Below, one piece after another: positions 1-64,000 of a stretch of DNA of 64,000 nt. A model generated the notes under the pieces. It worked only from the letters and a program-made list of their open reading frames with translations, was not told where the DNA came from and did not search any database. The number at the start of each line of letters is the position of its first letter. Position 1 is the stretch's first letter. Location of the stretch: the IMG/VR virus record IMGVR_UViG_3300049846_001482. One strand, given 5' to 3'. The DNA comes from an uncultured virus (IMG/VR IMGVR_UViG_3300049846_001482). Lineage: Duplodnaviria; Heunggongvirae; Uroviricota; Caudoviricetes. The translations under genes and the position numbers were made by a program.

Positions 1-166
1 AACGAGGCTTCCCAAATCACAACATTATGGCTTGGCACCAAACGCCTGTCAAGCGAAATGTATAGGCCGCCATCTTTTTTAACCCAGATTTCTCCCACCT
101 TTGGCTCGAAAAACTCCTCCACTTGCTTGGCTTCTGTGGGGATATTCTGGATGAACTTGTATCTAT

Positions 167-538
167 TCATGTGCCTTCTAACCAATCATTGTCAATGCTG
201 GCTCGTGGGAAAGGCATTGGCGGAGCGCCGATGTTTTCTACTCCACCATTCATTCGTTCTTCGGGAGGAATGATGGTGCCAGTATTGCCGTCGATGTTGT
301 TTCCAATGACCACTGTATTGTATGGTGTGATGCCTTGTTCTGGATTCCTTACCACTATTCCACCATTCACGGTAATGACACCATCGATCAAAATGCGTCC
401 ATCTGCATAGAGTCTGATTGCCGACTGTCCATTAAGGACAGCCACATGTTCGTTTTCAGTCCCCTCATCGACCCTAGTTACTTTGGGGTCAAAAGGTTTG
501 ACTCTTGATTTGCCAGATGTGAAATCACTTCGCTTCAT
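167..538 (-). CDS. hypothetical protein with N-terminal MKRSDF tag
   Basis: 123-aa ORF overlapping the upstream ORF by 4 nt. Confidence 0.7.
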   Translation of the reverse strand: MKRSDFTSGKSRVKPFDPKVTRVDEGTENEHVAVLNGQSAIRLYADGRILIDGVITVNGGIVVRNPEQGITPYNTVVIGNNIDGNTGTIIPPEERMNGGVENIGAPPMPFPRASIDNDWLEGT

Positions 539-864
539 TTTTGCGTCTCAACCTTTACGTGTTTCACGATAGGTCTGTTGGTTTTCTTGTTCAACCATTT
601 AGTGCCGACCTGAATCCAACCATCTTCACTGGAATACTCAACCGTCTTACCCTTCGGTCCACCTGTTCGATACCTCATTCTTCCACGACCCAAGATGCGA
701 ACTTTGGTGAATGAGACTTCTCTTTCAATCACACCTACAGGCCATTTTGCAAAAAACTTGTATTTCTTGATCTTCTCGCCACCAGTTTCAAGAGAAACAT
801 AGTAGGGAGCATAGATCACTAGATGATTCTTTGGGAGGTCTCTCAAAAAGTCATACCTATTCAT
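535..864 (-). CDS. hypothetical protein with N-terminal MNRYDF tag
   Basis: 109-aa ORF directly downstream of a sigma70-like promoter; leader only a few nt or absent. Confidence 0.7.
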   Translation of the reverse strand: MNRYDFLRDLPKNHLVIYAPYYVSLETGGEKIKKYKFFAKWPVGVIEREVSFTKVRILGRGRMRYRTGGPKGKTVEYSSEDGWIQVGTKWLNKKTNRPIVKHVKVETQK

Positions 865-870
865 GGTTAA

Positions 871-899
871 ACTATAGGATTTCGGACATGCAAAGTCAA
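871..899 (-). promoter_or_regulatory. sigma70-like promoter
   Basis: TTGACT-17 nt-TATAGT on minus strand. Confidence 0.65.
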
Positions 900-903
900 G
901 TTA

Positions 904-921
904 TTTTATAAGAAAGTATTA
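904..921 (+). promoter_or_regulatory. putative phage-specific promoter/regulatory motif TTTTATARRAAAGTANTA, copy 1
   Basis: TTTTATAAGAAAGTATTA upstream of phoH; matching copies at 26769 (+) and 56733 (-). Confidence 0.5.
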
Positions 922-956
922 CTATAGAGCCTGGATCGACATAAAGGAGACTTTCT

Positions 957-1961
957 ATGTCCAAGACCTCAAGGCGTAAGTTGACCTTTGACACTAAAGA
1001 CGAAATCACTTTGCTCTTCACAGAAAACAAAGAACACCCAATCTTCGCAGAGATACAAAACAAATTCCATGTAGAACTCAAGTTAAACGCCGTAGGTGTC
1101 CTAGTAGCCAAAGGCGACAAAGAGAACACGCTTGAACTAGAGAACCGCTTCAAACGTCTCGTATCCTCCACTAAACCACCTCTTACCCTAGAGCACATGC
1201 AGTCTGTGCTTGATGACACCGCCCTCGCCGCAACACCAGAAGTCCCCGAACCCGAATGGTCCACCATTGAGTTCAAAAACTACCACGGCAAAATCTCACG
1301 CATCTCGCCCAAGAATGAACACCAGAAGGAGTTCATGGAGCAGATCATTGAGAAGAAGGTTGTCTTTGGCAGTGGAGCAAGCGGCACGGGCAAGACTATG
1401 ATAGCTGTAGTTGTCGCTTTGAAGATGCTTGAAATAGGCAAGATCAAGAAGTTGTTCATAACTCGTCCATACTTGCCGTCAGAAAACTTTGGCTTCCTAC
1501 CAGGTGACATCGATGAAAAGATGTTGCCTTTCTTTTTGCCAATCTACAACATCATTGATGCTTTGATAGGTAGAGAGCGCAGGGAGATGTATCAGAAGAC
1601 TAACAAGATTGAGATTCTACCGGCCGCTTTCGCCAGAGGCATCACCATTGGTGGCTTCCAGCCAGAGATGTGCATTGTCGATGAGTCCGAGAACCTGACC
1701 CACAAGCAGATGTTCTTGATGTTGAGCAGAATCGGCTCTCATCCAAACTCTAAGATCATCTTCTGTGGTGACTCCTACCAGACGGACCTTGGACCAAGGG
1801 ATGCAGATTCTCTAAAGAGGGTTGAGATGATATTGAGGGGTTCTCCCTATGTCGGCTTTACAACCTTCACTAGAGAGGATGTGGTTAGGAGCGTTGAGGT
1901 TCAGGATATGGTAGAGAGGTTTGAAAAGTATGAGGCAGAGCAGAAGAACAAGAAGAGCTAA
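957..1961 (+). CDS. phoH: PhoH-family ATPase
   Basis: Walker A GASGTGKT, ITRP..E..GFLPGD, ARG.T, IVDESEN, LSRIG and GD..QTD motifs; AAGGAG RBS. Confidence 0.93.
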   Translation: MSKTSRRKLTFDTKDEITLLFTENKEHPIFAEIQNKFHVELKLNAVGVLVAKGDKENTLELENRFKRLVSSTKPPLTLEHMQSVLDDTALAATPEVPEPEWSTIEFKNYHGKISRISPKNEHQKEFMEQIIEKKVVFGSGASGTGKTMIAVVVALKMLEIGKIKKLFITRPYLPSENFGFLPGDIDEKMLPFFLPIYNIIDALIGRERREMYQKTNKIEILPAAFARGITIGGFQPEMCIVDESENLTHKQMFLMLSRIGSHPNSKIIFCGDSYQTDLGPRDADSLKRVEMILRGSPYVGFTTFTREDVVRSVEVQDMVERFEKYEAEQKNKKS

Positions 1962-2386
1962 ATCCTATCCCAAGCAATGCTATCTCTCAAGAACTTGGAT
2001 AGGGTATAGTTCTGAATGATGTGTTCTCTTTGTAATATGGATGCATCAACAGGCAAAGGATAGAACATTTGCCCACCACGTACCAGCACATCTAACTTTT
2101 GCCACCTGTCAACATTGCCGCTATTGACTGGGCTCAAGTCTTGTCTAACTTCAACACCTACAAAGCGATTGGATTTGATCTTGTATTCTTCTTCTAACAT
2201 GAGTTTCTGTATACTACCCAAGGAATAGGTGGTGTATAGGTCATCTCCAGCACTCTTAGCCACCCCTTCGATATAGATGGGGTGGCTTTCTTTTGCCTTG
2301 GGCATCCATATTTGCCCAGTCTCAACCCATACCCTGCGTGGGTCTTGGACAGACAGATTGGTATCAGCAAACCTATTTCTATTCAT
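1958..2386 (-). CDS. hypothetical protein with N-terminal MNRNRF tag
   Basis: 142-aa ORF in a tightly packed run. Confidence 0.7.
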   Translation of the reverse strand: MNRNRFADTNLSVQDPRRVWVETGQIWMPKAKESHPIYIEGVAKSAGDDLYTTYSLGSIQKLMLEEEYKIKSNRFVGVEVRQDLSPVNSGNVDRWQKLDVLVRGGQMFYPLPVDASILQREHIIQNYTLSKFLRDSIAWDRI

Positions 2387-3230
2387 GAAGGAACTTCCCC
2401 TCGAACTCCATTTTGAACCTATGCTCTGCCCACATCTGATTGTATTCCACCACAGTCCTGTGGTTTACGTCTGGACTTAGAAATGCGGGTACCCTGTAGC
2501 CTATCTGCTTGGACTCTGGTCTTGATGCTATCCAGCGACCCTCATTGAGAGCCTGTATCTTGGTGGTGAACTTATCGCAGTTGGGACAAAGCAATACCTC
2601 GTCGCAGTTGCTTGTAGTCATCGCAAAGAAAGAGAGACAGGATCCGCATCTTACATGGAACTCCCTTTGGTCCGAGTTCTCCCACAGCTTGACTAGAACA
2701 TTTCCTTCTCCAGTAGCCATTGGAGTGCCGAAGTCAAACGACATAGATGGTCTACCATGAGCCATTGTGGTTTGGAAACCCTGGTAACAGTCATTGGTCA
2801 GCACATCACATTCATCCGTGATACAGACATCAACCCTGACGCCCTTGGTCTCACCAAGACTAGAGGTAGCTAGTATTTGTCCACGATTATCAAACACAAG
2901 GAAGTCACGATAGGTCTGAGCAACGTCTAGTCCAAATGTTTGCACCTGACGTGATATTTGCTGAATGTCTAAACGAGCAGCACGAGACGTTGGTGAGGCT
3001 ATGAGAACACTCTTCTTCATTTCGTAGGCTTGGTGCAGGGCAAACCAGCGAGAGAACGTACTTAGTCCAACTTGACGACCCTTGACCACAACGACAGACT
3101 TACCCATTTCAAGCTGGGTCGCCATATCCCTAAAGTAGATCTGTTGTCCGAATGCTTGCTCGGACAACTTGAGATTCCAACGCTTGGAGTATCCCGACTC
3201 TTTAGCCGAGATGTATTTATACCTGTTCAT
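2379..3230 (-). CDS. terminase large subunit-like (GpA-type) ATPase plus Zn-ribbon; C-terminal nuclease absent
   Basis: KGRQVGLST Walker A, CITDECD Walker B, FGTP motif, SDQR..H.RCGSC/CPNC and EGRWIA; only 283 aa. Confidence 0.75.
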   Translation of the reverse strand: MNRYKYISAKESGYSKRWNLKLSEQAFGQQIYFRDMATQLEMGKSVVVVKGRQVGLSTFSRWFALHQAYEMKKSVLIASPTSRAARLDIQQISRQVQTFGLDVAQTYRDFLVFDNRGQILATSSLGETKGVRVDVCITDECDVLTNDCYQGFQTTMAHGRPSMSFDFGTPMATGEGNVLVKLWENSDQREFHVRCGSCLSFFAMTTSNCDEVLLCPNCDKFTTKIQALNEGRWIASRPESKQIGYRVPAFLSPDVNHRTVVEYNQMWAEHRFKMEFEGKFLHE

Positions 3231-3513
3231 TCAGTTCGGGAAAGAGTTCAGTCAACCTATTGGATTCCCACTCCTTGAGTTTTTCCATCTCTTTTTCTAG
3301 CAGGGCGTCATTTTCAAGAAGAAAGGCAGCAACCAATTGATGGTGCTGCCTTTCTAATTGATCTAAAGATATTGCGTGAAGGGAAATACACTGCCTGACG
3401 ATAGCCTCAACTCTCTTTCCCACTCCCATGTTCCTAGCTGCGTGTCTCAGGTTGATGGCTATAAGTTTTTGTTCGAACTCTTTCAGATAGATTCCATATC
3501 TATCCCTTGGCAT
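3217..3513 (-). CDS. hypothetical protein
   Basis: 98-aa ORF, packed. Confidence 0.6.
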   Translation of the reverse strand: MPRDRYGIYLKEFEQKLIAINLRHAARNMGVGKRVEAIVRQCISLHAISLDQLERQHHQLVAAFLLENDALLEKEMEKLKEWESNRLTELFPELNEQV

Positions 3514-3718
3514 TGTCCCTCACGAAGTTTTCAATGGCCTCAATGTTGTCAATGATCAACTTGGCCTTTGCCACACCCATCGTAAACGGGTACTTATCAT
3601 CGGGTGTTCTTCTTAGCGATATTGTCGGATTGCCCTTGTACTTACCTATCTCAACTAAAGCATGGGGAGTGTTCTCGTCTTCACCCTGCTTGTCAAAATC
3701 AAAATCTCCACCAGACAT
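3500..3718 (-). CDS. small hypothetical protein, possibly PC4-like nucleic-acid binding
   Basis: 72 aa, AGGAG RBS, YKGNPTISL...YPFTMG.AKAKLI pattern. Confidence 0.55.
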   Translation of the reverse strand: MSGGDFDFDKQGEDENTPHALVEIGKYKGNPTISLRRTPDDKYPFTMGVAKAKLIIDNIEAIENFVRDNAKG

Positions 3719-3949
3719 GATTACTCCTTTTTCTTGTATGAGGACCGTATCAGGTGTTCCCTGACCGTGAACTCGCCCATTTTTCCTTTAACCATCCATC
3801 TTGAGTTTCCAAGATCTTTGATCACGACAATTTCTGTTTTTAGATTGGTGTGGACAAAGACATCGCCCACCCTCACTTTATCTGTCATATACATGCACCT
3901 CCTCCATTATACTAAAACTTTATAGAAGATGCAGTGAATATATCACTTT

Positions 3950-4300
3950 TCATCCGACTAATGATATCTGCATAGAGCGTCTTCCATATTGATCTAGGTT
4001 CAAAGACACACTCATAATGGAATACATGTGTCCGCCAGCCATTATTCTGAGTCCAACTGGATTATCTCCCATATCTACCACGGCCCCAGCGGCAGCTTGA
4101 GGGATATCTGCATAAATACGTGGGTTGTAGTTACCATATTCGGCTGGAGCTTGTTCGGGCGGTGATTCGTCCTGTATTGGATACTGCTCCTCGTATGTTG
4201 TTGCAGGCATCTTGGAAAACTCTTGCTTCTCGTTTGATATATCCATCTCAGTTTCAGGCTCAACCTCTTTACGGGGAGCTAGGAAATCGCTTCTCTTCAT
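3950..4300 (-). CDS. hypothetical protein with MKRSDFL tag
   Basis: 116-aa ORF, 4-nt overlap. Confidence 0.7.
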   Translation of the reverse strand: MKRSDFLAPRKEVEPETEMDISNEKQEFSKMPATTYEEQYPIQDESPPEQAPAEYGNYNPRIYADIPQAAAGAVVDMGDNPVGLRIMAGGHMYSIMSVSLNLDQYGRRSMQISLVG

Positions 4301-4590
4301 TTGTCACTCGGAAGAATGGGTCTATGCCAAACGATGGCTTCAGCTTCTATGGTTAGCTTATTGCCTGTCTGCTGCACTTGTGTAAAGTAGTAGTTATTGC
4401 CCTGAAATCTTATCCTGTATTTTTCAAGAGGAAGATGTGGCTCAAGCAAAAGACACTGTTCATCTAGTCCAGAAACAATGTCTTCTGACCACGCTGCCTC
4501 TTCCTCTGTTCTACCCACCAGAGATCTTCTGCGTGGAACCTCAATCGGACCACTCTTCTTGCCCTCAGAGATGAACTTGCTTCTCTTCAT
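4297..4590 (-). CDS. hypothetical protein with MKRSKFI tag
   Basis: 97-aa ORF, 4-nt overlap. Confidence 0.7.
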   Translation of the reverse strand: MKRSKFISEGKKSGPIEVPRRRSLVGRTEEEAAWSEDIVSGLDEQCLLLEPHLPLEKYRIRFQGNNYYFTQVQQTGNKLTIEAEAIVWHRPILPSDK

Positions 4591-5102
4591 GAGTTCTTGT
4601 CCACAAAGGCAGCGCAGATAGCCTGCTCCCTAGTCTCGCCCACATAGGACTTGTCAAGGTACAGGATGTACTTTCCCAACTTGACCTTGAACTTGGGTTT
4701 GTATTTGTCCAGCGTCTCCAACAGTTTCTCGGACATCTTTGGATTTCCAAGGAAGTCTGGTATCTGCTTCTCCTTGCCACCGCTGACCATCGACCACTCA
4801 CCTTTATCGTCTTGCACGTATCTCCAACCCAAAGCCTCACAAGCTTGCTCATTCAGATCCAAGTCGTAAGGATAGGTCTTCTTCTCGTAGTTATTGATGA
4901 TGTCTTCACGGGTGAAGAAGAAGTAGTCGCCATGCAGAAGGTCTTTGACATAGTACCTTGGCTCACCTTCGTAGGGTGAAGTGATGATCTCTATATTGAG
5001 GGGATTGTTGATCTTAGTAACGTTGACACGCCGTATCCATTTCTGGCCTACGGAGATATCAACGCCCATTGCACCCCAGATGTGCTTATACCTTGAGTTC
5101 AT
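4587..5102 (-). CDS. hypothetical protein
   Basis: 171-aa ORF, packed. Confidence 0.7.
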   Translation of the reverse strand: MNSRYKHIWGAMGVDISVGQKWIRRVNVTKINNPLNIEIITSPYEGEPRYYVKDLLHGDYFFFTREDIINNYEKKTYPYDLDLNEQACEALGWRYVQDDKGEWSMVSGGKEKQIPDFLGNPKMSEKLLETLDKYKPKFKVKLGKYILYLDKSYVGETREQAICAAFVDKNS

Positions 5103-5224
5103 CCTTCTTCATATCCTCAAATATCTTTTCGATGACAGCCTTAGATTTAACAAGGTCGTCAACAACCTTTCTGTCTATCTCGCTTATCTGGTTCTGTAGG
5201 AAGGAAGTTCCTGCTGCCCTGACG

Positions 5225-5485
5225 CTAGAACTTTCGCTTCCATTTGGGGAGGTGGTTTCCATGGATCTCATACCTCGCTAGTTGTGAGTTGAACTTGATC
5301 TCATACCGATGCTCTTCCATGAATGGCTTGCCTTCCAGTATATCTACCACGAACTTGTTGAGCCTCAGTTCCTTTACCTTGACTATTAGCCCAGCATCAC
5401 TCTGCAACTTGTCCTCTGGAACAATCTCCCCTATCTGCAGATTGGGCATCTCCATGCTACTGATGGCAAACTCTACTCTTTTCAT
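5225..5485 (-). CDS. hypothetical protein with MKRVEF tag
   Basis: 86-aa ORF, 4-nt overlap. Confidence 0.65.
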   Translation of the reverse strand: MKRVEFAISSMEMPNLQIGEIVPEDKLQSDAGLIVKVKELRLNKFVVDILEGKPFMEEHRYEIKFNSQLARYEIHGNHLPKWKRKF

Positions 5486-6129
5486 TCGAATGGGAAAGAA
5501 GCGAGTTCTTTGGCAGGCATCAACATTTCATCCAGAACCCTTGTTGCAGAACTAGTGGGGGGAACAACGTGATTGTCTTGACCAGCCACAAAGGCATATC
5601 CAGCAGCAGGGGTAGTCTCAGCATATCCGTGGAAATGCTGTTGATTGATGGCCATGTCAAGTCCCATGACATAGGTTCCGCTTACATTAGCCATTGGCAT
5701 AGGAGCCGCTGGACCTGTAGCCTGTGTATTGGCAGTCGTGTAGTTGTTGTAAATCCACGGATTGCCTACGGTGTTTGGAGCTACAAAAGGTTGAGGGTTG
5801 AGGGGTATTGGAGCAGGTCCGATTGGCACATATTGACTGGCTGGAGCCCACATGGTTCTATACTGGAAACCCTTTGTGATCTCTTCGGCTGTCATCTCAA
5901 AAGCCAACAGAACACCAGATATACTTCTGACTCCCCCAACCTCATGAAATGAACATGTCCACTTCTTTAGGATGGGATTAAAGCCCTGAATGAGAATGGC
6001 AAAGTCAATCTCGCCTCGACCATCTTGGAAGTCCATCTTGGTGAGAGATTCCCATATCTGGTTTGAAACGATGGGTGGATCAAGTGTCTTGATTGGCTCC
6101 TTTCCACTCATAAAGTCTTGTCTATTCAT
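5482..6129 (-). CDS. hypothetical protein with MNRQDF tag; likely paralog of 8245..8706
   Basis: Start moved to the MNRQDF ATG; FNP...KW...E[ML]TxEEI motif shared. Confidence 0.7.
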   Translation of the reverse strand: MNRQDFMSGKEPIKTLDPPIVSNQIWESLTKMDFQDGRGEIDFAILIQGFNPILKKWTCSFHEVGGVRSISGVLLAFEMTAEEITKGFQYRTMWAPASQYVPIGPAPIPLNPQPFVAPNTVGNPWIYNNYTTANTQATGPAAPMPMANVSGTYVMGLDMAINQQHFHGYAETTPAAGYAFVAGQDNHVVPPTSSATRVLDEMLMPAKELASFPFE

Positions 6130-6140
6130 ACCTTGTTTCC

Positions 6141-6578
6141 TCAACTACACGGGAATGGATCTTCAAACTCTTCTGGAGCATCTATCTGTGGAACGTTTGC
6201 TTCCTCGACCCACTTACCCTCTAGCCTTATTCTGAATGCTGCTGGATTAGCCTCGATGCGGGGTCTGGTGAAAAGCAAAAACGTCTTATTGTTGCCTTGG
6301 TCCTTCTTTATTTGATCTATGAGGTCTTTCTGAACCAAGTCTCTACACTTGTCTAGATAGGCATACTTGCTCATGCCTTTGGGTATCTTTGATATGTCGA
6401 GCGTAACGGCCTGATAATCGTCAATATCAATCATCAGGTTGCCGTTGTAGGTCGGCGGTTGATTGGGTTGGGTATAACGGTAAACGCCAGGGAGAGCCTT
6501 TATCTTGCTCTCAATGCCGTTTCCGATATGAACCAACTTCTCAAAGAGTTCGTTTATTTCTTCTCTCGTTAAATCCAT
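6141..6578 (-). CDS. hypothetical protein
   Basis: ORF from MDLTREE with GGA-containing RBS-like upstream sequence. Confidence 0.65.
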   Translation of the reverse strand: MDLTREEINELFEKLVHIGNGIESKIKALPGVYRYTQPNQPPTYNGNLMIDIDDYQAVTLDISKIPKGMSKYAYLDKCRDLVQKDLIDQIKKDQGNNKTFLLFTRPRIEANPAAFRIRLEGKWVEEANVPQIDAPEEFEDPFPCS

Positions 6579-6782
6579 TCCACTTCTCTTTGATGAATTC
6601 GGCCACGAAAGCAAGACCCAACACAAACAACCAGCCCAGCGTTAGGACTACGCCCAACGCCAGCAGTATGGCCAAAAAGCCCAAGAACAATATCCATCCC
6701 ATAAGGTTACTCATCCTCCAACGCCCATTTCATTCTTCTTTCCCAGTCTCGTTGTTGTATTTTGTTCTCGTCTTGCTCTAGA

Positions 6783-7337
6783 TTACTTTCGACCTCTTTT
6801 AGAACCTCTTCCACCTCTACGTCCTTCTGCTTCTTTGATTTCTTCTTCGATGCTGACTTTTGATCCGCCTTCGACCTCAGCCAAGATTGTCTTCGCATAT
6901 TCGCCTTCGAATACTATCTCGTATTCGTCTCCTAGATCAAACTCTTTGGACATTGCATCAGCAGCAGCCTGGAGTTTTGCCGAATATCTCTCAGCCTCAT
7001 CCTCTTCAGCCTGCTTAACCCTTGCATCTATCTCAGGAGCGTCAGCCCTACCCTTTCTGCCATAGCCCTTTGCATAGAGTCCGCTACCAGCCTTGTCGCC
7101 ACCCACAGCACGCAAGGCAGCATGACGCTCCATAGCATCTTGCTTTATGATCTCGGCAGCAGCCTCGGATATCTCTTCGCTGGGGTCGAATTCGTCACCA
7201 GGCTTGATCTCATTATCGCTCCACTCCTCAGGTTCCTCGGCGTCTGGGAACTTCTTCTTCCATCGGAGTATTTGTAGGTTCAGAACATCATTCAGATTCC
7301 TGATTACAATGATCTTCTTCTTAGTCTTTTTTGTCAT
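6783..7337 (-). CDS. hypothetical charged protein
   Basis: 184-aa ORF, acidic core with basic ends. Confidence 0.7.
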   Translation of the reverse strand: MTKKTKKKIIVIRNLNDVLNLQILRWKKKFPDAEEPEEWSDNEIKPGDEFDPSEEISEAAAEIIKQDAMERHAALRAVGGDKAGSGLYAKGYGRKGRADAPEIDARVKQAEEDEAERYSAKLQAAADAMSKEFDLGDEYEIVFEGEYAKTILAEVEGGSKVSIEEEIKEAEGRRGGRGSKRGRK

Positions 7338-8232
7338 TGGATACCTGCGGAGGGATGCCTCTTTCGAGTTCGTTTATCTTGAGTTTGTCTTGTTGTTCTT
7401 TGATGAGGTCTGTCACCGGCATCTCTTGATAGGTAATGGGATGCAGCAAATCCTCTTCTGGCTCGAATAATTCCTTGTCGTCTGGAGTGCCTTCTGGAAT
7501 GACATCAATGGGAGGTCTGCGGGCAAAGACACCGGCAGCATCCCTACCAGGAGCGGGCATCTTCAAGGACTCAACATCAACGCCATCCGAGTTGCCATAG
7601 ACATGATCTTGAATCATTTTTGTCTGCTCAATGCTGGCATAGGCAACTACGGTCTTATCTTCCTTTCCGTATTTTATCTCTCTTTCGGCTTGCTCCTCAA
7701 CCGTAAGTCTACGGACTCTGACGTGACGCTTGGCTTGGTTCTTCCTTACCATAGCGCCTTCGGCAGTTTCCTTGCCATCCTTGACCGTAAAGAAACCCTT
7801 CTTTATCTTCTCAACAGGGATGTCTGGATACTTGTTCTTGAAAATGTCGAGATACTTTTCGCTGCGTGGAGGAGTGATGACATTGCGATAGATCCTCTGT
7901 CGCTCACTGGCGATGAACTCGTCCATCTGTTCATTGGTGATGTTGTCAGGGATATCGCCATTAGGACCGTAGAATGATCTCTCTTCATCGGGTTTGACTT
8001 CGTTGGGCGTCCACACACTAGGGTCGTAGGGCTCTTCCTCGCCGTCAGCCATACGCTGAATCTTTGCCTTCTTCTCAGCTTTTTGCTTCTCCAACTTTTC
8101 GAGCGCATCCAATTGCTCAAGCAAAGCCTTGTCGCCAAGACCCTTGATCTCGTCTGTGGTCAACCTACGCCAAGGTTTACCCTTGTACTTCCTATTCAAA
8201 TATTGATCTAGTTCTGCCTGTGTGGAAGACAT
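7321..8232 (-). CDS. hypothetical protein
   Basis: 303-aa ORF, AGAGGA RBS. Confidence 0.8.
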   Translation of the reverse strand: MSSTQAELDQYLNRKYKGKPWRRLTTDEIKGLGDKALLEQLDALEKLEKQKAEKKAKIQRMADGEEEPYDPSVWTPNEVKPDEERSFYGPNGDIPDNITNEQMDEFIASERQRIYRNVITPPRSEKYLDIFKNKYPDIPVEKIKKGFFTVKDGKETAEGAMVRKNQAKRHVRVRRLTVEEQAEREIKYGKEDKTVVAYASIEQTKMIQDHVYGNSDGVDVESLKMPAPGRDAAGVFARRPPIDVIPEGTPDDKELFEPEEDLLHPITYQEMPVTDLIKEQQDKLKINELERGIPPQVSNDKKD

Positions 8233-8244
8233 GCTATTCCTCTT

Positions 8245-8706
8245 TTAAAAATCGAAGTCATTTTCTTTGTCGAATTGTCCCAATGCTGACTTGTTAAGGT
8301 TTCGCCGTGGTCTATCTGGATCTCGATACATCTCTGCCACTTCTTCCTCGCTTGTTTCTTCCCACACCTGTTCTTCGATGTTAGGGGAAGCAAGCATGAC
8401 TTGACTCTCTTCCTCATCCTCATTTCTTATCTGTCGTGTCTCGATATCAAAGTGAAGATGAATTTCTTCTTGGGTCAACTCAAGAGCAACCGACTTGATG
8501 AACTTGGCTTGTTGTTTGACCGACTTGAGGGAAACAATCTTTAGCCCCCACTTGTTTATGAATGGGTTGAAATACATGACCTCAACCGAACAGGTCATCT
8601 TGCCAAAGCCAAAGTCAACGATCCCAGAGTTCCATCTCTGACCCATAACAACCTTAGGCTTGCTGGCCGTGTCTTTCTTTTCAGAGACAAACTCAGCCCT
8701 ATTCAT
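8245..8706 (-). CDS. hypothetical protein with MNRAEF tag
   Basis: ATG overlaps the ppa stop (ATGA); likely paralog of 5482..6129. Confidence 0.7.
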   Translation of the reverse strand: MNRAEFVSEKKDTASKPKVVMGQRWNSGIVDFGFGKMTCSVEVMYFNPFINKWGLKIVSLKSVKQQAKFIKSVALELTQEEIHLHFDIETRQIRNEDEEESQVMLASPNIEEQVWEETSEEEVAEMYRDPDRPRRNLNKSALGQFDKENDFDF

Positions 8707-9260
8707 TTGAACCTCGGACACATGAAGGTGTTCTTTTCGATGTTGTCGATGTAGGAGTTCCTGCCAGCCACAATGATACTCCTAGCCATCTGCGCATCGC
8801 CAGGATCAGAGACCAATACCTCTTTGTTCTCCAAGATCTTGTATTCCTCGAAGAACCGCTTTAGCTCTCTTTGCTGATAGTCCTTGAGGTCGCTGATGTC
8901 GTTGTAGTCACAGAAGGCTGGATCGCCCAAAGGAACACATACAACCTTAGCGTCAGTGAACCCCTGGTCCTTCATCTGTATGACGCCAATGGGCTTGACA
9001 TCCACAATGCAGCCAGGATAGATGATGGTTTGACCAAGCACTACAGCATCAAGAGGGTCGCCGTCGTCGGCATAGGTCTGGGGGAAGAAGCCGTAGTTGA
9101 ATGGATAGCGGCTGGCACCCATCAATACTCTGTCAAGTTTGATGACGCCGTAGTACTTGTCGAGTTCAAACTTGTTCTTGCATCCTATGTTGATCTCAAT
9201 ACAAACAGTACAAACATCGGGGAACTTGTCACCCAACCTAATGTCATGCCAGAGATGCAT
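8703..9260 (-). CDS. ppa: family I inorganic pyrophosphatase
   Basis: KFELDK, LDRVL, YPFNYGFFPQT, DGDPLDA, D.G..DAK, FFEEYK motifs. Confidence 0.96.
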   Translation of the reverse strand: MHLWHDIRLGDKFPDVCTVCIEINIGCKNKFELDKYYGVIKLDRVLMGASRYPFNYGFFPQTYADDGDPLDAVVLGQTIIYPGCIVDVKPIGVIQMKDQGFTDAKVVCVPLGDPAFCDYNDISDLKDYQQRELKRFFEEYKILENKEVLVSDPGDAQMARSIIVAGRNSYIDNIEKNTFMCPRFK

Positions 9261-9261
9261 T

Positions 9262-9489
9262 CTACTCCTCTTCTACAAGTGACTTCAACAAGTTGTCCAC
9301 ACAATGCCTGTCGGACTTCTTGAGGATGATATCACAAATAGTCTTGGTTGTCTCTTTGGTAGCTATCTTCTCACCTCTATTATAGCCAATTTTGTATGCT
9401 ATAAAAAGTGTGGATAGAAAAATAATGGCTACAGCATAGAGTCGCCATTCGTAGATGTCTTTTTTCTTCCAGTCTCTATCTTTAAACAT
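9262..9489 (-). CDS. small membrane protein
   Basis: Single hydrophobic segment. Confidence 0.6.
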   Translation of the reverse strand: MFKDRDWKKKDIYEWRLYAVAIIFLSTLFIAYKIGYNRGEKIATKETTKTICDIILKKSDRHCVDNLLKSLVEEE

Positions 9490-9991
9490 TGGCTACGTCT
9501 CCATTGGGGTCTATGTAGATGATGTTCTTACCCTTCTTTTTGGCATAAGTGACACAATTGCTAGTCCCACCAGGTGAACCATCCCAGACAGCCACAACAA
9601 CGTCGGACCTATCCACCATCCACTTATTCCTGTCCATCATCTTCTTGGGGTCGTAGGGGTCTGGTGAAACGTCTATGACTTCGTTTGCTTCATCACACAT
9701 CTTTTTGAACCTAACCTTTGAAGCCTCTGGCCATATCTTGTCTTGAGATGGGAATGGTTTGGCTATTATCAGTCTTACATGTGGCTGTGCCTTCTTGAAT
9801 TCCAAGACTATCTCTGCAGCCCAAGTGTCAATTCCCAAAGCGCCACCAGAGATGAACTCCTGATAGCCCTGCTCAACCAACTGCCTGATCTGCTTGGCTA
9901 ATGCTGATTTGACATAACGAGCCTTAGGATTGCCCTCGTCATAGCCACCCAACTTGTCGGGTCTATGTCCAGTAAAGCAAACGGATATCAT
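9482..9991 (-). CDS. SLOG family protein (YspA/DUF1273-like)
   Basis: CFTGHRP, FISGGALGID, RNKWMVD, AVWDG..GGT motifs. Confidence 0.9.
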   Translation of the reverse strand: MISVCFTGHRPDKLGGYDEGNPKARYVKSALAKQIRQLVEQGYQEFISGGALGIDTWAAEIVLEFKKAQPHVRLIIAKPFPSQDKIWPEASKVRFKKMCDEANEVIDVSPDPYDPKKMMDRNKWMVDRSDVVVAVWDGSPGGTSNCVTYAKKKGKNIIYIDPNGDVANV

Positions 9992-10485
9992 CGTATGATT
10001 TTCACCAGCTCATTTTCTGGGACAGGCGTATAGTTCCACCACTCTACGCTCAAGTTGATCATCTTATTCTCAAGGTCTATCTTGGGGCTGTTAACGTGGG
10101 TGTGTCCATGCACCACCCACTTGCCAACATCATAACCCTTGAGAGCCTTAGGTCTATGCATTAGAAAGACCTTGTGGTTGCCGAGCCGTAGCGTCCACGT
10201 CTGATAGGTCTCATGAAAACCATGAGCCTTCATCTGTTTGCCGCTGCCGTCATGATTGCCAAGTATCAGTATCTTCTTGCCATTGAGTTGGGATACGTAT
10301 TTGAAGGCTAGTTTGTAGTCCAAACAGACATCGCCCAGATGCCAAACCTCATCATCTGGGCCGACTACTGCGTTCCAATTTTTTATCAGAGCCTCATCCA
10401 TGCTCTTGACATCATCAAAGGGTCTATTGCAATGCTTGATGATGTTAGCATGTCCAAAGTGGCTGTCTGATGTGAAAAACCTCAT
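9988..10485 (-). CDS. calcineurin-like metallophosphoesterase
   Basis: SDSHFGH, HLGD, LGNHD, HGHTH motifs. Confidence 0.92.
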   Translation of the reverse strand: MRFFTSDSHFGHANIIKHCNRPFDDVKSMDEALIKNWNAVVGPDDEVWHLGDVCLDYKLAFKYVSQLNGKKILILGNHDGSGKQMKAHGFHETYQTWTLRLGNHKVFLMHRPKALKGYDVGKWVVHGHTHVNSPKIDLENKMINLSVEWWNYTPVPENELVKIIR

Positions 10486-10691
10486 TAGTCCTTTATCAGC
10501 ATCGTCACTTTCAGCTTGTCTGAACTCAGGGGTATCTTTCTGCCAGCCCTAATAGCGCTAACAATAAATGGGTTCATGGCTGAAACGATCTGCTTATCCT
10601 TCTTCTTTTTAGACTTGACCAAATTGACCAGATCCTTTGAGGGCGAGATGTAGACCTCAAGGTTCTTTGTATTCAACTCAATCGTCTTCAT
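10485..10691 (-). CDS. hypothetical protein
   Basis: ORF from MKTIEL with AGGAGA RBS. Confidence 0.5.
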   Translation of the reverse strand: MKTIELNTKNLEVYISPSKDLVNLVKSKKKKDKQIVSAMNPFIVSAIRAGRKIPLSSDKLKVTMLIKD

Positions 10692-10859
10692 TTCTCTTCT
10701 CCTTCTCGTTTTTGTGTGGCCAGTTTGGGTCTTGCTTCTTGTTCTTGCCGCAACGAACACAAGGGGAGTATGTGGCAACATCCGAGTCCCATGTCTCCTT
10801 CACCTTGTACTTGTGCTTACCCTTTGCTTTGCATAGTGCAGCACCAATGAGGTTGAATA

Positions 10860-11885
10860 TCATTTGCTCTCCCACGGACCATTGTTTGGCCAATTTCTCT
10901 CATTGTTGTATTGATAGCCAAACTTGGTTATGTAGTTGATCCTAGCGTAGCTTTCGTCTTCCCCGAACTGCCTTATGGGTCTGTTTGTGTCAAGGCTAAT
11001 AGGGATGGTGTCAAATTTGGGCTTCTTGCCTTTCTCCAGTTCGACCAACAAGATGGCTGAATCAAGACTGATCTGCCACCGCATGGGGAACAGGAAGTTG
11101 CCCAGACTCCAAGCAACCAGAGTCTTGTCCAAAAACTCTACCTGCTGCAAGACGTGAGGATGAGCGCCCACAATGACATCAACGCCAGCCTCACGCATTA
11201 CATTGGCTGTGTATCTCTGATTTTTGTCAACCCCAAAGTACTCAGATCCCCAGTGAGGCATAGCCACTATGAAGTCAGCCCCCTTGGCTCTGGTCTCTGC
11301 AACCTGCTTCCTTATCCACTGACCCAAACCAACGGAGACACCTGCAGTCTGGCTGCGTGGACCAAACTCTGTGGGACAGGCATTGCAGTAGCCCAAGAAT
11401 GCCACCTTGACACCCTTGATGTCTACAATCGTAGCCTCGTTCTTCTGAGACCTATTGGGGACAATGCCTATATGTTTGATCTTCCTCTTGTCCAACTCTT
11501 CCATTGTCTGCCGCAGGATGTCTGGGCCGTAGTCAAGAGCATGGTTGTTGGCAAGCGAGACCATATCAATGCCAGCATAGGTCAGGGCATCCAAGTGTTT
11601 TGGATTGGCCTTGAAGTAGACTCGCTTCTCACAATACTTGGCTCCGCCAATGCCTGCTGGAGACTCCAGATTGGCAATAGTGTAGTCTGCCGAGGAGAGT
11701 TCTTCTCGAACCCCCTCAAAGACCCACTCACTGCCATTCTTGTCCATCAACTCACCAATGCGGCCGGTGAAGTTGACATCACCTACAAAGGCTAGATTAG
11801 CGGCCTCTAAGGGCGTCCCATGCCCTAGAAAAACGCCTAGCCCAAACATGACCCCACAAAAGAATCCAGCCGACCACTTTGCCAT
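10860..11885 (-). CDS. CapA/PGA_cap family metallophosphoesterase with N-terminal signal/TM
   Basis: GDVN, ANLESP, SLANNHALDYG, PHWGSEY, GAHPHVLQ, WSLGNF motifs. Confidence 0.92.
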   Translation of the reverse strand: MAKWSAGFFCGVMFGLGVFLGHGTPLEAANLAFVGDVNFTGRIGELMDKNGSEWVFEGVREELSSADYTIANLESPAGIGGAKYCEKRVYFKANPKHLDALTYAGIDMVSLANNHALDYGPDILRQTMEELDKRKIKHIGIVPNRSQKNEATIVDIKGVKVAFLGYCNACPTEFGPRSQTAGVSVGLGQWIRKQVAETRAKGADFIVAMPHWGSEYFGVDKNQRYTANVMREAGVDVIVGAHPHVLQQVEFLDKTLVAWSLGNFLFPMRWQISLDSAILLVELEKGKKPKFDTIPISLDTNRPIRQFGEDESYARINYITKFGYQYNNERNWPNNGPWESK

Positions 11886-12255
11886 ACTTTTTCCACCTGT
11901 CAGGATGATTGATCTTCTCGCCAATCTTATGAAGAACCGCTCCTGATGCGGCCACTCCAACAAAGACAATTCCCCTATAGGGGGTGTTTACTACGTTCAT
12001 GGGGTGAAGACGAATGATGTCCTTTTTATCCCCAACCAGACTGTCAACCCACATGTATGAGCCAACCTCTACCATAGGACATTTTTCTGGGTTTTTGGCC
12101 TGCTCCTGCATCTGCTCTTTATCTGTTGAGAAGAATGGAAGCCTTTGCTTGGCAATAACCACATCGAACTCTTCAAGAGCCAGAGGGGGTACTACCGGAG
12201 CCTCTACGACTGGTATGCCATCTTCTTTCTTCTTCTTTGCCTTAAGACTAGACAT
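11797..12255 (-). CDS. hypothetical protein
   Basis: 152-aa ORF with GAGAG RBS; 3' end overlaps the capA-like start. Confidence 0.55.
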   Translation of the reverse strand: MSSLKAKKKKEDGIPVVEAPVVPPLALEEFDVVIAKQRLPFFSTDKEQMQEQAKNPEKCPMVEVGSYMWVDSLVGDKKDIIRLHPMNVVNTPYRGIVFVGVAASGAVLHKIGEKINHPDRWKKYGKVVGWILLWGHVWARRFSRAWDALRGR

Positions 12256-12433
12256 CTCTCACCTCAGTTTAAATTTGGCGGCAGCAAATATAGATCTGCC
12301 GTCTTCGTTTATGACATCGACCATCTCGAACTTTCCTACCATTTGCATAGCTATGAACTCAGCGCCCTTCTGAGTGTCCTTCTTGACCACAGTTGCGGGC
12401 TTCTCATCGCTGATATTCTTGTAAGCTCGGACT

Positions 12434-12946
12434 TCAAACATGATCAGCCTTTGATTCCTGTATGATGCGTAGGGAAACAAATGGAATGGCTATCCAGATG
12501 TCTTTACGCCAGCTATCGTAAGTCTCCCACTTCTCCCAGTAACAACCAATCCAGAGATGGTTTCTACCAAACTCCCACTGGTAAGAGGTCTTGACTGGAT
12601 ATTGAGGTCGTGGCTTGCGTGGAGCAAAACAATCCCTCCCCATACAGCCTTGGGGGAAAAAGTTTTGCTTCTGCTCAAATTGATCGCAGAAGACACGCTT
12701 GCATATGCCTGAATGGGTAGATGTTCTTTGTAAGTACTTACAGAAGTTACAACTAGCATCTATCTCTTGACAGTCCCAGGCTTCTAAAGCCTCGCCCATC
12801 TTCTTACACTTCTTGTGACAATCGAACCTAATGGCAGACCAATAAGAGGATGTCTTGGTTCCCTCTCCATCCTTTATTTCCTGTTTGCAGAAACGGCAAA
12901 GAGCATTGCTCTTATTCTCTGACATTGCTTCACTTAAGTCTTTCAA
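12434..12946 (-). CDS. Cys-rich hypothetical protein
   Basis: Multiple CxxC pairs. Confidence 0.6.
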   Translation of the reverse strand: MKDLSEAMSENKSNALCRFCKQEIKDGEGTKTSSYWSAIRFDCHKKCKKMGEALEAWDCQEIDASCNFCKYLQRTSTHSGICKRVFCDQFEQKQNFFPQGCMGRDCFAPRKPRPQYPVKTSYQWEFGRNHLWIGCYWEKWETYDSWRKDIWIAIPFVSLRIIQESKADHV

Positions 12947-13478
12947 TCTGTAGCGCTATGCTCTCTGGTGTATGACGAGTGGCATTGTTCTTGATGCTAT
13001 CAATATGCTTACACATCATCTTCTTATAGCGATATCTGGCCATCTGGTGTTTGTAGAGAATTCCCCAGCGATGAGGTCTTACGATGAAGTCTATGACATT
13101 CAGGACTGGATTGCTTCTGAACGTCCTCCTCACACCATTGATCTGTTTGGATAACTTGCGTGGCTTGTGAGTAAATTTTGGTCTCTTTTCTACGCTCTGT
13201 AGCGGAATCTTTGTGAGCGCAGCAGCCATTCGCTTTTGTGTCTCTTCACGGGTGTACCACTTAGGGTATTCATCTATCCTAAAGCCAAGCTCTTTCCACA
13301 GAGCTGGGGCAAACCTCTCCTTGTCTTCGTCGGAAAGCTGCTCCCACGATTCTTCTAGCTTGTTGTTAACCCAAGCATCGTACATCCAAGAAGATAATGG
13401 CTTCAATTTTTCAGCTTCTTCTTCGCTTATTTCCATCAATGAACGACCATTCAAGATTGCATCAATCTCTGGCTTCAT
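12930..13478 (-). CDS. hypothetical protein
   Basis: 182-aa ORF, packed. Confidence 0.65.
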   Translation of the reverse strand: MKPEIDAILNGRSLMEISEEEAEKLKPLSSWMYDAWVNNKLEESWEQLSDEDKERFAPALWKELGFRIDEYPKWYTREETQKRMAAALTKIPLQSVEKRPKFTHKPRKLSKQINGVRRTFRSNPVLNVIDFIVRPHRWGILYKHQMARYRYKKMMCKHIDSIKNNATRHTPESIALQIERLK

Positions 13479-13870
13479 AGTAGCGGCAATCCTCCAGTAA
13501 CCTCATCTATTTTCTCGGAAGCATTCGGTCCAACAGCGCAGCACGTTAGGGTAGGCACTCCACCAAACTCTGTTAGCCCATTGTCCCTTATGAGGGCGCA
13601 GTTCAACCCAGCCTCTTTGGCTTTGTTGTAGACATCAAGGAGTTCTTGTTCGGAATTGACGCTAACGCAGATCTTGGTGAAGATACCATCGACCCACTCA
13701 AGTTCTTCGGGGGTGAAGATTATGAATTTTGATCTAGGACCAATCATGTCTCTGGCATCACTCATCTTCTCCATCATGACTTTCATGGAGGCATGAGCGC
13801 CTTGGGCAACCATCTTACCCTTACGCATGTTGAGGTCTTTCCTCATGACGATGACTTGTTTGACGCTCAT
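13475..13870 (-). CDS. pth2: peptidyl-tRNA hydrolase, Pth2 type
   Basis: KQVIVMRKDLNMRKGKMVAQGAHAS, IRDNGLTE, T..AVGP, IDEVTG.L.LL motifs. Confidence 0.95.
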   Translation of the reverse strand: MSVKQVIVMRKDLNMRKGKMVAQGAHASMKVMMEKMSDARDMIGPRSKFIIFTPEELEWVDGIFTKICVSVNSEQELLDVYNKAKEAGLNCALIRDNGLTEFGGVPTLTCCAVGPNASEKIDEVTGGLPLL

Positions 13871-14061
13871 TGCTTCTCCCTCGGACCAACAATGGCAAAG
13901 AAGTTGGCTTCAAAGAACTCTTTGGTGTCCTCGTGGCGTTTGACACCATTGACGTAGAAGGTAACTTTCTCGCCAGATATCTCAACGGTGAAGGGCTCAC
14001 CAGCTTGGCTTGAACCCATCTTCTTTTGAGCCACAACATTAGGGCTCCAGTATTTGTTCAT
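13867..14061 (-). CDS. hypothetical protein
   Basis: 64-aa ORF with 4-nt overlaps on both sides. Confidence 0.55.
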   Translation of the reverse strand: MNKYWSPNVVAQKKMGSSQAGEPFTVEISGEKVTFYVNGVKRHEDTKEFFEANFFAIVGPREKQ

Positions 14062-14261
14062 CGAATCCTCTTGATTTCTGCGATCAGTTCTTCGCTGATA
14101 CGGCAGAATTCTGTTGAGTCAAAGACTTCCCCAGATGCTCTCCAATGAACAGATCCAGCCTGACCTATTGCCATGTAGACGGCTTCCCTCAGCCTTGCGT
14201 CCTCATCGTCTTTGATGAGTCGCTTGGCTGTAGCATTGGAAGCCCACGAGGCTCTATTCAT
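14058..14261 (-). CDS. hypothetical protein with MNRASW tag
   Basis: Internal ATG overlapping the thg1 3' end. Confidence 0.55.
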   Translation of the reverse strand: MNRASWASNATAKRLIKDDEDARLREAVYMAIGQAGSVHWRASGEVFDSTEFCRISEELIAEIKRIR

Positions 14262-15027
14262 ACCCTGGGGTTGGGATGAGATTCTGGAGTTCTTCTTTCT
14301 GCTCAGGGAACTTGAACATCGGGACAGTCTCCCAGCCACCCTCTGCATTGCGTTTGATCAAACGCCCACGCTTGATGTCATCGGGAAGCTTGGCCCAGTT
14401 CTTGTCCTTCTTGTGCAACATCTCGTGCATGTCAGACCTTCCCTTACCCTGCAACTCCTTGTGGGAGTAATTGCTACGAGCAAGCATCTGAATGCTATTA
14501 CGCTCCCAGTCCCTCGTCCGCCAGAGGAAGCAGTTGTAAACCTCTACGGGGTCGGGAATGACAAAGACACGGGAATCGAACATGGCAAAGGGAGCGCCAT
14601 CGTCCCAAGACTTGCTCAGGTCAAAGCCGCTTCCGTAGAAGAGCTTCGTCTGAAAGAAGGACGTAGCCATAGCAGCCGAGATGGAGACCATCTTCTGCAC
14701 GTTGCCACCGAACCAAGACTGCGTATCCACCTTCTCGAAGTCAGTGAGCAGAATGGAGATCTCGTCTGACTGAACATAGGCAAACTGAGCGCCTTGGATG
14801 TTCTGGCAGAGGAACTGAGCAGTACGGTTCATGAGGTCAATGAGCCTCATATCAAAAGGCTTCTCGGCTTTGATCTTCTTGACGAGAGAGTGGAAGGCTC
14901 GACCATCAAGGCGCAGGATGGCGTAAGTGCGACGAGGCAAGACCGTCTGCGTAACGGCCTCATAAGCCTTCATTCTGTCGCCAAGGCTATCCTTGCTTGT
15001 CTTCTTTGTCTTCTTGATCTCTTTCAT
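14254..15027 (-). CDS. thg1: tRNA(His) guanylyltransferase, Thg1-like
   Basis: RMKAYE, RLDGRAFH, YVQSDEISI, FDSRVF, WR..DW.RNS motifs. Confidence 0.95.
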   Translation of the reverse strand: MKEIKKTKKTSKDSLGDRMKAYEAVTQTVLPRRTYAILRLDGRAFHSLVKKIKAEKPFDMRLIDLMNRTAQFLCQNIQGAQFAYVQSDEISILLTDFEKVDTQSWFGGNVQKMVSISAAMATSFFQTKLFYGSGFDLSKSWDDGAPFAMFDSRVFVIPDPVEVYNCFLWRTRDWERNSIQMLARSNYSHKELQGKGRSDMHEMLHKKDKNWAKLPDDIKRGRLIKRNAEGGWETVPMFKFPEQKEELQNLIPTPGYE

Positions 15028-15349
15028 GTCTCATTCTCTCCTGAATGCCTTGTAGCACTGCAAAGAAACTCCTGGTCTTCTCGTAACGATTCTTGAGAAG
15101 GTTATACCTTACAAGGTAGCCTGTCAAGAGAGAAGATGTGGTGATGGCACATAAAGCGTTGTAACCCAAATGCCAGAAGACGTAGATCCACCCAAGCCAA
15201 CCGTGGGCTATTAACCATAGCAAACTTTGATTTGCTTGCCAACTCAGAACAACGGCAAGGAAGCAACCGATCATTCCAAGAAGTGATATAAATGAATTGA
15301 AGACCTGAAAGAATAGGTCTTCTGCAGCGGCTCTTGAATTTTTGTCCAT
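14987..15349 (-). CDS. membrane protein
   Basis: Hydrophobic helices; AVVLSW..N.S..W.I.HG..GWIYV pattern. Confidence 0.6.
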   Translation of the reverse strand: MDKNSRAAAEDLFFQVFNSFISLLGMIGCFLAVVLSWQANQSLLWLIAHGWLGWIYVFWHLGYNALCAITTSSLLTGYLVRYNLLKNRYEKTRSFFAVLQGIQERMRHERDQEDKEDKQG

Positions 15350-15352
15350 CTT

Positions 15353-16333
15353 CTACTCCATGTCTATGGCAAACCTTAGGAGTCTAAAGTACTCCAAGTC
15401 AGGTTCCAAGTCAAGTATTTTTCCATTCGGGCCGATAGGCTCAAAAAGCATACAATGGCACAGCCCTGAGTCACCACAGGACTTGCAGAAAGTGACACTA
15501 TGGACGTAGCCACCTAGCAAAAAGTCTATTCGCTTCATTGGCTGGTAGGGGCTCTATCTCAAAAATTGTTGGAGGAGGCATGGCTCCAACAAACTCAAAT
15601 GCCATTCCATGCTCATCAATGTGACCCTTACAGTTGCCGCCGTTCTCTCTTCCCACTTCCCAGCAAATATGACAATGAGGAATAGTGGGCTCTTGGGGCA
15701 ACTTGCGAGGCTCACTGATAAGCCACTGCCTTCTATTCATCTTCCCTGATCCTTCTTACTTCCATGAACCTACGCATGATGTTGCCATAGTCCATGTTCT
15801 GTCGGATGGGATTGGCCATGTTCCTTGCCAATTCAGTCATTGCAGAATCAGTTTGAGTTGCATGGGTAAGCAACTCTTCTCTTTGGGTATCACTGATAGA
15901 TTTCTTTTCAGCATTCGACTTGGCTGCATACTCCATCAAAGCCTGTATGCGTCTCTCTTTCTCAAGCCTAGCATCTTCCTTTGCCTTACACGGAGCGCAC
16001 AGACCATTGATGTCGCCAGCCAGCTCCCCACATAGCCCGCAATAATTTGGTTCCTCTCTACGACCTTCTAGCCATTTATTGCGGTTCAACTGCCTGCCTC
16101 ATACGTTCATGAGATCTATCCAAGACGTTGTATCTTGTCCGATTGACCTCATTCCATCTAACTGTTGGATTGGCTACCATCTCAAAGGGGGCGACCTCCA
16201 CTCTTTGCCCAGCAATTTCTGGACCGTGGAAGTGAGAAGCGTTGAGAGGGAGATAGTCTCCGCATTCTGGGCAGATCTTGTATCTTTCTTTCCAATCACT
16301 GACCTTGCCAGAAAGCCATTCCCACCGGCGCAT
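15353..16333 (-). CDS. four tandem small tagged ORFs: 15353..15538 MKRIDF, 15498..15740 MNRRQW, 15733..16089 MNRNKW, 16076..16333 MRRWEW; each with a CxxC motif
   Basis: ORF track; shared N-termini followed by CxxC (CKSC, CHIC, CGLC, CPEC). Confidence 0.65.
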
Positions 16334-16863
16334 TAATTGATACCGAGAAGCTTCCTTTCCTCTTTCGTCAGCTTGGCCTTAGCCTCTGCCACCAGCTTCT
16401 CTTTCTCCTGTTTGTTTTTAGTCCTTCTCTCAAACTCTTTTGCCTTACGTTGTGCCACGACATCCTTGTATTTCTTTAGCCCATCCACAACCTCTTGCTC
16501 GAAGTCCTCATAGAGCCAACGGGTTGGAATGCCCCAGTCGAGAAGAAACAACTCCTCTTTGCCATTCTTGTCTATGAACGTGAGAGATTCTTCTGACGGA
16601 TAACTTCCCTTGGATTCAGCATAGATGCCGCTGATGTAGTCTTTGCCAACTTGTCCATACATTGGCTTCTCTTCCTCGTAACTACCAAACCTCCACCAGT
16701 CAAGCTTGGATCCAGCAGCTTCGAAGAAGAACTTGAGGATGTAACCTATTCTTGCCTGCATCCTCTGTTCCAACTCAGCAGCCTCTTCCTGCAACTCCTT
16801 CCACTTGTCAACAATTTCAGTGGATACGGCATCCATCTTTACTATCTCTCTCTTCTTCTTCAT
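16333..16863 (-). CDS. hypothetical protein
   Basis: 176-aa ORF, packed. Confidence 0.7.
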   Translation of the reverse strand: MKKKREIVKMDAVSTEIVDKWKELQEEAAELEQRMQARIGYILKFFFEAAGSKLDWWRFGSYEEEKPMYGQVGKDYISGIYAESKGSYPSEESLTFIDKNGKEELFLLDWGIPTRWLYEDFEQEVVDGLKKYKDVVAQRKAKEFERRTKNKQEKEKLVAEAKAKLTKEERKLLGIN

Positions 16864-17666
16864 TTGATCCTCGGCGTTATGATGTATTCCTTCTTGTCAA
16901 CCCACGACTTCTTTCTGTCGGTGATGCTATATCTGGCATCTAGCGGGGTCAGTCTTGCCCATGAATAGAGTTTGTCTATCTCTGGGCAGATGTCGTAAGA
17001 CAAGACCCACCTACGCCTTTCAATGAGCATATCTGATAAAGCACCATGCTCCTCAACCTTCATATGGACGGGATAGAGGTCTTTGCCTTTGACAAAGTAG
17101 GGTGGATCAAGATAGGTAGCAACCTCAGGCGTCTTAGCCAAGAAGTCCACGCAATCCAAGTTAGAGACTGTTAGCCGACCCCTAAAGAGATGCCTTAGAG
17201 CCTCAAACTCCTTGATGATACGGGCAGCATTGTAGCGGCAATCGACCTTGTATTTGCCCTTCTGCTCATATCCACCAATGGGTCCAGAGGTTTGGATTCC
17301 GCTAAAGGTGGTACGGTTAAAGAAGACCGCATAGTAGGCTCTATCAGCCCTATTGAACAAGGGTGGGTCTTCTCTCATCTCTTTGAATAGCTTAATGGTA
17401 GGCTTCTTCTTTAGATGAAGATAGAAGAGACCTATCTCCTTCTCTTCATCGTCTGCCAACATGGACCAGAAGGCGTACATGTAGGGGTCTTTGTCGTTGG
17501 CATAGAGCTTGATGTTTGGAAAGTCTTTGGCTACCTGTACAAGAACAGAGCCTCCACCGACAAAAGGTTCAGCGAAGGCCCCTGTCTCTTGAATGACTGG
17601 ATATAGCGCCTTGGTTATCGGCTCAAGTAGTTTCGACTTCCCGCCCGGATACCTGAATATTGCCAT
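16860..17666 (-). CDS. DNA adenine methyltransferase (Dam/D12 class)
   Basis: FRYPGGKS, EPFVGGGSV, YLDPPY, WVLSYD motifs. Confidence 0.95.
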   Translation of the reverse strand: MAIFRYPGGKSKLLEPITKALYPVIQETGAFAEPFVGGGSVLVQVAKDFPNIKLYANDKDPYMYAFWSMLADDEEKEIGLFYLHLKKKPTIKLFKEMREDPPLFNRADRAYYAVFFNRTTFSGIQTSGPIGGYEQKGKYKVDCRYNAARIIKEFEALRHLFRGRLTVSNLDCVDFLAKTPEVATYLDPPYFVKGKDLYPVHMKVEEHGALSDMLIERRRWVLSYDICPEIDKLYSWARLTPLDARYSITDRKKSWVDKKEYIITPRIK

Positions 17667-17979
17667 CTTTGAGTTTTTCCAAGATTTGTTTGGTTGGCGG
17701 AATGGTTCCTATGATCCTACTGTTCTCAGCGTCAAAAAACCACCTATCCGAAGTCCCAGCCTGATCAATGAGTTCTTCAACCGAGAACGTCTGATACTCA
17801 TCGTCATTGACGGGATAGGGATAGTCCGACATCAGGATGACATGGAAGGTGCCTATGTCAGAGTCCTGTATGCCTTTACTTGCGGCAAGACCCAAAAGCC
17901 TCTGCTCATCACTGGGATGAATGAGCCCTCTTGGGTCTTGCTCAGTGACCTCAACCTTACCCTTGAAGTTCTTAGGCAT
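17623..17979 (-). CDS. hypothetical protein
   Basis: ORF from MPKNFK. Confidence 0.55.
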   Translation of the reverse strand: MPKNFKGKVEVTEQDPRGLIHPSDEQRLLGLAASKGIQDSDIGTFHVILMSDYPYPVNDDEYQTFSVEELIDQAGTSDRWFFDAENSRIIGTIPPTKQILEKLKDGNIQVSGREVETT

Positions 17980-18268
17980 CGACCTTGACGCCAACCTGGG
18001 CACGAGTGACCTTGATGCCGCTGAGGTTGGTTGCATTGGTCTCAACAACCTGATTGACCTTCTGCAGCATGGTGGCGTAGGTGTTCAACTGCTCAATGGT
18101 CTGGTTCTCGACCTTGTTGAAGTTGAAAGCCCACTTGTCGCCGCTTCTGCGGGCCTCAACTACGTCCTTGACCCACTCTAGATCCTGGTTCTTGGTGACG
18201 TAGCAATAGCTGAACGTGTAGCCCATGTAACCCTTTCCTTCCGTGATTTGCATGCTTACGCTGTCCAT
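17972..18268 (-). CDS. hypothetical protein
   Basis: 98 aa, GGAGG RBS. Confidence 0.65.
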   Translation of the reverse strand: MDSVSMQITEGKGYMGYTFSYCYVTKNQDLEWVKDVVEARRSGDKWAFNFNKVENQTIEQLNTYATMLQKVNQVVETNATNLSGIKVTRAQVGVKVDA

Positions 18269-18287
18269 TGTCTTTCCTCCGTTTGCT

Positions 18288-18791
18288 TTAGTTTGTTTCG
18301 GTGAATTTCAAAACCCACATGATAAAGCCGTCATTCGACTTTATCTTCTTGCCCAGCTTCTTGTCGATGAAGCTGTCTGTCTCTGGTCGATATGCCACAC
18401 TCACGGCTGCTTGAATGTATGAGCTGGCATCGGTGATGAGTTGCTTGTGATTCCTTAGTGTTTCACGAAACTCCTCTCGCAGCAAAGCTCGTGGGTTGAT
18501 ACCCATTGCGTTCTTGCGAGTGGGAGCATTGGCAATGTCGGTGTTGTATTTGTCGTAGTTGGTGACTCGGCGGAACTCATTGATCAGCTCATAGGCTGCA
18601 TTGTTGTAGCTCCAAGCCTCAATGTCTGGTCTCTTTAGTTCCTTGGCTACCGTGGCCATGTCGATGTAGTTCTTGACGGTTAGCGAGACGCTTTCAAAAC
18701 TCTGAGCCTTGAGTCTGCGATATTCCTCCCAGCTACCCTCGGCGTGAAGTGAGCCAGCAATCAACAGAATTGCAATAAGATACTTGATCAT
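18288..18791 (-). CDS. secreted hypothetical protein
   Basis: MIKYLIAILLIAGSLHA signal-peptide-like N-terminus, AGGAG RBS. Confidence 0.7.
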   Translation of the reverse strand: MIKYLIAILLIAGSLHAEGSWEEYRRLKAQSFESVSLTVKNYIDMATVAKELKRPDIEAWSYNNAAYELINEFRRVTNYDKYNTDIANAPTRKNAMGINPRALLREEFRETLRNHKQLITDASSYIQAAVSVAYRPETDSFIDKKLGKKIKSNDGFIMWVLKFTETN

Positions 18792-18801
18792 TTTACTCCT
18801 T

Positions 18802-19113
18802 TTATTCGCAGTCGTGTTCTGCGATAGTTTTCCACTGGAGTTTGTCTGAAACCTCATCCTGCTCTTCAGTGGGATCTTTGACTTCTACTAACTCTACCTT
18901 CTCTGCCTTAGCTAACACCAACGAATTCTTGATTGCCACCGTATTCTCTTGGACATACTCAAGATACTCTTTTTCGTCATTGAATAATTGAACTGGAATG
19001 CTGACATTCAACTCACCATCGGCAACCTTTACTTTGACGGTGATGGACTTCGGAAAGTCAATGACTTCAAAGGGTGGCAAAACCTTAGTGGCTAGAATGA
19101 CCTGTCTGCTCAT
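18802..19113 (-). CDS. hypothetical protein
   Basis: 103-aa ORF. Confidence 0.6.
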   Translation of the reverse strand: MSRQVILATKVLPPFEVIDFPKSITVKVKVADGELNVSIPVQLFNDEKEYLEYVQENTVAIKNSLVLAKAEKVELVEVKDPTEEQDEVSDKLQWKTIAEHDCE

Positions 19114-19385
19114 TTAAGTGTCTCCGGTACGGCTACGGATGCGTCCTGTTTGCCAAACTCATTTAGATATCGCCAACCGCCAACATCTTTGTGGAACAAA
19201 CCCTCGTGAATCCCATCTGAGTAACAGACCTCAACGGCCAACTGCTCCCCATAAACGTTTATGAGACGATGCTCCATTGCTGCAACACAGGCTTTCTCAT
19301 AGGTCTCAATGACGCCATCCAAAGACCCCATCCATCCTGCATCACCAGCGCCAAAGACATGGAACCCTTTTTTAAACCCTGACAT
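19110..19385 (-). CDS. hypothetical protein
   Basis: 91-aa ORF. Confidence 0.6.
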   Translation of the reverse strand: MSGFKKGFHVFGAGDAGWMGSLDGVIETYEKACVAAMEHRLINVYGEQLAVEVCYSDGIHEGLFHKDVGGWRYLNEFGKQDASVAVPETLK

Positions 19386-19406
19386 GTTACACCAGCAGAA
19401 AAAAGT

Positions 19407-19608
19407 AATGGCGGGAAGGGTGCCGAAGCAGAAATGCGACGGTTTGATAAGGGTTGAATCTTAAGGTTTGATTCTGAGGTTTCAACTTTGAAAGGATAAA
19501 AGTTAAGTTTTTAACTCATTATCTTTTTCGAAGCCAATAGTTAAGATCGGAGCTCCCGAAGGAGCGACCGTACCGCCTCAAATCAACCCCGACACCCTCC
19601 CACCATAT
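19407..19608 (-). ncRNA. candidate structured ncRNA downstream of the DIP1984-like gene
   Basis: ~17-bp closing stem with G-U pairs that form only on the minus strand; internal GCUCC-UUCG-GGAGC hairpin; ~7-nt periodic AU-rich loop. Confidence 0.7.
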
Positions 19609-19641
19609 TCAGACGGCCGAGACCGCCTGAACTCGTGACGC

Positions 19642-20109
19642 TCAATCAGGAATGGAGACCTTGGTCATCTGATTGAGATAGGTGATCTTGTCCTGCAACT
19701 CTTCGAGACGGTCCTCAGCTTCTTGGACCATCTTCTCGATTGAGGACTGGTCGTAGGAGACCACCCAGTTTCTAGTCTTGTTGGGCTGATTGTAGCCGCC
19801 GCTGTATTCCTCAGCACCTTCTCTGGTGTTGACGGCTCGGAGATAGGAGATGCGGGACTTCAGCTCTGCCATCTCATAGATGAGGGGGAAGACACCAGCA
19901 TCAGCATTGCCTTTAGCAATAGCCGCCTTGACGGCTGCAATGCGAGCTGACTTATCGGTGTATTCTTTGAGGAGTTCCTTCACGTCGAAATGCTGCTTGG
20001 TGCCTTCAACGTGGGAATTGTGGCTTGCAATGAGGTTGGCGACATGGGCCAGGCGGCCAGCCAACTTGTTCTTGAGGTTCAACGCCTTGCTGATAGACAC
20101 TTCTGACAT
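19642..20109 (-). CDS. DIP1984/DUF6847-like helical protein
   Basis: ISKAL.LKNKL, N...EG, K.AI...N and LQ.KI...N.MT pattern resembles the DIP1984 family; GGAGG RBS. Confidence 0.7.
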   Translation of the reverse strand: MSEVSISKALNLKNKLAGRLAHVANLIASHNSHVEGTKQHFDVKELLKEYTDKSARIAAVKAAIAKGNADAGVFPLIYEMAELKSRISYLRAVNTREGAEEYSGGYNQPNKTRNWVVSYDQSSIEKMVQEAEDRLEELQDKITYLNQMTKVSIPD

Positions 20110-20138
20110 ACATCCTCCACAGGTTTATTTGACAACCT

Positions 20139-20167
20139 ATTATAGTAAAAAGTGGAGGTTCTTCCAA
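20139..20167 (-). promoter_or_regulatory. sigma70-like promoter for the DIP1984-like gene
   Basis: TTGGAA-17 nt-TATAAT. Confidence 0.6.
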
Positions 20168-20169
20168 AT

Positions 20170-20718
20170 TTATGTTCCAGGATCGAAAGATCTTCCTGGA
20201 GTCATGTGGATACGCTTCTTCATCTTCTCCATTTTCTTAATAACACTTTTCTCTCTAGCTAGTGATAGTAATGTCTCAACTCTGGTGCAGGGCTCAAAGT
20301 AAGTCCAGAAGTCTGAAAGTGATATTTTGTTTAGGTCGTAGAAAACTTGCACATTTGACCAGCCATCATCCTTTACGTCAAGTATCTGGACAGGTTGACC
20401 CGTAGCCTTCTTCTTCCAGTAAGCCTTGGCATGAATGGCATGCTTTGAGAAAGTATATCTTTTCTCAAAATGCTCTACCTTAGATTTGAACCATCCTCTT
20501 GGTTTATCGTAGCGATAATAGCCACGAGAAGTATCCATTAGGTTTGTGTAATAAACCCATCCATCATTGACACCACAGACAAAGACATTGATCAACATGT
20601 CGTTGAGCGAATTTCTTTTGTCTTCAACTGTGCAGAACCATATCTGTCCACGGTGAACCATGACTACCTCGTATGCCTTAGGAAGACAAAGTACAGGTCC
20701 AAGTTGTTCTTGCTCCAA
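20170..20718 (-). CDS. hypothetical protein
   Basis: 182-aa ORF; start uncertain. Confidence 0.6.
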   Translation of the reverse strand: MEQEQLGPVLCLPKAYEVVMVHRGQIWFCTVEDKRNSLNDMLINVFVCGVNDGWVYYTNLMDTSRGYYRYDKPRGWFKSKVEHFEKRYTFSKHAIHAKAYWKKKATGQPVQILDVKDDGWSNVQVFYDLNKISLSDFWTYFEPCTRVETLLSLAREKSVIKKMEKMKKRIHMTPGRSFDPGT

Positions 20719-21085
20719 TTGCTGTATTGTTGGTTCTGCAAGTTCTGGAGGCGGTAGTTGTCTTTGGTTGTGTCAATGCTGATGATGACGTAATTATTAG
20801 GCGTTCTTGTATAGTCAAAGTTTGGAGCCAGTTTGTCTTGCAGCTCGTCGCCAACTCTATATTGATTCATATGAACCTCAAAACCACGATTGCAATGCCG
20901 ATCATCATGGAAAGTAAGATAGTAACCATCAAAAGTTTATCTGAGAACCCGTGCCAGTCTTTCTCTCTCCACTTCTCCACCATCATCTCGGCTTGAACCC
21001 ACAAGATGATGGCACAGAGGACTTCCATGCCTAAGAAAATTAGGCTAAACGCCACTTTCCATATCACTCCGAAGATCAGATCCAT
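20664..21085 (-). CDS. two small ORFs (20664..20870; 20867..21085, membrane protein)
   Basis: ORF track, 4-nt overlap, hydrophobic helices in the second. Confidence 0.55.
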
Positions 21086-21704
21086 CTATGCCCCTAATTT
21101 TGTTTGGCACCCAAGTCTTAGACCAGTGTTCAGTGGTGCGAACATGGTTCTTCCTGACGAACTTGGCGCAAAGATTTTTGTAGTCGTCCACGGAGAACTC
21201 AGAAACAGCCCTGATGACGTACCCTTCCATTTCCCCGCCGTAAGCCGACTGCCAAGGAACCTTGTAGTCTCTACTTAATACGCCCCTATAAAGGATGGGG
21301 ACATATTTAAGCCCAAGCCTCTCACACCACTCCAGGGTCTCATCCACCGACAGGAAGACATTCCTATCCTTGTCGATGACATTGAAGACGTAGAAGAAGT
21401 CGTCTAGGTTGTCGTAGAAGATGCTGTGCTTGGCGTAGACGTTCTCGCCGCAGATCTGGATATGGGCTGGGATGAGGTGTTTGATGGAGCCCCACTTGCC
21501 CTTGACCACACTCTGCCAGGGGTAGGCATCGCCATTCTCTGACCTTGCATGCAACTTATGGGAGTGCAAAGAGGTATTCTCGCCGTCTAACTTCTCAGTT
21601 ATGACGACCTCTTTGCCCCATAGGGAGTCCATTGTCTCGATCCTGCGGTCATCGTTCTGCAGGTTGGGAGAGTCTGGAGTATGCATGGTCTTCGGGTATT
21701 TCAT
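21045..21704 (-). CDS. RNA ligase family nucleotidyltransferase
   Basis: KYPKT.H, TEKLDGEN (motif I), ICGEN, FYVF, EGYVIR, AKFVR motifs. Confidence 0.9.
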   Translation of the reverse strand: MKYPKTMHTPDSPNLQNDDRRIETMDSLWGKEVVITEKLDGENTSLHSHKLHARSENGDAYPWQSVVKGKWGSIKHLIPAHIQICGENVYAKHSIFYDNLDDFFYVFNVIDKDRNVFLSVDETLEWCERLGLKYVPILYRGVLSRDYKVPWQSAYGGEMEGYVIRAVSEFSVDDYKNLCAKFVRKNHVRTTEHWSKTWVPNKIRGIDGSDLRSDMESGV

Positions 21705-21932
21705 CTAGTCCTCAGGGCTATCGTCGTATTCACCAGCACCAGCCTTGTCCTGCATATCTTCCCATCCCAGCATCCCCAAGTCAACAAAAAGTTGCATTTT
21801 AGGGAAGGGTTTATTGGATTTGAAGTCATGATACTCAAAAGCCTTGACATGCTTCAACATCTCTGTCTTCAGCTTTGAGTCTGGTTGGGCTTCCACATCA
21901 CGGATTAGTTTTTCGTGTCCCGTCATTTCCAA
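21705..21932 (-). CDS. hypothetical protein
   Basis: YHDFKS...PK..L...G.YD pattern; packed. Confidence 0.6.
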   Translation of the reverse strand: MEMTGHEKLIRDVEAQPDSKLKTEMLKHVKAFEYHDFKSNKPFPKMQLFVDLGMLGWEDMQDKAGAGEYDDSPED

Positions 21933-22050
21933 TGAACCTCGATCTCAATTGGTCCCCACCACAGACCCAAAGTGGTTCCATTGCGGAGAGAATCTATTCT
22001 ATATGGCACGAATCGCAGCCATATCTTTCTTACCTTGAAGGTGAAGTAGG

Positions 22051-22773
22051 TCATTCTTCATCCTCCTCGTCGTTGGCGTCTTTGCCCAAAAAGACCACCC
22101 GCACTGCATGAATGTCCTCGGACTCGGTTGGCTTATCTTTTCTCGTCCAGCCCTGTATGATCTTGGGTGCAGCATAGACATTGTAGCCACCATCACCTTC
22201 GCCACTTTGAGAGACAGCGCCGTGAGGTAAGGTGCCGCCTAAAGACAGGGCAAGATCCCAGAGCGTTGGAGGTAGCGTTAGTCCGCCACAAGCATGGTAA
22301 AACTTCTCCCCTGGCTCTTTATCCTCCTCAGGATCATAATGCATCCTCTCCAACTCTTCATTCATCCCATCGGCTTCTTTGTCGTCACGATAGAACTTCT
22401 TGTCGAAGATGCTCATCTGACCTGAATCAACCCCTACGCTTCCAATCTTCTTCCAGTTAGGCTCATTGTAGTTTCTGTCGTCATTTCTGGAAGAACCGTA
22501 TTCATGGAAGGCCAACAGTTCACCCACACGCTCATCGCCCCTTGTGAACCAGCTATCGTATTTCTTATGACGAATGAAGGCATGCCATTTGCCCTTGGCG
22601 ACCTCGACATCTATGCCATCTTTCATTTTGGCATAGCAGGGGTCGGAGATGTGTAGGGTGCCGCTCTCCACACTGAAAGAGCCGATGTAGATGAGTGCGC
22701 CCCCAGGGAACATCTCTCTCTGGTCTCTGCTTATCTTGGCAGGTTTCTCGACTACCTCCGCCTTCTTAGACAT
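22051..22773 (-). CDS. DUF4241-like protein
   Basis: SG.L.ISDPCY, GVDSGQ..IFD, SG.GDG.Y motifs. Confidence 0.7.
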   Translation of the reverse strand: MSKKAEVVEKPAKISRDQREMFPGGALIYIGSFSVESGTLHISDPCYAKMKDGIDVEVAKGKWHAFIRHKKYDSWFTRGDERVGELLAFHEYGSSRNDDRNYNEPNWKKIGSVGVDSGQMSIFDKKFYRDDKEADGMNEELERMHYDPEEDKEPGEKFYHACGGLTLPPTLWDLALSLGGTLPHGAVSQSGEGDGGYNVYAAPKIIQGWTRKDKPTESEDIHAVRVVFLGKDANDEEDEE

Positions 22774-23215
22774 TGGTCTTCTCCATTCTCTTCTCAAGGT
22801 GATCAGCCAGACGAATGGCATAACCGCCGATGTTATTCATGGAGCCACGCTTCTTATCCTTGTACTCGTCAATGTACTGTTGCCGCTTCTCTGGGTCGGT
22901 TATGAACTTCAAGGCATCTTCGTGGGTTTGCCTTTCGCCCACGGAACCAACCAAAGTGCTACGCAGAGTCTCGATGAGGACCGCAACCTTATCGCCACGG
23001 TAGAGCTTCACCGATTCTTCCATCGACTTCCCGAACTGGCTCTTGAAGAACTCGTCACCACCACCGAACATCAGGATGGGCATCTCGAACTTGCCGCCGA
23101 TCTCCTCCAGGCCGTACTGTCCTTCGCCCATGAGCAGGCAAGCCACACAAGCAGCCTCCTTGTCGTCAGTCTTGATGGTGTAGGAGTCACTTGGATTGAT
23201 GATGTTGAATAGCAT
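22766..23215 (-). CDS. hypothetical protein
   Basis: IINPSD.YT...SMNNIG pattern; GAGGG RBS. Confidence 0.7.
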   Translation of the reverse strand: MLFNIINPSDSYTIKTDDKEAACVACLLMGEGQYGLEEIGGKFEMPILMFGGGDEFFKSQFGKSMEESVKLYRGDKVAVLIETLRSTLVGSVGERQTHEDALKFITDPEKRQQYIDEYKDKKRGSMNNIGGYAIRLADHLEKRMEKTNV

Positions 23216-23216
23216 G

Positions 23217-23621
23217 TCAGCCCTCTGGAGGAAGTTGTGAGACAAACCCCTTACCCTTAGGAGTCAGGTAAATCAGTTCTCTTTCAGTGTGGTTAAACGT
23301 GAGGAACTTCAGTTGCAGGTATTTCTCTTTGATCAAGAACTGGATGAAGTGGTGTTCGTAATCAAAGAGTATCTTGAGAGCGGCCACAGTTGAAACATAT
23401 CCATCTGGAAACGCTATCTGCAATGCGCCAGAGTTTGGATTCCTGTAGTTCTCGTCGCATTTACTCCAGTAGTCAATAGACCTGAGTGTTCTTGCCACAC
23501 GCCAGTTCTTCATGGATGGGTGGACCTCACACCTGTCTGCAGACAAAACCTGCTTGTCTTCATGAGACAAGTGCCATCCATTCTCTTCGTGTTGGTTCCA
23601 ACAGTAGAGACATATCTTCAT
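23217..23621 (-). CDS. hypothetical protein
   Basis: ORF from MKICLYC. Confidence 0.6.
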   Translation of the reverse strand: MKICLYCWNQHEENGWHLSHEDKQVLSADRCEVHPSMKNWRVARTLRSIDYWSKCDENYRNPNSGALQIAFPDGYVSTVAALKILFDYEHHFIQFLIKEKYLQLKFLTFNHTERELIYLTPKGKGFVSQLPPEG

Positions 23622-23623
23622 GG

Positions 23624-23974
23624 CTACCACTCCAGATAAACGCCCTGCACCCACTTCCAGATCTTGTCCGTTCTGACGCTGTAGCCAAGAGCCTTAAAGT
23701 AGGAGGAGTTCTTAACGATGAAGTCAGCATCACTACCATCGTAGTATCTTTTATGTCCTCCATGACTTTTAGCTGCGTATTGAACTCCACCCAAGATGCT
23801 GTCAACCCTCTTTTTGAAGGTCTCCTCAGCATGTACTTTTGCGTTCTCTCTGGCTTGGTTGGCATTGAAGTGCTTGTTGTCTGCCAAGAGCACGTCTTTG
23901 TCCAGAACAATACCGTCCTGAACAATCTCTTTGCTCTCAAGAGGTTTCCCATCGATGAAAGCAGCCCTCTTCAT
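23624..23974 (-). CDS. hypothetical protein with MKRAAF tag
   Basis: 116 aa, overlaps the mnmA stop by 4 nt. Confidence 0.65.
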   Translation of the reverse strand: MKRAAFIDGKPLESKEIVQDGIVLDKDVLLADNKHFNANQARENAKVHAEETFKKRVDSILGGVQYAAKSHGGHKRYYDGSDADFIVKNSSYFKALGYSVRTDKIWKWVQGVYLEW

Positions 23975-25044
23975 ATGATCTGTCCTCCACCAAAACAGAC
24001 GTTGTTGCCTACGTCATAGAAGACCGCAGCCTGACCAGGGGAAATAGCCCTCTGGGGCTCCATGAACCGCACCAGAACCCCCTTATTCGTCACCTGGAGG
24101 GTCGCCAGGGCTGCTTTAGCCTGATGACGTATCTGGACTAGGGCCGAACCCTCGTAGGGCGTTCCAGACACCCAGTTGACGTTCTCAACCTCACAGCGGT
24201 CTGCATAGAGGTCAGCATCATCACCCAGAACCACCGTGTTAGATTCTTTGTCAATTCTGAGGACGTACTTGGGGTCTCCACCAGAGATGCCCAATCCACG
24301 CCTCTGTCCCACAGTATAGAATGCAATGCCATTGTGCTCGCCAATGACATGCCCCATCTTGTCCACCATAGGTCCAGGCTTCTTGACTTCCTTATCCAGA
24401 AGCTCAAGCACCTCTCGGTAGTCGCCATTGGGCACAAAGCAGATGTTCATGCTCTCTGGCTTGCGGGCATTCCTCAGACCAAACTCTTCGGCCTGCTGAC
24501 GGACCTGCTCCTTGCTGATGGCATTGCCAAGAGGAAAGAGCAGCTTCGACAACTGGCTCTGGTTAAGTCGATAGAGGAAGTAGGTCTGATCCTTCTCGGT
24601 GAACAGGGCTCGGCTCAGACGGAACTTGCCGTCCTTCTCGTCAATACGGGCATAGTGACCCGTAGCCAACTTGTCCATCTCAAGAGAGGTGGCAGTCTTC
24701 ATTAGCAGGTCAAACTTCAACCTGTCGTTACAAGCCACACAGGGGTTGGGTGTGCGTCCGTTCTGGTACTCCTCAAGGAAGTAGTCAACGACTATCTTCC
24801 TGAAAGCATCCTCGTAGTTGAACACGTAGTAGGGGAAGCCGATCTTGGAGGCTACCTGACGGGCATCCATCATATCGACAGAGCCGCAGCAAGCCTTGGT
24901 GTTGACATCACAATCCTGACCGGCCAGGAGTTTGTCCTGCCAGACCTTGAGGGTGACGCCGGTGACATCGTGGCCCTGCTTGTGAAGCAGAGCGGCGGTC
25001 ACAGAAGAATCAATGCCTCCCGACATTGCTACTAGAACCTTCAT
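23971..25044 (-). CDS. mnmA: tRNA 2-thiouridine(34) synthase
   Basis: AMSGGIDSS, GRTPNPCVACN, ATGHYAR, KDQTYFL, ES.NICF, YTVGQRRG, SPGQAAVFY motifs. Confidence 0.97.
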   Translation of the reverse strand: MKVLVAMSGGIDSSVTAALLHKQGHDVTGVTLKVWQDKLLAGQDCDVNTKACCGSVDMMDARQVASKIGFPYYVFNYEDAFRKIVVDYFLEEYQNGRTPNPCVACNDRLKFDLLMKTATSLEMDKLATGHYARIDEKDGKFRLSRALFTEKDQTYFLYRLNQSQLSKLLFPLGNAISKEQVRQQAEEFGLRNARKPESMNICFVPNGDYREVLELLDKEVKKPGPMVDKMGHVIGEHNGIAFYTVGQRRGLGISGGDPKYVLRIDKESNTVVLGDDADLYADRCEVENVNWVSGTPYEGSALVQIRHQAKAALATLQVTNKGVLVRFMEPQRAISPGQAAVFYDVGNNVCFGGGQII

Positions 25045-25197
25045 TTCTTTTCATCTCCAAACGGTATGCCGTTTATCTTGGCAAACCTCTTTAATTGATT
25101 GTAGTACCTTCCACTCTTTTTGCCTGCTCGGCCGTCTCTGTTATGATGCCTTCGCTGAGGCTCATTTATCGGATCTATAGCCACGAGCTTTATCTTC

Positions 25198-25944
25198 TTA
25201 TTCTTTGCCGACATACTTTCCCCAGTCCCAAGCCTTTGTCATGTACTCGGCAAAGTCTTTGGCGATGGTGTTGAGGTTTGGATTAGCTTCGTAGATGTCG
25301 TGCAGTCTTTCGGCCCCCTCAGCCATTTTGCTGAAGGTCTCAAAGCTCGTTCCAGCCAGAGCTATCTCTTCGGGCTTCATGGTCTCACGGATGTAGCGGA
25401 CGTACATCATGATCATGAAGTGGCTGAGATGGGACAACTTGCCAATGAAGATGTCGTGGTCCGCAAAACCTATCTGATGGGTCTCAAAGCCCAGGTCTCG
25501 CCAGAACTGAGCAATGGGCTCTGGGCAAGATGGAACCCCAGGCTGTCCACCCAAGATTAGACACTTGCGATGCCAATGCAAAATGTTCCAATCCTTAGCC
25601 AGTGGACCCACCATTGGATGGGTTGAACCAAAGAAGAGTGAGCGATTGCCAGACTGCTCTATGATGCTATGCATGGAAATGGCAGCATCCTTGACGCTGC
25701 CTATCTCGGTGATGTAGACGTTGCGTGGAGCCAAGTCGGCTATCTGCTGGACAAGATCCCTGATCGTTAAGATGGGCGTGGCAATGATGACGAGATTGGG
25801 AGCCTCTGGTGTCCCGTCCTCAATGCGTATTGTGTCGTTCTTGTCAAAGACGACGATGTTTCCAGTATAGAAATGGAAGATTCGGTCATGGAGAAGTTTC
25901 CCCATGACCCCCATGCCCACGATGTAGACCCTAGAGAACTTCAT
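25198..25944 (-). CDS. prephenate/arogenate dehydrogenase-like protein (TyrA family)
   Basis: IVGMGVMG Rossmann motif, IATPI, EIGSVK, STHPMVGP, HD....LSHL.H. Confidence 0.8.
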   Translation of the reverse strand: MKFSRVYIVGMGVMGKLLHDRIFHFYTGNIVVFDKNDTIRIEDGTPEAPNLVIIATPILTIRDLVQQIADLAPRNVYITEIGSVKDAAISMHSIIEQSGNRSLFFGSTHPMVGPLAKDWNILHWHRKCLILGGQPGVPSCPEPIAQFWRDLGFETHQIGFADHDIFIGKLSHLSHFMIMMYVRYIRETMKPEEIALAGTSFETFSKMAEGAERLHDIYEANPNLNTIAKDFAEYMTKAWDWGKYVGKE

Positions 25945-26713
25945 TCTTCTTCCACTCCTTGCGGTAGATGGTGGCGACTTCCTTGATGTCTTCCAACTTA
26001 CCTTGGATTTCCAACATCTTGGCAGCGATCTTCTGCTTCCTGTCTTCGGACAGCAGGTAAGGCATGGCATCTTGTATTGTAACCTTAGCCTCTTTGTCCA
26101 CCATGATCTCAGCGCAATGCTTGACACGCTCTTCCATTGAGGGCAGGTGCTTCATGAGCCTCTGCTCACGCTCTTTGGCGCTCTCCCACCACAGATAGTA
26201 GAAGGTGTCGTTGTTGGTGAAGTTGAAGCCAAAGCCATCCAGCGATGGGACTCCAGTCAGATCATCGTTCAGCAAAACCTTATCCCAGTCCTTCTTGCGC
26301 TGCGCCCACTCCTTGCTTGAAATGCCCTCTTCTCTGTCGGTGTTGTCCCAGTAGCCATAGGGCTTTACTTTCTTGTTCTCCGACCATATCTTCTCCATGT
26401 CCCTTTCGCCGTAGAAGATGGTCAGGATTTTATTCTTGAGCGGAAAAATCGCTATCTCGGATTGGGGAGTGAAGTATCCCTTCTTCACGAGATCTCTCAG
26501 ATAGTCGTCGAAGAAGGAACTGATGGAATCCGTTTCTGTGGAGAGTCCCAATGTGCGATTGTCATATTCAAAGGTTGAAACCCTGATGTTCATGGTATCA
26601 ATCCTTTTCTGCATCTTAGCCTTAAACTCAGGCTGGATGCTCTTCAAGAACTTGAGAAGGGCTGTCATGCTCATGGCTGGCAGACAGGTTCCGTTGTAGA
26701 TTTTGGTGGACAT
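25931..26713 (-). CDS. hypothetical phage protein
   Basis: 260 aa, MSTKIYNG start, YWDNTD..EG.S..EW..R..DW motif, AGGAG RBS. Confidence 0.8.
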   Translation of the reverse strand: MSTKIYNGTCLPAMSMTALLKFLKSIQPEFKAKMQKRIDTMNIRVSTFEYDNRTLGLSTETDSISSFFDDYLRDLVKKGYFTPQSEIAIFPLKNKILTIFYGERDMEKIWSENKKVKPYGYWDNTDREEGISSKEWAQRKKDWDKVLLNDDLTGVPSLDGFGFNFTNNDTFYYLWWESAKEREQRLMKHLPSMEERVKHCAEIMVDKEAKVTIQDAMPYLLSEDRKQKIAAKMLEIQGKLEDIKEVATIYRKEWKKNEVL

Positions 26714-26737
26714 GACAACTCCTATTGGGTTTGTATC

Positions 26738-26765
26738 ATTTTAGCAAAACGCAAATACTTGTCAA
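26738..26765 (-). promoter_or_regulatory. sigma70-like promoter
   Basis: TTGACA-16 nt (ending TGC)-TAAAAT. Confidence 0.65.
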
Positions 26766-26768
26766 GGG

Positions 26769-26786
26769 TTTTATAAAAAAGTAGTA
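26769..26786 (+). promoter_or_regulatory. putative phage-specific motif, copy 2
   Basis: TTTTATAAAAAAGTAGTA ending 5 nt before the ATG at 26792. Confidence 0.5.
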
Positions 26787-26791
26787 GTTAT

Positions 26792-27178
26792 ATGAGGAAA
26801 CACGAGAACAAGACATTCGGCTACCTAAAGGCTTTATTGCCTCAGGTCACAATTGACAGGGAGTTCCCGGTACACGAGCCTATTTACCACGATGGGAAAT
26901 TGGTCAAACACTTCATTTTGATTGACTTTCGCTTCGTCTTGAATGGGCAGGAGTTCTTTGTCGAGTTTCAGGGTACCCAGCACTACAAGGCTGTCCGCAA
27001 GTTCGGCGGCAAGAAGGCTCTAGAGATACAGAAGATCAGAGATTCATGGCTTAGGGGCTACTGCAAGGGCAGAGGCATCACCCTTATTGAGTTGGATGGA
27101 CGAGTTCTGAGGCACAAGAAGATTAAAGTCTACCTGGAATCCGTCCTCCCTCCCGTGAAGCAACAGGTAGTTTCTTGA
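26792..27178 (+). CDS. PD-(D/E)XK / Vsr-DUF559-like endonuclease
   Basis: IDF....FVEFQG.QHY...FGG...Q..RD....YC...GI.LIE pattern. Confidence 0.75.
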   Translation: MRKHENKTFGYLKALLPQVTIDREFPVHEPIYHDGKLVKHFILIDFRFVLNGQEFFVEFQGTQHYKAVRKFGGKKALEIQKIRDSWLRGYCKGRGITLIELDGRVLRHKKIKVYLESVLPPVKQQVVS

Positions 27179-27577
27179 TTGCTCGTAGTAGCCATCTGCC
27201 CACCTCCAAGATTCCCTAATTTTAAGCCTTCTATCTTCTGGGAAAGCATTGAAGCATGAGTGGCAGCACATTTGATTGTCGTGATAAATCATAGTGCCTA
27301 TGCAGTGAGCAGACTTACAGTTGTAGCAGATCTGCTTTTCAGCCCAAATGCCATCGAAGCCAAACAACGCCTTCATAGGCCTATAAGAGCATCGTTGAAC
27401 TTTGACGATGCTCTTTTTTTCATAGCACTTGTTACAGATGCCATAGCCAATCGTGAGCGCCCCTGTGCCACGATGCTTATGCCTAAGAAAAGCCCAGATG
27501 CAACACCAAGGAATGTTGCTCTGTCGTCCAAAGCGGACATGGTAGATGAGTTCAGACAGCTTCTTCAGCAGATTCAC
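27044..27577 (-). CDS. Cys-rich hypothetical protein
   Basis: CxxC pairs; 3' end overlaps the convergent gene. Confidence 0.55.
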   Translation of the reverse strand: MNLLKKLSELIYHVRFGRQSNIPWCCIWAFLRHKHRGTGALTIGYGICNKCYEKKSIVKVQRCSYRPMKALFGFDGIWAEKQICYNCKSAHCIGTMIYHDNQMCCHSCFNAFPEDRRLKIRESWRWADGYYEQSRNYLLLHGREDGFQVDFNLLVPQNSSIQLNKGDASALAVAPKP

Positions 27578-27852
27578 TTCTTACCCTTTATGATGTCGGC
27601 TACTTGCTGATGCCACTCGATGGCTTCATTACCCGTGGGGAGAAGAGTACATTCAACAACCACCATCATGCAGTCATCTTCGGCATCACCATCCAACTCA
27701 AGGAAATGGAATGATGCGTTCTTCTTGTAGGGCAAAGCCCGCTTTAGCTTCCCCTCAACCACATCCCAATCGACATCGCCATATTCAGCATCGGGATAGA
27801 CAAAGAACAGTCTGGCATGCGTCATTCCATTGATCTTAGTCATCTTCCTCAT
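27574..27852 (-). CDS. hypothetical protein
   Basis: 92 aa, packed. Confidence 0.6.
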   Translation of the reverse strand: MRKMTKINGMTHARLFFVYPDAEYGDVDWDVVEGKLKRALPYKKNASFHFLELDGDAEDDCMMVVVECTLLPTGNEAIEWHQQVADIIKGKK

Positions 27853-28504
27853 CTCCCATTGGGGCCACGATGTCTGGGTTCTCTTGGAACAACTCGTTCT
27901 TCTTGAGAGCTTCCCTTAGGATTTCAAGAACCTCATCATCCGTTTCGGCAACAGTGGCAACCTCATAGACACACTCCTGCATTTCACCAACATGCACTAT
28001 CCCATCCAACTTAATGCCATGCATGTATCGTTGCATACGGGAATAGTTCCTGCTTCCGTCATCCCAGAATCTCTCCTTGTCCCAGCCCTGTTTGGGGATG
28101 AAGATGACGATGATGAGCCTAGTTTTCTCTGGGAAGCCCATCATCTTGTTTTGTTCTGGACCCCACTCAGGCATTTCTTCAAAGAAATTAGTGTCTTTAG
28201 CCCAGTAGTACAGTACCTTTGAGTTTGGCTCTGTGGATTTTGCTGGAAGCGGAGCCTTCTTCATATCTTCGATTTCTTTACAGAAACCCTTCTCGTTTAT
28301 TTCCAAGATCTTCTCGGCAAGCTCCTTTCCGATACCCTTGATGCTCGTAAGGCTATTTTCCTTGACATGTTTCTCAAGGTCTGTATTCATTGCAATGTCA
28401 GCCGCCTTTCTTACAGCGCTGACCTTGAAATGATTTGCCTTACGAGCCTTCAAGGCATCGGCCCATTCAGAGAAAGCCTTTCCAACCTTCACCGAGAGGG
28501 TCAT
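27836..28504 (-). CDS. protein with N-terminal PolX/Pol-beta 8-kDa helix-hairpin-helix domain
   Basis: N.FKVSAVRKAA...L.SIKGIGKELAEKI.EI...G motif; no polymerase palm follows. Confidence 0.7.
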   Translation of the reverse strand: MTLSVKVGKAFSEWADALKARKANHFKVSAVRKAADIAMNTDLEKHVKENSLTSIKGIGKELAEKILEINEKGFCKEIEDMKKAPLPAKSTEPNSKVLYYWAKDTNFFEEMPEWGPEQNKMMGFPEKTRLIIVIFIPKQGWDKERFWDDGSRNYSRMQRYMHGIKLDGIVHVGEMQECVYEVATVAETDDEVLEILREALKKNELFQENPDIVAPMGDEEDD

Positions 28505-28505
28505 C

Positions 28506-29600
28506 TCAGTTCTCCGTCTTGACGAGGTATTCGGGGCTACGCTGCTTGATGAAGAGACGGCCACGCTCACGAGACTGCGTTCCATCCTCCTTGGTCTTCA
28601 CCCACTCGACAATCTGCTCGGTGACGGGCTTGATGACGATACCCTCACGCAGAACGTCTGGGTTGATGAGAGACTTGCCGTTGGAAGCCTCCTGAACGGT
28701 CTTACCATTCAGCCAGTCACGCAGTTTGCCCCTGAAGATGGTGGGAGCAAACTCCACACGCTCTTCACCGAACAAGGCGTTCACCATCTCATCCACCGGC
28801 AGAGGATGTCCGTTGACTTCCAGTTCAAAGCTGAAAACCTTGTGGTCCTTCAGCTTGTAGTGGTTGCCCTGAATGCCAGGACCAGCCAGTTCTCCACGTA
28901 GGGTCACGGACTTGCCGTGGAACTTCTGCTTGTAGAGGTTGGTGATCACCGTGTCGAGCTGGAGGCTATTCACAGCCTTAATGAAGGTGTGAACGTCCTC
29001 TGAGCCTTCAATGGGGGTGACGGTGTGATGATGTTGGTTGACTCGGACCACACCGACCTGATCGATGGAGATGCCAAAGTTGGTGCCTTCGACCTTCTCG
29101 GAGATCCAGACTTCCTGATCCATCAGCATCTCGATGATGGCAGGGAAGCGGTCAGCGCCCTCGATGTCGTAGTGACCAACGAAAGCCGCCAAAGGTGTCA
29201 GGTTGGCTCCCTTTCCAGCAAACAGGATGGGTGGCTCGTACTTGGTGACACCCAGGGCTTCGGTCAGGTTGGCTGGCAGTTCAGTGACACCCAAGAACTC
29301 CTTGATCTTGCCAGCCTTGGCCACAAAGCCCTGGCTGTATTCGCCACGCAGCTTGGCTGACTTCACACGAGTCCGATCCTTGCCAGACAGGTAGTTCCTG
29401 ATCTGGAAGAACTCAATGAGAGGGTCAGGCAGGATGGAGTCAATGGGGAAGTAAACCACTTCCTCGCCAACCTGATATTCACCCTTTCCAACTGCGAACT
29501 GGAAGAGCAAGCCTTCAACGCTTGCAAGATCCAGTCGGTCAGCGTTGGAATGCGGCCAGACCTTTGAGATGTTCTTCTTTTCGACAGCGAAGAAAGCCAC
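28506..29600 (-). CDS. RNA ligase, DRB0094-like family (N-terminal OB-like domain)
   Basis: H.NADRL, VVYFPIDS.LP, KLRGEYSQG, LGV.KYEP, SEKVEGTN, LRGE..GPGIQGN, REGIV; GTG start inferred. Confidence 0.9.
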   Translation of the reverse strand: MAFFAVEKKNISKVWPHSNADRLDLASVEGLLFQFAVGKGEYQVGEEVVYFPIDSILPDPLIEFFQIRNYLSGKDRTRVKSAKLRGEYSQGFVAKAGKIKEFLGVTELPANLTEALGVTKYEPPILFAGKGANLTPLAAFVGHYDIEGADRFPAIIEMLMDQEVWISEKVEGTNFGISIDQVGVVRVNQHHHTVTPIEGSEDVHTFIKAVNSLQLDTVITNLYKQKFHGKSVTLRGELAGPGIQGNHYKLKDHKVFSFELEVNGHPLPVDEMVNALFGEERVEFAPTIFRGKLRDWLNGKTVQEASNGKSLINPDVLREGIVIKPVTEQIVEWVKTKEDGTQSRERGRLFIKQRSPEYLVKTEN

Positions 29601-29601
29601 G

Positions 29602-30039
29602 TTAGCTCTCCTTTCCAATGCGGTTTGCTTCAAACCACTCATCTAGGGTGTAGAAATCAGGGAAGTTCTCTTGCATTTCCCTCTTGCCGTAATCGGAGCG
29701 GTAGTAGAGGTCGCTGTAGTAGAACTCCTCACCAAGAAAGACCAGTGAATGCGGAGGGGTGGCAGGCTTCTCCCTGAAGAGAGCCACCATCTGTTCATCC
29801 AGTTCACCAGTCACCCCAGGCTTACGAGCCTTGCGAGACTTTTCTGCCAGAGCGTCGTACTTCTTACGCCACTCGGCGTCAGCCAGAGTATGGGCATCCC
29901 ACTGCTCACGCAGCTTTAGAAATGCCTCAAGGAAGTCATTCTCCAACTTCTCCTTGGACTCATACTCCACAGGGTACACGTAATCGCAAGAGCCACAAGG
30001 CTCGGATCCTGGAGGAGACCAAAAGATGATGCAACGCAT
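29602..30039 (-). CDS. hypothetical protein
   Basis: 145 aa; PVEYES...TLDEWF pattern. Confidence 0.65.
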   Translation of the reverse strand: MRCIIFWSPPGSEPCGSCDYVYPVEYESKEKLENDFLEAFLKLREQWDAHTLADAEWRKKYDALAEKSRKARKPGVTGELDEQMVALFREKPATPPHSLVFLGEEFYYSDLYYRSDYGKREMQENFPDFYTLDEWFEANRIGKES

Positions 30040-30048
30040 GACTTACCC

Positions 30049-30858
30049 CTACGTGACGATGATGATCTTCTTGATGAGGACTTGAGAAGCCTCTTTCAAG
30101 CAGTACTCTGGCTGCATGAACCCAGTGTAGTAAACCGAGTCGTATTCCTTCGGGAACGGCAACCCCGACTGGTTGGCATTCTGGCATTTCCCAATCAGCA
30201 CGTCCAGTTCAAAGATGTAGCCGTAGATGCTCTTCTTGGCTGAATACGACCAAGACCTCTTGGTGCCGGTCTTTGAGAGTCCCTTGCCGTTGAAGCCCAT
30301 CGCCTTGTTGAAAGGTCCAACATACAACCCTCTGCCCAAAGCGCCATTGGAAGAGACTCTGAAGCCATTCAAGAGGATGTTGCCAACAGCAGAGGCAACC
30401 GTGCCATGGTAGAGCGTCTTGATGCTTGTGTCGGTGCCGTCTTGCCGCAGGTAGAACTCTTCGAGCTTCTTGTAGAACTCCTCTTCCTTGGGAGGATTCC
30501 CAACCAAGATCTCATTACCCACCTGACGCAGACGGCAAAGGCGGTCATGGATATCAGTCAAGCCAAGGTATTGGAGGGGCGGTGCCGATTTGAGAAGCGA
30601 CCTGAGGCTTTGCTTCTGAGCATCTTCGATGGTCCTTAGGAACTCTTGACGACTGACAGCCACGCCATCCAAAGAACACTTCCTGACGTTGGCCAGATTG
30701 CATGGCGTAGAGCCATAGACGTAGAGACCGCCCACCTTCTTTTTGAAGGAGGCAGCATCATCATCCTCAACTTCAGTGATCACCTTCTCATAGTCTGAGC
30801 GGCGAGTCTTGAAATTGTAGCGTGAAGCATGATGAGAGACGCTGGCCTTGAACTTCAT
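30049..30858 (-). CDS. PARP-like (H-Y-E) ADP-ribosyltransferase domain protein
   Basis: LYHGT, IL.NGF, G.LGRGLY, F..DVLIG and PEYCL motifs. Confidence 0.75.
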   Translation of the reverse strand: MKFKASVSHHASRYNFKTRRSDYEKVITEVEDDDAASFKKKVGGLYVYGSTPCNLANVRKCSLDGVAVSRQEFLRTIEDAQKQSLRSLLKSAPPLQYLGLTDIHDRLCRLRQVGNEILVGNPPKEEEFYKKLEEFYLRQDGTDTSIKTLYHGTVASAVGNILLNGFRVSSNGALGRGLYVGPFNKAMGFNGKGLSKTGTKRSWSYSAKKSIYGYIFELDVLIGKCQNANQSGLPFPKEYDSVYYTGFMQPEYCLKEASQVLIKKIIIVT

Positions 30859-30861
30859 GAC

Positions 30862-31164
30862 TTACCTGAAGAGCGAGACGATCCTCTGCCACAGAGTCTT
30901 CTTGATGGGCTCATAGCGAAGGTGGTTGCCTTCGACCACGCTCACATAGCCTTCCATGATATTCTGCCGATAGACTTCCCGCAGGAACTCACCGACATCC
31001 TTCTGGCGAATGTCGTGCTTGGGAAAAGACTTGCGAAGCTGGTTCTTGAACTCCAGCGATGTGAAGGGCTTGTTGGTCGCAAGGAAGGCTATCAAAGCCC
31101 CCTTTGCCTCATCCAGCCACTTGACCTTGGGGTAGCACATGTCTTGCTCCATGAAAAAGGGCAT
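30862..31164 (-). CDS. hypothetical protein
   Basis: 100-aa ORF downstream of a TTGACA-17-TACACT promoter-like site. Confidence 0.6.
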   Translation of the reverse strand: MPFFMEQDMCYPKVKWLDEAKGALIAFLATNKPFTSLEFKNQLRKSFPKHDIRQKDVGEFLREVYRQNIMEGYVSVVEGNHLRYEPIKKTLWQRIVSLFR

Positions 31165-31222
31165 CCTTTTCAGATGCCCTCAGTGTAAGTATAATTTGTT
31201 AGGGTGTCAAGCCTATTTTTGC

Positions 31223-31702
31223 CTATCTTATTCCATTGTAGTCTGTATAGGGGTTTGCATATTGAGTTGTCCGACTTCTTTCTTCTGCCATTATTTTTTC
31301 AATTTCAGCCCCTATCTCCTTTTCCTTTCTTTCAATATATTCCTTCGCCATATTGAGCGTGGCGCTGGTTAGGAGACTCACAATCTCGGTGATTTTTTTC
31401 GTTTTCTCGTCTTTGTAAAACTCAATCAGCATCATCATCTGGTCTTGAGTCAGGGCTTGCTCATAATGACGCATGATCATGGTATGAATTTCGCCACCCT
31501 CAACACTGTCAGTGAAGGCGTCTTTGATGACTTTTTCAAACCTTACAACAAGCTCCTCTCTGATCTTCTTCTCGACCAAAATCTGTCTCATAGCCACAGT
31601 ATGTCTTTCTATGGCTTCTTGTATGTTCTTATAGAGACCCATCAACTCTATGAGCTCTTTGACGTACTTCTTTTTGTCTGAGATATATTCATATCTATTC
31701 AT
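31223..31702 (-). CDS. DUF2059-like protein with MNRYEY tag
   Basis: Y...LT.D....LIEFY pattern. Confidence 0.6.
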   Translation of the reverse strand: MNRYEYISDKKKYVKELIELMGLYKNIQEAIERHTVAMRQILVEKKIREELVVRFEKVIKDAFTDSVEGGEIHTMIMRHYEQALTQDQMMMLIEFYKDEKTKKITEIVSLLTSATLNMAKEYIERKEKEIGAEIEKIMAEERSRTTQYANPYTDYNGIR

Positions 31703-31990
31703 CTATGCCTCATGCCCAGTCAATTCCTTGATAGCAACACTCATTGCCTCAAGGTTTGTTTGGTTAGCAGAGAACATCTCCTGCATCTCCTTTTGGCTGA
31801 TCTCCATCAATTCGCCGTTGAAGAAATAAGGAAAGTTGATGTCGCTCTTGATAGCCATCTTTTCCCCAGTCTCTTCATTGTAGAGGATCACATAACCATA
31901 GGGGTTGTCCACGTCCCACGTTCTAAAGGTGTGGAGTATTTGATAGGCTTTCAAGTAACCCCTTTTGGGTGTTCTAGTCTGATTAAACAT
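31703..31990 (-). CDS. hypothetical protein
   Basis: 95 aa, packed. Confidence 0.6.
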   Translation of the reverse strand: MFNQTRTPKRGYLKAYQILHTFRTWDVDNPYGYVILYNEETGEKMAIKSDINFPYFFNGELMEISQKEMQEMFSANQTNLEAMSVAIKELTGHEA

Positions 31991-32786
31991 CTGCCTCTAT
32001 CTCCTTCCTTAGATTGGCATAAAGAGTCTCTGGATTGTTCTCACTGAGACCGCTCATCTGCCCATCATTGATCTCAACCAAGACCCAGCCGCCATCTCTC
32101 TTCTCTGCCACATCGAGGACAAAGAAGTTTACGTGATCTGCGACCAGTTCTGCAACCTTCTTGGCAAACTCCAGACCATCTGGATGGATGTCTTTAGGGA
32201 GGTTGTCAGCCATCGTCCAGTAGTAGCCATAGGACAAGAGTTGCTTCTTGTAGAAGAAACAGCGCCACTCGTTGGTGAACGGAAGCCCATTGAGACCAAT
32301 CTCATAGGTGACTAGTGGGGTATAGCGGCGATAGATGATACCCTGCTCATTGATGAGAGCATCCTCTCTAAGCGATATGGCGGTCAGGATGGCCGTTCTC
32401 TTGTTCTCGGCAAACATCTTGTCCTTCCAATATGCCTTTCGGCTATTGGTTCTGCCCTTGACCACAAACTGAGTGCCGTCATCGGGAAGATGCTCTGAGT
32501 CGAACCACGTCTCAAAGGTATAGGGAGCCACGATGTCGTAGTAGTCAAAGTTGGCGATCCACTTATGCTGCTTATAGCTATTGATGAGCCTTGAGTTCTT
32601 GATGGCTAGGTCTTCCTCAAGTTCCTTGTAGTAAGGAAGGCATGAATAGCGACCAATCACCAGACGGTTATCTGGGACGGCATTGCGCAGCTTCGTAGCC
32701 TCGAAGTATTTGGATAGAACTGGATACTCCGTGTGGTTCTCGCTGTCGGCTCTGAATAAGACTATCGGATTCGTCTCTTTGGCCAT
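31983..32786 (-). CDS. ATP-grasp protein, R2K-like clade
   Basis: FVVKG...SRK..W, EWRCFF, FFVLDVA, W.LVEINDGQMSG motifs. Confidence 0.85.
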   Translation of the reverse strand: MAKETNPIVLFRADSENHTEYPVLSKYFEATKLRNAVPDNRLVIGRYSCLPYYKELEEDLAIKNSRLINSYKQHKWIANFDYYDIVAPYTFETWFDSEHLPDDGTQFVVKGRTNSRKAYWKDKMFAENKRTAILTAISLREDALINEQGIIYRRYTPLVTYEIGLNGLPFTNEWRCFFYKKQLLSYGYYWTMADNLPKDIHPDGLEFAKKVAELVADHVNFFVLDVAEKRDGGWVLVEINDGQMSGLSENNPETLYANLRKEIEADV

Positions 32787-33253
32787 TTGTAGATACAGAG
32801 AAAGGGTCTAAAGAAGATCATGTTGTGCTGATATTTGTATTTATTCATTTCTCGTTCTGCAGAACTCTGGAAGGTAGCGCACCACCACTCCTGTACGGCT
32901 CCCACAAAGCCATCTGGTAGGAAATGCTTGAAGGGGTGCTTTCCCCAGACGAAGAATGATACTAAGTGACGCTTTCTAAGTAAAGGCAAATAGAACTTTG
33001 GAGGAACCCTTTTTATGTGTGGGTTTTTCGGGTCGAATGGGGTGCCTCCAATTGGCATAAACCACACAGAGGAGCAATAGAAGTTAGAGTGATGAAAGCT
33101 CTTCTTCTCCACTGGGTAGAGCATATACCTTAGGATGTCGTATGGAATGAATAGAAAGGGTGTTAGGGATTGGAATATCTCAATATAGTATCCCCATGTC
33201 AGTCCTGCTCCATTTGATTTTTTGATTTTTACAGAGATCATTTGTTGTCCCAC
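32762..33253 (-). CDS. hypothetical protein
   Basis: 163-aa ORF. Confidence 0.5.
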   Translation of the reverse strand: MGQQMISVKIKKSNGAGLTWGYYIEIFQSLTPFLFIPYDILRYMLYPVEKKSFHHSNFYCSSVWFMPIGGTPFDPKNPHIKRVPPKFYLPLLRKRHLVSFFVWGKHPFKHFLPDGFVGAVQEWWCATFQSSAEREMNKYKYQHNMIFFRPFLCIYKWPKRRIR

Positions 33254-33627
33254 CTTTTGTCGCCCTTGACCAAATCCACAGCCATCCTATGCTGCTCTTC
33301 TGCCTGAGCATAGGTTGAGCATCGGTAGGTCTCCATATCCCTTGTGCCACCAAAAATCATGGTCTCAAAGAGAATTGGGCTTTTACCCCAACCATGATTG
33401 ACGACAAGGAAGACGGTTGAGATCTCTACGTCACCAATGGTGGTTAATTCAACCGTCCTTTTTGCCTTGTCTTCCAAGATCATGGGGCCTTGACCGTCCA
33501 ATGCTGGAACAACTCTTCTACCAACAAGATCATAGAAAAGATGACCTTGTGGGATGTCTTTTGGTAATTGATCTGGCTCGTCATCTCTCTTGGGTACAAA
33601 GCCAGATGCAAAGTGGCGTCTATTCAT
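33238..33627 (-). CDS. conserved phage-type hypothetical protein with MNRRHF tag
   Basis: ISTVFL..NH....P.LFETMIFGG...R.ST...A..QH pattern. Confidence 0.7.
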   Translation of the reverse strand: MNRRHFASGFVPKRDDEPDQLPKDIPQGHLFYDLVGRRVVPALDGQGPMILEDKAKRTVELTTIGDVEISTVFLVVNHGWGKSPILFETMIFGGTRDMETYRCSTYAQAEEQHRMAVDLVKGDKRWDNK

Positions 33628-34199
33628 GTTCGGTTACGTGAGATATCCTGATGCTATGACCCATTGGATCTGGATAGTCAAAATCAAGGTCACGGACAGA
33701 CTTCACCCTCTTGACATGCATCTGCCGCCCTTTGCCCTTGTATTCTATTCCCAAACCCTTGACGCCCTTGACGGTCTTGCCCTTGATGAAGTTCATGGCC
33801 TTCATCCAAGCGTCTGAGGAATCCTTCGCATCAACCTCAACAAAGCTGGTGGCAGGGTAGTTCAACTCCAGGTCAACCTTGAATTTTTTCTTCTTAGCGC
33901 CCATGTCTTCCTCAGTTGTTAGGGATGCCCTTTGGAGGCTTGCCATTGATGATGTCTTCTGGCTTTGGTATGACCATTGCTTTGCGTGGCTCAGGCCAAG
34001 AGGCAATACGAGCCGTTTCTACCTCTACCCGTGGTCGGATGTAAGCCAGCACCTCGTCGTATTTCCTGACGATATCGAAATCGTCCTTTTCCTCAGCCAT
34101 CTTCCTCATAGCCAGCATCTCTGGGGCAAAGAGGAAGACCAACTGTTCGTCAGACATGGTATCGGCTCGGTTTTTCAATGGATCAACAAAACTGTCCAT
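33620..34199 (-). CDS. two small ORFs (33620..33904, 33912..34199)
   Basis: ORF track, packed. Confidence 0.55.
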
Positions 34200-36763
34200 T
34201 ACAGCCTCGGATCGAAGGTTTTCTCACGCTTCTCTTCAACGACCATCTCAGCGCACAGGTCAAGGTATTTGACATTGCTATCGCTGATGGCGTTGTAGGG
34301 AATCTCCAGCATAGCCTTGCCAATCTCAAACTCCTTGATGGATGTCTTGAGTTTGTTCCTGATGCTCTTGTCCTCAAGCATCTTGGTGAACTTAGGCTCA
34401 ATTTGGTAATCGTAGCCATAGATGATGGTGAGGTAGTTTGGATTCCTGACCTTCATGTATGGAGCAACGCCAGGGATGTAAACTTTGGCGGCTGGCTTGA
34501 CAACCACTCCCTCAACGTTGTTGCTGACCTGCTCGGCAAACCAAGCCTTAGCCTCAACAAGTCCAGCGTCGGTTGTCTCGCAAACAACAAAATCGTCATT
34601 TGAGACAGCAGAGAAGACTTCCTCGTTGCTTGCGTCAAAGTAGGTCTGCTCGACACCCTCAAAGGTAACGGTCTTGAGGAGAGCAAATGGCCTGAACTCC
34701 AACTCCCCTTCGTTGCCGTAGATCTCCATCTGCTTGTTGTAGATGGAAATTGCAGCCTTCTGCTCTTCCAAAGATAGCCATTTGAAGCCATCAAAGGCGG
34801 ACATGAGCCTGTAGGTAGCTTCGCCCATGCTGTCCATGAGGTCTTTCTTCTTTTGGCTATTCTTGAGGCTCTTGTAGCCAGATGCATCAAACTTCTCCTG
34901 CATCTTAGACAGGGATGACTCAAAGCCAGTCTTCTCCAGCAACTCGGCTTCAGTGGATAGCCCAACGCCAGTCGTCTTGAAGTGTGAGTCAATGAGTCCC
35001 TTACCCAGCGCAGACCAAGGCATTAGCTCACCATCAATGATGATTAGCTTCTTGTCGTCTTTGAAGCCCCTACCCATCCAGACTTCACGCATCTTCTTGT
35101 AAAGAGGGGTGAGGTCCAAGTGCTTGATGACAAAGCCATTACGGGACACCATGTAGGACTCTTCGATGTCGTGTGGGAAGAGATACATGTTGGCACGACT
35201 TCCCATATACTTCTTCTGGAGGATGACCCTTTCTACCTTGGATCCCCTAAAGTACTCAAAAGCCTCACGCATGTCTTCCAGCGTCCTCTCCTTGAGGTTC
35301 TTGTCGCATGGAGACATGGTTCCAGAGATGAAGTTGATCTTGTTTCGAGCAAACTTGACAACATCCATCTTGTCATCAAAATCCAGAGACTCGAACAAGC
35401 CCTGTTTCTTGATGATCTTGAAGTTGGCAATGTCCCCTTCGGCAGCACCCTTTGGAACGGAGCTGGGAACCCACTTAAAGCTGATGGTTCGGTTGTGGGA
35501 GTTGAAGAAGACCCCAGTCAACCTGTTTCCGTAGGCGCAGCCAGTATCGAGGAACACTTTGTTGCCGACAGTTGTAGCCTCAGCAACAGCAATGTGCCCA
35601 AAGAAGTGGTAGGGGTCACGCCTATTGGATTCATCAAAGACATAGTGAATGCTCTTCTTGATGCCCTCAATGAAGGCTTCGTCAGAGTCGTATTCCCTAC
35701 GCCAGCCATAGGAGCAGTTACCCTGATCCTTGGTGGAGCGATGATCCATCTTGCCAATGCGATTGTTGGCACAAGGGGCATGGGTGACAACAAAGTGATC
35801 GTGCAACAGGAAGTAAGAGCTGTTCTTCATGATCTCCATGAACTTGCTCTTGGCGCTCTCTGTCATCTGCCCGAAGGAGTCGAAGAACTTAGCCCTCAGT
35901 TCATCAGCAGCCTTGTCGTTGTGGTTGTTGGTGATGAAGCGAATCAGGGAGTGGTCGTGGTTTCCAATGACCGTCCTGATACGAGCCCTATTGGCGTGAA
36001 TGAACTCGATGAGGTCGTTGATCTGCGGACCTTTGTCAGCCAAATCGCCAGCAAGAACAATAAGGGTGTCGTCATTGCCCTTGATGATGCCAGCCTCAAT
36101 GGAAAAGCCAGCAGCAATCAGCAAGTCCTCAAATTCCTTGAGGCAAGCATGGATGTCGCCAACAATGAAGTAGCGACTGAACGGCGGCAGGACAGAAAGA
36201 GCCATCGTATCGTAAGTGGCATCCCTGTCCAAAACCAGTTCTGCGTCCTTCGACTTGATCTTGTGGAAGAACTCAAAGTCCCTGCGGCGAATCTCTCCCA
36301 GCGTCTCCTGCTTGAAACGCTTGAGATGCTGACCAATGAGCCAAGCATGCTTGGGGTCCGTGTACTTGAAGTACTCGTCCCTGTCGGCATAGTCAAAGCA
36401 GAAGCCCGTGAGGCGGTAATTGGCTTCTTTGGTCAGATCAATGAAACGCTGCCTAGACTTCTCACCAATGAAGGTGGCGTCCAGAATGACGAAATCGGCG
36501 GAAACGGGCCAAGTGGTGACGGCTTGGAACTTGGCCTCCATCAACTTAAAGGCTCCCTCAGAAGCATAGTTCATGAGGTCGTCTGCCTTATCCAAGTTCT
36601 TTCCAATGATCTCCCTGCGGTATTCGTCTGAACTCAAGATCTGAATATTGGCATTGGGGACCATGCTCTTGAGGGCAGGCACAAGCTTCTCACGGATGAA
36701 ATGGCTTTTGCCACACCCGCTTGGACCAACCATCATGATGACTGACTTCAATGGAACGTTCAT
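34199..36763 (-). CDS. pnkp: polynucleotide kinase-phosphatase-ligase (bacterial Pnkp type)
   Basis: P-loop GPSGCGKS; metallophosphatase GDIH/GD..DKG/GNHD; ligase KYMGSR, DGELMPW, EGVVVKP, KVRNP.YL.IIYG; ends DPRL. Confidence 0.95.
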   Translation of the reverse strand: MNVPLKSVIMMVGPSGCGKSHFIREKLVPALKSMVPNANIQILSSDEYRREIIGKNLDKADDLMNYASEGAFKLMEAKFQAVTTWPVSADFVILDATFIGEKSRQRFIDLTKEANYRLTGFCFDYADRDEYFKYTDPKHAWLIGQHLKRFKQETLGEIRRRDFEFFHKIKSKDAELVLDRDATYDTMALSVLPPFSRYFIVGDIHACLKEFEDLLIAAGFSIEAGIIKGNDDTLIVLAGDLADKGPQINDLIEFIHANRARIRTVIGNHDHSLIRFITNNHNDKAADELRAKFFDSFGQMTESAKSKFMEIMKNSSYFLLHDHFVVTHAPCANNRIGKMDHRSTKDQGNCSYGWRREYDSDEAFIEGIKKSIHYVFDESNRRDPYHFFGHIAVAEATTVGNKVFLDTGCAYGNRLTGVFFNSHNRTISFKWVPSSVPKGAAEGDIANFKIIKKQGLFESLDFDDKMDVVKFARNKINFISGTMSPCDKNLKERTLEDMREAFEYFRGSKVERVILQKKYMGSRANMYLFPHDIEESYMVSRNGFVIKHLDLTPLYKKMREVWMGRGFKDDKKLIIIDGELMPWSALGKGLIDSHFKTTGVGLSTEAELLEKTGFESSLSKMQEKFDASGYKSLKNSQKKKDLMDSMGEATYRLMSAFDGFKWLSLEEQKAAISIYNKQMEIYGNEGELEFRPFALLKTVTFEGVEQTYFDASNEEVFSAVSNDDFVVCETTDAGLVEAKAWFAEQVSNNVEGVVVKPAAKVYIPGVAPYMKVRNPNYLTIIYGYDYQIEPKFTKMLEDKSIRNKLKTSIKEFEIGKAMLEIPYNAISDSNVKYLDLCAEMVVEEKREKTFDPRL

Positions 36764-37239
36764 TCTTCATCCCCTTCATTCGGATCTTTGCCGCTCTCAA
36801 TATAATCCACTGCCTTTTTGTAGTCTTCAAAGTTCATGAAGAAGTTGCCTACTGGCAAAATCCCAAAAAGACAGAGAAGGACAGACAGTGGCCATATATC
36901 TGTAAAAGCTATCCGTATCACGAAAGTCCAGAAGACTGAATTCATGAGGATAGTCGAGAATAGAAATGGCCAGAAAACCTCTTCTTTGGTCTTGTAGGGA
37001 AACTCAGGGTAAGTGCCTTTATTTAGCAACTTCTTTCCCGAACCAGTCTTTGTGTAGATGACTTGTTGTTTTCTGATGGTTTCGTGTTTGCCGTCTTTGG
37101 TCACGACCATGTAGAGAGCGCCAAACGGATTGGCTTCACTACCCATGACGGTAGCCTCAATGAGCTCTGGACCCAGAAGCCACGGACCCTTATCCTCAAA
37201 GGCTTGCCAAGATTTTCTGTACCAGACCTTGTTTGTCAT
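36760..37239 (-). CDS. membrane protein
   Basis: Two C-terminal hydrophobic helices; 4-nt overlaps. Confidence 0.65.
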   Translation of the reverse strand: MTNKVWYRKSWQAFEDKGPWLLGPELIEATVMGSEANPFGALYMVVTKDGKHETIRKQQVIYTKTGSGKKLLNKGTYPEFPYKTKEEVFWPFLFSTILMNSVFWTFVIRIAFTDIWPLSVLLCLFGILPVGNFFMNFEDYKKAVDYIESGKDPNEGDEE

Positions 37240-37592
37240 CTCAAACTCTCCCAGACCTCTTTAAGAGAACCAACGTGATGCCATGTTGCTTTGTTGTCTA
37301 TGACTTCCACCCTGTCAAACTTCTCGCCATCGTAGGTCTCAAAGGCATAGTCAAAGCCTGCCCCATTGAAGTTCTCAAGGCTTTTCCAAAGAAACTCGGC
37401 CGAGTTGGTTATTGACGGACCCGTGTTTTCTTTGATCTCTGTTGCTATGGCAACCCTTCGCCGCTTGTAGATGTATATCTCAAGCAAACAAACAGACTGG
37501 AATCTGTTGTAGGGGTTGTTCCAGATGTGCTGTCCTCGCCATGCTAGGTGAGGCTCAGACGGCGTGTTTTTTATGAAGTCTGCCCTTTGCAT
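37236..37592 (-). CDS. hypothetical protein with MQRADF tag
   Basis: ATE...N.G.SITNSAE pattern. Confidence 0.65.
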   Translation of the reverse strand: MQRADFIKNTPSEPHLAWRGQHIWNNPYNRFQSVCLLEIYIYKRRRVAIATEIKENTGPSITNSAEFLWKSLENFNGAGFDYAFETYDGEKFDRVEVIDNKATWHHVGSLKEVWESLR

Positions 37593-37688
37593 TCTTCGGC
37601 TTCCTTTTCTTCATCGCTGGCTTACCCGCCTTCTTCATGAAAGCTGGTAAAAAGACTGGCATGCAATACGGGAACATCATAGTCATTT

Positions 37689-38930
37689 CTACTCCAAGAC
37701 AGCGCCAATGCTGCAGCTATGCCCATTGACGTTATCGCCAATTTCGATGATACGAGCAGACCTCTCGCCTTTAACTTCATTGATCCAAGCCTCAAACTCA
37801 GCCTTGGTCATCTCAAAGTGATGGTCATCATGACGCATCTCTTCGTCATCAAAGAAGTAGAACTGGTTAAAGTCCTTGTTTGGAGTCGTGATGATGACCT
37901 TCTTGCACCAACGACTGGAGAGCATTTGCTTGACAAGGCTGGTTGCCTCATCCTTCTCCATATGCTCAATGACTTCTGAGAGGATGATGTCATGCTCTTG
38001 CCTAAGATCCAGCAAGCTCGTAGTCGTAAGGAGATGTTCTGGTTTTTCAGCCATCTCACGAGCAAACCTACGCTTGACAGTCTCGATCATCTCAGGGTCT
38101 TTGTCAATGGCGATGTAAACGAATTCACCCATTTTGGGTAGAAAACGCTTGACAAAGTTGCCCTCACCGCAACCGAAGTCTACAACAATCTTGTCAAAAG
38201 CCAGTTCTTTCTCCACAGCCGCAATACGCTGTTGAGAAGCGAAGCCAAACTGGAACTTGATGTCCTCAAAGGAGTTCTGTTCAAGCGACTTGACGTGCTG
38301 TTTGAAAACAGAGATATCCCTCAAGACATTGACCTTGAAGACATACTTGACGAAGAAGGGAGCCTTGATCGTGGCAAGGTAACTGAGATACTTATTGATC
38401 TCAGCATCGTCCAGCCTGCGATTCTTCAAGACATTGAACATGGCAAAGAGCTGGACAAAGGAGAAAAGCGTCTTGAAGCTCTCTTTGGTCGAGAAGGTGA
38501 CACTAAAGTTGTTGGGGCAAACCTCAGTGAAATCAATCTTGACGTTGGTGAAGTATTTTTGGAAGATCTCCAAATACTTCTTCTTTACCAGCATCATGTT
38601 GACGAAGATGGAGTTCTCAAAGCCCTCAACGTCATCGCTGTTATCCTTCTTGATGACATGGGCAAAGAACTCGTTGATGGAGTCTAGGACAAACTCGGCA
38701 GCGTTGTGCTGGCTGGGATTGACATAGCTCCACTCTTCATCCTTGAACTTCTTGTAGGAGATCTCGTGTTCGTGGTCCTTGAAGTAGCAGTTGAAAACAG
38801 AGTCATTGTTGGAGTAGTAACCGAACAGCCGACCCTGCTTCAAGGAACGCACAATCATCCCCGACTCAGGGTTCTTCCTGATGATGAAGGACAACTTTGG
38901 GTTGTTTGACCTTACCTGCAAGAAAGCCAT
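37689..38930 (-). CDS. hen1: Hen1 3'-terminal RNA 2'-O-methyltransferase
   Basis: N-terminal LSF..RKNP region; DFGCGEG, EVIEH, ITTPN.DFN, RH.DH.FE motifs; near pnkp. Confidence 0.92.
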   Translation of the reverse strand: MAFLQVRSNNPKLSFIIRKNPESGMIVRSLKQGRLFGYYSNNDSVFNCYFKDHEHEISYKKFKDEEWSYVNPSQHNAAEFVLDSINEFFAHVIKKDNSDDVEGFENSIFVNMMLVKKKYLEIFQKYFTNVKIDFTEVCPNNFSVTFSTKESFKTLFSFVQLFAMFNVLKNRRLDDAEINKYLSYLATIKAPFFVKYVFKVNVLRDISVFKQHVKSLEQNSFEDIKFQFGFASQQRIAAVEKELAFDKIVVDFGCGEGNFVKRFLPKMGEFVYIAIDKDPEMIETVKRRFAREMAEKPEHLLTTTSLLDLRQEHDIILSEVIEHMEKDEATSLVKQMLSSRWCKKVIITTPNKDFNQFYFFDDEEMRHDDHHFEMTKAEFEAWINEVKGERSARIIEIGDNVNGHSCSIGAVLE

Positions 38931-39508
38931 TACTTTACCTTTTTGGTAGAGACATTGATCGAGACATCTGCGCTGCCGTTTTCATCGTCCAGTTGCTTGT
39001 TGGCAACTTGTCTAGCTAGATAGTCGTCAGAAGCCTTGACCACCACATCATAGGTCTTCCAGACGTATTTGACAACAGGTTCCTTTCGCTTGATCTTCAC
39101 TTGCCACTTGACAAGCGGGGCACGAGGATCCACCAATTCCCAGTATTCGACACAGCCCTGCATAAGAATAGACGAGCGATCATGCCTGTAGCAGTCGTCC
39201 CAAGCCGCCATGTCTTTGGCGTTCACGAAGTCGTAGACAGCAGGAGGATAGTCGCCATGCTTCTTCATGTAGTCCTCGTATTCAAAGCATTGCGTCCTCT
39301 GCTGCCACACTTTGCCTTTGAGGTCTTGGGTTGGGCAGGGCGTTGGCTCAACCATTGCCGTGGACGTAATTGAAACAGATCCAGCAATTGGGGGAGCGGG
39401 TGGAGGCGTAACATCCTTGAGAGCGGACTTAAGAGCCATTCCACCCTTGACGAACATGAGGGCCAATGCAAATCCAGTAAGCCCAGCGAGAACTTCTCTT
39501 TGTGTCAC
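38930..39508 (-). CDS. membrane-anchored hypothetical protein
   Basis: N-terminal TM followed by a Pro-rich linker. Confidence 0.65.
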   Translation of the reverse strand: MTQREVLAGLTGFALALMFVKGGMALKSALKDVTPPPAPPIAGSVSITSTAMVEPTPCPTQDLKGKVWQQRTQCFEYEDYMKKHGDYPPAVYDFVNAKDMAAWDDCYRHDRSSILMQGCVEYWELVDPRAPLVKWQVKIKRKEPVVKYVWKTYDVVVKASDDYLARQVANKQLDDENGSADVSINVSTKKVK

Positions 39509-40290
39509 TTTTCACCCCTAAAGATAGGCTTGCCTGTGAGTCTCATCTCCAGACGCTCAGATTGCTTGGCGATGATGATGATGTCTTCAACCAACTCAAA
39601 GTTCTGCATCTGGTGAGCTACGGCTGATGCTGCTCCCAGACTCAATGAGGCTTTGGCTAGGTACTTGAGCAGAAGAGTTTTCTTTTGCTTTTCGGTTAGC
39701 TTCTTTTTGGCTGGCATGACTCTTCCTCCAGTAATAAAGTATTCGTTTAGCTAGGCGATCCCTTAGAAACTTCCACCTCTGGCTGCTCATCTGGTGGTAA
39801 CGACAGGGGCTACCACCCATTGCTCCATCAGAACACTGATAGACATCGTTGTAGCAGTCGCATTTCTCTCGGATAAGATACTTGGCTTCTGCTTTGGCGG
39901 CCTGCTTGATGCTGAACCATCTTCTGCCACCACCCCAATAAACCTTGATCTTATCTGTTCTGCTTTCCTTTCTGATAGGCTCTCTTAACTTTCTCTCCGA
40001 GTGAGAAAGCGCCTCCTTATGCAGAAGCCTTTTAGCCTTGGTCAGAAATTTAGTGCGCTTCATTGGTTATCCCAACGCCTTACCTTTCTATGCATCTGCC
40101 TAAGCATATGCCAAGCAGATCCGGCGTCACCTGCCTGAGCAGCAGCCATAGCCATCTCTATATGACCATTCAGGACTGCTCTCATGTATTTGTCGTGATC
40201 ATCGCTGAGGGTTTGCCCAGCAGGGACATCCATTCCAACCCAAGGATGCTCAACGCTGTAGTCTATTTCGCTCATCATCTTCTCCGTCAT
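39505..40290 (-). CDS. three small ORFs (39505..39717; 39596..40063 with MKRTKF tag; 40060..40290)
   Basis: ORF track; packed, with a long overlap between the first two. Confidence 0.55.
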
Positions 40291-40805
40291 TTGGTAGGTA
40301 TCCTAAGGCCCATTTTCTGCATAGCCAAGATAGCCTCAGCGTTTCCTTTGGCATCATTGACAGGGTTGTGGTCGTGAGTGGTCTTCCTCAGATGCTTCCA
40401 ACCAGCAAAAGAGTCCTTCTGCATGCCGCAGTAGAGGTCTCCAATGCGTCTTCCAGAGAAACCACAGGGATTCTGACCCAGATAGCGATGGAAGTAATAA
40501 TTGAGCCACTGCCAGTCATAGGCGATGTTGTCTGACAGGATGACTGGGCGACCTACGCTGTTTAGATTGATCCAAGCATTGAGCTGGATGAATACCTCAG
40601 CGGGGTCATTGAAGGCCTCGTGCTGTTCTCTGGTGAATCCAGAAACAGCCAAAGCTTCTGGAATCCAGAGGTTTGAGATGGGCTTGGTCTGTCCATAGAA
40701 GGTCGTCTCCAACTTCTCGTCAACCTTGACAATGCCAAAGCAGACCATCGAGTAGAGATGGGGAACGGGACCATCAGATTCACAATCAAGAACAAACCAG
40801 CTCAT
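40287..40805 (-). CDS. DEDDh 3'-5' exonuclease
   Basis: VLDCESDGP, SDNIAYDW, HNPVNDA motifs. Confidence 0.88.
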   Translation of the reverse strand: MSWFVLDCESDGPVPHLYSMVCFGIVKVDEKLETTFYGQTKPISNLWIPEALAVSGFTREQHEAFNDPAEVFIQLNAWINLNSVGRPVILSDNIAYDWQWLNYYFHRYLGQNPCGFSGRRIGDLYCGMQKDSFAGWKHLRKTTHDHNPVNDAKGNAEAILAMQKMGLRIPTK

Positions 40806-41296
40806 GGCAACTTGCCTTCCTGCAGATTGCGGAGAATGCTTTGGATGTCGGGTGGTGTTTCTCTTTGGAGCCCTAGCTCAGACAGCGGCCTGAAGGGGTA
40901 GGCTTTAGAGAAGGTATAGATGACACCATCCTTGAATAGACCGTATGGCGTCTCGAAGTACTTCCCGTAGTCCTCAGAGTCGTCGATATGTAGATCGAGG
41001 TCGTGAAGCTTGGCATACTCGCCCTTACTCCTATCCCAGATAGTCTTATCATCGATCCACGGGTTGTTTTCATCGGCCCATCTAACGCCTATGTTGTTCT
41101 TGACGGCGTTCTCCACGATAGAGAAGAAGTGGGTATAAGATATGTCGTGCTGCTTGAGTAAGGCTTCTACCTTCCCAAACTTTGGTCCAGTCAAGATGTG
41201 AACCTCATGGCCAGCCTTCACCAACCCTTTGGATAGGGCGGAGAAGACGAGAGGTTTGGCATCAATGACGCCATGTATGTCGAGTCCGATTTTCAT
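40802..41296 (-). CDS. HAD-superfamily protein
   Basis: KIGLDIHGVID, HILTG, K...A, LHIDDS motifs. Confidence 0.75.
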   Translation of the reverse strand: MKIGLDIHGVIDAKPLVFSALSKGLVKAGHEVHILTGPKFGKVEALLKQHDISYTHFFSIVENAVKNNIGVRWADENNPWIDDKTIWDRSKGEYAKLHDLDLHIDDSEDYGKYFETPYGLFKDGVIYTFSKAYPFRPLSELGLQRETPPDIQSILRNLQEGKLP

Positions 41297-41314
41297 GGTT
41301 TTCTCCCTTTGACC

Positions 41315-41343
41315 AGTATGACATTTTGGAAAAGGGTTGTCAA
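41315..41343 (-). promoter_or_regulatory. sigma70-like promoter
   Basis: TTGACA-17 nt-CATACT. Confidence 0.65.
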
Positions 41344-41349
41344 GAAATA

Positions 41350-41381
41350 AAAAGACCGCCAGTTGCCCAGCGGTCTCTTTA
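41350..41381 (-). terminator. intrinsic terminator after the TerD-domain gene
   Basis: AGACCGC/GCGGTCT hairpin followed by TTTTATTT on the minus strand. Confidence 0.65.
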
Positions 41382-41402
41382 CCACCCACTCCCACACGTA
41401 AC

Positions 41403-43541
41403 TTAGAGCATTGTCAGGATTTCAGGCAGCGAATTGAGGGTGTATTCAAGATCGTAAACCTTGTCTGCCTTGGTCTTGTCAGTGACCAACTTGCCACGAC
41501 CCTCGGCATGAAGCTTGAACAGGTCGTAGAGAGTGGGCTTGTTGAGGTCCACGATGCCCTTGACGATGGTCGCAAGGCTCTTCTTGTTGCCTTCAACCGT
41601 GCGACCCCAGCCCATAGCGCCCATCTTGTTGTTGAGGGTCAGGTCAAGCCAGATCAACTCCCTCGTCTTGAGGTCGAACATCATGGGAACAGCAGTCGTG
41701 GCGACAGCAGTCAGGTCGAACTTGTGTTCAACCGTCTTGGGGTCATAGATCTCGCCAGACTTGAGATCGTTCCTCAGCATGACGCCAGCAAAGCACTCCT
41801 TCATCGTGTCGAAGGTCTGGTCCGTGAAGGCGTGGATGTTGACAGCGACATAGCGAATGCCATTATTGAGAGCCTTCTCGATGTCGATGTCGATGAACTC
41901 ACTGGCACCCCTGGGAGCGTCCGTGATGTCGCCGCTGTGAGCGCTCATGGAGCCCTCGCCACCACCCCAACGGAGATTGGTCCAGCTTACATGACCAGCG
42001 TCAGAGAAATTCTCATCGAGGAAGAAGACCGACAGATCGATGTCGATGCGATTGCCATAGTAGGAGTCGGTCTGAGCCTTCATGCCGTCCTTGACACCAT
42101 TCTTCCACCAGGTGAAGAGACGGACCACCTTCTTGTCGCCAGGGATTGCCACACGGGAACCACGGGCGATGGTCTTGAAGGAGTTGCTGGCGCTGCGGAG
42201 AGCAAAGGGCACGTTGATACCCTTCAAGGTCTCGTCAATGTAGACCTTGCCCAGCGAAGGCAGCTCACCAAAGCGGTTGATGAGAGCCTTGCCAGCGATC
42301 TTGACGATCTTGCCGCAGATGGCCTTGTCCAGAGGCTTGAGGTCATTCTTGATGACCTGAACCTTGGCCAGATTGCCCTTCGGGAAGAACATGCGGGTGT
42401 CAGCCTGCTCGGTACGGTTCTGGAAGTGGCTGTGGATGTTCAAGAGGACCGGCGTGGAGACCTTGCTCACGACCTTCTTGAAGACCTCGATGACGCCATC
42501 CTTCTGACGAGCATTGCGGACGAGCGCATCCAGCCTACGAGCCAAGTCCGTAGGACGCTCAGACAGAGCCCTGGCGCACTGGACGTACTTGCCCTCGGCG
42601 TACAGCTTCTCGATGTTGGTGTAGAAGGTCTCGATGGTGTTGCCGCTGCGGAGCTGCTTGAAAGCCGCAAAGACCTTAGGGAAGCGGGTCTTGAACTCGC
42701 CAGGGTGCAGCCTCTCAGCCACACGCACCCACTTGTTGCGGTGCTTGACCATGTTGGGAGCCAGATGGGTCATGCCCTCAAGGATGTTGAGGATCATCTT
42801 GCGCTGACCACGGGACAGCTTCGTGAACTTGGTGTTGTCTGCCAAGCTGACATCGCCATCCGACAAAGCCGTGATGAATCGCAGCACATCCGTTGGGGTA
42901 TTGAACAGACCCTCAAGCGTCAAGATGTTCTTGTCGGCATAGAGCATTCCAGCCACGAAAGCCAATATCTCCTTGTTGGAGATGTTGGTGGGCTTGAAGT
43001 TCTTCTTGTTGGTAGCGTAGTAGTCCTTGATGTAGTTGCGGTGGGTCTCGGACAGGGCAATGCTGGAGTGGATAAGGTCATCGATAGCCTTATCGTAGTC
43101 GCCCTTCTCGGCAAGACCGATGAGCTTGAGCTTGTGGTTGCCGATGAGGGCAGAACGCTCTGCCTTCTCATAGTTAGGCAACCAGCTCTCGCCAAAGACC
43201 ACGCTGATATAGTGGAAGATGGCGTTGAGGTAGAGTTCTGCATCCGAAGCGTTCATGACCTGGGTCGGGAAGTTCGGATACATAGGCTTGTGCGTGACAT
43301 GAGCTCCCTTCATCCTCTTGAGGACAGGGACGATCTCGTTGTAAAGCTCGTGCAACTCCGTCTCACTCATCAGGACGAGCCTGTTGATGAGCTTGCGTGA
43401 GAAGGTAAAGCCCAAGTCCTCGATGTTCTTCAACATCGTGGCGACATAGGTCTTGTGGTTGCGACCCGTCTTAGCCCCAAAATCAGAAACATCGATCTTG
43501 GAAGACAGTTCGAGCAGACAGGAGATCTTCTTGGAGTTCAT
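41403..43541 (-). CDS. large helical protein with C-terminal TerD-like domain
   Basis: 712 aa; KPMYPNFP.QVM, TPTDVLR, ERLHPGE in the N-terminal part; IDIDLS...HSGDIT.AP.GASEFIDID TerD signature. Confidence 0.8.
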   Translation of the reverse strand: MNSKKISCLLELSSKIDVSDFGAKTGRNHKTYVATMLKNIEDLGFTFSRKLINRLVLMSETELHELYNEIVPVLKRMKGAHVTHKPMYPNFPTQVMNASDAELYLNAIFHYISVVFGESWLPNYEKAERSALIGNHKLKLIGLAEKGDYDKAIDDLIHSSIALSETHRNYIKDYYATNKKNFKPTNISNKEILAFVAGMLYADKNILTLEGLFNTPTDVLRFITALSDGDVSLADNTKFTKLSRGQRKMILNILEGMTHLAPNMVKHRNKWVRVAERLHPGEFKTRFPKVFAAFKQLRSGNTIETFYTNIEKLYAEGKYVQCARALSERPTDLARRLDALVRNARQKDGVIEVFKKVVSKVSTPVLLNIHSHFQNRTEQADTRMFFPKGNLAKVQVIKNDLKPLDKAICGKIVKIAGKALINRFGELPSLGKVYIDETLKGINVPFALRSASNSFKTIARGSRVAIPGDKKVVRLFTWWKNGVKDGMKAQTDSYYGNRIDIDLSVFFLDENFSDAGHVSWTNLRWGGGEGSMSAHSGDITDAPRGASEFIDIDIEKALNNGIRYVAVNIHAFTDQTFDTMKECFAGVMLRNDLKSGEIYDPKTVEHKFDLTAVATTAVPMMFDLKTRELIWLDLTLNNKMGAMGWGRTVEGNKKSLATIVKGIVDLNKPTLYDLFKLHAEGRGKLVTDKTKADKVYDLEYTLNSLPEILTML

Positions 43542-43560
43542 GCTACACCTTAGAAAAAGT

Positions 43561-43794
43561 TTTAAGGAGAGCGGGCACTCTAGTTTCGGGTAAAGGCCTC
43601 CCCTTGCGGGTCGGCCTTTTAATGTGTAGAAGGAAGAACGCCCATAGCCTTAAAGTTTTTGAGGAGATTGCTCAGTCTAGTTTCATCCAATATGATTAGA
43701 AGGAAGACCGAACATAGCCTCAAGTTCTGGAGAGATCTGGGAGTCTAGTTTCTCGTATGATTAGAATTAGAAGGAAGACCCTCAATAGCCCCAG
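43561..43794 (-). ncRNA. array of three covarying RNA hairpin units in the 5' leader of the TerD-domain gene
   Basis: Units 43727-43794, 43659-43723 and 43561-43654 share GGCUA...CUUCCUUCUA...GAAACUAGA...UCU with compensatory stems. Confidence 0.8.
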
Positions 43795-43801
43795 TTCGAT
43801 T

Positions 43802-43830
43802 AGTATAGCAAAAGCCAGTTAGAGTGTCAA
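43802..43830 (-). promoter_or_regulatory. sigma70-like promoter driving the RNA array and TerD-domain gene
   Basis: TTGACA-17 nt (ending TGC)-TATACT; the -35 contains the upstream TGA stop. Confidence 0.8.
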
Positions 43831-44255
43831 GCTTTTTTTTCGAATTTCTTTTTCAGTTCTTCGAATTTTGCTCTATCTTGCTCTTCCCGATACCTTGCTT
43901 GGGCTTGGGCGCTTTCCTCTTCTCGCTTCTTGATGGCAGCGGCTTGGGCCTCGCTTACCTTCCTGACATCCTCCACCAACTCTTCAATGCTGGCAGAAAG
44001 GAAGCGTTCAGGGGAAAACTTGAGGGTTTCGGTGTAGTCCTCATAGTAGCCCCGACAGCCCACGCTTGTCTCCAGATCCAGCACAATGCCCTCGGTGGCA
44101 TCAATGCGGATTCGGTCGATATCAAAGCCATCGACCATATGGGAGTAGCCCAGAGGAATCCTCTTGCACTTGTCGATCAGAATTTCAGCCTTGTTCGAGA
44201 TGGTTTCATACATCTGCAGGAAGGCTGCATATTCGGTGGCTGAGAACTTAGACAT
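43827..44255 (-). CDS. hypothetical protein
   Basis: ORF from MSKFSA with GGAG RBS. Confidence 0.65.
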   Translation of the reverse strand: MSKFSATEYAAFLQMYETISNKAEILIDKCKRIPLGYSHMVDGFDIDRIRIDATEGIVLDLETSVGCRGYYEDYTETLKFSPERFLSASIEELVEDVRKVSEAQAAAIKKREEESAQAQARYREEQDRAKFEELKKKFEKKA

Positions 44256-44256
44256 C

Positions 44257-44865
44257 TTACTCTCCACGCAAAAGGTTGATCTGGCTGCGAAGCATATGCT
44301 CGATGTTGCTGTATGCCTGCAACTGGTCAGGGTGGGTCTTACGAGCCTTCTTGAGCATAGGCAGGAAATACTGCTCCACTTCGGCGCAGTACTTCTGCTG
44401 CTTCTCTTTGGAGAAGACACCCACCATTGAGTTGATGTTGTGGATGCGATCAGCGCCCTTGACGATGCTGGCAGAAGGGCTCATAGCCATACGGTCAAAG
44501 TAGACCTCGTATGACTTACCGTTCTTGTTGAGCAGTTCGCATTCATCAGCGATGTCGTGTCCGAACTCGCTGGCCAAGAAAACCATCGTGACGGTGGAAT
44601 AGTCTTCCAGTAGGTCGTGGAGAAGTGCCAGTGTTATGACTCGCTCTTCGTCCCTGACATCCTTGAGCGTTGAGACATAGAGAGCTATCTCAATCTGATG
44701 CTGGAATTCAGGGGTCATCTTATCACGGCGAAGACCAGCGTGATGACGAGCCGCAAAATGGAAAGCCTTCAAGGCCGTGTTGTATTTACGGCCCAGAAGG
44801 TAGTAGTGGAGAGCGATCTTCAGCTTTCCAAACCTTTCCATGATTTTGGCTTGTTTGGCTTCCAT
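44257..44865 (-). CDS. HD-domain hydrolase, RelA/SpoT small alarmone hydrolase (Mesh1/SAH)-like
   Basis: A..HH.G.RR...P...H, ALLHDLLED, VK.ADR.HN motifs. Confidence 0.85.
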   Translation of the reverse strand: MEAKQAKIMERFGKLKIALHYYLLGRKYNTALKAFHFAARHHAGLRRDKMTPEFQHQIEIALYVSTLKDVRDEERVITLALLHDLLEDYSTVTMVFLASEFGHDIADECELLNKNGKSYEVYFDRMAMSPSASIVKGADRIHNINSMVGVFSKEKQQKYCAEVEQYFLPMLKKARKTHPDQLQAYSNIEHMLRSQINLLRGE

Positions 44866-44867
44866 GA

Positions 44868-45311
44868 CTATCTCCCCTGGTCCTGGTTCTTCTTGAAAGG
44901 CTTTCCGTTGAACCTTGTTCTGGGTGAAATTTTGCCCAGCGTCAGGTCTTTCCAGTAGTTAGCCCGATTCCAAGCTTTGTCTTCTACGGAACCACGAACC
45001 ACCACCCCATGCCAGCCACTCTTGTCGTTGGAGCCATAGAGGCGGCAGGGGACAGCCAGTTTGAGTTTGACCTCAAAGAGCTGCGTGGTCTTCTTGGTGC
45101 TGCAACAGTCCGTGTTGGAGAAGAGCAACGTCTCAATCAGCTCTCCATCGGAGCCCGTTGCGTCAAGATGCCAACGCTCACAGAACTGGATGGTCAGGAA
45201 CTCCGCATCCTTGTTGATGGGAGAAACAAAGACAGTCGGAGGCCGTGAGAATTTGGGCTTCTCATAGCCTTTGCTGGAAAGGTAAAAGACTTTGGCATCT
45301 AGAACGAGCAT
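44868..45311 (-). CDS. hypothetical protein
   Basis: GGAGG RBS, downstream of a promoter. Confidence 0.65.
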   Translation of the reverse strand: MLVLDAKVFYLSSKGYEKPKFSRPPTVFVSPINKDAEFLTIQFCERWHLDATGSDGELIETLLFSNTDCCSTKKTTQLFEVKLKLAVPCRLYGSNDKSGWHGVVVRGSVEDKAWNRANYWKDLTLGKISPRTRFNGKPFKKNQDQGR

Positions 45312-45334
45312 GACTTCCTCCGATTCAATGCCAA

Positions 45335-45363
45335 AGTATAACAATTTCGGAGGGGCTTGTCAA
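45335..45363 (-). promoter_or_regulatory. sigma70-like promoter
   Basis: TTGACA-17 nt-TATACT; contains the upstream TGA stop. Confidence 0.75.
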
Positions 45364-45857
45364 TAGTCTTTTTGGAGCCTTTTTTCGGCAAATTCCCTGA
45401 TGGCTTCAGCGTCCCAGCCATTGTCCCGACTGCTATTGCATCGCTCACAAGCCAGCCTCATATTGTGCATGTCAGTCAGCTTGCCACCGTGGCTAATCTT
45501 GATGATATGGTCAATCGTGACCTTATCGTGGGTTCGCTCCTTGACATCACGCAATGTCCTATTGCACTTGTAGCAATGCAATTCCCCGTCCCTTTTGAGA
45601 CAGAGGTTTATGAACTTCTGACGGACACGGTGGTAATGAGAAGGAATGTGTCCTTCTTCGTAGGGGGCTTGAAGGATGTCAACATACTTCTTGATCAGAA
45701 GAACAAGAGCGGCTTGAGAGTCAATGGGTGGGTCATCCATCAAGACATTCTGAAACCGCCGCAGGGTCTTTTCTTCCCTTTTCCAGCGGGCGATGTCGTC
45801 CTGGCTTGTTGGAATCTGATAGGACGGAGCAACGAAGGAACCCTTGACGGTTGGCAT
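45360..45857 (-). CDS. HNH endonuclease
   Basis: CYKC...TIDHII..S.GG.....N...AC.RCN motif. Confidence 0.88.
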   Translation of the reverse strand: MPTVKGSFVAPSYQIPTSQDDIARWKREEKTLRRFQNVLMDDPPIDSQAALVLLIKKYVDILQAPYEEGHIPSHYHRVRQKFINLCLKRDGELHCYKCNRTLRDVKERTHDKVTIDHIIKISHGGKLTDMHNMRLACERCNSSRDNGWDAEAIREFAEKRLQKDY

Positions 45858-45859
45858 GA

Positions 45860-46546
45860 TTACGACCAGTGGGTATAAATCATGGGTCTTAGTTCGTCAA
45901 CAAAAGAGGCAACATCCTTGACAATTCCCGTGTAAAGTAATAGGGCATGTATTGAGACAGGAATTGAGGGTCGCCAGTTGTTCTTGAGGTCTTCAACGAG
46001 AGCCTTGTCGGTCTCATCATCTTCAAGCAGATGGTGAAATACAAAGGAATCCAACCTTCCTTCCTTGTATTTCTTCGAACCACCATCCAAAGGCTTCCCT
46101 CTGAATCGCACCAAATAGCCCTCGTAGGGGTAAATGCCAGACCTGAGGCTCTTTGGCTGTTGCACCTTGGATCTGCTATCTGTGCCAGCCTCGTAGTAGT
46201 CTATCAGATCGTCGTACCGACTCCATGTGCCGGTATGAGGGAACGGCTGGAAGAGGATGACTGGTCCAGATTCGGGATGATAGATGATGTTTGAGTTGAC
46301 ATCTTGTGGAGACTTTTCAAATGTCTTTAACTGGATTTTAGAGATCAAAGAATCAAGTCTTTCTTTCTTGGCAGCTTTCATTATGAGTTTGAGGTTATCT
46401 TTATCCTCAACCCACTTAATCAAGTCCTTTAGGTTTAGGTCGTCACCCCAACCATCATCAAACATCTTGCTGGTGAAGCGAGGATCCTTCTCTCGCTTCC
46501 AGTCAGTGATGCCGTAGCCGATGGATTTGTGTATCCTAATCCCCAT
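45860..46546 (-). CDS. hypothetical protein
   Basis: ORF from MGIRIH; packed. Confidence 0.7.
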   Translation of the reverse strand: MGIRIHKSIGYGITDWKREKDPRFTSKMFDDGWGDDLNLKDLIKWVEDKDNLKLIMKAAKKERLDSLISKIQLKTFEKSPQDVNSNIIYHPESGPVILFQPFPHTGTWSRYDDLIDYYEAGTDSRSKVQQPKSLRSGIYPYEGYLVRFRGKPLDGGSKKYKEGRLDSFVFHHLLEDDETDKALVEDLKNNWRPSIPVSIHALLLYTGIVKDVASFVDELRPMIYTHWS

Positions 46547-46745
46547 TTTCTGCCTCGTACCATTGAACCCTGAGCCTATTGTCTCGGCTCCACAGTTTCC
46601 AGTGACCACCCCACAGATAGCACCACGTCAGCCCAAACCTTCCGATTTGGAGCTCGTACATAGTAGCGCCCTTTAGAACGCCCATCCATACCCCAAAGGG
46701 TCGGGCTGTGATGTAGTACTTGCCGACTGTGATGCCCGTCTTCAT
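46536..46745 (-). CDS. hypothetical protein
   Basis: 69 aa; overlaps the nadE stop by 4 nt. Confidence 0.5.
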   Translation of the reverse strand: MKTGITVGKYYITARPFGVWMGVLKGATMYELQIGRFGLTWCYLWGGHWKLWSRDNRLRVQWYEAENGD

Positions 46746-48472
46746 GCCAGAACGTTAGCGGGAGAATGCTTCTGGACAATGGGGAGCCTTCGCCCAGCGC
46801 CCCAAGCCTTCTGGTGGACTCTGATGGTAGGAGCAGCCTGACGACGCTTGAACTCTGCCCTGTCCACCATGCGATGGATCTTGGCGAAGTCCTTGAAGCC
46901 AGCCTTCTCCACCGTCTCCTTGCACTTGGCAAGGATCTTGGGGTCGATCTCCGTTCCCTCAATGTAAGGGATGAGAATGGCATCCAAGACAGGGTAGGGC
47001 GGCAGCGAGTCCGAGTCCTTCTGCCCCTCATAGAGTTCAGCCGAGGGCTCCTTGTCGATGATGGCGTTGGGGATGACCTCTCGCCACTTGGCATCGTTGA
47101 TGTAGCGGCAGAGTTCCCAGACCTCAGTCTTATAGAGGTCGCTGATGGGAGCCAGACCGCCGTTCATGTCGCCATAGATGGTGCAGTAGCCCACGGCACA
47201 CTCGCTCTTGTTGCCAGTGGTAAGCGGAAGGTATTCTGGGTTCTCATTGGTGAAAGCCATGAGAATCATGCCCCTGATTCGAGCCTGCAGGTTCTCTTTG
47301 GTCAGGCTCTTCTGCGACTTTCCGAAAGCTGCATCAAAGCCTTCCATGAGGGTGTCAAATCCTTCCCTGATGGGATATTCATAGAGTTTGACGCCAAGGT
47401 TCTCGCAAAGCTTCTGCGAATCCGTGACGCTTCCCTTTGAAGAGATTGCCGAAGGCATCGTGATGGCAATGACGTTCTCGCTTCCCACCGCTTCCACGGC
47501 CAGGGCCAGAACCAGAGCCGAATCAATGCCACCACTCGAAGCAATGGCAACCTTCTTGAAGCCACACTTCCTCACATAGTCCCTGATGCCAAGGACAATC
47601 TGGCGGAAGTAGAAAGCAGCCTCAGGGCGCTTCCGCTTAGCTTCATTTTCGCTCTTCAAAGCGATGTTTCCGCCAGAGTAGTGAGGGTCAAAGAGACCGC
47701 CATTTTCATCGTCCCACCAGATCGCCTTGGTCTCTTCGGTGAACGAGTCCATGACTACTTTACCATGACCATCGGGATTGACGGCAAAGCTGGTGCCATC
47801 AAACACAATGTCGTCGTTTCCGCCGACTTGGTTGACGTAGAGGATGGGAACCCCATGCTCCTTCGAGATGGCAGCGAACTTCTCCAGCCGATATTCGGGC
47901 TTGCCGACATTGGAAGGCGAAGCATTGACGCTGACGATTAGCTCGGCTCCCGCCTTGACAGTTTCCTCTACGGGATTGACGGGATAGAGGAACTTGTTGG
48001 TGATCGCCTTGTCATTCCACATGTCTTCGCAGATAAGCAAGCCAACCACGGTTTCGCCAATCTGGAAGGTGCAGGTTTCCTTCCCAGGCTCAAAGTGGCG
48101 GCTCTCATCGAAGATGTTGTAGGTGGGGAGCAGTCGCTTCTTGTAGGTTCGAGCAATCTCGCCATTACCCAGAAGCGAAGCGCAGTTGAAGAAGGGCTTG
48201 CCGACACCATCGTTTTCCATGATGTGTCCAACGATGACAGCAGCCTTCATGTGGTAGGTAAGAAGAGCCAGTCGTCCGAGGTATTCCATCTGCTCTTTGC
48301 AGAACCCAGCCCTCTCCACAAGGTCCAAAGGAGGATAGCCAGTCAGCGACAGCTCAGAGAAAACAATGAGGTCGTAGTAAGCCCCATTCTTCTCCATGAC
48401 TTCCTTGATCTTGAGGTAGTTACCCTCAAGGTCTCCAACGATGTAGTTGAGCTGAGCTGCTAGAATCTTCAT
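46742..48472 (-). CDS. nadE: glutamine-dependent NAD+ synthetase
   Basis: Nitrilase domain (FSEL..TGYPP, YKK..LP.Y..FDE.R.F, ICED.W) plus synthetase domain (SGGIDS, ENLQARIRG, TTGNKSE..VGY.T.YGD, PSAEL...Q.D). Confidence 0.96.
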   Translation of the reverse strand: MKILAAQLNYIVGDLEGNYLKIKEVMEKNGAYYDLIVFSELSLTGYPPLDLVERAGFCKEQMEYLGRLALLTYHMKAAVIVGHIMENDGVGKPFFNCASLLGNGEIARTYKKRLLPTYNIFDESRHFEPGKETCTFQIGETVVGLLICEDMWNDKAITNKFLYPVNPVEETVKAGAELIVSVNASPSNVGKPEYRLEKFAAISKEHGVPILYVNQVGGNDDIVFDGTSFAVNPDGHGKVVMDSFTEETKAIWWDDENGGLFDPHYSGGNIALKSENEAKRKRPEAAFYFRQIVLGIRDYVRKCGFKKVAIASSGGIDSALVLALAVEAVGSENVIAITMPSAISSKGSVTDSQKLCENLGVKLYEYPIREGFDTLMEGFDAAFGKSQKSLTKENLQARIRGMILMAFTNENPEYLPLTTGNKSECAVGYCTIYGDMNGGLAPISDLYKTEVWELCRYINDAKWREVIPNAIIDKEPSAELYEGQKDSDSLPPYPVLDAILIPYIEGTEIDPKILAKCKETVEKAGFKDFAKIHRMVDRAEFKRRQAAPTIRVHQKAWGAGRRLPIVQKHSPANVLA

Positions 48473-48546
48473 GGTTTCTCCTTTTGTTCTCGACTTTCTA
48501 ACCAGGAACCCAAACTAGTTGGGTTCAAGGTAAGACAGTGGAGACC

Positions 48547-49125
48547 TTATCGGGCATCGCCCTTGCTAAACACGTCCAGCGTCTTGTCCTTGCGTGTCTC
48601 GAAGGCGTTGGCCGTCTCATCGCTGGTCACGGGCTCGTAATCAGACCACTTGAAGTCAGCCGAGGGCTTGCCCACGAAACTGGCCAGCATGGAGGTGGGG
48701 AACTGCTTGACGTAGGACTTGTAGGCACGAGCCTTGTCGATCATGTCGGTCTGCGTAGCCTTGAAGTCATTGCGCCCGCTTTCGATGACCTGCTGCACCT
48801 GCTTATAGAGCGAAGCATCGAAGTTGGGGTTGGACTCCTGGATCCAGTTCATCAGCGGGTTCTTGCCCTTGTAGCGGCCTTCCATGAGACCCAGGTAGAC
48901 CTTCTGCATGTCGCCAGAGTACTGCGAAGGCACCTGAGCCACTTCCTTGACGCTCTTCCAGAAGTTGTCGTATTGCGACTTGGAGACATCCTTCGAGGCC
49001 TGGAGCGTGGTCTCGTAGCGGACGCAGGTGTTGTTCGTGGTGACGAGCATGATGCCGAAGATGAGGGCGAAGACCAAGCCCAGAGCACCGGCGACACCGA
49101 GGACGATCAGGACTGTGCGGTTCAT
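48547..49125 (-). CDS. membrane-anchored protein, LemA-like
   Basis: N-terminal TM; C-terminal YKSYVKQFP.SMLA resembles LemA; AAGGAG RBS. Confidence 0.65.
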   Translation of the reverse strand: MNRTVLIVLGVAGALGLVFALIFGIMLVTTNNTCVRYETTLQASKDVSKSQYDNFWKSVKEVAQVPSQYSGDMQKVYLGLMEGRYKGKNPLMNWIQESNPNFDASLYKQVQQVIESGRNDFKATQTDMIDKARAYKSYVKQFPTSMLASFVGKPSADFKWSDYEPVTSDETANAFETRKDKTLDVFSKGDAR

Positions 49126-49146
49126 GTCTTACTCCTTACGTTGGGG

Positions 49147-50283
49147 TTAAAAATTACGGCGGTAGCCACCGTAATCACTTCCTTGGCTCTCAAAGTCCAC
49201 CAGATTGACCAGCACCGAAATGGCGATGGCTAGGAAGATGGAGATACCAAGAAGCCAGTAGAATTCATTATCCGTCAGGATGATGGCTTGGTCAAGGTAC
49301 TTGTATTCCTTCATGGACTTGCGGAAGAAGTGCTTCTCCACGTTCTCGCCAATCGTCTTGATGATGGCGGGACGGTCCAGTTTGCCCACTTGCAAGATAC
49401 TGTCACGCATCTTGACCCTGAACATATCACTCTTGGCCCAAGCCAGCGTGTTGGTCCAGCGAATCATGCCATCAGGGTTAGTATCGATGAACACGATGAT
49501 GTCGTTCTTCTTGCCACCCAGCCAATGCTCCTTGACGGCGTAGAAGTATTCCTCCGACAGAGCAGGCGTGAAGAGGATGATGATATTGCACTGCTTCTTA
49601 GGACCGATGGCGGCATTGAGAGCAGTCAGATCCTTGTTCCACTGAGCCAACTCAGGGATGGAGACATTCCCGATGGGAAGAGCCCTATCAAGGATGGTGT
49701 CGTAGTCAGAGATGGCAGTGGGATAGGTCGGCAAGAAACTCTTGTAGCGTTCCTTGAAGCCCTGCTGACGAATGATAGTAGCCGAGTTGCCCTTGACATA
49801 GTTGACGTAGTTGCTCATGTGCATGTTGGGATCACCAGGCTTGAACTGCGTCCACCGGGGCGGCTCCTGCAGACCTTGGCGGTCAATGGTGGCGACACGG
49901 AAATCATCGCTGCCCATGCCCCAGGTGTAGAACACATTCCAGTCCACATCGAACTTATGCTCGTAGCAGGTCGAGCAGTGGCGAGTCGTCCAGCAGTGGC
50001 GAGAAGAGCCCGAACCAGAGCAATGCTCAGTTTCCCAGCAAGGAGGGCACTCGTAGCTATGGCGGCAATGAACCTCTTCACGCTTCTTGTCGGTGACGTG
50101 GCCGTTGATGACCTGCGTATCCGACTGCTTACCAGCCGAACAGCCAAAAACGGTGATGGTCATGACCAGCATGATGCCACCCACCTGAAAGGCGAGTTCC
50201 TTGACAGTCACACGCTTCCTGAAAAACAGGAAGTTCAGCAGCGAAATCAGGATGGCTGGGGCAACGATGTAGAGAAACAGCAT
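49147..50283 (-). CDS. membrane protein with Cys/His-rich region and possible TPM-like domain
   Basis: Two N-terminal TMs, C.HSY.C...C.TCYEH, W.GGKKND..V, C-terminal TM; GGAGG RBS. Confidence 0.75.
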   Translation of the reverse strand: MLFLYIVAPAILISLLNFLFFRKRVTVKELAFQVGGIMLVMTITVFGCSAGKQSDTQVINGHVTDKKREEVHCRHSYECPPCWETEHCSGSGSSRHCWTTRHCSTCYEHKFDVDWNVFYTWGMGSDDFRVATIDRQGLQEPPRWTQFKPGDPNMHMSNYVNYVKGNSATIIRQQGFKERYKSFLPTYPTAISDYDTILDRALPIGNVSIPELAQWNKDLTALNAAIGPKKQCNIIILFTPALSEEYFYAVKEHWLGGKKNDIIVFIDTNPDGMIRWTNTLAWAKSDMFRVKMRDSILQVGKLDRPAIIKTIGENVEKHFFRKSMKEYKYLDQAIILTDNEFYWLLGISIFLAIAISVLVNLVDFESQGSDYGGYRRNF

Positions 50284-50304
50284 ATCTTCCTCCGAGTTGA
50301 CACC

Positions 50305-50333
50305 ACTCTAACATAGTAAGTATTACTTGTCAA
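50305..50333 (-). promoter_or_regulatory. sigma70-like promoter
   Basis: TTGACA-17 nt-TAGAGT. Confidence 0.6.
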
Positions 50334-50342
50334 TAGTTGGTG

Positions 50343-50912
50343 TCAGCCCCTACTAAACCTTGCAAAAGCGTCATTTTCCATCCAGCCCCAGACAAAGAAT
50401 GGGTCAATCTCTGTGCCAATTTCTTTGTCAGGTTCTTGGTTGACCCAAACCGAGCCATTCCATTGGGCTGTGGTGACATAGGCTCCCCAATGCAGGATGG
50501 TCTTGGGTCCAATGGGATTCCCACTGTTGGTCTTGAGTTTGGGTGGCTGAGTCTTCCAACCTTGACGTTCAGCCAGCTCTCCCCGCCATTGGATGTACTG
50601 TTGAACAAGGTCGTTGCTCATGTCCTTTGAATGGGTTCTCTCAAACCGTTTGAAGGCAAGCGTTCTGTCAGCTCCGTTGGGAAACATGACAGTGACCAAC
50701 ATCTTTTGTTCCTCGTTGACCACGAGCGTATAAAAGCGACCATCCACATTGACCAGAAAGACCGATTTACCACCCTCCTCTTGACGAATGCGTGTGTAGT
50801 CGGTGTTGATGGCTTTAAGCAGATGATCAACTGATGTCTTTGAACGAAGGAAAAGACCAACTCGTTCCGCCGTCCGCTCAATGAAATGGTTATTGATCTG
50901 CGTGACCAACAT
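50343..50912 (-). CDS. hypothetical protein, possible RelE/DUF4258-like N-terminal domain
   Basis: INNHFIER..ER...LVV......LVTV pattern; GGAGG RBS. Confidence 0.5.
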   Translation of the reverse strand: MLVTQINNHFIERTAERVGLFLRSKTSVDHLLKAINTDYTRIRQEEGGKSVFLVNVDGRFYTLVVNEEQKMLVTVMFPNGADRTLAFKRFERTHSKDMSNDLVQQYIQWRGELAERQGWKTQPPKLKTNSGNPIGPKTILHWGAYVTTAQWNGSVWVNQEPDKEIGTEIDPFFVWGWMENDAFARFSRG

Positions 50913-50913
50913 A

Positions 50914-51465
50914 TCAGTCTCCTCCCCCACCGTCACCACCACCATCTCCACCACCGCTGTCACCACCAGAATCGCCACCCGAATCACCACCAGAGTCGCT
51001 TCCGCTATCAGAACCAGCATCGGCATCAGCGCTCTCGGCGGCGGCTTCGGCTTCAACCTCAGCCTCAGACATGGGTTCAGCATTTTCCGTGTTTTCCTCA
51101 ATCTCCATTTCTTGCTCTTCTTCCACAACCTGCTCATCCTTAGGCTCAGAACCCTTGGACCAAGATCCCGCAGGAGGCATCGTCTTCCCGTAAGAGGCAT
51201 AGGAAGAGGAGGAGCCCATATCGAAGTCGTAGAGCCACCAGATGTCATTGTCATCGGCATAGGCATAGTGACCTTGCCACTTGCCATCAGCCTGCTTGGT
51301 TGGCTTGAGCTTTACAACCTGCTCAACCTTCTTGGTGGCATGCTTGAAATGCTTATGTTCGTGAGATCTGTGAGCTATGGCAAAAAGCATCAAACCCAAG
51401 AGGGCTGCGAAGAAAAGCCCAAAGAATAAACCGTCTTCAGCCTGTCCTTTTTGATTAAACATCAC
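50914..51465 (-). CDS. membrane protein with acidic/Gly-rich (DSGG)n tail
   Basis: N-terminal TM; imperfect 12-nt tandem repeats at ~50925-51010. Confidence 0.7.
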   Translation of the reverse strand: MMFNQKGQAEDGLFFGLFFAALLGLMLFAIAHRSHEHKHFKHATKKVEQVVKLKPTKQADGKWQGHYAYADDNDIWWLYDFDMGSSSSYASYGKTMPPAGSWSKGSEPKDEQVVEEEQEMEIEENTENAEPMSEAEVEAEAAAESADADAGSDSGSDSGGDSGGDSGGDSGGGDGGGDGGGGD

Positions 51466-51471
51466 TTTCTC

Positions 51472-51672
51472 CTATAGCTTGATGCCAGCATCTTTAGCGG
51501 CATAGTAAAGGTTTGCATGTCCGCATGGGCAAGTGTCCATGCCGTCATCATCACAGCCATCTTCATGAGAGTGGGCTATTTTGGTCCTCGAAAGGACTTC
51601 CCCAAGCTTCTTGATGGCAGGATGTTTTGCCAACTGCTCAGGGGTTAGGGACTTGATCTCGGCGTCAGTCAT
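51472..51672 (-). CDS. small hypothetical protein
   Basis: ORF from MTDAE overlapping the pncB end. Confidence 0.5.
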   Translation of the reverse strand: MTDAEIKSLTPEQLAKHPAIKKLGEVLSRTKIAHSHEDGCDDDGMDTCPCGHANLYYAAKDAGIKL

Positions 51673-52849
51673 GGATTTGGAAGACCTTCTTGAGATAGGC
51701 AAGGAAGACATCATCGTTGCACATCGTCTTGCCACGGGCTTCGCTGATCTTGGCGACAGGGCTTCCATTACATTCCGTCATCTTCATGACGATTTGCAGG
51801 GCTTCGTCACCGAAGTCATTGGTGAGCGACGTGCCGATGCCGAAGAGAGCATTCATCTTGGGCGTCTGCTTCTTGAGTTCGATGGCACTGTCGATGGTCA
51901 GACCATCCGAGAAGATGATGGTCTTGGTCTTGGGGTCGATGCCCAACTTCTCGTAGTGAGCCACCATGCGGTTGTAGACATCAATGGGATCACCCGAATC
52001 CTGACGGATGCCATCGTAGAGCTTGGCGAAGTAGAGGTTGAAGTCACGCAGGAAGGCATCAAAGCCAAGCGTGTCAGCCAGAGCAATGCCCAGCGATCCA
52101 GGATATTCGTCCTGCCAACGCTGGAGGGCGACCTTCTGGAAGTCCTGCAGCCGAACCAAGGCCTGATGAGCCATGAACCACTCGTGGGCATGGGTTCCCT
52201 TGCAGGGGATGTTGTACTTGCGGGCAAAGTAGACGTTGCTGGTGCCGATGAGGTTGGCAGGGACATGCTCTTTGAGCAGACCGATGACCCGATCCTGATG
52301 CTCGAAGTAGCGGCGACGACGAGTGCCGAATTCCATGATCTTGACGAGTTCACTGTTGAGGACCGAAGCCCTCTGTAGGTTGCCGATCTTGGTCATCAGG
52401 CGCTGCACCGCAACACCAGTCTCGGCATCCAGTTGTTCCTTAGTCTTGCCGTTGGTGAAGTAGATCTCGTTGACGATGGCGAGAATGGGGACTTCGGCAA
52501 GAATGGTGTTGAGCCATGTGCCATGAACATCCACTTGGAGGTCGCCATTCTTGTCGATGTAGATGTCGATGCGGTTGGCGTCATTCCGATAGATGAAGAG
52601 GTAGTTGAGGAAGTCCTCTTTGAAGAGTCCGAGCGACTTCAGATAGCTCAACTCGTCAAACTGAAAAGTCAGCTTGCGGAAGGCTTCGATCTCCGACTTG
52701 ATGAACTCAAGATAGGGGCGGAAATCAATCCCCTTATTGCGGCACTTGAATTCGTATTTCACCCCAGCCGTAGGCTGCTGATGAAAGACGGCCTGCATCA
52801 TGGTGAGTTTGTAGAGATCGGTGTCGAGCAGCGATTTGATGATTGCCAT
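51665..52849 (-). CDS. pncB: nicotinate phosphoribosyltransferase
   Basis: SLLDTDLYKLTM, EFGTRRR, GTSNV, GT.AHEW, GIRQDSGDP, IFSDGL, FGIGT.LTND, KMTECNG.PVAKIS (E. coli PncB-like). Confidence 0.95.
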   Translation of the reverse strand: MAIIKSLLDTDLYKLTMMQAVFHQQPTAGVKYEFKCRNKGIDFRPYLEFIKSEIEAFRKLTFQFDELSYLKSLGLFKEDFLNYLFIYRNDANRIDIYIDKNGDLQVDVHGTWLNTILAEVPILAIVNEIYFTNGKTKEQLDAETGVAVQRLMTKIGNLQRASVLNSELVKIMEFGTRRRRYFEHQDRVIGLLKEHVPANLIGTSNVYFARKYNIPCKGTHAHEWFMAHQALVRLQDFQKVALQRWQDEYPGSLGIALADTLGFDAFLRDFNLYFAKLYDGIRQDSGDPIDVYNRMVAHYEKLGIDPKTKTIIFSDGLTIDSAIELKKQTPKMNALFGIGTSLTNDFGDEALQIVMKMTECNGSPVAKISEARGKTMCNDDVFLAYLKKVFQIHD

Positions 52850-52852
52850 GAC

Positions 52853-53320
52853 TTATCCTCGATTCTTAAAGAGATAGCGCCAAACAAGTTGAGCGCCAAA
52901 GACCGTCAGAAGCCAAGCCCGTCCAAAGAACGACTTCTTCTTGAAGTGAAGCTCATAGATGAGGTCGTAGCCCATCCGAGCAAACCACTCCTTATTCCGG
53001 TCCTCTTCGTTCATTGCATGGATGACGATTGTTTCTTCGGGGATAACACCGTGGGGTTCGAATTCAATCCCCCATGCAGTCGAAACCAACATTCGATTGA
53101 GGCACCTCTCATCGTAGACGCTTACTGCCTCAAAAGGATGGTCCGAACCACAACCGCAGTCCTCTTCGTGAGCCAACTTCACCTTCATCTTGTGCTGCTT
53201 CAAGAAGGGTGTAGTCAAGAAACCTTGTTCATCCAGTCTTAACTGCTTCTTCTCAAACCACTTCTCACATGGCTTGGAGCTGAACTTGACGATGGTTCCC
53301 TTGGGGACGATGATCTTCAC
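52853..53320 (-). CDS. hypothetical protein
   Basis: 155 aa, AGGAG RBS. Confidence 0.6.
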   Translation of the reverse strand: MKIIVPKGTIVKFSSKPCEKWFEKKQLRLDEQGFLTTPFLKQHKMKVKLAHEEDCGCGSDHPFEAVSVYDERCLNRMLVSTAWGIEFEPHGVIPEETIVIHAMNEEDRNKEWFARMGYDLIYELHFKKKSFFGRAWLLTVFGAQLVWRYLFKNRG

Positions 53321-53328
53321 GACTTCTC

Positions 53329-53601
53329 CTAAAGTTTGCTCATCAGGGCAGCAATGGCCATCCTGTCAATGCCGCTCAGTTCTACGAGTTTAGGAGAACC
53401 AACCTCTCTGATCATGTTGAGAACTTGCCTCGTCACCCATTTCTCACAAGCAGCCTGCGCCAGTTCGATGGTCTCGTAGTCATTATTGTCGGACCACGCT
53501 AGATTCTTCTCCACCCAGTGCCATTTCTTCCTACCCTGACTCTCAACCTCAAAGGTAAAGAGTCCGCAGATGAGTTGGCGTTTCTTCCACTTGAGAGCCA
53601 T
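53329..53601 (-). CDS. hypothetical protein
   Basis: 90 aa, GGAGG RBS. Confidence 0.6.
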   Translation of the reverse strand: MALKWKKRQLICGLFTFEVESQGRKKWHWVEKNLAWSDNNDYETIELAQAACEKWVTRQVLNMIREVGSPKLVELSGIDRMAIAALMSKL

Positions 53602-53817
53602 GACTAATCCTCCTCCTTCTTCATCCGTTGACGGACGATGCGCCGAGCAGTGCGATGCTCTTTCTTGACACCCTCGGAGCGGGCCTTTTTGGAACGCCGA
53701 TTGCGGTAGGACTCAGCAGGATACTTGTCATGCCCAGGGCAGCAAGACCCCAAGAACTTGAGTTGCTTGATTTCCCTCTTCATCGTAGCTCCAAAGTATC
53801 ACTTTCCTAGTTGCTTG

Positions 53818-54174
53818 TCAAGCCCTGTGTTCTCTGGTATTTGCCACTTCGGCCAGAGCGTCTATGGCAATGTGAGGTCCGAGAATCCTCTTGCCTTCGT
53901 AGAGAAAGGTCTCTCGGACCTCGTGTTCCATTGCCTGTAGGACTGCCAAGAAGGCTGTCTTGACCACTTCGCCCTTGACCATGTAAGGGGAGATGTAGAA
54001 CTTCCTCCCCTTTTGCAGCTCCATTTCTTGGGTGTAGATGTCCCTGTCCATGAAGCTGACCTGAAGCAGCCAGCCCCTATCAGAGATGGGTTCAAGAAGG
54101 AACTTCCAGTCCTTGAACTCGATCTTGCTGATGATCTCAGCGACTTGCTCTTTGGTCATGGCTGGCTGGTTCAT
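53818..54174 (-). CDS. conserved phage-type hypothetical protein
   Basis: Q.GRK.YIS.Y....EVVKTAF.A...A.EHEVRE.F.Y...R..GPH pattern; GAGG RBS. Confidence 0.7.
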   Translation of the reverse strand: MNQPAMTKEQVAEIISKIEFKDWKFLLEPISDRGWLLQVSFMDRDIYTQEMELQKGRKFYISPYMVKGEVVKTAFLAVLQAMEHEVRETFLYEGKRILGPHIAIDALAEVANTREHRA

Positions 54175-54178
54175 GGCA

Positions 54179-54829
54179 TCACCTCACCAAGATGATGTCG
54201 TCAGCATTGGCGACGATCTTGATGCCCACAGCTTCCATGTCCTTGATGGCAGCAGCCGTGGTCTCGGCGGTGATGCCTCGGCAAGCCGCCAGATTGATGA
54301 TGACATCAAAGCCAGCCTTGCGGAGTTGCAGAGCCGTGGTCTTCACGCAGTAGTCGGTGGCCAGCCCGCCCACGATGACCGTGTTGACGTACTTGCCCTT
54401 CAAGAACTCGATGACGCCGGTGCTGCGCTTGTCAGCGAGGTCGTGGTAGCAAGCCCCATAGGGGTGGCTGTCGGCTTCGATGCCCTTGTAGGCCACGAAG
54501 TCGTAGTCCAGCGGAGCAGGCAGGCCGGGCAGGAAGGCGAAGCCCTGCGTTCCCACTTCGCAGTGACGGTTCCAACGGATGTCCACGTTGGCGGTCCCCA
54601 CAGGGCTGAACTGGGGATGCGCCTCGTCAGCGATCCAGTCACCCTTGGGGTTGTGGGCGTCCTTGCTGGCCACACGAAGATGGGCCTTGGTGGCTTGCTT
54701 GTTCAGTTGGAAGACGATGTTGTGTCCGTCTTCCACGGGCAGCTCGTTGGGGCAGAGAGGAGTGAAACCCTGCTGCGGGTCCACATCGAAGCTTGCGGTG
54801 TCCTTGCTCACTACATATACCTTTTCCAT
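54179..54829 (-). CDS. pncA: nicotinamidase (isochorismatase family)
   Basis: DVD.Q.GF, D.H, W..HC..GT.G, YKG, GGLATDYCV catalytic motifs. Confidence 0.93.
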   Translation of the reverse strand: MEKVYVVSKDTASFDVDPQQGFTPLCPNELPVEDGHNIVFQLNKQATKAHLRVASKDAHNPKGDWIADEAHPQFSPVGTANVDIRWNRHCEVGTQGFAFLPGLPAPLDYDFVAYKGIEADSHPYGACYHDLADKRSTGVIEFLKGKYVNTVIVGGLATDYCVKTTALQLRKAGFDVIINLAACRGITAETTAAAIKDMEAVGIKIVANADDIILVR

Positions 54830-54831
54830 GA

Positions 54832-55812
54832 CTATTCTCCTTTGTTATTCTGCGCCCTCAGTAGGTGCGCTTTGAGTAGGGTGTAGAGAACCCTGTGTTC
54901 TGGAACGAAGATCTCTTCGTCCAGTCTTTCAATGTCGAACCATTTCAGTTCGGCAATATCGTCGGCGGCTTTCGGCTCACCAACGAAGTCGTAGATGGCA
55001 TAGAGCGAAGTCATGATGCCGTCTTGTTCGTTTCGATAGCGCCAGTCGTCGATCTTGGCGCTTCCGCAGTAGATGGGTTCTCCCAGACCACGCAGACCCG
55101 TCTCTTCTGCAGCCTCACGCTGAACAGCCACTTCCTTTGAGGCATCCTGATTGATGTCCACGAAGCCACCAATGAAACGCCACTTGCCATCGGGGTCGTT
55201 CTCCTTACGGGCAAGCAAAAGGCGATATGTGGGCTTGTCGATGATGGCTGCATCAACGGTAGTGTAGCTGGTGGGGAAGCGGTCAAAGCAGCAGGCAATC
55301 CAAGCCTCACGGACCTCTTCCGAGTCAAAGGCATCTCCGCTCTCATCGCTGAAAAGAGCCTCGATCATCTTGCGGATATCCGACCCCGACACGGTGCGAC
55401 GGGCTTCCAGCGAGACGGTGGGAAAAACACCCTTGTAATAGGGGATGAACCCATCACGGCTTCCATAGAGCGTGACAGGGCCGTTGGGGTAGGCTTTGCG
55501 GATTTTCTCGTCAAGGGTCTTCGACCAGAGGACATGGTGGTTCACGTCCTTGATCTCAAGGATCTTCATGATGGGGTCGCCAGGAACGCCTTTGAAGGCA
55601 TTCATGATCATCTTCTTACGGGCTTTGAACGGGAGGGGGTTGTAGCGGCTTGCTTTGATGGGCGAAGTGCCTAAAAAAACCAAAACCTTTTCATGACGCT
55701 CAAAAACGTCATTGAAAAGGTCAATGTGGCCTTCGGTAAGTTTTGGGACTTGGAATCGCCCGACGATGACGCCAATGCCAGGCTGCTTGAGTTGCTTGAA
55801 TGCGTTGCTCAT
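54832..55812 (-). CDS. bifunctional NMN/NaMN adenylyltransferase - Nudix (ADP-ribose pyrophosphatase-like), NadM-Nudix type
   Basis: GVIVGRFQ...TEGH, NPL.F..R..M, SGS.IR; Nudix box GGFVD....E.A..RE..EETG; A.DD. Confidence 0.92.
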   Translation of the reverse strand: MSNAFKQLKQPGIGVIVGRFQVPKLTEGHIDLFNDVFERHEKVLVFLGTSPIKASRYNPLPFKARKKMIMNAFKGVPGDPIMKILEIKDVNHHVLWSKTLDEKIRKAYPNGPVTLYGSRDGFIPYYKGVFPTVSLEARRTVSGSDIRKMIEALFSDESGDAFDSEEVREAWIACCFDRFPTSYTTVDAAIIDKPTYRLLLARKENDPDGKWRFIGGFVDINQDASKEVAVQREAAEETGLRGLGEPIYCGSAKIDDWRYRNEQDGIMTSLYAIYDFVGEPKAADDIAELKWFDIERLDEEIFVPEHRVLYTLLKAHLLRAQNNKGE

Positions 55813-55874
55813 TGCTCTACTCCTTTTTCTACTGCCCTAGTGGGTCAGTTTTGTGAGAGCCGATATTCAGTTGT

Positions 55875-56231
55875 TTATCTTGGATTGATTATACCAATTT
55901 CTGGAGCGTTGTCAAGAACTATTTTTGGTAATTCCTTGGTCATGTCCCAATCGAAAAAAACGTTGCATTTTAAGCAAACTTTATCCAATTGACATTCTAT
56001 GTGTTCGGCGTCCTCTAAGAAATCGTTGGATTCGATTCCATAGAGCCACCCGTGTTCACGACAGACCCTCTCTACTTCTTCGTCACAACGAGGACAGTGC
56101 CAGAGGTTGTAGTAACGAATGTGGTCTTCTCTGGCGGCAGCATGATGTCCACCACGCCTACTGGACGCCTCTTTGATGTCGTCAGTTCTATCAGGGAGTT
56201 TTTCGCTTGAAACGAATTTGGTTCTTTTCAT
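55875..56231 (-). CDS. hypothetical protein with MKRTKF tag and CxxC motifs
   Basis: 118 aa; CPRC and CLKC. Confidence 0.65.
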   Translation of the reverse strand: MKRTKFVSSEKLPDRTDDIKEASSRRGGHHAAAREDHIRYYNLWHCPRCDEEVERVCREHGWLYGIESNDFLEDAEHIECQLDKVCLKCNVFFDWDMTKELPKIVLDNAPEIGIINPR

Positions 56232-56380
56232 TGACGGTCCCTATCTTTCCCCTTGGGGTGGCCGGTCCTGGAGGTCTATGTACTCTAGCGGCCAGGTATG
56301 AAGGAGCGGCTAGGGTCTGGATTGCCCAGGTCTATATTAGCAGCCGCAGGGTTTCTTTGGATCAAACATTTTAGACTCCT

Positions 56381-56728
56381 TTATTTGAGGGATTTTAGAA
56401 TAGCAATGAGCCTTTCTGAGCCTTCGTTCTTATTGACAAAATAGACACCCTCATGCTTGGGTGTGTAGTCTTTGGAACTGAAAACGATGACATGCTTTTT
56501 CTTCAATATCTTGTTGGACTTTATCTTCTCAACAAATTCCTCTCCACCAAAGTCGCCCATGTCTAGATCGGTGATAATGCAAAACATGGAGTTTTGTGTC
56601 AAGACATGGAGGGCTTCCTTGCCGTTTAAAGCCTCAAATATGGCTACGTCAGGGAAGACACTTTTGATTCGAGAACTGAGCATTCTCCTTATGGTAGGAG
56701 AATCATCAGTGATAAGAAAGCCCCTCAT
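56381..56728 (-). CDS. single-domain response regulator (CheY-like receiver)
   Basis: LITDDS, EA.NG.EAL, IITDLDM (phospho-Asp), VIVFSS, conserved Lys. Confidence 0.88.
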   Translation of the reverse strand: MRGFLITDDSPTIRRMLSSRIKSVFPDVAIFEALNGKEALHVLTQNSMFCIITDLDMGDFGGEEFVEKIKSNKILKKKHVIVFSSKDYTPKHEGVYFVNKNEGSERLIAILKSLK

Positions 56729-56732
56729 AACA

Positions 56733-56750
56733 TATTACTTTTCTATAAAA
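56733..56750 (-). promoter_or_regulatory. putative phage-specific motif, copy 3
   Basis: TTTTATAGAAAAGTAATA ending 4 nt before the receiver ATG. Confidence 0.5.
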
Positions 56751-56751
56751 T

Positions 56752-57435
56752 CTACTCAGCTATCTTTACCCTGACCTTCTTCTTTATTACACGGCATACA
56801 CGCCAAAACAGTTTCCCGTTGGCGTAGACTATTCTTTCAGAGGGAATAGACTCCAAGAGCGTAACATCAACGTTTTCAACCTCTTTTTGCTTCCACTCAC
56901 ATTTGGTGTCAAACTTCTCCTGCACTTCATAGACAGGACCAGTGTCATTAAAGCGATCAAATGGGTATTTGTAGGCTATCGGCATATCGCCCGTAACACC
57001 CCTCTTGGGGTCTACCCAATTAGGGTTGATTCCAAACGTCTTCAAGGTATCATCATATCCAGGTATGCCAAACATGCTCTTAGAGGCGTCAATCCACTGC
57101 CCCTTGTCCCAAATGAACCATCGCCACTCCCATCCCTTCCACTTAATCTCTAGGTCGCTCATTCTACGCCTGATCAAAACAGCATTCTTGATGCTGGGGT
57201 GAGCAGCAAAGATGACTATCTTATCCTTATCTGCGGCCACTGGAGCTGCCGCATCATAAAGAGCGGAGAATTTCTTGTTAAGATGTAGATCTCCATCAAG
57301 TCTATCGACCAACATGTGTTTGTCGCTCATCTTACTCACAAGCCAATAGGACTTCTCATATTTGTCCTGTGCAAAGGACAGAGAAGCCAAGAAAATAAGA
57401 TACAATAGCAGGTAAATGTTTTTCACATCCCACAC
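56752..57435 (-). CDS. secreted hypothetical protein
   Basis: Signal-peptide-like IYLLLYLIFLASLSFA. Confidence 0.65.
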   Translation of the reverse strand: MWDVKNIYLLLYLIFLASLSFAQDKYEKSYWLVSKMSDKHMLVDRLDGDLHLNKKFSALYDAAAPVAADKDKIVIFAAHPSIKNAVLIRRRMSDLEIKWKGWEWRWFIWDKGQWIDASKSMFGIPGYDDTLKTFGINPNWVDPKRGVTGDMPIAYKYPFDRFNDTGPVYEVQEKFDTKCEWKQKEVENVDVTLLESIPSERIVYANGKLFWRVCRVIKKKVRVKIAE

Positions 57436-57873
57436 CCTCCAACTGACCCACAGCCACCATAGCTGGGACGTGGTTGAGCATCTGAACGCAGAGTAAGCCT
57501 TTCCCTCTGTTCCATGATCTTCTCAAGATTCTTCTGAGCAGCAGCCAACTTATGCCGAGCCTTTTCCTTCTCAATAGCCTCGGCCTTCGCCTTCTTTGCA
57601 GCCTCAATCTTGGCCTTGGCCTCTTTTTCGGCCTCGACCTGCATATGCGGCTTGTCAGTTAGGTATCGAAAGCGGTCTACCATTTCAGCCCTCGTGGATA
57701 TGACATTCACGCATGGCATCTCGAAGCCGTTGCCCTGCGTTCTGATCAGTGTCGCAGAGATGGGGCAGCACTTTGGCTCCGTCCTGCTCAAGCAAGTCGG
57801 CTACCTCTCTCAGACTCCTGACGAGGACATCGACTTTCTTTTGTGGTGTCTTCTGTAATTGTTCGTAGGTCAT
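57423..57873 (-). CDS. two small ORFs (57423..57683, 57685..57873)
   Basis: ORF track, packed. Confidence 0.5.
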
Positions 57874-58682
57874 GATTTCACCAGATCAATCTCGACGTTG
57901 GCTTCCCAGTCAGCGGTCAGTATGCCATCGGAGTGGAAGATGAGCTCATAGATGCCATCAATGACATCCTTTGGCTCAAGCACCGAGTACTTGATGCCGA
58001 CATTCATGCCCTTGAAGTCAAGAATGGAAGTCCTGTAGTCAAAGAACGAAGAACGGCAGACAGGGCAACCACCCTCACCCACCTTCTTGTAGTTCTTGAG
58101 AAGAAAGGCTTCGATGGCGACAGGGTTCAAGTCCCCATGCTCTTGTCGGAAGCAGACATTGGAGACACCCAGTTTACGGGCATGAGCCAAATAGGTCTTC
58201 ATGTCGGCAACAGACATGTCCTTGATGACGCAGTTGAACGTCAGCTTCTTTCCGAGACTCTTGGCATAGAGTTCAAGCATGGGAGTGTCGGGAATGTTCT
58301 GGGTTTTGAAGATCTTGTAGTTTTCTTCGGTGAGCCAGTGATGACGGCTAATGTTTACGTGATCAACAGAACGGTTGACCGCCTCAAGGCACTTGTAGAG
58401 TTTGACGCCGTTGGTGGTAAGGACGACCTTCTTGTATTTCTTTCTGCGTGACTGCAAGAGGTCCAGTGTGTCGAGAAGGAGGGGGCTGAGGGTTGGTTCG
58501 CCCCCAGTGATGGAGACTTGATAGAAGCATTGAGGCAGCGTGTCGAGGATGTATTCCAACTTCTCAAGCCATTTGCTATCGGTAGGCTTCTGGTACCAAA
58601 AGCAAAAATCGCACTTCGCTTGGCAGGGGCCAGGAAGCACGATTGAGAGGTTGGGGTTTTCGTAGAACAGCTCGCTCTTCAT
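57870..58682 (-). CDS. radical SAM protein
   Basis: CQAKCDFC (CxxxCxxC), [19 protein letters not shown] motifs. Confidence 0.92.
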
Positions 58683-58695
58683 CGCTGCCTAAAAG

Positions 58696-58772
58696 TGGTG
58701 GTGACGGAGGGAATCGAACCCCCGACCTGCGGTTTAGGAAACCGTCGCTCTATCCAACTGAGCTACGCCACC
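58696..58772 (-). tRNA. tRNA-Arg(CCU)
   Basis: Cloverleaf, anticodon loop UUCCUAA, encoded CCA. Confidence 0.93.
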
Positions 58773-58782
58773 GTAAGTATTA

Positions 58783-59130
58783 CTAGTCCATCTTACCTTT
58801 ATATCCCAGCGTGTCAAGCATTTCTTTTTGCTCTTTTCTCTCGTTGAGGATATTGGCAATGACCTTGATGGTGACTGAGACTGGACCCTGTTTGTCATGG
58901 GGAGCCATCAAACCACAGTTCTCCCATGTCAAATAGTCTTTCACGTCAACATGGAGCATCTGCGCCATGGCTTTGGGGGTCAATCCAAACCGCTTGCGAT
59001 GAGCCTTCAATTCAGCTCCAGTCATGACCTCTCTGGGTGTCTCATCAGGAGGAAAGATGCGAGTCCACACATTGTCGATGAACCAGATCCTTGTATGCCA
59101 ATCCAACCACTGGAGAGCCTTGGTCAACAT
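58783..59130 (-). CDS. XRE-type HTH protein
   Basis: [16 protein letters not shown]...MA..L.V....Y..WE motif. Confidence 0.75.
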
Positions 59131-59131
59131 C

Positions 59132-59323
59132 TCACACCTTCACTGAGGTTAGGGGAACTTTGTCAAGATCATGCTCTAGTTCATCGGCAGCGGCAATGCA
59201 GTCGTTGGCAACACAAGAGCCATCGCAGTCCGCTTCATCATAGTGAATCATCCCGTCTGGATAATTGTCTCTGATGTATTCTGCAGCTACTTTTAGCATG
59301 TAGATGGCTCTATGTCTGTCCAC
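59132..59323 (-). CDS. hypothetical protein
   Basis: 63 aa; YDEA.CDG.C...DC pattern. Confidence 0.55.
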   Translation of the reverse strand: MDRHRAIYMLKVAAEYIRDNYPDGMIHYDEADCDGSCVANDCIAAADELEHDLDKVPLTSVKV

Positions 59324-59336
59324 ACTGCCTCTAAAT

Positions 59337-59413
59337 TGGTGTCACCGGAGGGATTCGAACCCCCTACCTCCTAGTTCGTAGCCAGGCGCTCTATCCAAAT
59401 GAGCTACGGTGAC
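59337..59413 (-). tRNA. tRNA-Arg(ACG)
   Basis: Cloverleaf, loop CUACGAA, encoded CCA. Confidence 0.95.
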
Positions 59414-59685
59414 GTTAAGTTTTCCTCTGAAACCAACTCTCTTATGAATCGCTCAGTCATCCAAACGAGCTTGTTTTGTCTCTTTGATTGCCTTCTCTCT
59501 TGCTGAGTCCATTCAACCCACGACTTCCTGTAGAGTGGACTGGAGGGCGCTGAGCTATAGCCAATCTTTGGCTTATACATGTAGACAGCATAGACATCAC
59601 TTACCTTCTCGTCCCGCTTCACAATCATGATGCGGTGGCCGTCTTTTTGCCTCAGCCTCTTGCCTAAGATAGAGTCGGGTATCAT
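59404..59685 (-). CDS. hypothetical protein
   Basis: 93-aa ORF between tRNAs. Confidence 0.5.
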   Translation of the reverse strand: MIPDSILGKRLRQKDGHRIMIVKRDEKVSDVYAVYMYKPKIGYSSAPSSPLYRKSWVEWTQQERRQSKRQNKLVWMTERFIRELVSEENLTSP

Positions 59686-59698
59686 GCTAACCTATAAG

Positions 59699-59775
59699 TG
59701 GCGTTGCCAGAAGGACTCGAACCTTCGACCTGCAGGATCGGAACCTGCTGCTCTGATCCACTGAGCTATGGCAAC
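59699..59775 (-). tRNA. tRNA-Arg(CCG)
   Basis: Cloverleaf, loop UUCCGAU, encoded CCA. Confidence 0.93.
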
Positions 59776-59776
59776 A

Positions 59777-60250
59777 TTACGAGTTCTGGTTGGGGTTCTT
59801 GAAGGTCAAGATCTTCTTATGCTTCAAGACAGCCACACAGTCGTCAGACACGAAAAACTCGCCGTTTGGAAAGATCTCCTTGTATTGCAGGAAATCTGGA
59901 ATGGACGACATCTTCTCGTAGAGTTGCGCCATGGTCATGTCTGGTCTGTTGTAGCGGCTGCGGAACCTCAGAAGAGCATGGGAGGTAATCGCAAACCCAA
60001 ACTTGACCAGATTCTCCTGATAAGCCCTCTCCCTGGCCACCTTGACCGCATCTCGCTCAGGGTCAACGTAGGGCTGGTGCTTATTGTTCTGGTGCCAGTT
60101 GAAGATGAACTGTTTGATCATCCCAATGTCTTTTTTCAACTTGATTATCAAAGACCTGTCGTGTCTCTTCTTGGCTTCACGGCACTTGGCGATTGTTTCT
60201 TTCAGTTCTCGGTGTAGATCTGGCAGTTGCAAGTGTCGATAGGGATTCAT
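59777..60250 (-). CDS. hypothetical protein (C-terminal ITSHALLRF..R, RelE-like pattern)
   Basis: 157 aa, GGAG RBS; TTGACA-17-CATAAT promoter at 60278-60306. Confidence 0.6.
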   Translation of the reverse strand: MNPYRHLQLPDLHRELKETIAKCREAKKRHDRSLIIKLKKDIGMIKQFIFNWHQNNKHQPYVDPERDAVKVARERAYQENLVKFGFAITSHALLRFRSRYNRPDMTMAQLYEKMSSIPDFLQYKEIFPNGEFFVSDDCVAVLKHKKILTFKNPNQNS

Positions 60251-60308
60251 CGTGATCTCCAGAGAAAGAATCAGCGAATTATGCCAGTGTAGGTGTTACT
60301 TGTCAAGT

Positions 60309-60500
60309 CTAGTCTGCCTTGTTGTAGGTGAACTCAAGGACTTTCTTATCCTTGCCGTTCCTCTTGGTGTCCTTTATCAAGACCTTTTCTACCGTCAGGA
60401 CATTCCCCAGATTTGAGGTAAGTTGGAGACGCCGTTTCTTAGACTTCACGAACTTGGCTATGTCGGCCGCCCAAGCCTCTGGAAAACGAAGGTCACTCAT
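60309..60500 (-). CDS. hypothetical protein
   Basis: 63 aa, AAGGAG RBS. Confidence 0.55.
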   Translation of the reverse strand: MSDLRFPEAWAADIAKFVKSKKRRLQLTSNLGNVLTVEKVLIKDTKRNGKDKKVLEFTYNKAD

Positions 60501-60516
60501 GACTTGATCTCCTTAG

Positions 60517-60592
60517 TGGTGGAGCTTAGGGGAATCGAACCCCTGACCTTTTCAGTGCGAGTGAAACGCTCTCCCGACTGAGCTAAAGCCCC
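60517..60592 (-). tRNA. tRNA-Ala(CGC)
   Basis: GGGGCUU/AAGCUCC acceptor with G3:U70, loop CUCGCAC, CCA. Confidence 0.95.
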
Positions 60593-60597
60593 AAAAC

Positions 60598-60673
60598 TGG
60601 TGGACAGAGAGGGAGTTGAACCCCCGACACCCTCCTCTTCAGGGAGGTGCTCTACCAACTGAGCTATCTGTCC
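60598..60673 (-). tRNA. tRNA-Phe(GAA)
   Basis: Cloverleaf, loop CUGAAGA, CCA. Confidence 0.93.
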
Positions 60674-60677
60674 AAAA

Positions 60678-60753
60678 TGGTGGAACGGGTGGGGATCGAA
60701 CCCACGACCCAGCGATTAAGAGTCGCTTGCTCTACCAACTGAGCTACCGTTCC
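60678..60753 (-). tRNA. tRNA-Lys(CUU)
   Basis: Cloverleaf, loop CUCUUAA, CCA. Confidence 0.95.
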
Positions 60754-60758
60754 GTATC

Positions 60759-60867
60759 CTCTGGCGGAGGGTCATTCGTGTTGATCGCAGAAGGCTCTAA
60801 TCTCGCCGCTACAGCAGCATAACATACGCCCTCCGTGCCCCAGTATGTCCAGGCGACCTCGCCAGAG
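60759..60867 (-). ncRNA. candidate ~110-nt structured RNA within the tRNA cluster
   Basis: CUCUGGCG/CGCCAGAG terminal stem continued by GGUC/GACC; no credible ORF. Confidence 0.45.
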
Positions 60868-60878
60868 TTTTTATCCTC

Positions 60879-61109
60879 TCAAAGTTTAATAGGTTCTATC
60901 TTGGCTAGCTTTTCAGCCTTTTTTCTCTCTATGCCAAGAAAGTATATGTTGGTTTCTGCCACCATTGCTTTCAAGACTCTGACTCCTAAGTTATGGGGGT
61001 CAGTTGATCCAACTCTGACAAGGCTATTGTTGTCCTCATCAACAGCATGGGTATATCCGAGCCATTCCTTTATTACGAGAGGTTGTTTTTTGCTAGTCTT
61101 GCCTGCCAT
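60879..61109 (-). CDS. hypothetical protein
   Basis: ORF from MAGKTS with GAGG RBS. Confidence 0.55.
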   Translation of the reverse strand: MAGKTSKKQPLVIKEWLGYTHAVDEDNNSLVRVGSTDPHNLGVRVLKAMVAETNIYFLGIERKKAEKLAKIEPIKL

Positions 61110-61123
61110 ACAAACCTCTAAAG

Positions 61124-61199
61124 TGGTGCCACGGGAGGGAATCGAACCCCCGACACTTCGCTCTTCAGGCGAATGCTCTACCAACTGAGCTACCGTGGC
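61124..61199 (-). tRNA. tRNA-Phe(GAA), second copy
   Basis: Cloverleaf, loop CUGAAGA, CCA. Confidence 0.95.
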
Positions 61200-61200
61200 G

Positions 61201-61428
61201 TTATTTCACTAGCTTTACCAAGCCCTGATCTAGAAGTTCTAGGGCTATCTCTTTCGTGAAGTGGAAGGTGGCTCCAGCCTTAGCCATTTTCCGTCCACTC
61301 TGTCCAAGATACTGCGACATGGCTTCTGCGTCTGGATAAAGTATCTTTACCTTGACGCTATCCTTGACCCTGCATCTCTTGGTGAGGAAGTTTGGGTCAA
61401 CCATGAAGTTCAAATCGAGCTTTTTCAC
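61201..61428 (-). CDS. hypothetical protein
   Basis: GTG start with AGGAG RBS. Confidence 0.55.
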   Translation of the reverse strand: MKKLDLNFMVDPNFLTKRCRVKDSVKVKILYPDAEAMSQYLGQSGRKMAKAGATFHFTKEIALELLDQGLVKLVK

Positions 61429-61453
61429 TATTGCTCCTACACTTGATTGTCGG

Positions 61454-61579
61454 TGGTGAGCCGGGTGGGGATCGAACCCACGACCCACGGATTAAAACTT
61501 TTCAAGGACTGAGGAATCGAACCCCATCATCTTACCCTTTGTCCCTGGTCCGTTGCTCTACCAACTGAGCTACCGGCTC
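61454..61579 (-). tRNA. tRNA-Lys(UUU) interrupted by a 50-nt insertion (61498..61547) between C32 and U33
   Basis: Removing 61498..61547 yields a canonical 76-nt tRNA (ACGGA-CUUUUAA-UCCGU anticodon arm, CCA). Confidence 0.88.
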
Positions 61580-61649
61580 ATCACCAAAAATCAAGCTTCA
61601 AAGATACGGTTGCATTTTATACCTTTAAGCGGTATTTTTTGCAACCCCT

Positions 61650-61692
61650 AAAAACACGAAACCCACTCCATCTTACAGAGTGGGTAGTTTCT
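61650..61692 (-). terminator. intrinsic terminator-like hairpin
   Basis: ACCCACUC/GAGUGGGU stem followed by UUCGUGUUUUU. Confidence 0.6.
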
Positions 61693-62064
61693 TGTCAAAC
61701 GAAATCGCCGCCACTCTTATGAGACGTTAGTAAACCTCTTGGCGAATTTTCGGAATGACTGGTACATTGGATCCTCTTTGTTAGTTTGGTAGAACTTTTG
61801 CTGGCTCTACGCCTCGGTGGACGAACTCGCCAAGGGACGATACCCTAGATGACTGTTTTGGCATTGGCCGCTGGGTGGGACTCGAACCCACGATCACCCC
61901 TAGACGGGGCTGCTTTAGCCACTGAGCTACCTGCGTCCTAGCCTCTGTCACCGCAAACTTGTCGGCGGTCCCATGCCGTTGGGATTACTCTGGCTACCCT
62001 GCTCAAACCGGGGAAAGTCCTCTTGGATTTCTCCAAGCCCCTAATCCAGACCGCTATCTTCTAT
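61650..62064 (-). ncRNA. candidate ~400-nt structured ncRNA containing a degenerate tRNA-like domain (~61865..61936)
   Basis: ORF-free, bounded by a promoter and a terminator; several hairpins plus an 11-bp long-range stem. Confidence 0.6.
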
Positions 62065-62070
62065 AGACGT

Positions 62071-62098
62071 ATTGTAGCAGAAATTAGTTCCTTGTCAA
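62071..62098 (-). promoter_or_regulatory. sigma70-like promoter
   Basis: TTGACA-16 nt (ending TGC)-TACAAT; contains the upstream TGA stop. Confidence 0.7.
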
Positions 62099-63232
62099 GA
62101 ACTTTTTTCGTTTAATTTTAATTTCTCGAACATTGCCTTTGCTACTTCCTTTGAATAAGCATGCCTTTTTCTGATTATGTCCATCGCCTCTCTCTCGCTC
62201 AATGGATTACCGTTGCTATCGTACATTTTCTGGGTATCAAGTCCGTATTTCTTCAACTCGGCCTCATCATAGTCAAAGGCTTGGACCTTTTTGCCATTGA
62301 GCCATTGATCTCTCTTCAAAACACATCTCCTCTTTCTACCTCTTCTGGCATCGGCATTTCCTCAAACCCTTCTGGACAATGCTCTCCGCTCCAGATAAAA
62401 ACCGTTCCTACGGGTATTGGGTTTTTAGGCTCTATCTGAGTCACCTTTCTGATCAACCTATAGCCTTTTTCTTGCCAATCTAAAAGCGTTCTAATATCTC
62501 TCGGATAGAAGTTAGCTATCTTTCCATGCTTCTCAAAATGAGCATGCCAATCTATCCTGAATCTTTTGTTTTTGAGCCAGTCTATTCTATTCATGACTTA
62601 GGCTTCAGTTTGGGTGTCTTTTCGATGGGCTCTTGGGCATCTTCCCAAGACACACTCCACCCTTCCCCGACAACCTTTCCACTCTCTACTACTTTGACTT
62701 CGCCCTCAGCTATCTGCTTGAGGACTTCCATGTAGCGTGGATCTTCAGGCGTGATCTCTTCCCAGTACTTTTTAGGCACTGTGGCTGGGTCATATTGCCT
62801 ACCTTCGATCCAGTCTTTTCTTTTCATAGTGGAGGAAACCTATCGAAATGTTCAGTCATGACTCTCCAGCCATTCGGAACCATGCCACCTGACCAGAAGG
62901 CCACATATCCTGGCGGGATGAGGTCGTCATCCGTGGATGTTCTTTGAATAAGAACAAATCCATATTGATTTATCTGTTGGGTGACATTGTGAGCATGAAC
63001 AGAGACCCAATCAACAATTTCCCTTGGGGCTCCATTCAACCAATCACTTCTTTTCATGGAACTCTGGGAGAAACTGTTGGATATTTATCTGTACTGTCTC
63101 GGTCCAAACAATGGGATTGCCGTCTTTGTCAAACCCAGTTGGCTTCATGTCGCCACTGAACTTTGTCTCTATGTTGATCTCTGGAACTCTCTGAGTCCAG
63201 TGATCTCCCCGCACCCATTGTGACCTATTCAT
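62095..63232 (-). CDS. five tandem small tagged ORFs: 62095..62319 MKRDQW, 62316..62594 MNRIDW, 62591..62827 MKRKDW, 62824..63057 MKRSDW, 63044..63232 MNRSQW
   Basis: ORF track; overlapping starts and stops; shared N-termini. Confidence 0.7.
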
Positions 63233-63369
63233 CGTGGTCTATCCTCCCCCATCCGTCAGGTATCGGCTTATCTTCTGGCCAATATCGGGCAAAGTCTCTC
63301 TTTCATGTCCTGACGATAAGGATGTAGCCAAGGGCTTTTGGTCCTGGCTCCCAATACTTTCAGCTCAGC

Positions 63370-64000
63370 TTAGTTTTTGGTTTTCCCTGCAACCAGTCGT
63401 AGCGTCTCATCGTTGATCCTCTTGAGAGCCTTAGCAAAGTATTTGCTATCTTGCTCAATGCCGATGAACTTTCTGTTGGTCCTGACAGCCGCTACACCAG
63501 TGCTGCCTGAACCCATTGTGTTGTCTAGAACCGTGTCACCTTCGTTGGTGTAGGTCTTGATAAGGTATTCACACAGTTCAACTGGCTTCTGCGTTGGGTG
63601 GAACTTCTCAGGGTTGTCGTTGTTGATGACGGGGAACCTGAGGACCGAAGATGGATACCTTTCGGTAGAGCCACCACCAGAGACACCCAACTTGGTCTGT
63701 CCGTAGTTGTTACCATCGCTGGTGTTCTTGACGAACTTGTGGACGGGTGGATGTCCAGTCGTCTTCTGTGGGTGGTAGGTTGGTGTCTTTCGGTAAAAGA
63801 CCAGAAGATGCTCATGCTTGCGTAGTGGCATCTTCTTTGCATTCAGAAAACCAGTGCTTTTGTTCTTCTCCCAGATCCAATCGTAACGAAACTCTTTTGG
63901 ATTGCTGGAGACCATGATGCTTGCAAATGGCTGAGCTGCAAAAAGAACGATAGCGGCAGATGGTTTGCAGACTCTCGTGTAGGCAGACCAAAGAGCCACA
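63370..64000 (-). CDS. site-specific DNA methyltransferase (N4-C/N6-A, beta class), 5' part outside the window
   Basis: WIWEK, HE..LVF, HPTQKPVEL, VLD.TMGSGSTG, R.FIGIE motifs. Confidence 0.93.
   Translation of the reverse strand, partial: VALWSAYTRVCKPSAAIVLFAAQPFASIMVSSNPKEFRYDWIWEKNKSTGFLNAKKMPLRKHEHLLVFYRKTPTYHPQKTTGHPPVHKFVKNTSDGNNYGQTKLGVSGGGSTERYPSSVLRFPVINNDNPEKFHPTQKPVELCEYLIKTYTNEGDTVLDNTMGSGSTGVAAVRTNRKFIGIEQDSKYFAKALKRINDETLRLVAGKTKN

What the first reader, a model, noticed from the sequence alone, without database searches (positions are those of the whole stretch)
61454..61579. tRNA-Lys(UUU) with a tRNA-mimic (acceptor stem plus T-arm) nested in its anticodon loop
Seen: an otherwise canonical tRNA-Lys(UUU) carries exactly 50 extra nt (61498..61547) between C32 and U33: CAGGGAC-AAAGGGUAAGAUGA-UGGGG-UUCGAUU-CCUCA-GUCCUUG-AAAAG. 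The insert folds as a tRNA top half: a 7-bp acceptor-like stem (CAGGGAC/GUCCUUG) next to a canonical 5-bp T-stem with a UUCGAUU loop, with no D or anticodon arm. It is far too short for a group I/II intron, and I see no bulge-helix-bulge. The precursor flanks also pair (CUUGAUU/AAUCAAG, GGUG/CACC). Established: RNase P and tRNase Z recognise the acceptor/T-arm shape; tRNA-Lys(UUU) is the target of the defence nucleases PrrC and PARIS AriB; MnmA thiolates its U34. Intron-like inserts have been predicted before in large-phage tRNAs, but I know no mechanism for one like this. Inference: tRNA-processing enzymes excise the mimic (an RNase P cut would fall right after C32) and phage Pnkp/Hen1 or an RNA ligase in this window rejoins the exons, giving a new kind of tRNA splicing or a nuclease-shielded reserve/decoy tRNA. 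The trailing AAAG would need an additional cut.
Basis: partly seen in the sequence, partly recalled or inferred. Interest (0 to 1): 0.9.

Follow-up and report, generated by a model that had tools for sequence, protein, structure and literature searches.

The report
Mini-tRNA intron inside phage lysine tRNA
A large freshwater-sediment phage carries a lysine tRNA gene split in its anticodon loop by a 50-base miniature tRNA, and an unrelated metagenome contig has the same arrangement, which points to an undescribed way of cutting an intron out of a tRNA with ordinary tRNA-trimming enzymes.

Summary
Bases 61454-61579 (minus strand) are a complete tRNA-Lys(UUU) gene (Rfam 56.6 bits). It is interrupted between C32 and U33 by exactly 50 nt (61498-61547): a 7-bp acceptor-like stem, a 14-nt linker, a canonical 5-bp T stem with loop UUCGAUU, and the tail AAAAG.

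A metagenome scan found one second case (L034). This is a high-GC, chromosome-like contig with a 50-nt insert at the same site and of the same build. Its stem sequences differ: 4 of the 12 insert pairs changed on both sides, and all still pair. Its tail is G-CCA, directly abutting U33.

The fold is therefore under selection, so this is not a scar or an assembly artefact. There is no bulge-helix-bulge motif, no group I core and no ribozyme match.

In both cases the 5' border is exactly where RNase P would cut. In L034 the 3' border is where a CCA-tolerant RNase Z would cut. The window's AAAAG tail does not fit that.

The phage encodes two Rnl-type RNA ligases, Pnkp/Hen1 and MnmA. I found no RNA data, so splicing is inferred and not shown.

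Similar tRNA-shaped introns are known but unexplained in Lak megaphages (Devoto 2019), and this scan noted them before on other DNA. This is a minimal new variant.

The parts
61454..61579 (-). Whole interrupted tRNA-Lys(UUU) gene with encoded CCA (126 nt)
   Evidence: Rfam RF00005 at 56.6 bits, model 1-71. Own model R1 scores 165.2 bits. Sequence.
61548..61579 (-). Exon 1: tRNA nt 1-32 (acceptor 5' strand, D arm, anticodon stem 5' strand, C32)
61498..61547 (-). 50-nt insert (mini-tRNA intron) between C32 and U33
   Evidence: A homologous 50-nt insert lies at L034 3066-3017.
61541..61547 (-). Insert acceptor-like stem, 5' strand CAGGGAC. Its first base is the predicted RNase P +1 position.
   Evidence: Pairs with 61503-61509. 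All 7 pairs are kept in L034: 2 changed on both sides and 1 on one side.
61527..61540 (-). 14-nt linker AAAGGGUAAGAUGA in place of the D and anticodon arms. It contains GGG, as does the 15-nt linker of L034.
   Evidence: The sequences are not alignable between the two copies.
61510..61526 (-). Insert T arm: UGGGG / UUCGAUU / CCUCA (G53-C61, U54 U55 C56 G57 A58)
   Evidence: all 5 pairs kept: 2 changed on both sides, 1 on one side. Local Rfam hits are to tmRNA T arms only.
61503..61509 (-). Insert acceptor-like stem, 3' strand GUCCUUG, directly after the T stem as in a tRNA
61498..61502 (-). Tail AAAAG (discriminator-like A plus AAAG) before U33. L034 has G-CCA here.
61454..61497 (-). Exon 2: U33, anticodon UUU, A37 A38, anticodon stem 3' strand, variable loop, T arm, acceptor 3' strand, A73, CCA
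61582..61596 (-). Leader half of a leader-trailer stalk (GCUUGAUU-U-UUGGUG)
   Evidence: MFE fold with z -4.3, 0 of 200 shuffles as good. Duplex energy -20.8 kcal/mol, the strongest of 9 tRNAs.
61441..61455 (-). Trailer half of the stalk (CACCGA-C-AAUCAAGU). It covers C75 and A76 of the tRNA.
61616..61644 (-). Promoter-like site TTGCAA-17 nt-TATAAA about 30 nt upstream of tRNA +1
   Evidence: Read by eye. The scan tool does not list it because it requires T at the last position of the second hexamer.
61651..61685 (-). Terminator-like hairpin plus T run just upstream of that promoter
21045..21704 (-). RNA ligase (Rnl family, 219 aa): candidate sealing enzyme
   Evidence: PF09414 1.6e-30. PHROG RNA ligase families.
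28506..29642 (-). RNA ligase with N-terminal OB domain (378 aa): candidate sealing enzyme
   Evidence: PF09414 6.9e-14 and PF21189. phrog_968.
34199..36763 (-). Bacterial-type Pnkp (kinase, phosphatase, ligase domains; 854 aa)
   Evidence: PF16542 2e-30, AAA_33, Metallophos
37689..38930 (-). Hen1 RNA 2'-O-methyltransferase, partner of Pnkp
   Evidence: PF22032 3.8e-56 plus methyltransferase domains
23971..25044 (-). MnmA-type tRNA 2-thiouridylase. That it acts on U34 of tRNA-Lys(UUU), Glu and Gln is recalled knowledge.
   Evidence: PF03054 4.6e-76, PF20259, PF20258

Best explanation
This is an expression-ready phage tRNA-Lys(UUU) gene with a small intron of an unusual kind. The intron is a miniature tRNA: an acceptor-like stem stacked on a T arm, joined by a short linker, with no D arm and no anticodon arm.

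Shown: the same 50-nt build sits at the same C32/U33 site in a second, unrelated genome, and both stems are kept by compensatory changes. Selection therefore acts on the mini-tRNA fold.

Inferred mechanism:
1. The host's tRNA end-processing enzymes read the intron as a tRNA. RNase P cuts at the 5' end of its acceptor-like stem, which is exactly the 5' splice site. This leaves C32 with a 3'-OH.
2. A second endonuclease frees U33 with a 5'-phosphate. In L034 the border lies right after G-CCA, where a CCA-tolerant RNase Z cuts. In the window the tail is AAAAG, so a cut four bases past the discriminator is needed. The enzyme is unknown (RNase E or Y type, or a dedicated one).
3. The two halves stay together through the acceptor and anticodon stems and, in the phage, through a 14-bp leader-trailer stalk that acts as a clamp.
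4. The nick in the anticodon loop is sealed by one of the phage's ATP-dependent RNA ligases or by Pnkp/Hen1.
5. The stalk is then removed and the tRNA matures. U34 thiolation by the phage MnmA would be part of that.
For: - The exons make a full tRNA-Lys(UUU) (56.6 bits). Their anticodon arm is identical to that of 30 uninterrupted phage tRNA-Lys genes in IMG/VR.
- A second case was found blind, by an exon-gap-exon pattern. Of the 5 metagenome hits, 1 (L034) has a 50-nt insert of the same build.
- On the structural alignment, 66 of 66 pair cells pair. Six pairs changed on both sides, 4 of them in the insert's two stems, and 2 more insert pairs changed on one side. Sliding the 3' partners by 1-3 columns drops pairing to 33-55%.
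- The exons are 66/72 identical. The structured part of the insert is only 20/31 identical, yet it still folds.
- The build arises in 12 of 300,000 (window) and 113 of 300,000 (L034) shuffles.
- In 2 of 2 cases the 7-bp stem starts at insert nt 1. In L034 the insert ends G-CCA directly before U33.
- From abstracts: T. maritima tRNase Z cuts CCA-containing precursors right after A76 (PMC1540738). Archaeal RNase Zs cut after CCA or after the discriminator, need a matured 5' end, and need only the acceptor stem (PMC7479834).
- The window encodes two PF09414 RNA ligases, Pnkp, Hen1, a Thg1-like protein and MnmA.
- The leader-trailer stalk is unique to this tRNA among the window's 9. A promoter-like site and an upstream terminator hairpin flank the gene.
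- The insert is present at full depth in the source run's contigs.
Against: - There is no RNA evidence of any kind. No cut, junction or ligation has been seen.
- There are only two cases. The shuffle control on two sequences is weak: 12 of 500 shuffles reach the observed values.
- The window's tail AAAAG has no CCA. An RNase Z cut after the discriminator would leave AAAG on exon 2 and give an 11-nt loop.
- The helix right next to C32 might hinder RNase P.
- Minimum-energy folding does not favour the T arm in either insert.
- L034 has no significant leader-trailer stalk (z -1.03, 26 of 200 shuffles as good). Whether its genome has an Rnl-type ligase is unknown.
- The phage uses AAA rarely (133 against 580 AAG in 26 ORFs) and has an intact tRNA-Lys(CUU), so the pressure to keep this gene working may be low.
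- The element is very rare. There were 0 hits in IMG/VR with four different patterns and 0 true hits among 7 in 185,579 species genomes.
Confidence: 0.4

Rival explanations
1. The RNA works unspliced. It would be a tRNA-shaped non-decoding RNA with an extra tRNA-like arm, for example a decoy or sponge for an anticodon nuclease or a tRNA-modifying enzyme, or a precursor whose useful product is the released mini-tRNA itself.
For: - The fold is conserved, but no splicing machinery is identified. No tRNA-intron endonuclease appeared among 98 window ORFs scanned with Pfam.
- tRNA-Lys(UUU) is a known target of phage-defence nucleases, and phage tRNA-Lys variants counter them (abstract of 10.1101/2025.02.04.636281; PMC11464382 seen in the listing only).
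- Earlier notes of this scan describe several phage tRNA-shaped RNAs that cannot be turned into tRNAs.
- The window's mini-helix has G3-U70 and A73, which I recall as alanine identity marks.
Against: - Removing exactly 50 nt restores a perfect 7-nt loop CUUUUAA in both genomes, which a decoy does not need.
- Both host tRNA bodies stay flawless, with compensated changes in the acceptor and T stems.
- The second copy sits among ordinary bacterial genes, not in a phage.
- G3-U70 is not kept in L034, which has G3-C70.
Confidence: 0.2
2. It is a dead or dying gene. A small tRNA-derived element, or a fragment from tRNA-tRNA recombination, landed in the anticodon loop and is tolerated because the phage also has tRNA-Lys(CUU) and can use host tRNAs.
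For: - The element is extremely rare.
- AAA is the minor lysine codon in this phage.
- The window's tail lacks CCA.
- Partial tRNA-Lys duplications that begin in the anticodon loop are common in the same scans: 4 of 5 metagenome hits and 7 of 7 genome hits.
- There is no RNA evidence.
Against: - The insert is not made of pieces of its host tRNA. Its acceptor strands are unrelated.
- Two copies as diverged as 20/31 in the stems and T loop keep 12 of 12 pairs, 4 through double changes.
- The exons show no decay in either genome.
- The gene has its own promoter-like site and a strong processing stalk.
Confidence: 0.2
3. It is an assembly or chimera artefact of the metagenome.
For: The window comes from a metagenome. 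tRNA genes share k-mers and can be mis-joined, as in L037 and L038, which contain N runs.
Against: - A contig of the source run spans 61472-61728 with 0 differences, at the depth of its neighbours (about 150 against 138-151).
- The only joints that skip the insert have short sides (24-36 nt) at 80% likeness, so they are other organisms' tRNAs.
- An independent contig from another collection and another GC class has the same build.
Confidence: 0.02

Closest known systems
'Enigmatic' tRNA introns of Lak megaphages (Devoto et al. 2019, PMC6784885; text passages, Fig. 4 legend and Table S6 read)
   Same: Both are short, non-group-I inserts in the anticodon loop of phage tRNA genes. As I read the Table S6 sequences by eye, the Lak inserts contain a tRNA-like unit with a 7-8-bp acceptor-type stem closed directly on a T arm (for example ...AATGGTTCGATTCCATT + TATAGAGA), followed by a tail of 1-3 nt before exon 2. 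Their removal mechanism is unknown.
   Different: Lak introns are 79-114 nt and AT-rich. They sit next to position 37 and begin with an extra hairpin and linker, so an RNase P cut would not coincide with the 5' splice site. Here the intron is the mini-tRNA alone (50 nt), sits at 32/33, starts exactly at the stem, and lies in a 49% GC non-Lak phage and in a 65% GC bacterial-looking contig. I saw no sequence similarity.
Archaeal and eukaryal protein-spliced tRNA introns (bulge-helix-bulge, EndA/Sen endonuclease plus RtcB or Trl1 ligase; recalled, with reviews PMC4090602 and PMC3400036 seen only in listings)
   Same: A short intron in the anticodon region, removed by protein endonucleases and rejoined by an RNA ligase. 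The mature domain holds the halves together.
   Different: No BHB motif was found at either border, and no EndA-like domain appeared in 98 window ORFs. The predicted ends would be 3'-OH and 5'-P (RNase P/Z chemistry), not 2',3'-cyclic phosphate and 5'-OH.
Bacterial group I introns in tRNA anticodon loops (cyanobacterial tRNA-Leu(UAA), Azoarcus tRNA-Ile; recalled)
   Same: Both interrupt a bacterial-type tRNA gene in the anticodon loop.
   Different: Group I introns are about 200 nt or more and self-splice through a conserved core. This insert is 50 nt and gives no Rfam match beyond its T arm.
T4 PrrC / Pnkp / Rnl1 tRNA-Lys break-and-repair, and bacterial Pnkp/Hen1 RNA repair (recalled; domains found)
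   Same: The same tRNA species and the same loop. The proposed last step, sealing a nick in the anticodon loop of tRNA-Lys(UUU) with a phage RNA ligase, is what this pathway does. Pnkp, Hen1 and two Rnl ligases are in the window.
   Different: That pathway repairs damage from a defence nuclease at 33/34 and has no intervening sequence. Here 50 nt must first be excised at 32/33.
tRNA-like processing signals cut by RNase P and RNase Z (mascRNA of MALAT1, mitochondrial tRNA punctuation, plant t-elements; minihelix model substrates of RNase P; recalled)
   Same: An acceptor plus T-arm mimic with no decoding function serves only to direct RNase P/Z cuts that separate flanking RNAs. L034's T arm gives a local hit to the mascRNA model, but it is not significant (E = 5).
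   Different: Those signals separate independent RNAs and the flanks are not rejoined. Here the flanks are two halves of one tRNA and must be ligated.

Membership tests
tRNA (Rfam RF00005), lysine UUU | Full cloverleaf match above the gathering score | tested here: met
   56.6 bits against 29, model 1-71. All 21 host-tRNA pairs are standard in both copies.
tRNA (Rfam RF00005), lysine UUU | Contiguous 7-nt anticodon loop | tested here: not met
   56 nt lie where the model has 6. The loop CUUUUAA exists only after removal of 61498-61547.
BHB (archaeal or eukaryal type) tRNA intron | Two 3-nt bulges around a 4-bp helix that carry the splice sites | tested here: not met
   My simple search around both borders found no candidate in the window or in L034.
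BHB (archaeal or eukaryal type) tRNA intron | Splicing endonuclease (EndA/Sen) available | tested here: inconclusive
   None among 98 window ORFs at Pfam E <= 0.001-0.01. The rest of the phage genome and the host are not available.
Group I intron | Conserved catalytic core of about 200 nt or more, matching the Rfam intron models | tested here: not met
   The insert is 50 nt. There is no Rfam match at the gathering score or at E <= 10 apart from T-arm fragments.
Small self-cleaving ribozymes (hammerhead, twister, pistol, hatchet, HDV-like) | Match to the family model | tested here: not met
   No such hit at E <= 10 on either insert.
Lak-type tRNA-containing phage tRNA introns (Devoto 2019) | Insert in the anticodon loop of a phage tRNA that contains an acceptor-stem plus T-arm unit close to the 3' border | tested here: met
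   The comparison with Table S6 was made by eye.
Lak-type tRNA-containing phage tRNA introns (Devoto 2019) | 5' hairpin and AT-rich linker before the tRNA-like unit; position next to nt 37; length 79-114 nt | tested here: not met
   The insert starts with the stem, lies at 32/33 and is 50 nt.
RNase P substrate (minihelix type) | 7-bp acceptor-type stem stacked directly on a 5-bp T stem with a T loop of UUCRANY type | tested here: met
   Both copies: UUCGAUU and UUCGAGU, with the G53-C61 pair kept.
RNase P substrate (minihelix type) | 3' RCCA after the stem | tested here: inconclusive
   Met in L034 (G-CCA) and not met in the window (A-AAAG).
RNase P substrate (minihelix type) | Actual cleavage at the predicted site | not testable with these tools
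   This needs an in vitro or in vivo assay. No RNA run holds the stretch.
RNase Z substrate | 3' border at the discriminator (CCA-less) or after A76 (CCA-containing) | tested here: inconclusive
   L034's border lies after CCA. The window's border lies 4 nt beyond the discriminator. Enzyme rules are taken from abstracts.

The most novel reading that the evidence does not exclude
This would be a third route of tRNA splicing, found in bacteria and their phages. The intron is itself a minimal tRNA mimic, so the universal tRNA end-trimming enzymes excise it: RNase P at its 5' end and an RNase Z-type cut at its CCA or tail. These cuts leave 3'-OH and 5'-P ends that an Rnl-type RNA ligase or Pnkp/Hen1 seals in the anticodon loop. 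The Lak megaphage 'enigmatic' introns would be elaborated versions of the same principle. The released mini-tRNA might also have a role of its own.
Probability: 0.3. Interest if true: 0.9.

Novelty: new variant of a known kind. Interest (0 to 1): 0.68.

Why it matters
Bacteria and phages are only known to remove tRNA introns by self-splicing (group I). The short tRNA-like introns seen in Lak megaphages in 2019 remain unexplained.

This 50-nt case strips that kind of intron down to its essential part. Together with the second copy it yields exact, checkable predictions: a cut after C32 by RNase P, a cut before U33 (right after CCA in L034), 3'-OH and 5'-P ends, and sealing by named ligase genes in the same window. 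This turns an open question into a simple bench experiment.

If it holds, it would:
- add a protein- and RNase P-dependent splicing pathway to bacterial RNA biology;
- give phage RNA ligases and Pnkp/Hen1 a housekeeping role beside repair;
- show that standard tRNA finders overlook such genes (ARAGORN missed both copies).

Tried and rejected
**Searches for relatives and further copies**
- INPHARED with the region: 1 record, covering 47 nt of an ordinary tRNA-Lys. INPHARED and plasmids with the L034 gene: 33 and 6 records, none covering 80% or more, all ordinary tRNA parts.
- No whole genome is held for the window.
- IMG/VR scans that gave nothing:
  - exact insert;
  - exon-gap-exon, strict and loose, 35-65 nt;
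  - exon-gap-exon, 5-34 nt.
- Mini-tRNA pattern in IMG/VR: 6 hits. Four are ordinary tRNAs and two have only 4-bp stems.
- Genome collection: 7 hits, all tandem or partial tRNA duplications or N runs.
- Protein-based search for related phages with two neighbouring genes: none found. The best INPHARED protein hit for a 712-aa neighbour is 37.7% identical.

**RNA evidence**
- No RNA holder was listed for the stretch.
- Contigs of 4 runs gave no high-identity joint across the insert. In the likely source run, a lower-depth relative stops 4 nt into the insert. That is uninformative.

**Readings rejected**
- BHB intron, group I intron or ribozyme, and assembly artefact (together with L034).
- Integration (att) scar: unlike L032, L035 and L042, the insert is not a copy of the host tRNA's 3' part.
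- A hybrid tRNA made of the host D arm plus the insert T arm. cmscan reports this for L034 at 20.9 bits, but the acceptor strands do not pair.
- An alanine-accepting minihelix: G3-U70 and A73 occur in the window only and are not conserved.
- Intron-anticodon pairing: the AAAA tail is adjacent to UUUU and cannot fold back on it, and L034 lacks it.

**Literature**
Four full-text searches found no paper that describes a minihelix or tRNA-like intron removed by RNase P/Z in bacteria or phages. Subscription journals are not covered.
Full report
**1. What is there**

On the minus strand, 61579-61454 reads as a complete tRNA-Lys(UUU) gene with encoded CCA. Its parts are:
- acceptor GAGCCGG/CCGGCUC;
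- D arm GCUC-AGUUGGUA-GAGC;
- anticodon stem ACGGA/UCCGU;
- variable loop GGGUC;
- T arm GUGGG-UUCGAUC-CCCAC.

The gene is interrupted between C32 and U33 by 50 nt (61547-61498). Rfam's tRNA model aligns end to end at 56.6 bits, with 56 nt where 6 loop positions are expected. ARAGORN lists 8 other tRNAs and misses this one. All 9 gathering-level Rfam matches in the window are tRNAs.

The insert is CAGGGAC / AAAGGGUAAGAUGA / UGGGG-UUCGAUU-CCUCA / GUCCUUG / AAAAG. That is a 7-bp stem closed directly on a 5-bp stem with a consensus T loop, then five unpaired bases.

**2. Is it more than chance?**

This build (a 7-bp stem from nt 1 abutting a 5-7-5 hairpin) arose in 12 of 300,000 shuffles of the insert. 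Energy alone is unimpressive. The insert MFE is -15.3 kcal/mol with z = -2.06. It keeps the 7-bp stem but prefers another inner pairing to the T arm, which costs 2.7 kcal/mol more. Real T arms are often mispredicted in the same way: the host tRNA's own T arm is misfolded in the MFE.

**3. A second, independent copy**

The loose pattern GGTAGAGC-N4-GAC-N35-65-TTTTAATC-N4-GGTC gave these results:
- 0 hits in IMG/VR;
- 5 hits in the metagenome collection;
- 7 hits in one genome per 185,579 species.

Eleven of the 12 hits are tandem or partial tRNA duplications or N runs. The twelfth, L034 (2973-3098, minus strand), is a tRNA-Lys(UUU) with an insert of exactly 50 nt at the same C32/U33 site: GGGGGAC / UGCGACCGGGCAGCA / GCGGG-UUCGAGU-CCCGU / GUCCCCU / GCCA.

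The contig has 62-68% GC. It carries genes for ComA (phosphosulfolactate synthase), a prenyltransferase-like protein and a DUF4175 protein. This looks like ordinary bacterial chromosome and is unrelated to the 48.8% GC phage window. My model of the window gene scores L034 at 98.3 bits across all 126 positions.

On that structural alignment, 66 of 66 pair cells are standard pairs. Six pairs changed on both sides:
- two in the insert's acceptor-like stem (C-G to G-U, A-U to G-C);
- two in the insert's T stem (U-A to G-U, G-C to C-G);
- one each in the host acceptor and host T stems.

Two more insert pairs changed on one side (G-U to G-C). Sliding the 3' partners by 1-3 columns leaves 33-55% pairing. 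With only two sequences the shuffle control is weak (12 of 500), and the alignment was fitted to the structure.

The exons are 66/72 identical. The insert's stems and T loop are only 20/31 identical, and the linkers cannot be aligned. The T-arm hallmarks (G53-C61, U54 U55 C56 G57 A58) are present in both copies. I conclude that the mini-tRNA fold is under selection. This argues against a recombination scar or a decaying pseudogene.

**4. Not an artefact**

A contig of the run that holds the window spans 61472-61728 with no differences, at the depth of its neighbours. That run may be the source, so it is not independent. L034 is independent. Joints that skip exactly 61498-61547 occur in two other runs. 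Their sides are only 29-36 nt at 80% likeness, so they are other organisms' uninterrupted tRNA-Lys genes. The uninterrupted form of this anticodon arm occurs in 30 IMG/VR contigs. These differ from the window's joined exons at 9-27 of 76 positions.

**5. What it is not**

- There is no bulge-helix-bulge at either border in either copy.
- At 50 nt there is no room for a group I core, and Rfam gives nothing at the gathering score.
- With the inserts searched alone at E <= 10, only T-arm fragments of tmRNA and mascRNA models appear, and no ribozyme family.
- No tRNA-intron endonuclease domain appears among 98 window ORFs scanned with Pfam.

**6. Context in the phage**

The window is phage DNA. 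It has PhoH, a terminase fragment and a virion protein, and nearly all genes are on the minus strand.

It is rich in tRNA and RNA-repair functions:
- two Rnl-family RNA ligases (21045-21704, 28506-29642);
- a bacterial-type Pnkp (34199-36763) next to Hen1 (37689-38930);
- a Thg1-like protein (14254-15027);
- PTH2 (13475-13870);
- a full-length MnmA (23971-25044, PF03054 4.6e-76).

I recall that MnmA thiolates U34 of tRNA-Lys(UUU), tRNA-Glu and tRNA-Gln. Of these three, only the interrupted tRNA-Lys(UUU) is in the window.

The gene is preceded by a terminator-like hairpin. Read by eye, a TTGCAA-17-TATAAA promoter-like site lies about 30 nt upstream.

The leader and trailer pair over 14 bp and extend the acceptor stem. 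The extended fold has z = -4.3, and 0 of 200 shuffles fold as well. The leader-trailer duplex energy of -20.8 kcal/mol is the strongest among the window's 9 tRNAs; the others range from -4.1 to -12.8. L034 shows only a weak and non-significant equivalent.

AAA is the minor lysine codon (133 against 580 AAG in 26 ORFs). An intact tRNA-Lys(CUU) lies nearby.

**7. Most likely mechanism (inferred, not shown)**

In both copies the acceptor-like stem starts at the first insert base. RNase P, which I recall accepts acceptor plus T-arm minihelices, would therefore cut exactly at the 5' splice site and leave C32 with a 3'-OH.

In L034 the insert ends G-CCA directly before U33, which is the mature 3' end of a tRNA. 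According to the abstracts I read:
- T. maritima tRNase Z cuts CCA-containing precursors right after A76 (PMC1540738).
- Archaeal RNase Zs cut after CCA or after the discriminator, need a matured 5' end, and require only the acceptor stem (PMC7479834).

Two such cuts would release the mini-tRNA. They would leave a nick with 3'-OH and 5'-P ends in the anticodon loop. An ATP-dependent RNA ligase seals that kind of nick without end healing, and the phage has two such ligases plus Pnkp/Hen1. The stalk could clamp the halves together until they are sealed.

The weak point is the window's tail AAAAG. A cut after the discriminator would leave AAAG on exon 2. The sequence AG|UUU fits the RNase E preference RN|WUU as I recall it, but this is only a lead. 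I put about 0.4 on 'a conserved mini-tRNA intron excised by tRNA-processing-type cuts and religated', and about 0.5 on splicing of any kind.

**8. Rivals**

- An unspliced tRNA-shaped RNA, acting as a decoy or as a source of the mini-tRNA: 0.2. Against it, exact removal restores a perfect loop in both copies, and the second copy is chromosomal.
- A tolerated dead gene: 0.2. For it: rarity, low AAA use, the missing CCA in the window, and no RNA data. Against it: the compensatory changes and the intact exons.
- An assembly artefact: 0.02.

**9. Comparison with what is known**

Devoto et al. 2019 reported 'enigmatic' introns in Lak megaphage tRNAs, one of which 'itself may encode a tRNA' (passages and Table S6 read). 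By eye, each Table S6 intron ends in an acceptor-type stem closed on a T arm, with a tail of 1-3 nt. Those introns are 79-114 nt, sit next to position 37, and start with an extra hairpin and linker.

Earlier notes of this scan describe the same Lak-type build on other DNA (e1-5959538 and e1-5822854). I did not re-test those notes beyond reading the paper's table.

The present element differs in four ways:
- it is the mini-tRNA alone;
- it sits at 32/33;
- its 5' border coincides with the RNase P site;
- it occurs outside Lak phages and apparently in a bacterium.

Four full-text searches found no paper proposing or showing RNase P/Z-type excision of a tRNA intron in bacteria or phages. Subscription journals are not covered.

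**10. Verdict**

This is a real, conserved and rare element. It is a new, minimal variant of the unexplained tRNA-like phage tRNA introns, and it comes with a concrete, testable processing model. Splicing itself is unproven.

Noticed in passing
L001 1190-1328, 1497-1630, 3676-3809, 3919-4050; L002 763-898, 1160-1293, 3794-3922, 4025-4158 (L021 repeats L001): Large IMG/VR phage tRNA arrays hold several tRNA genes with inserts of about 55-70 nt in the anticodon loop, and ARAGORN misses most of them (one ARAGORN call overlaps L001 3919-4050). The inserts share a conserved core (…CCUGUCCG…UCCCGCAAGGGUGGCG…GGGUUACUUAG…) and have no T loop. This is a different family of short phage tRNA inserts.
   Followed up: partly
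window 61866-61936 (-), promoter-like site 62098-62071: A tRNA-like gene called Arg(tct) by ARAGORN scores only 34.8 bits. It has a 5-nt anticodon loop (GUCUA) and two mismatches in the acceptor stem. It lies about 130 nt downstream of a strong promoter-like site, TTGACA-16-TACAAT.
   Followed up: partly
window 23971-25044 (-): This phage gene is labelled 'QueC-like' by PHROGs (phrog_1741). It is a full three-domain MnmA-type tRNA 2-thiouridylase by Pfam.
   Followed up: partly
window 46742-55812 (-): An NAD salvage and synthesis cluster in the phage: NadE-like NAD synthetase, NAPRTase, an isochorismatase-type amidase and a cytidylyltransferase-Nudix fusion.
   Followed up: no
window 1958-3230 (-): The terminase large-subunit match covers only the back part of the GpA ATPase domain in a 283-aa ORF that overlaps a 142-aa ORF. 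The gene may be split or interrupted.
   Followed up: no
L032 3001-3076, L035 2462-2557, L042 166-247: In each, a complete tRNA-Lys gene is followed within 20-40 nt by a second copy of its 3' part that starts in the anticodon loop. This pattern is expected at integration (att) sites.
   Followed up: no
window 61172-61501: The likely source run also holds a lower-depth relative: a 340-nt contig at depth 27 with 52 differences and 16 gaps. It covers the spacer and exon 2 and stops 4 nt into the insert. A related strain is therefore present, but whether it has the insert is unknown.
   Followed up: no
window 60517-60753 (-): Three tRNA genes (Lys-CUU, Phe, Ala) lie head to tail, each with an encoded CCA, separated by spacers of only 4-5 nt (UUUU, GUUUU).
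   Followed up: no
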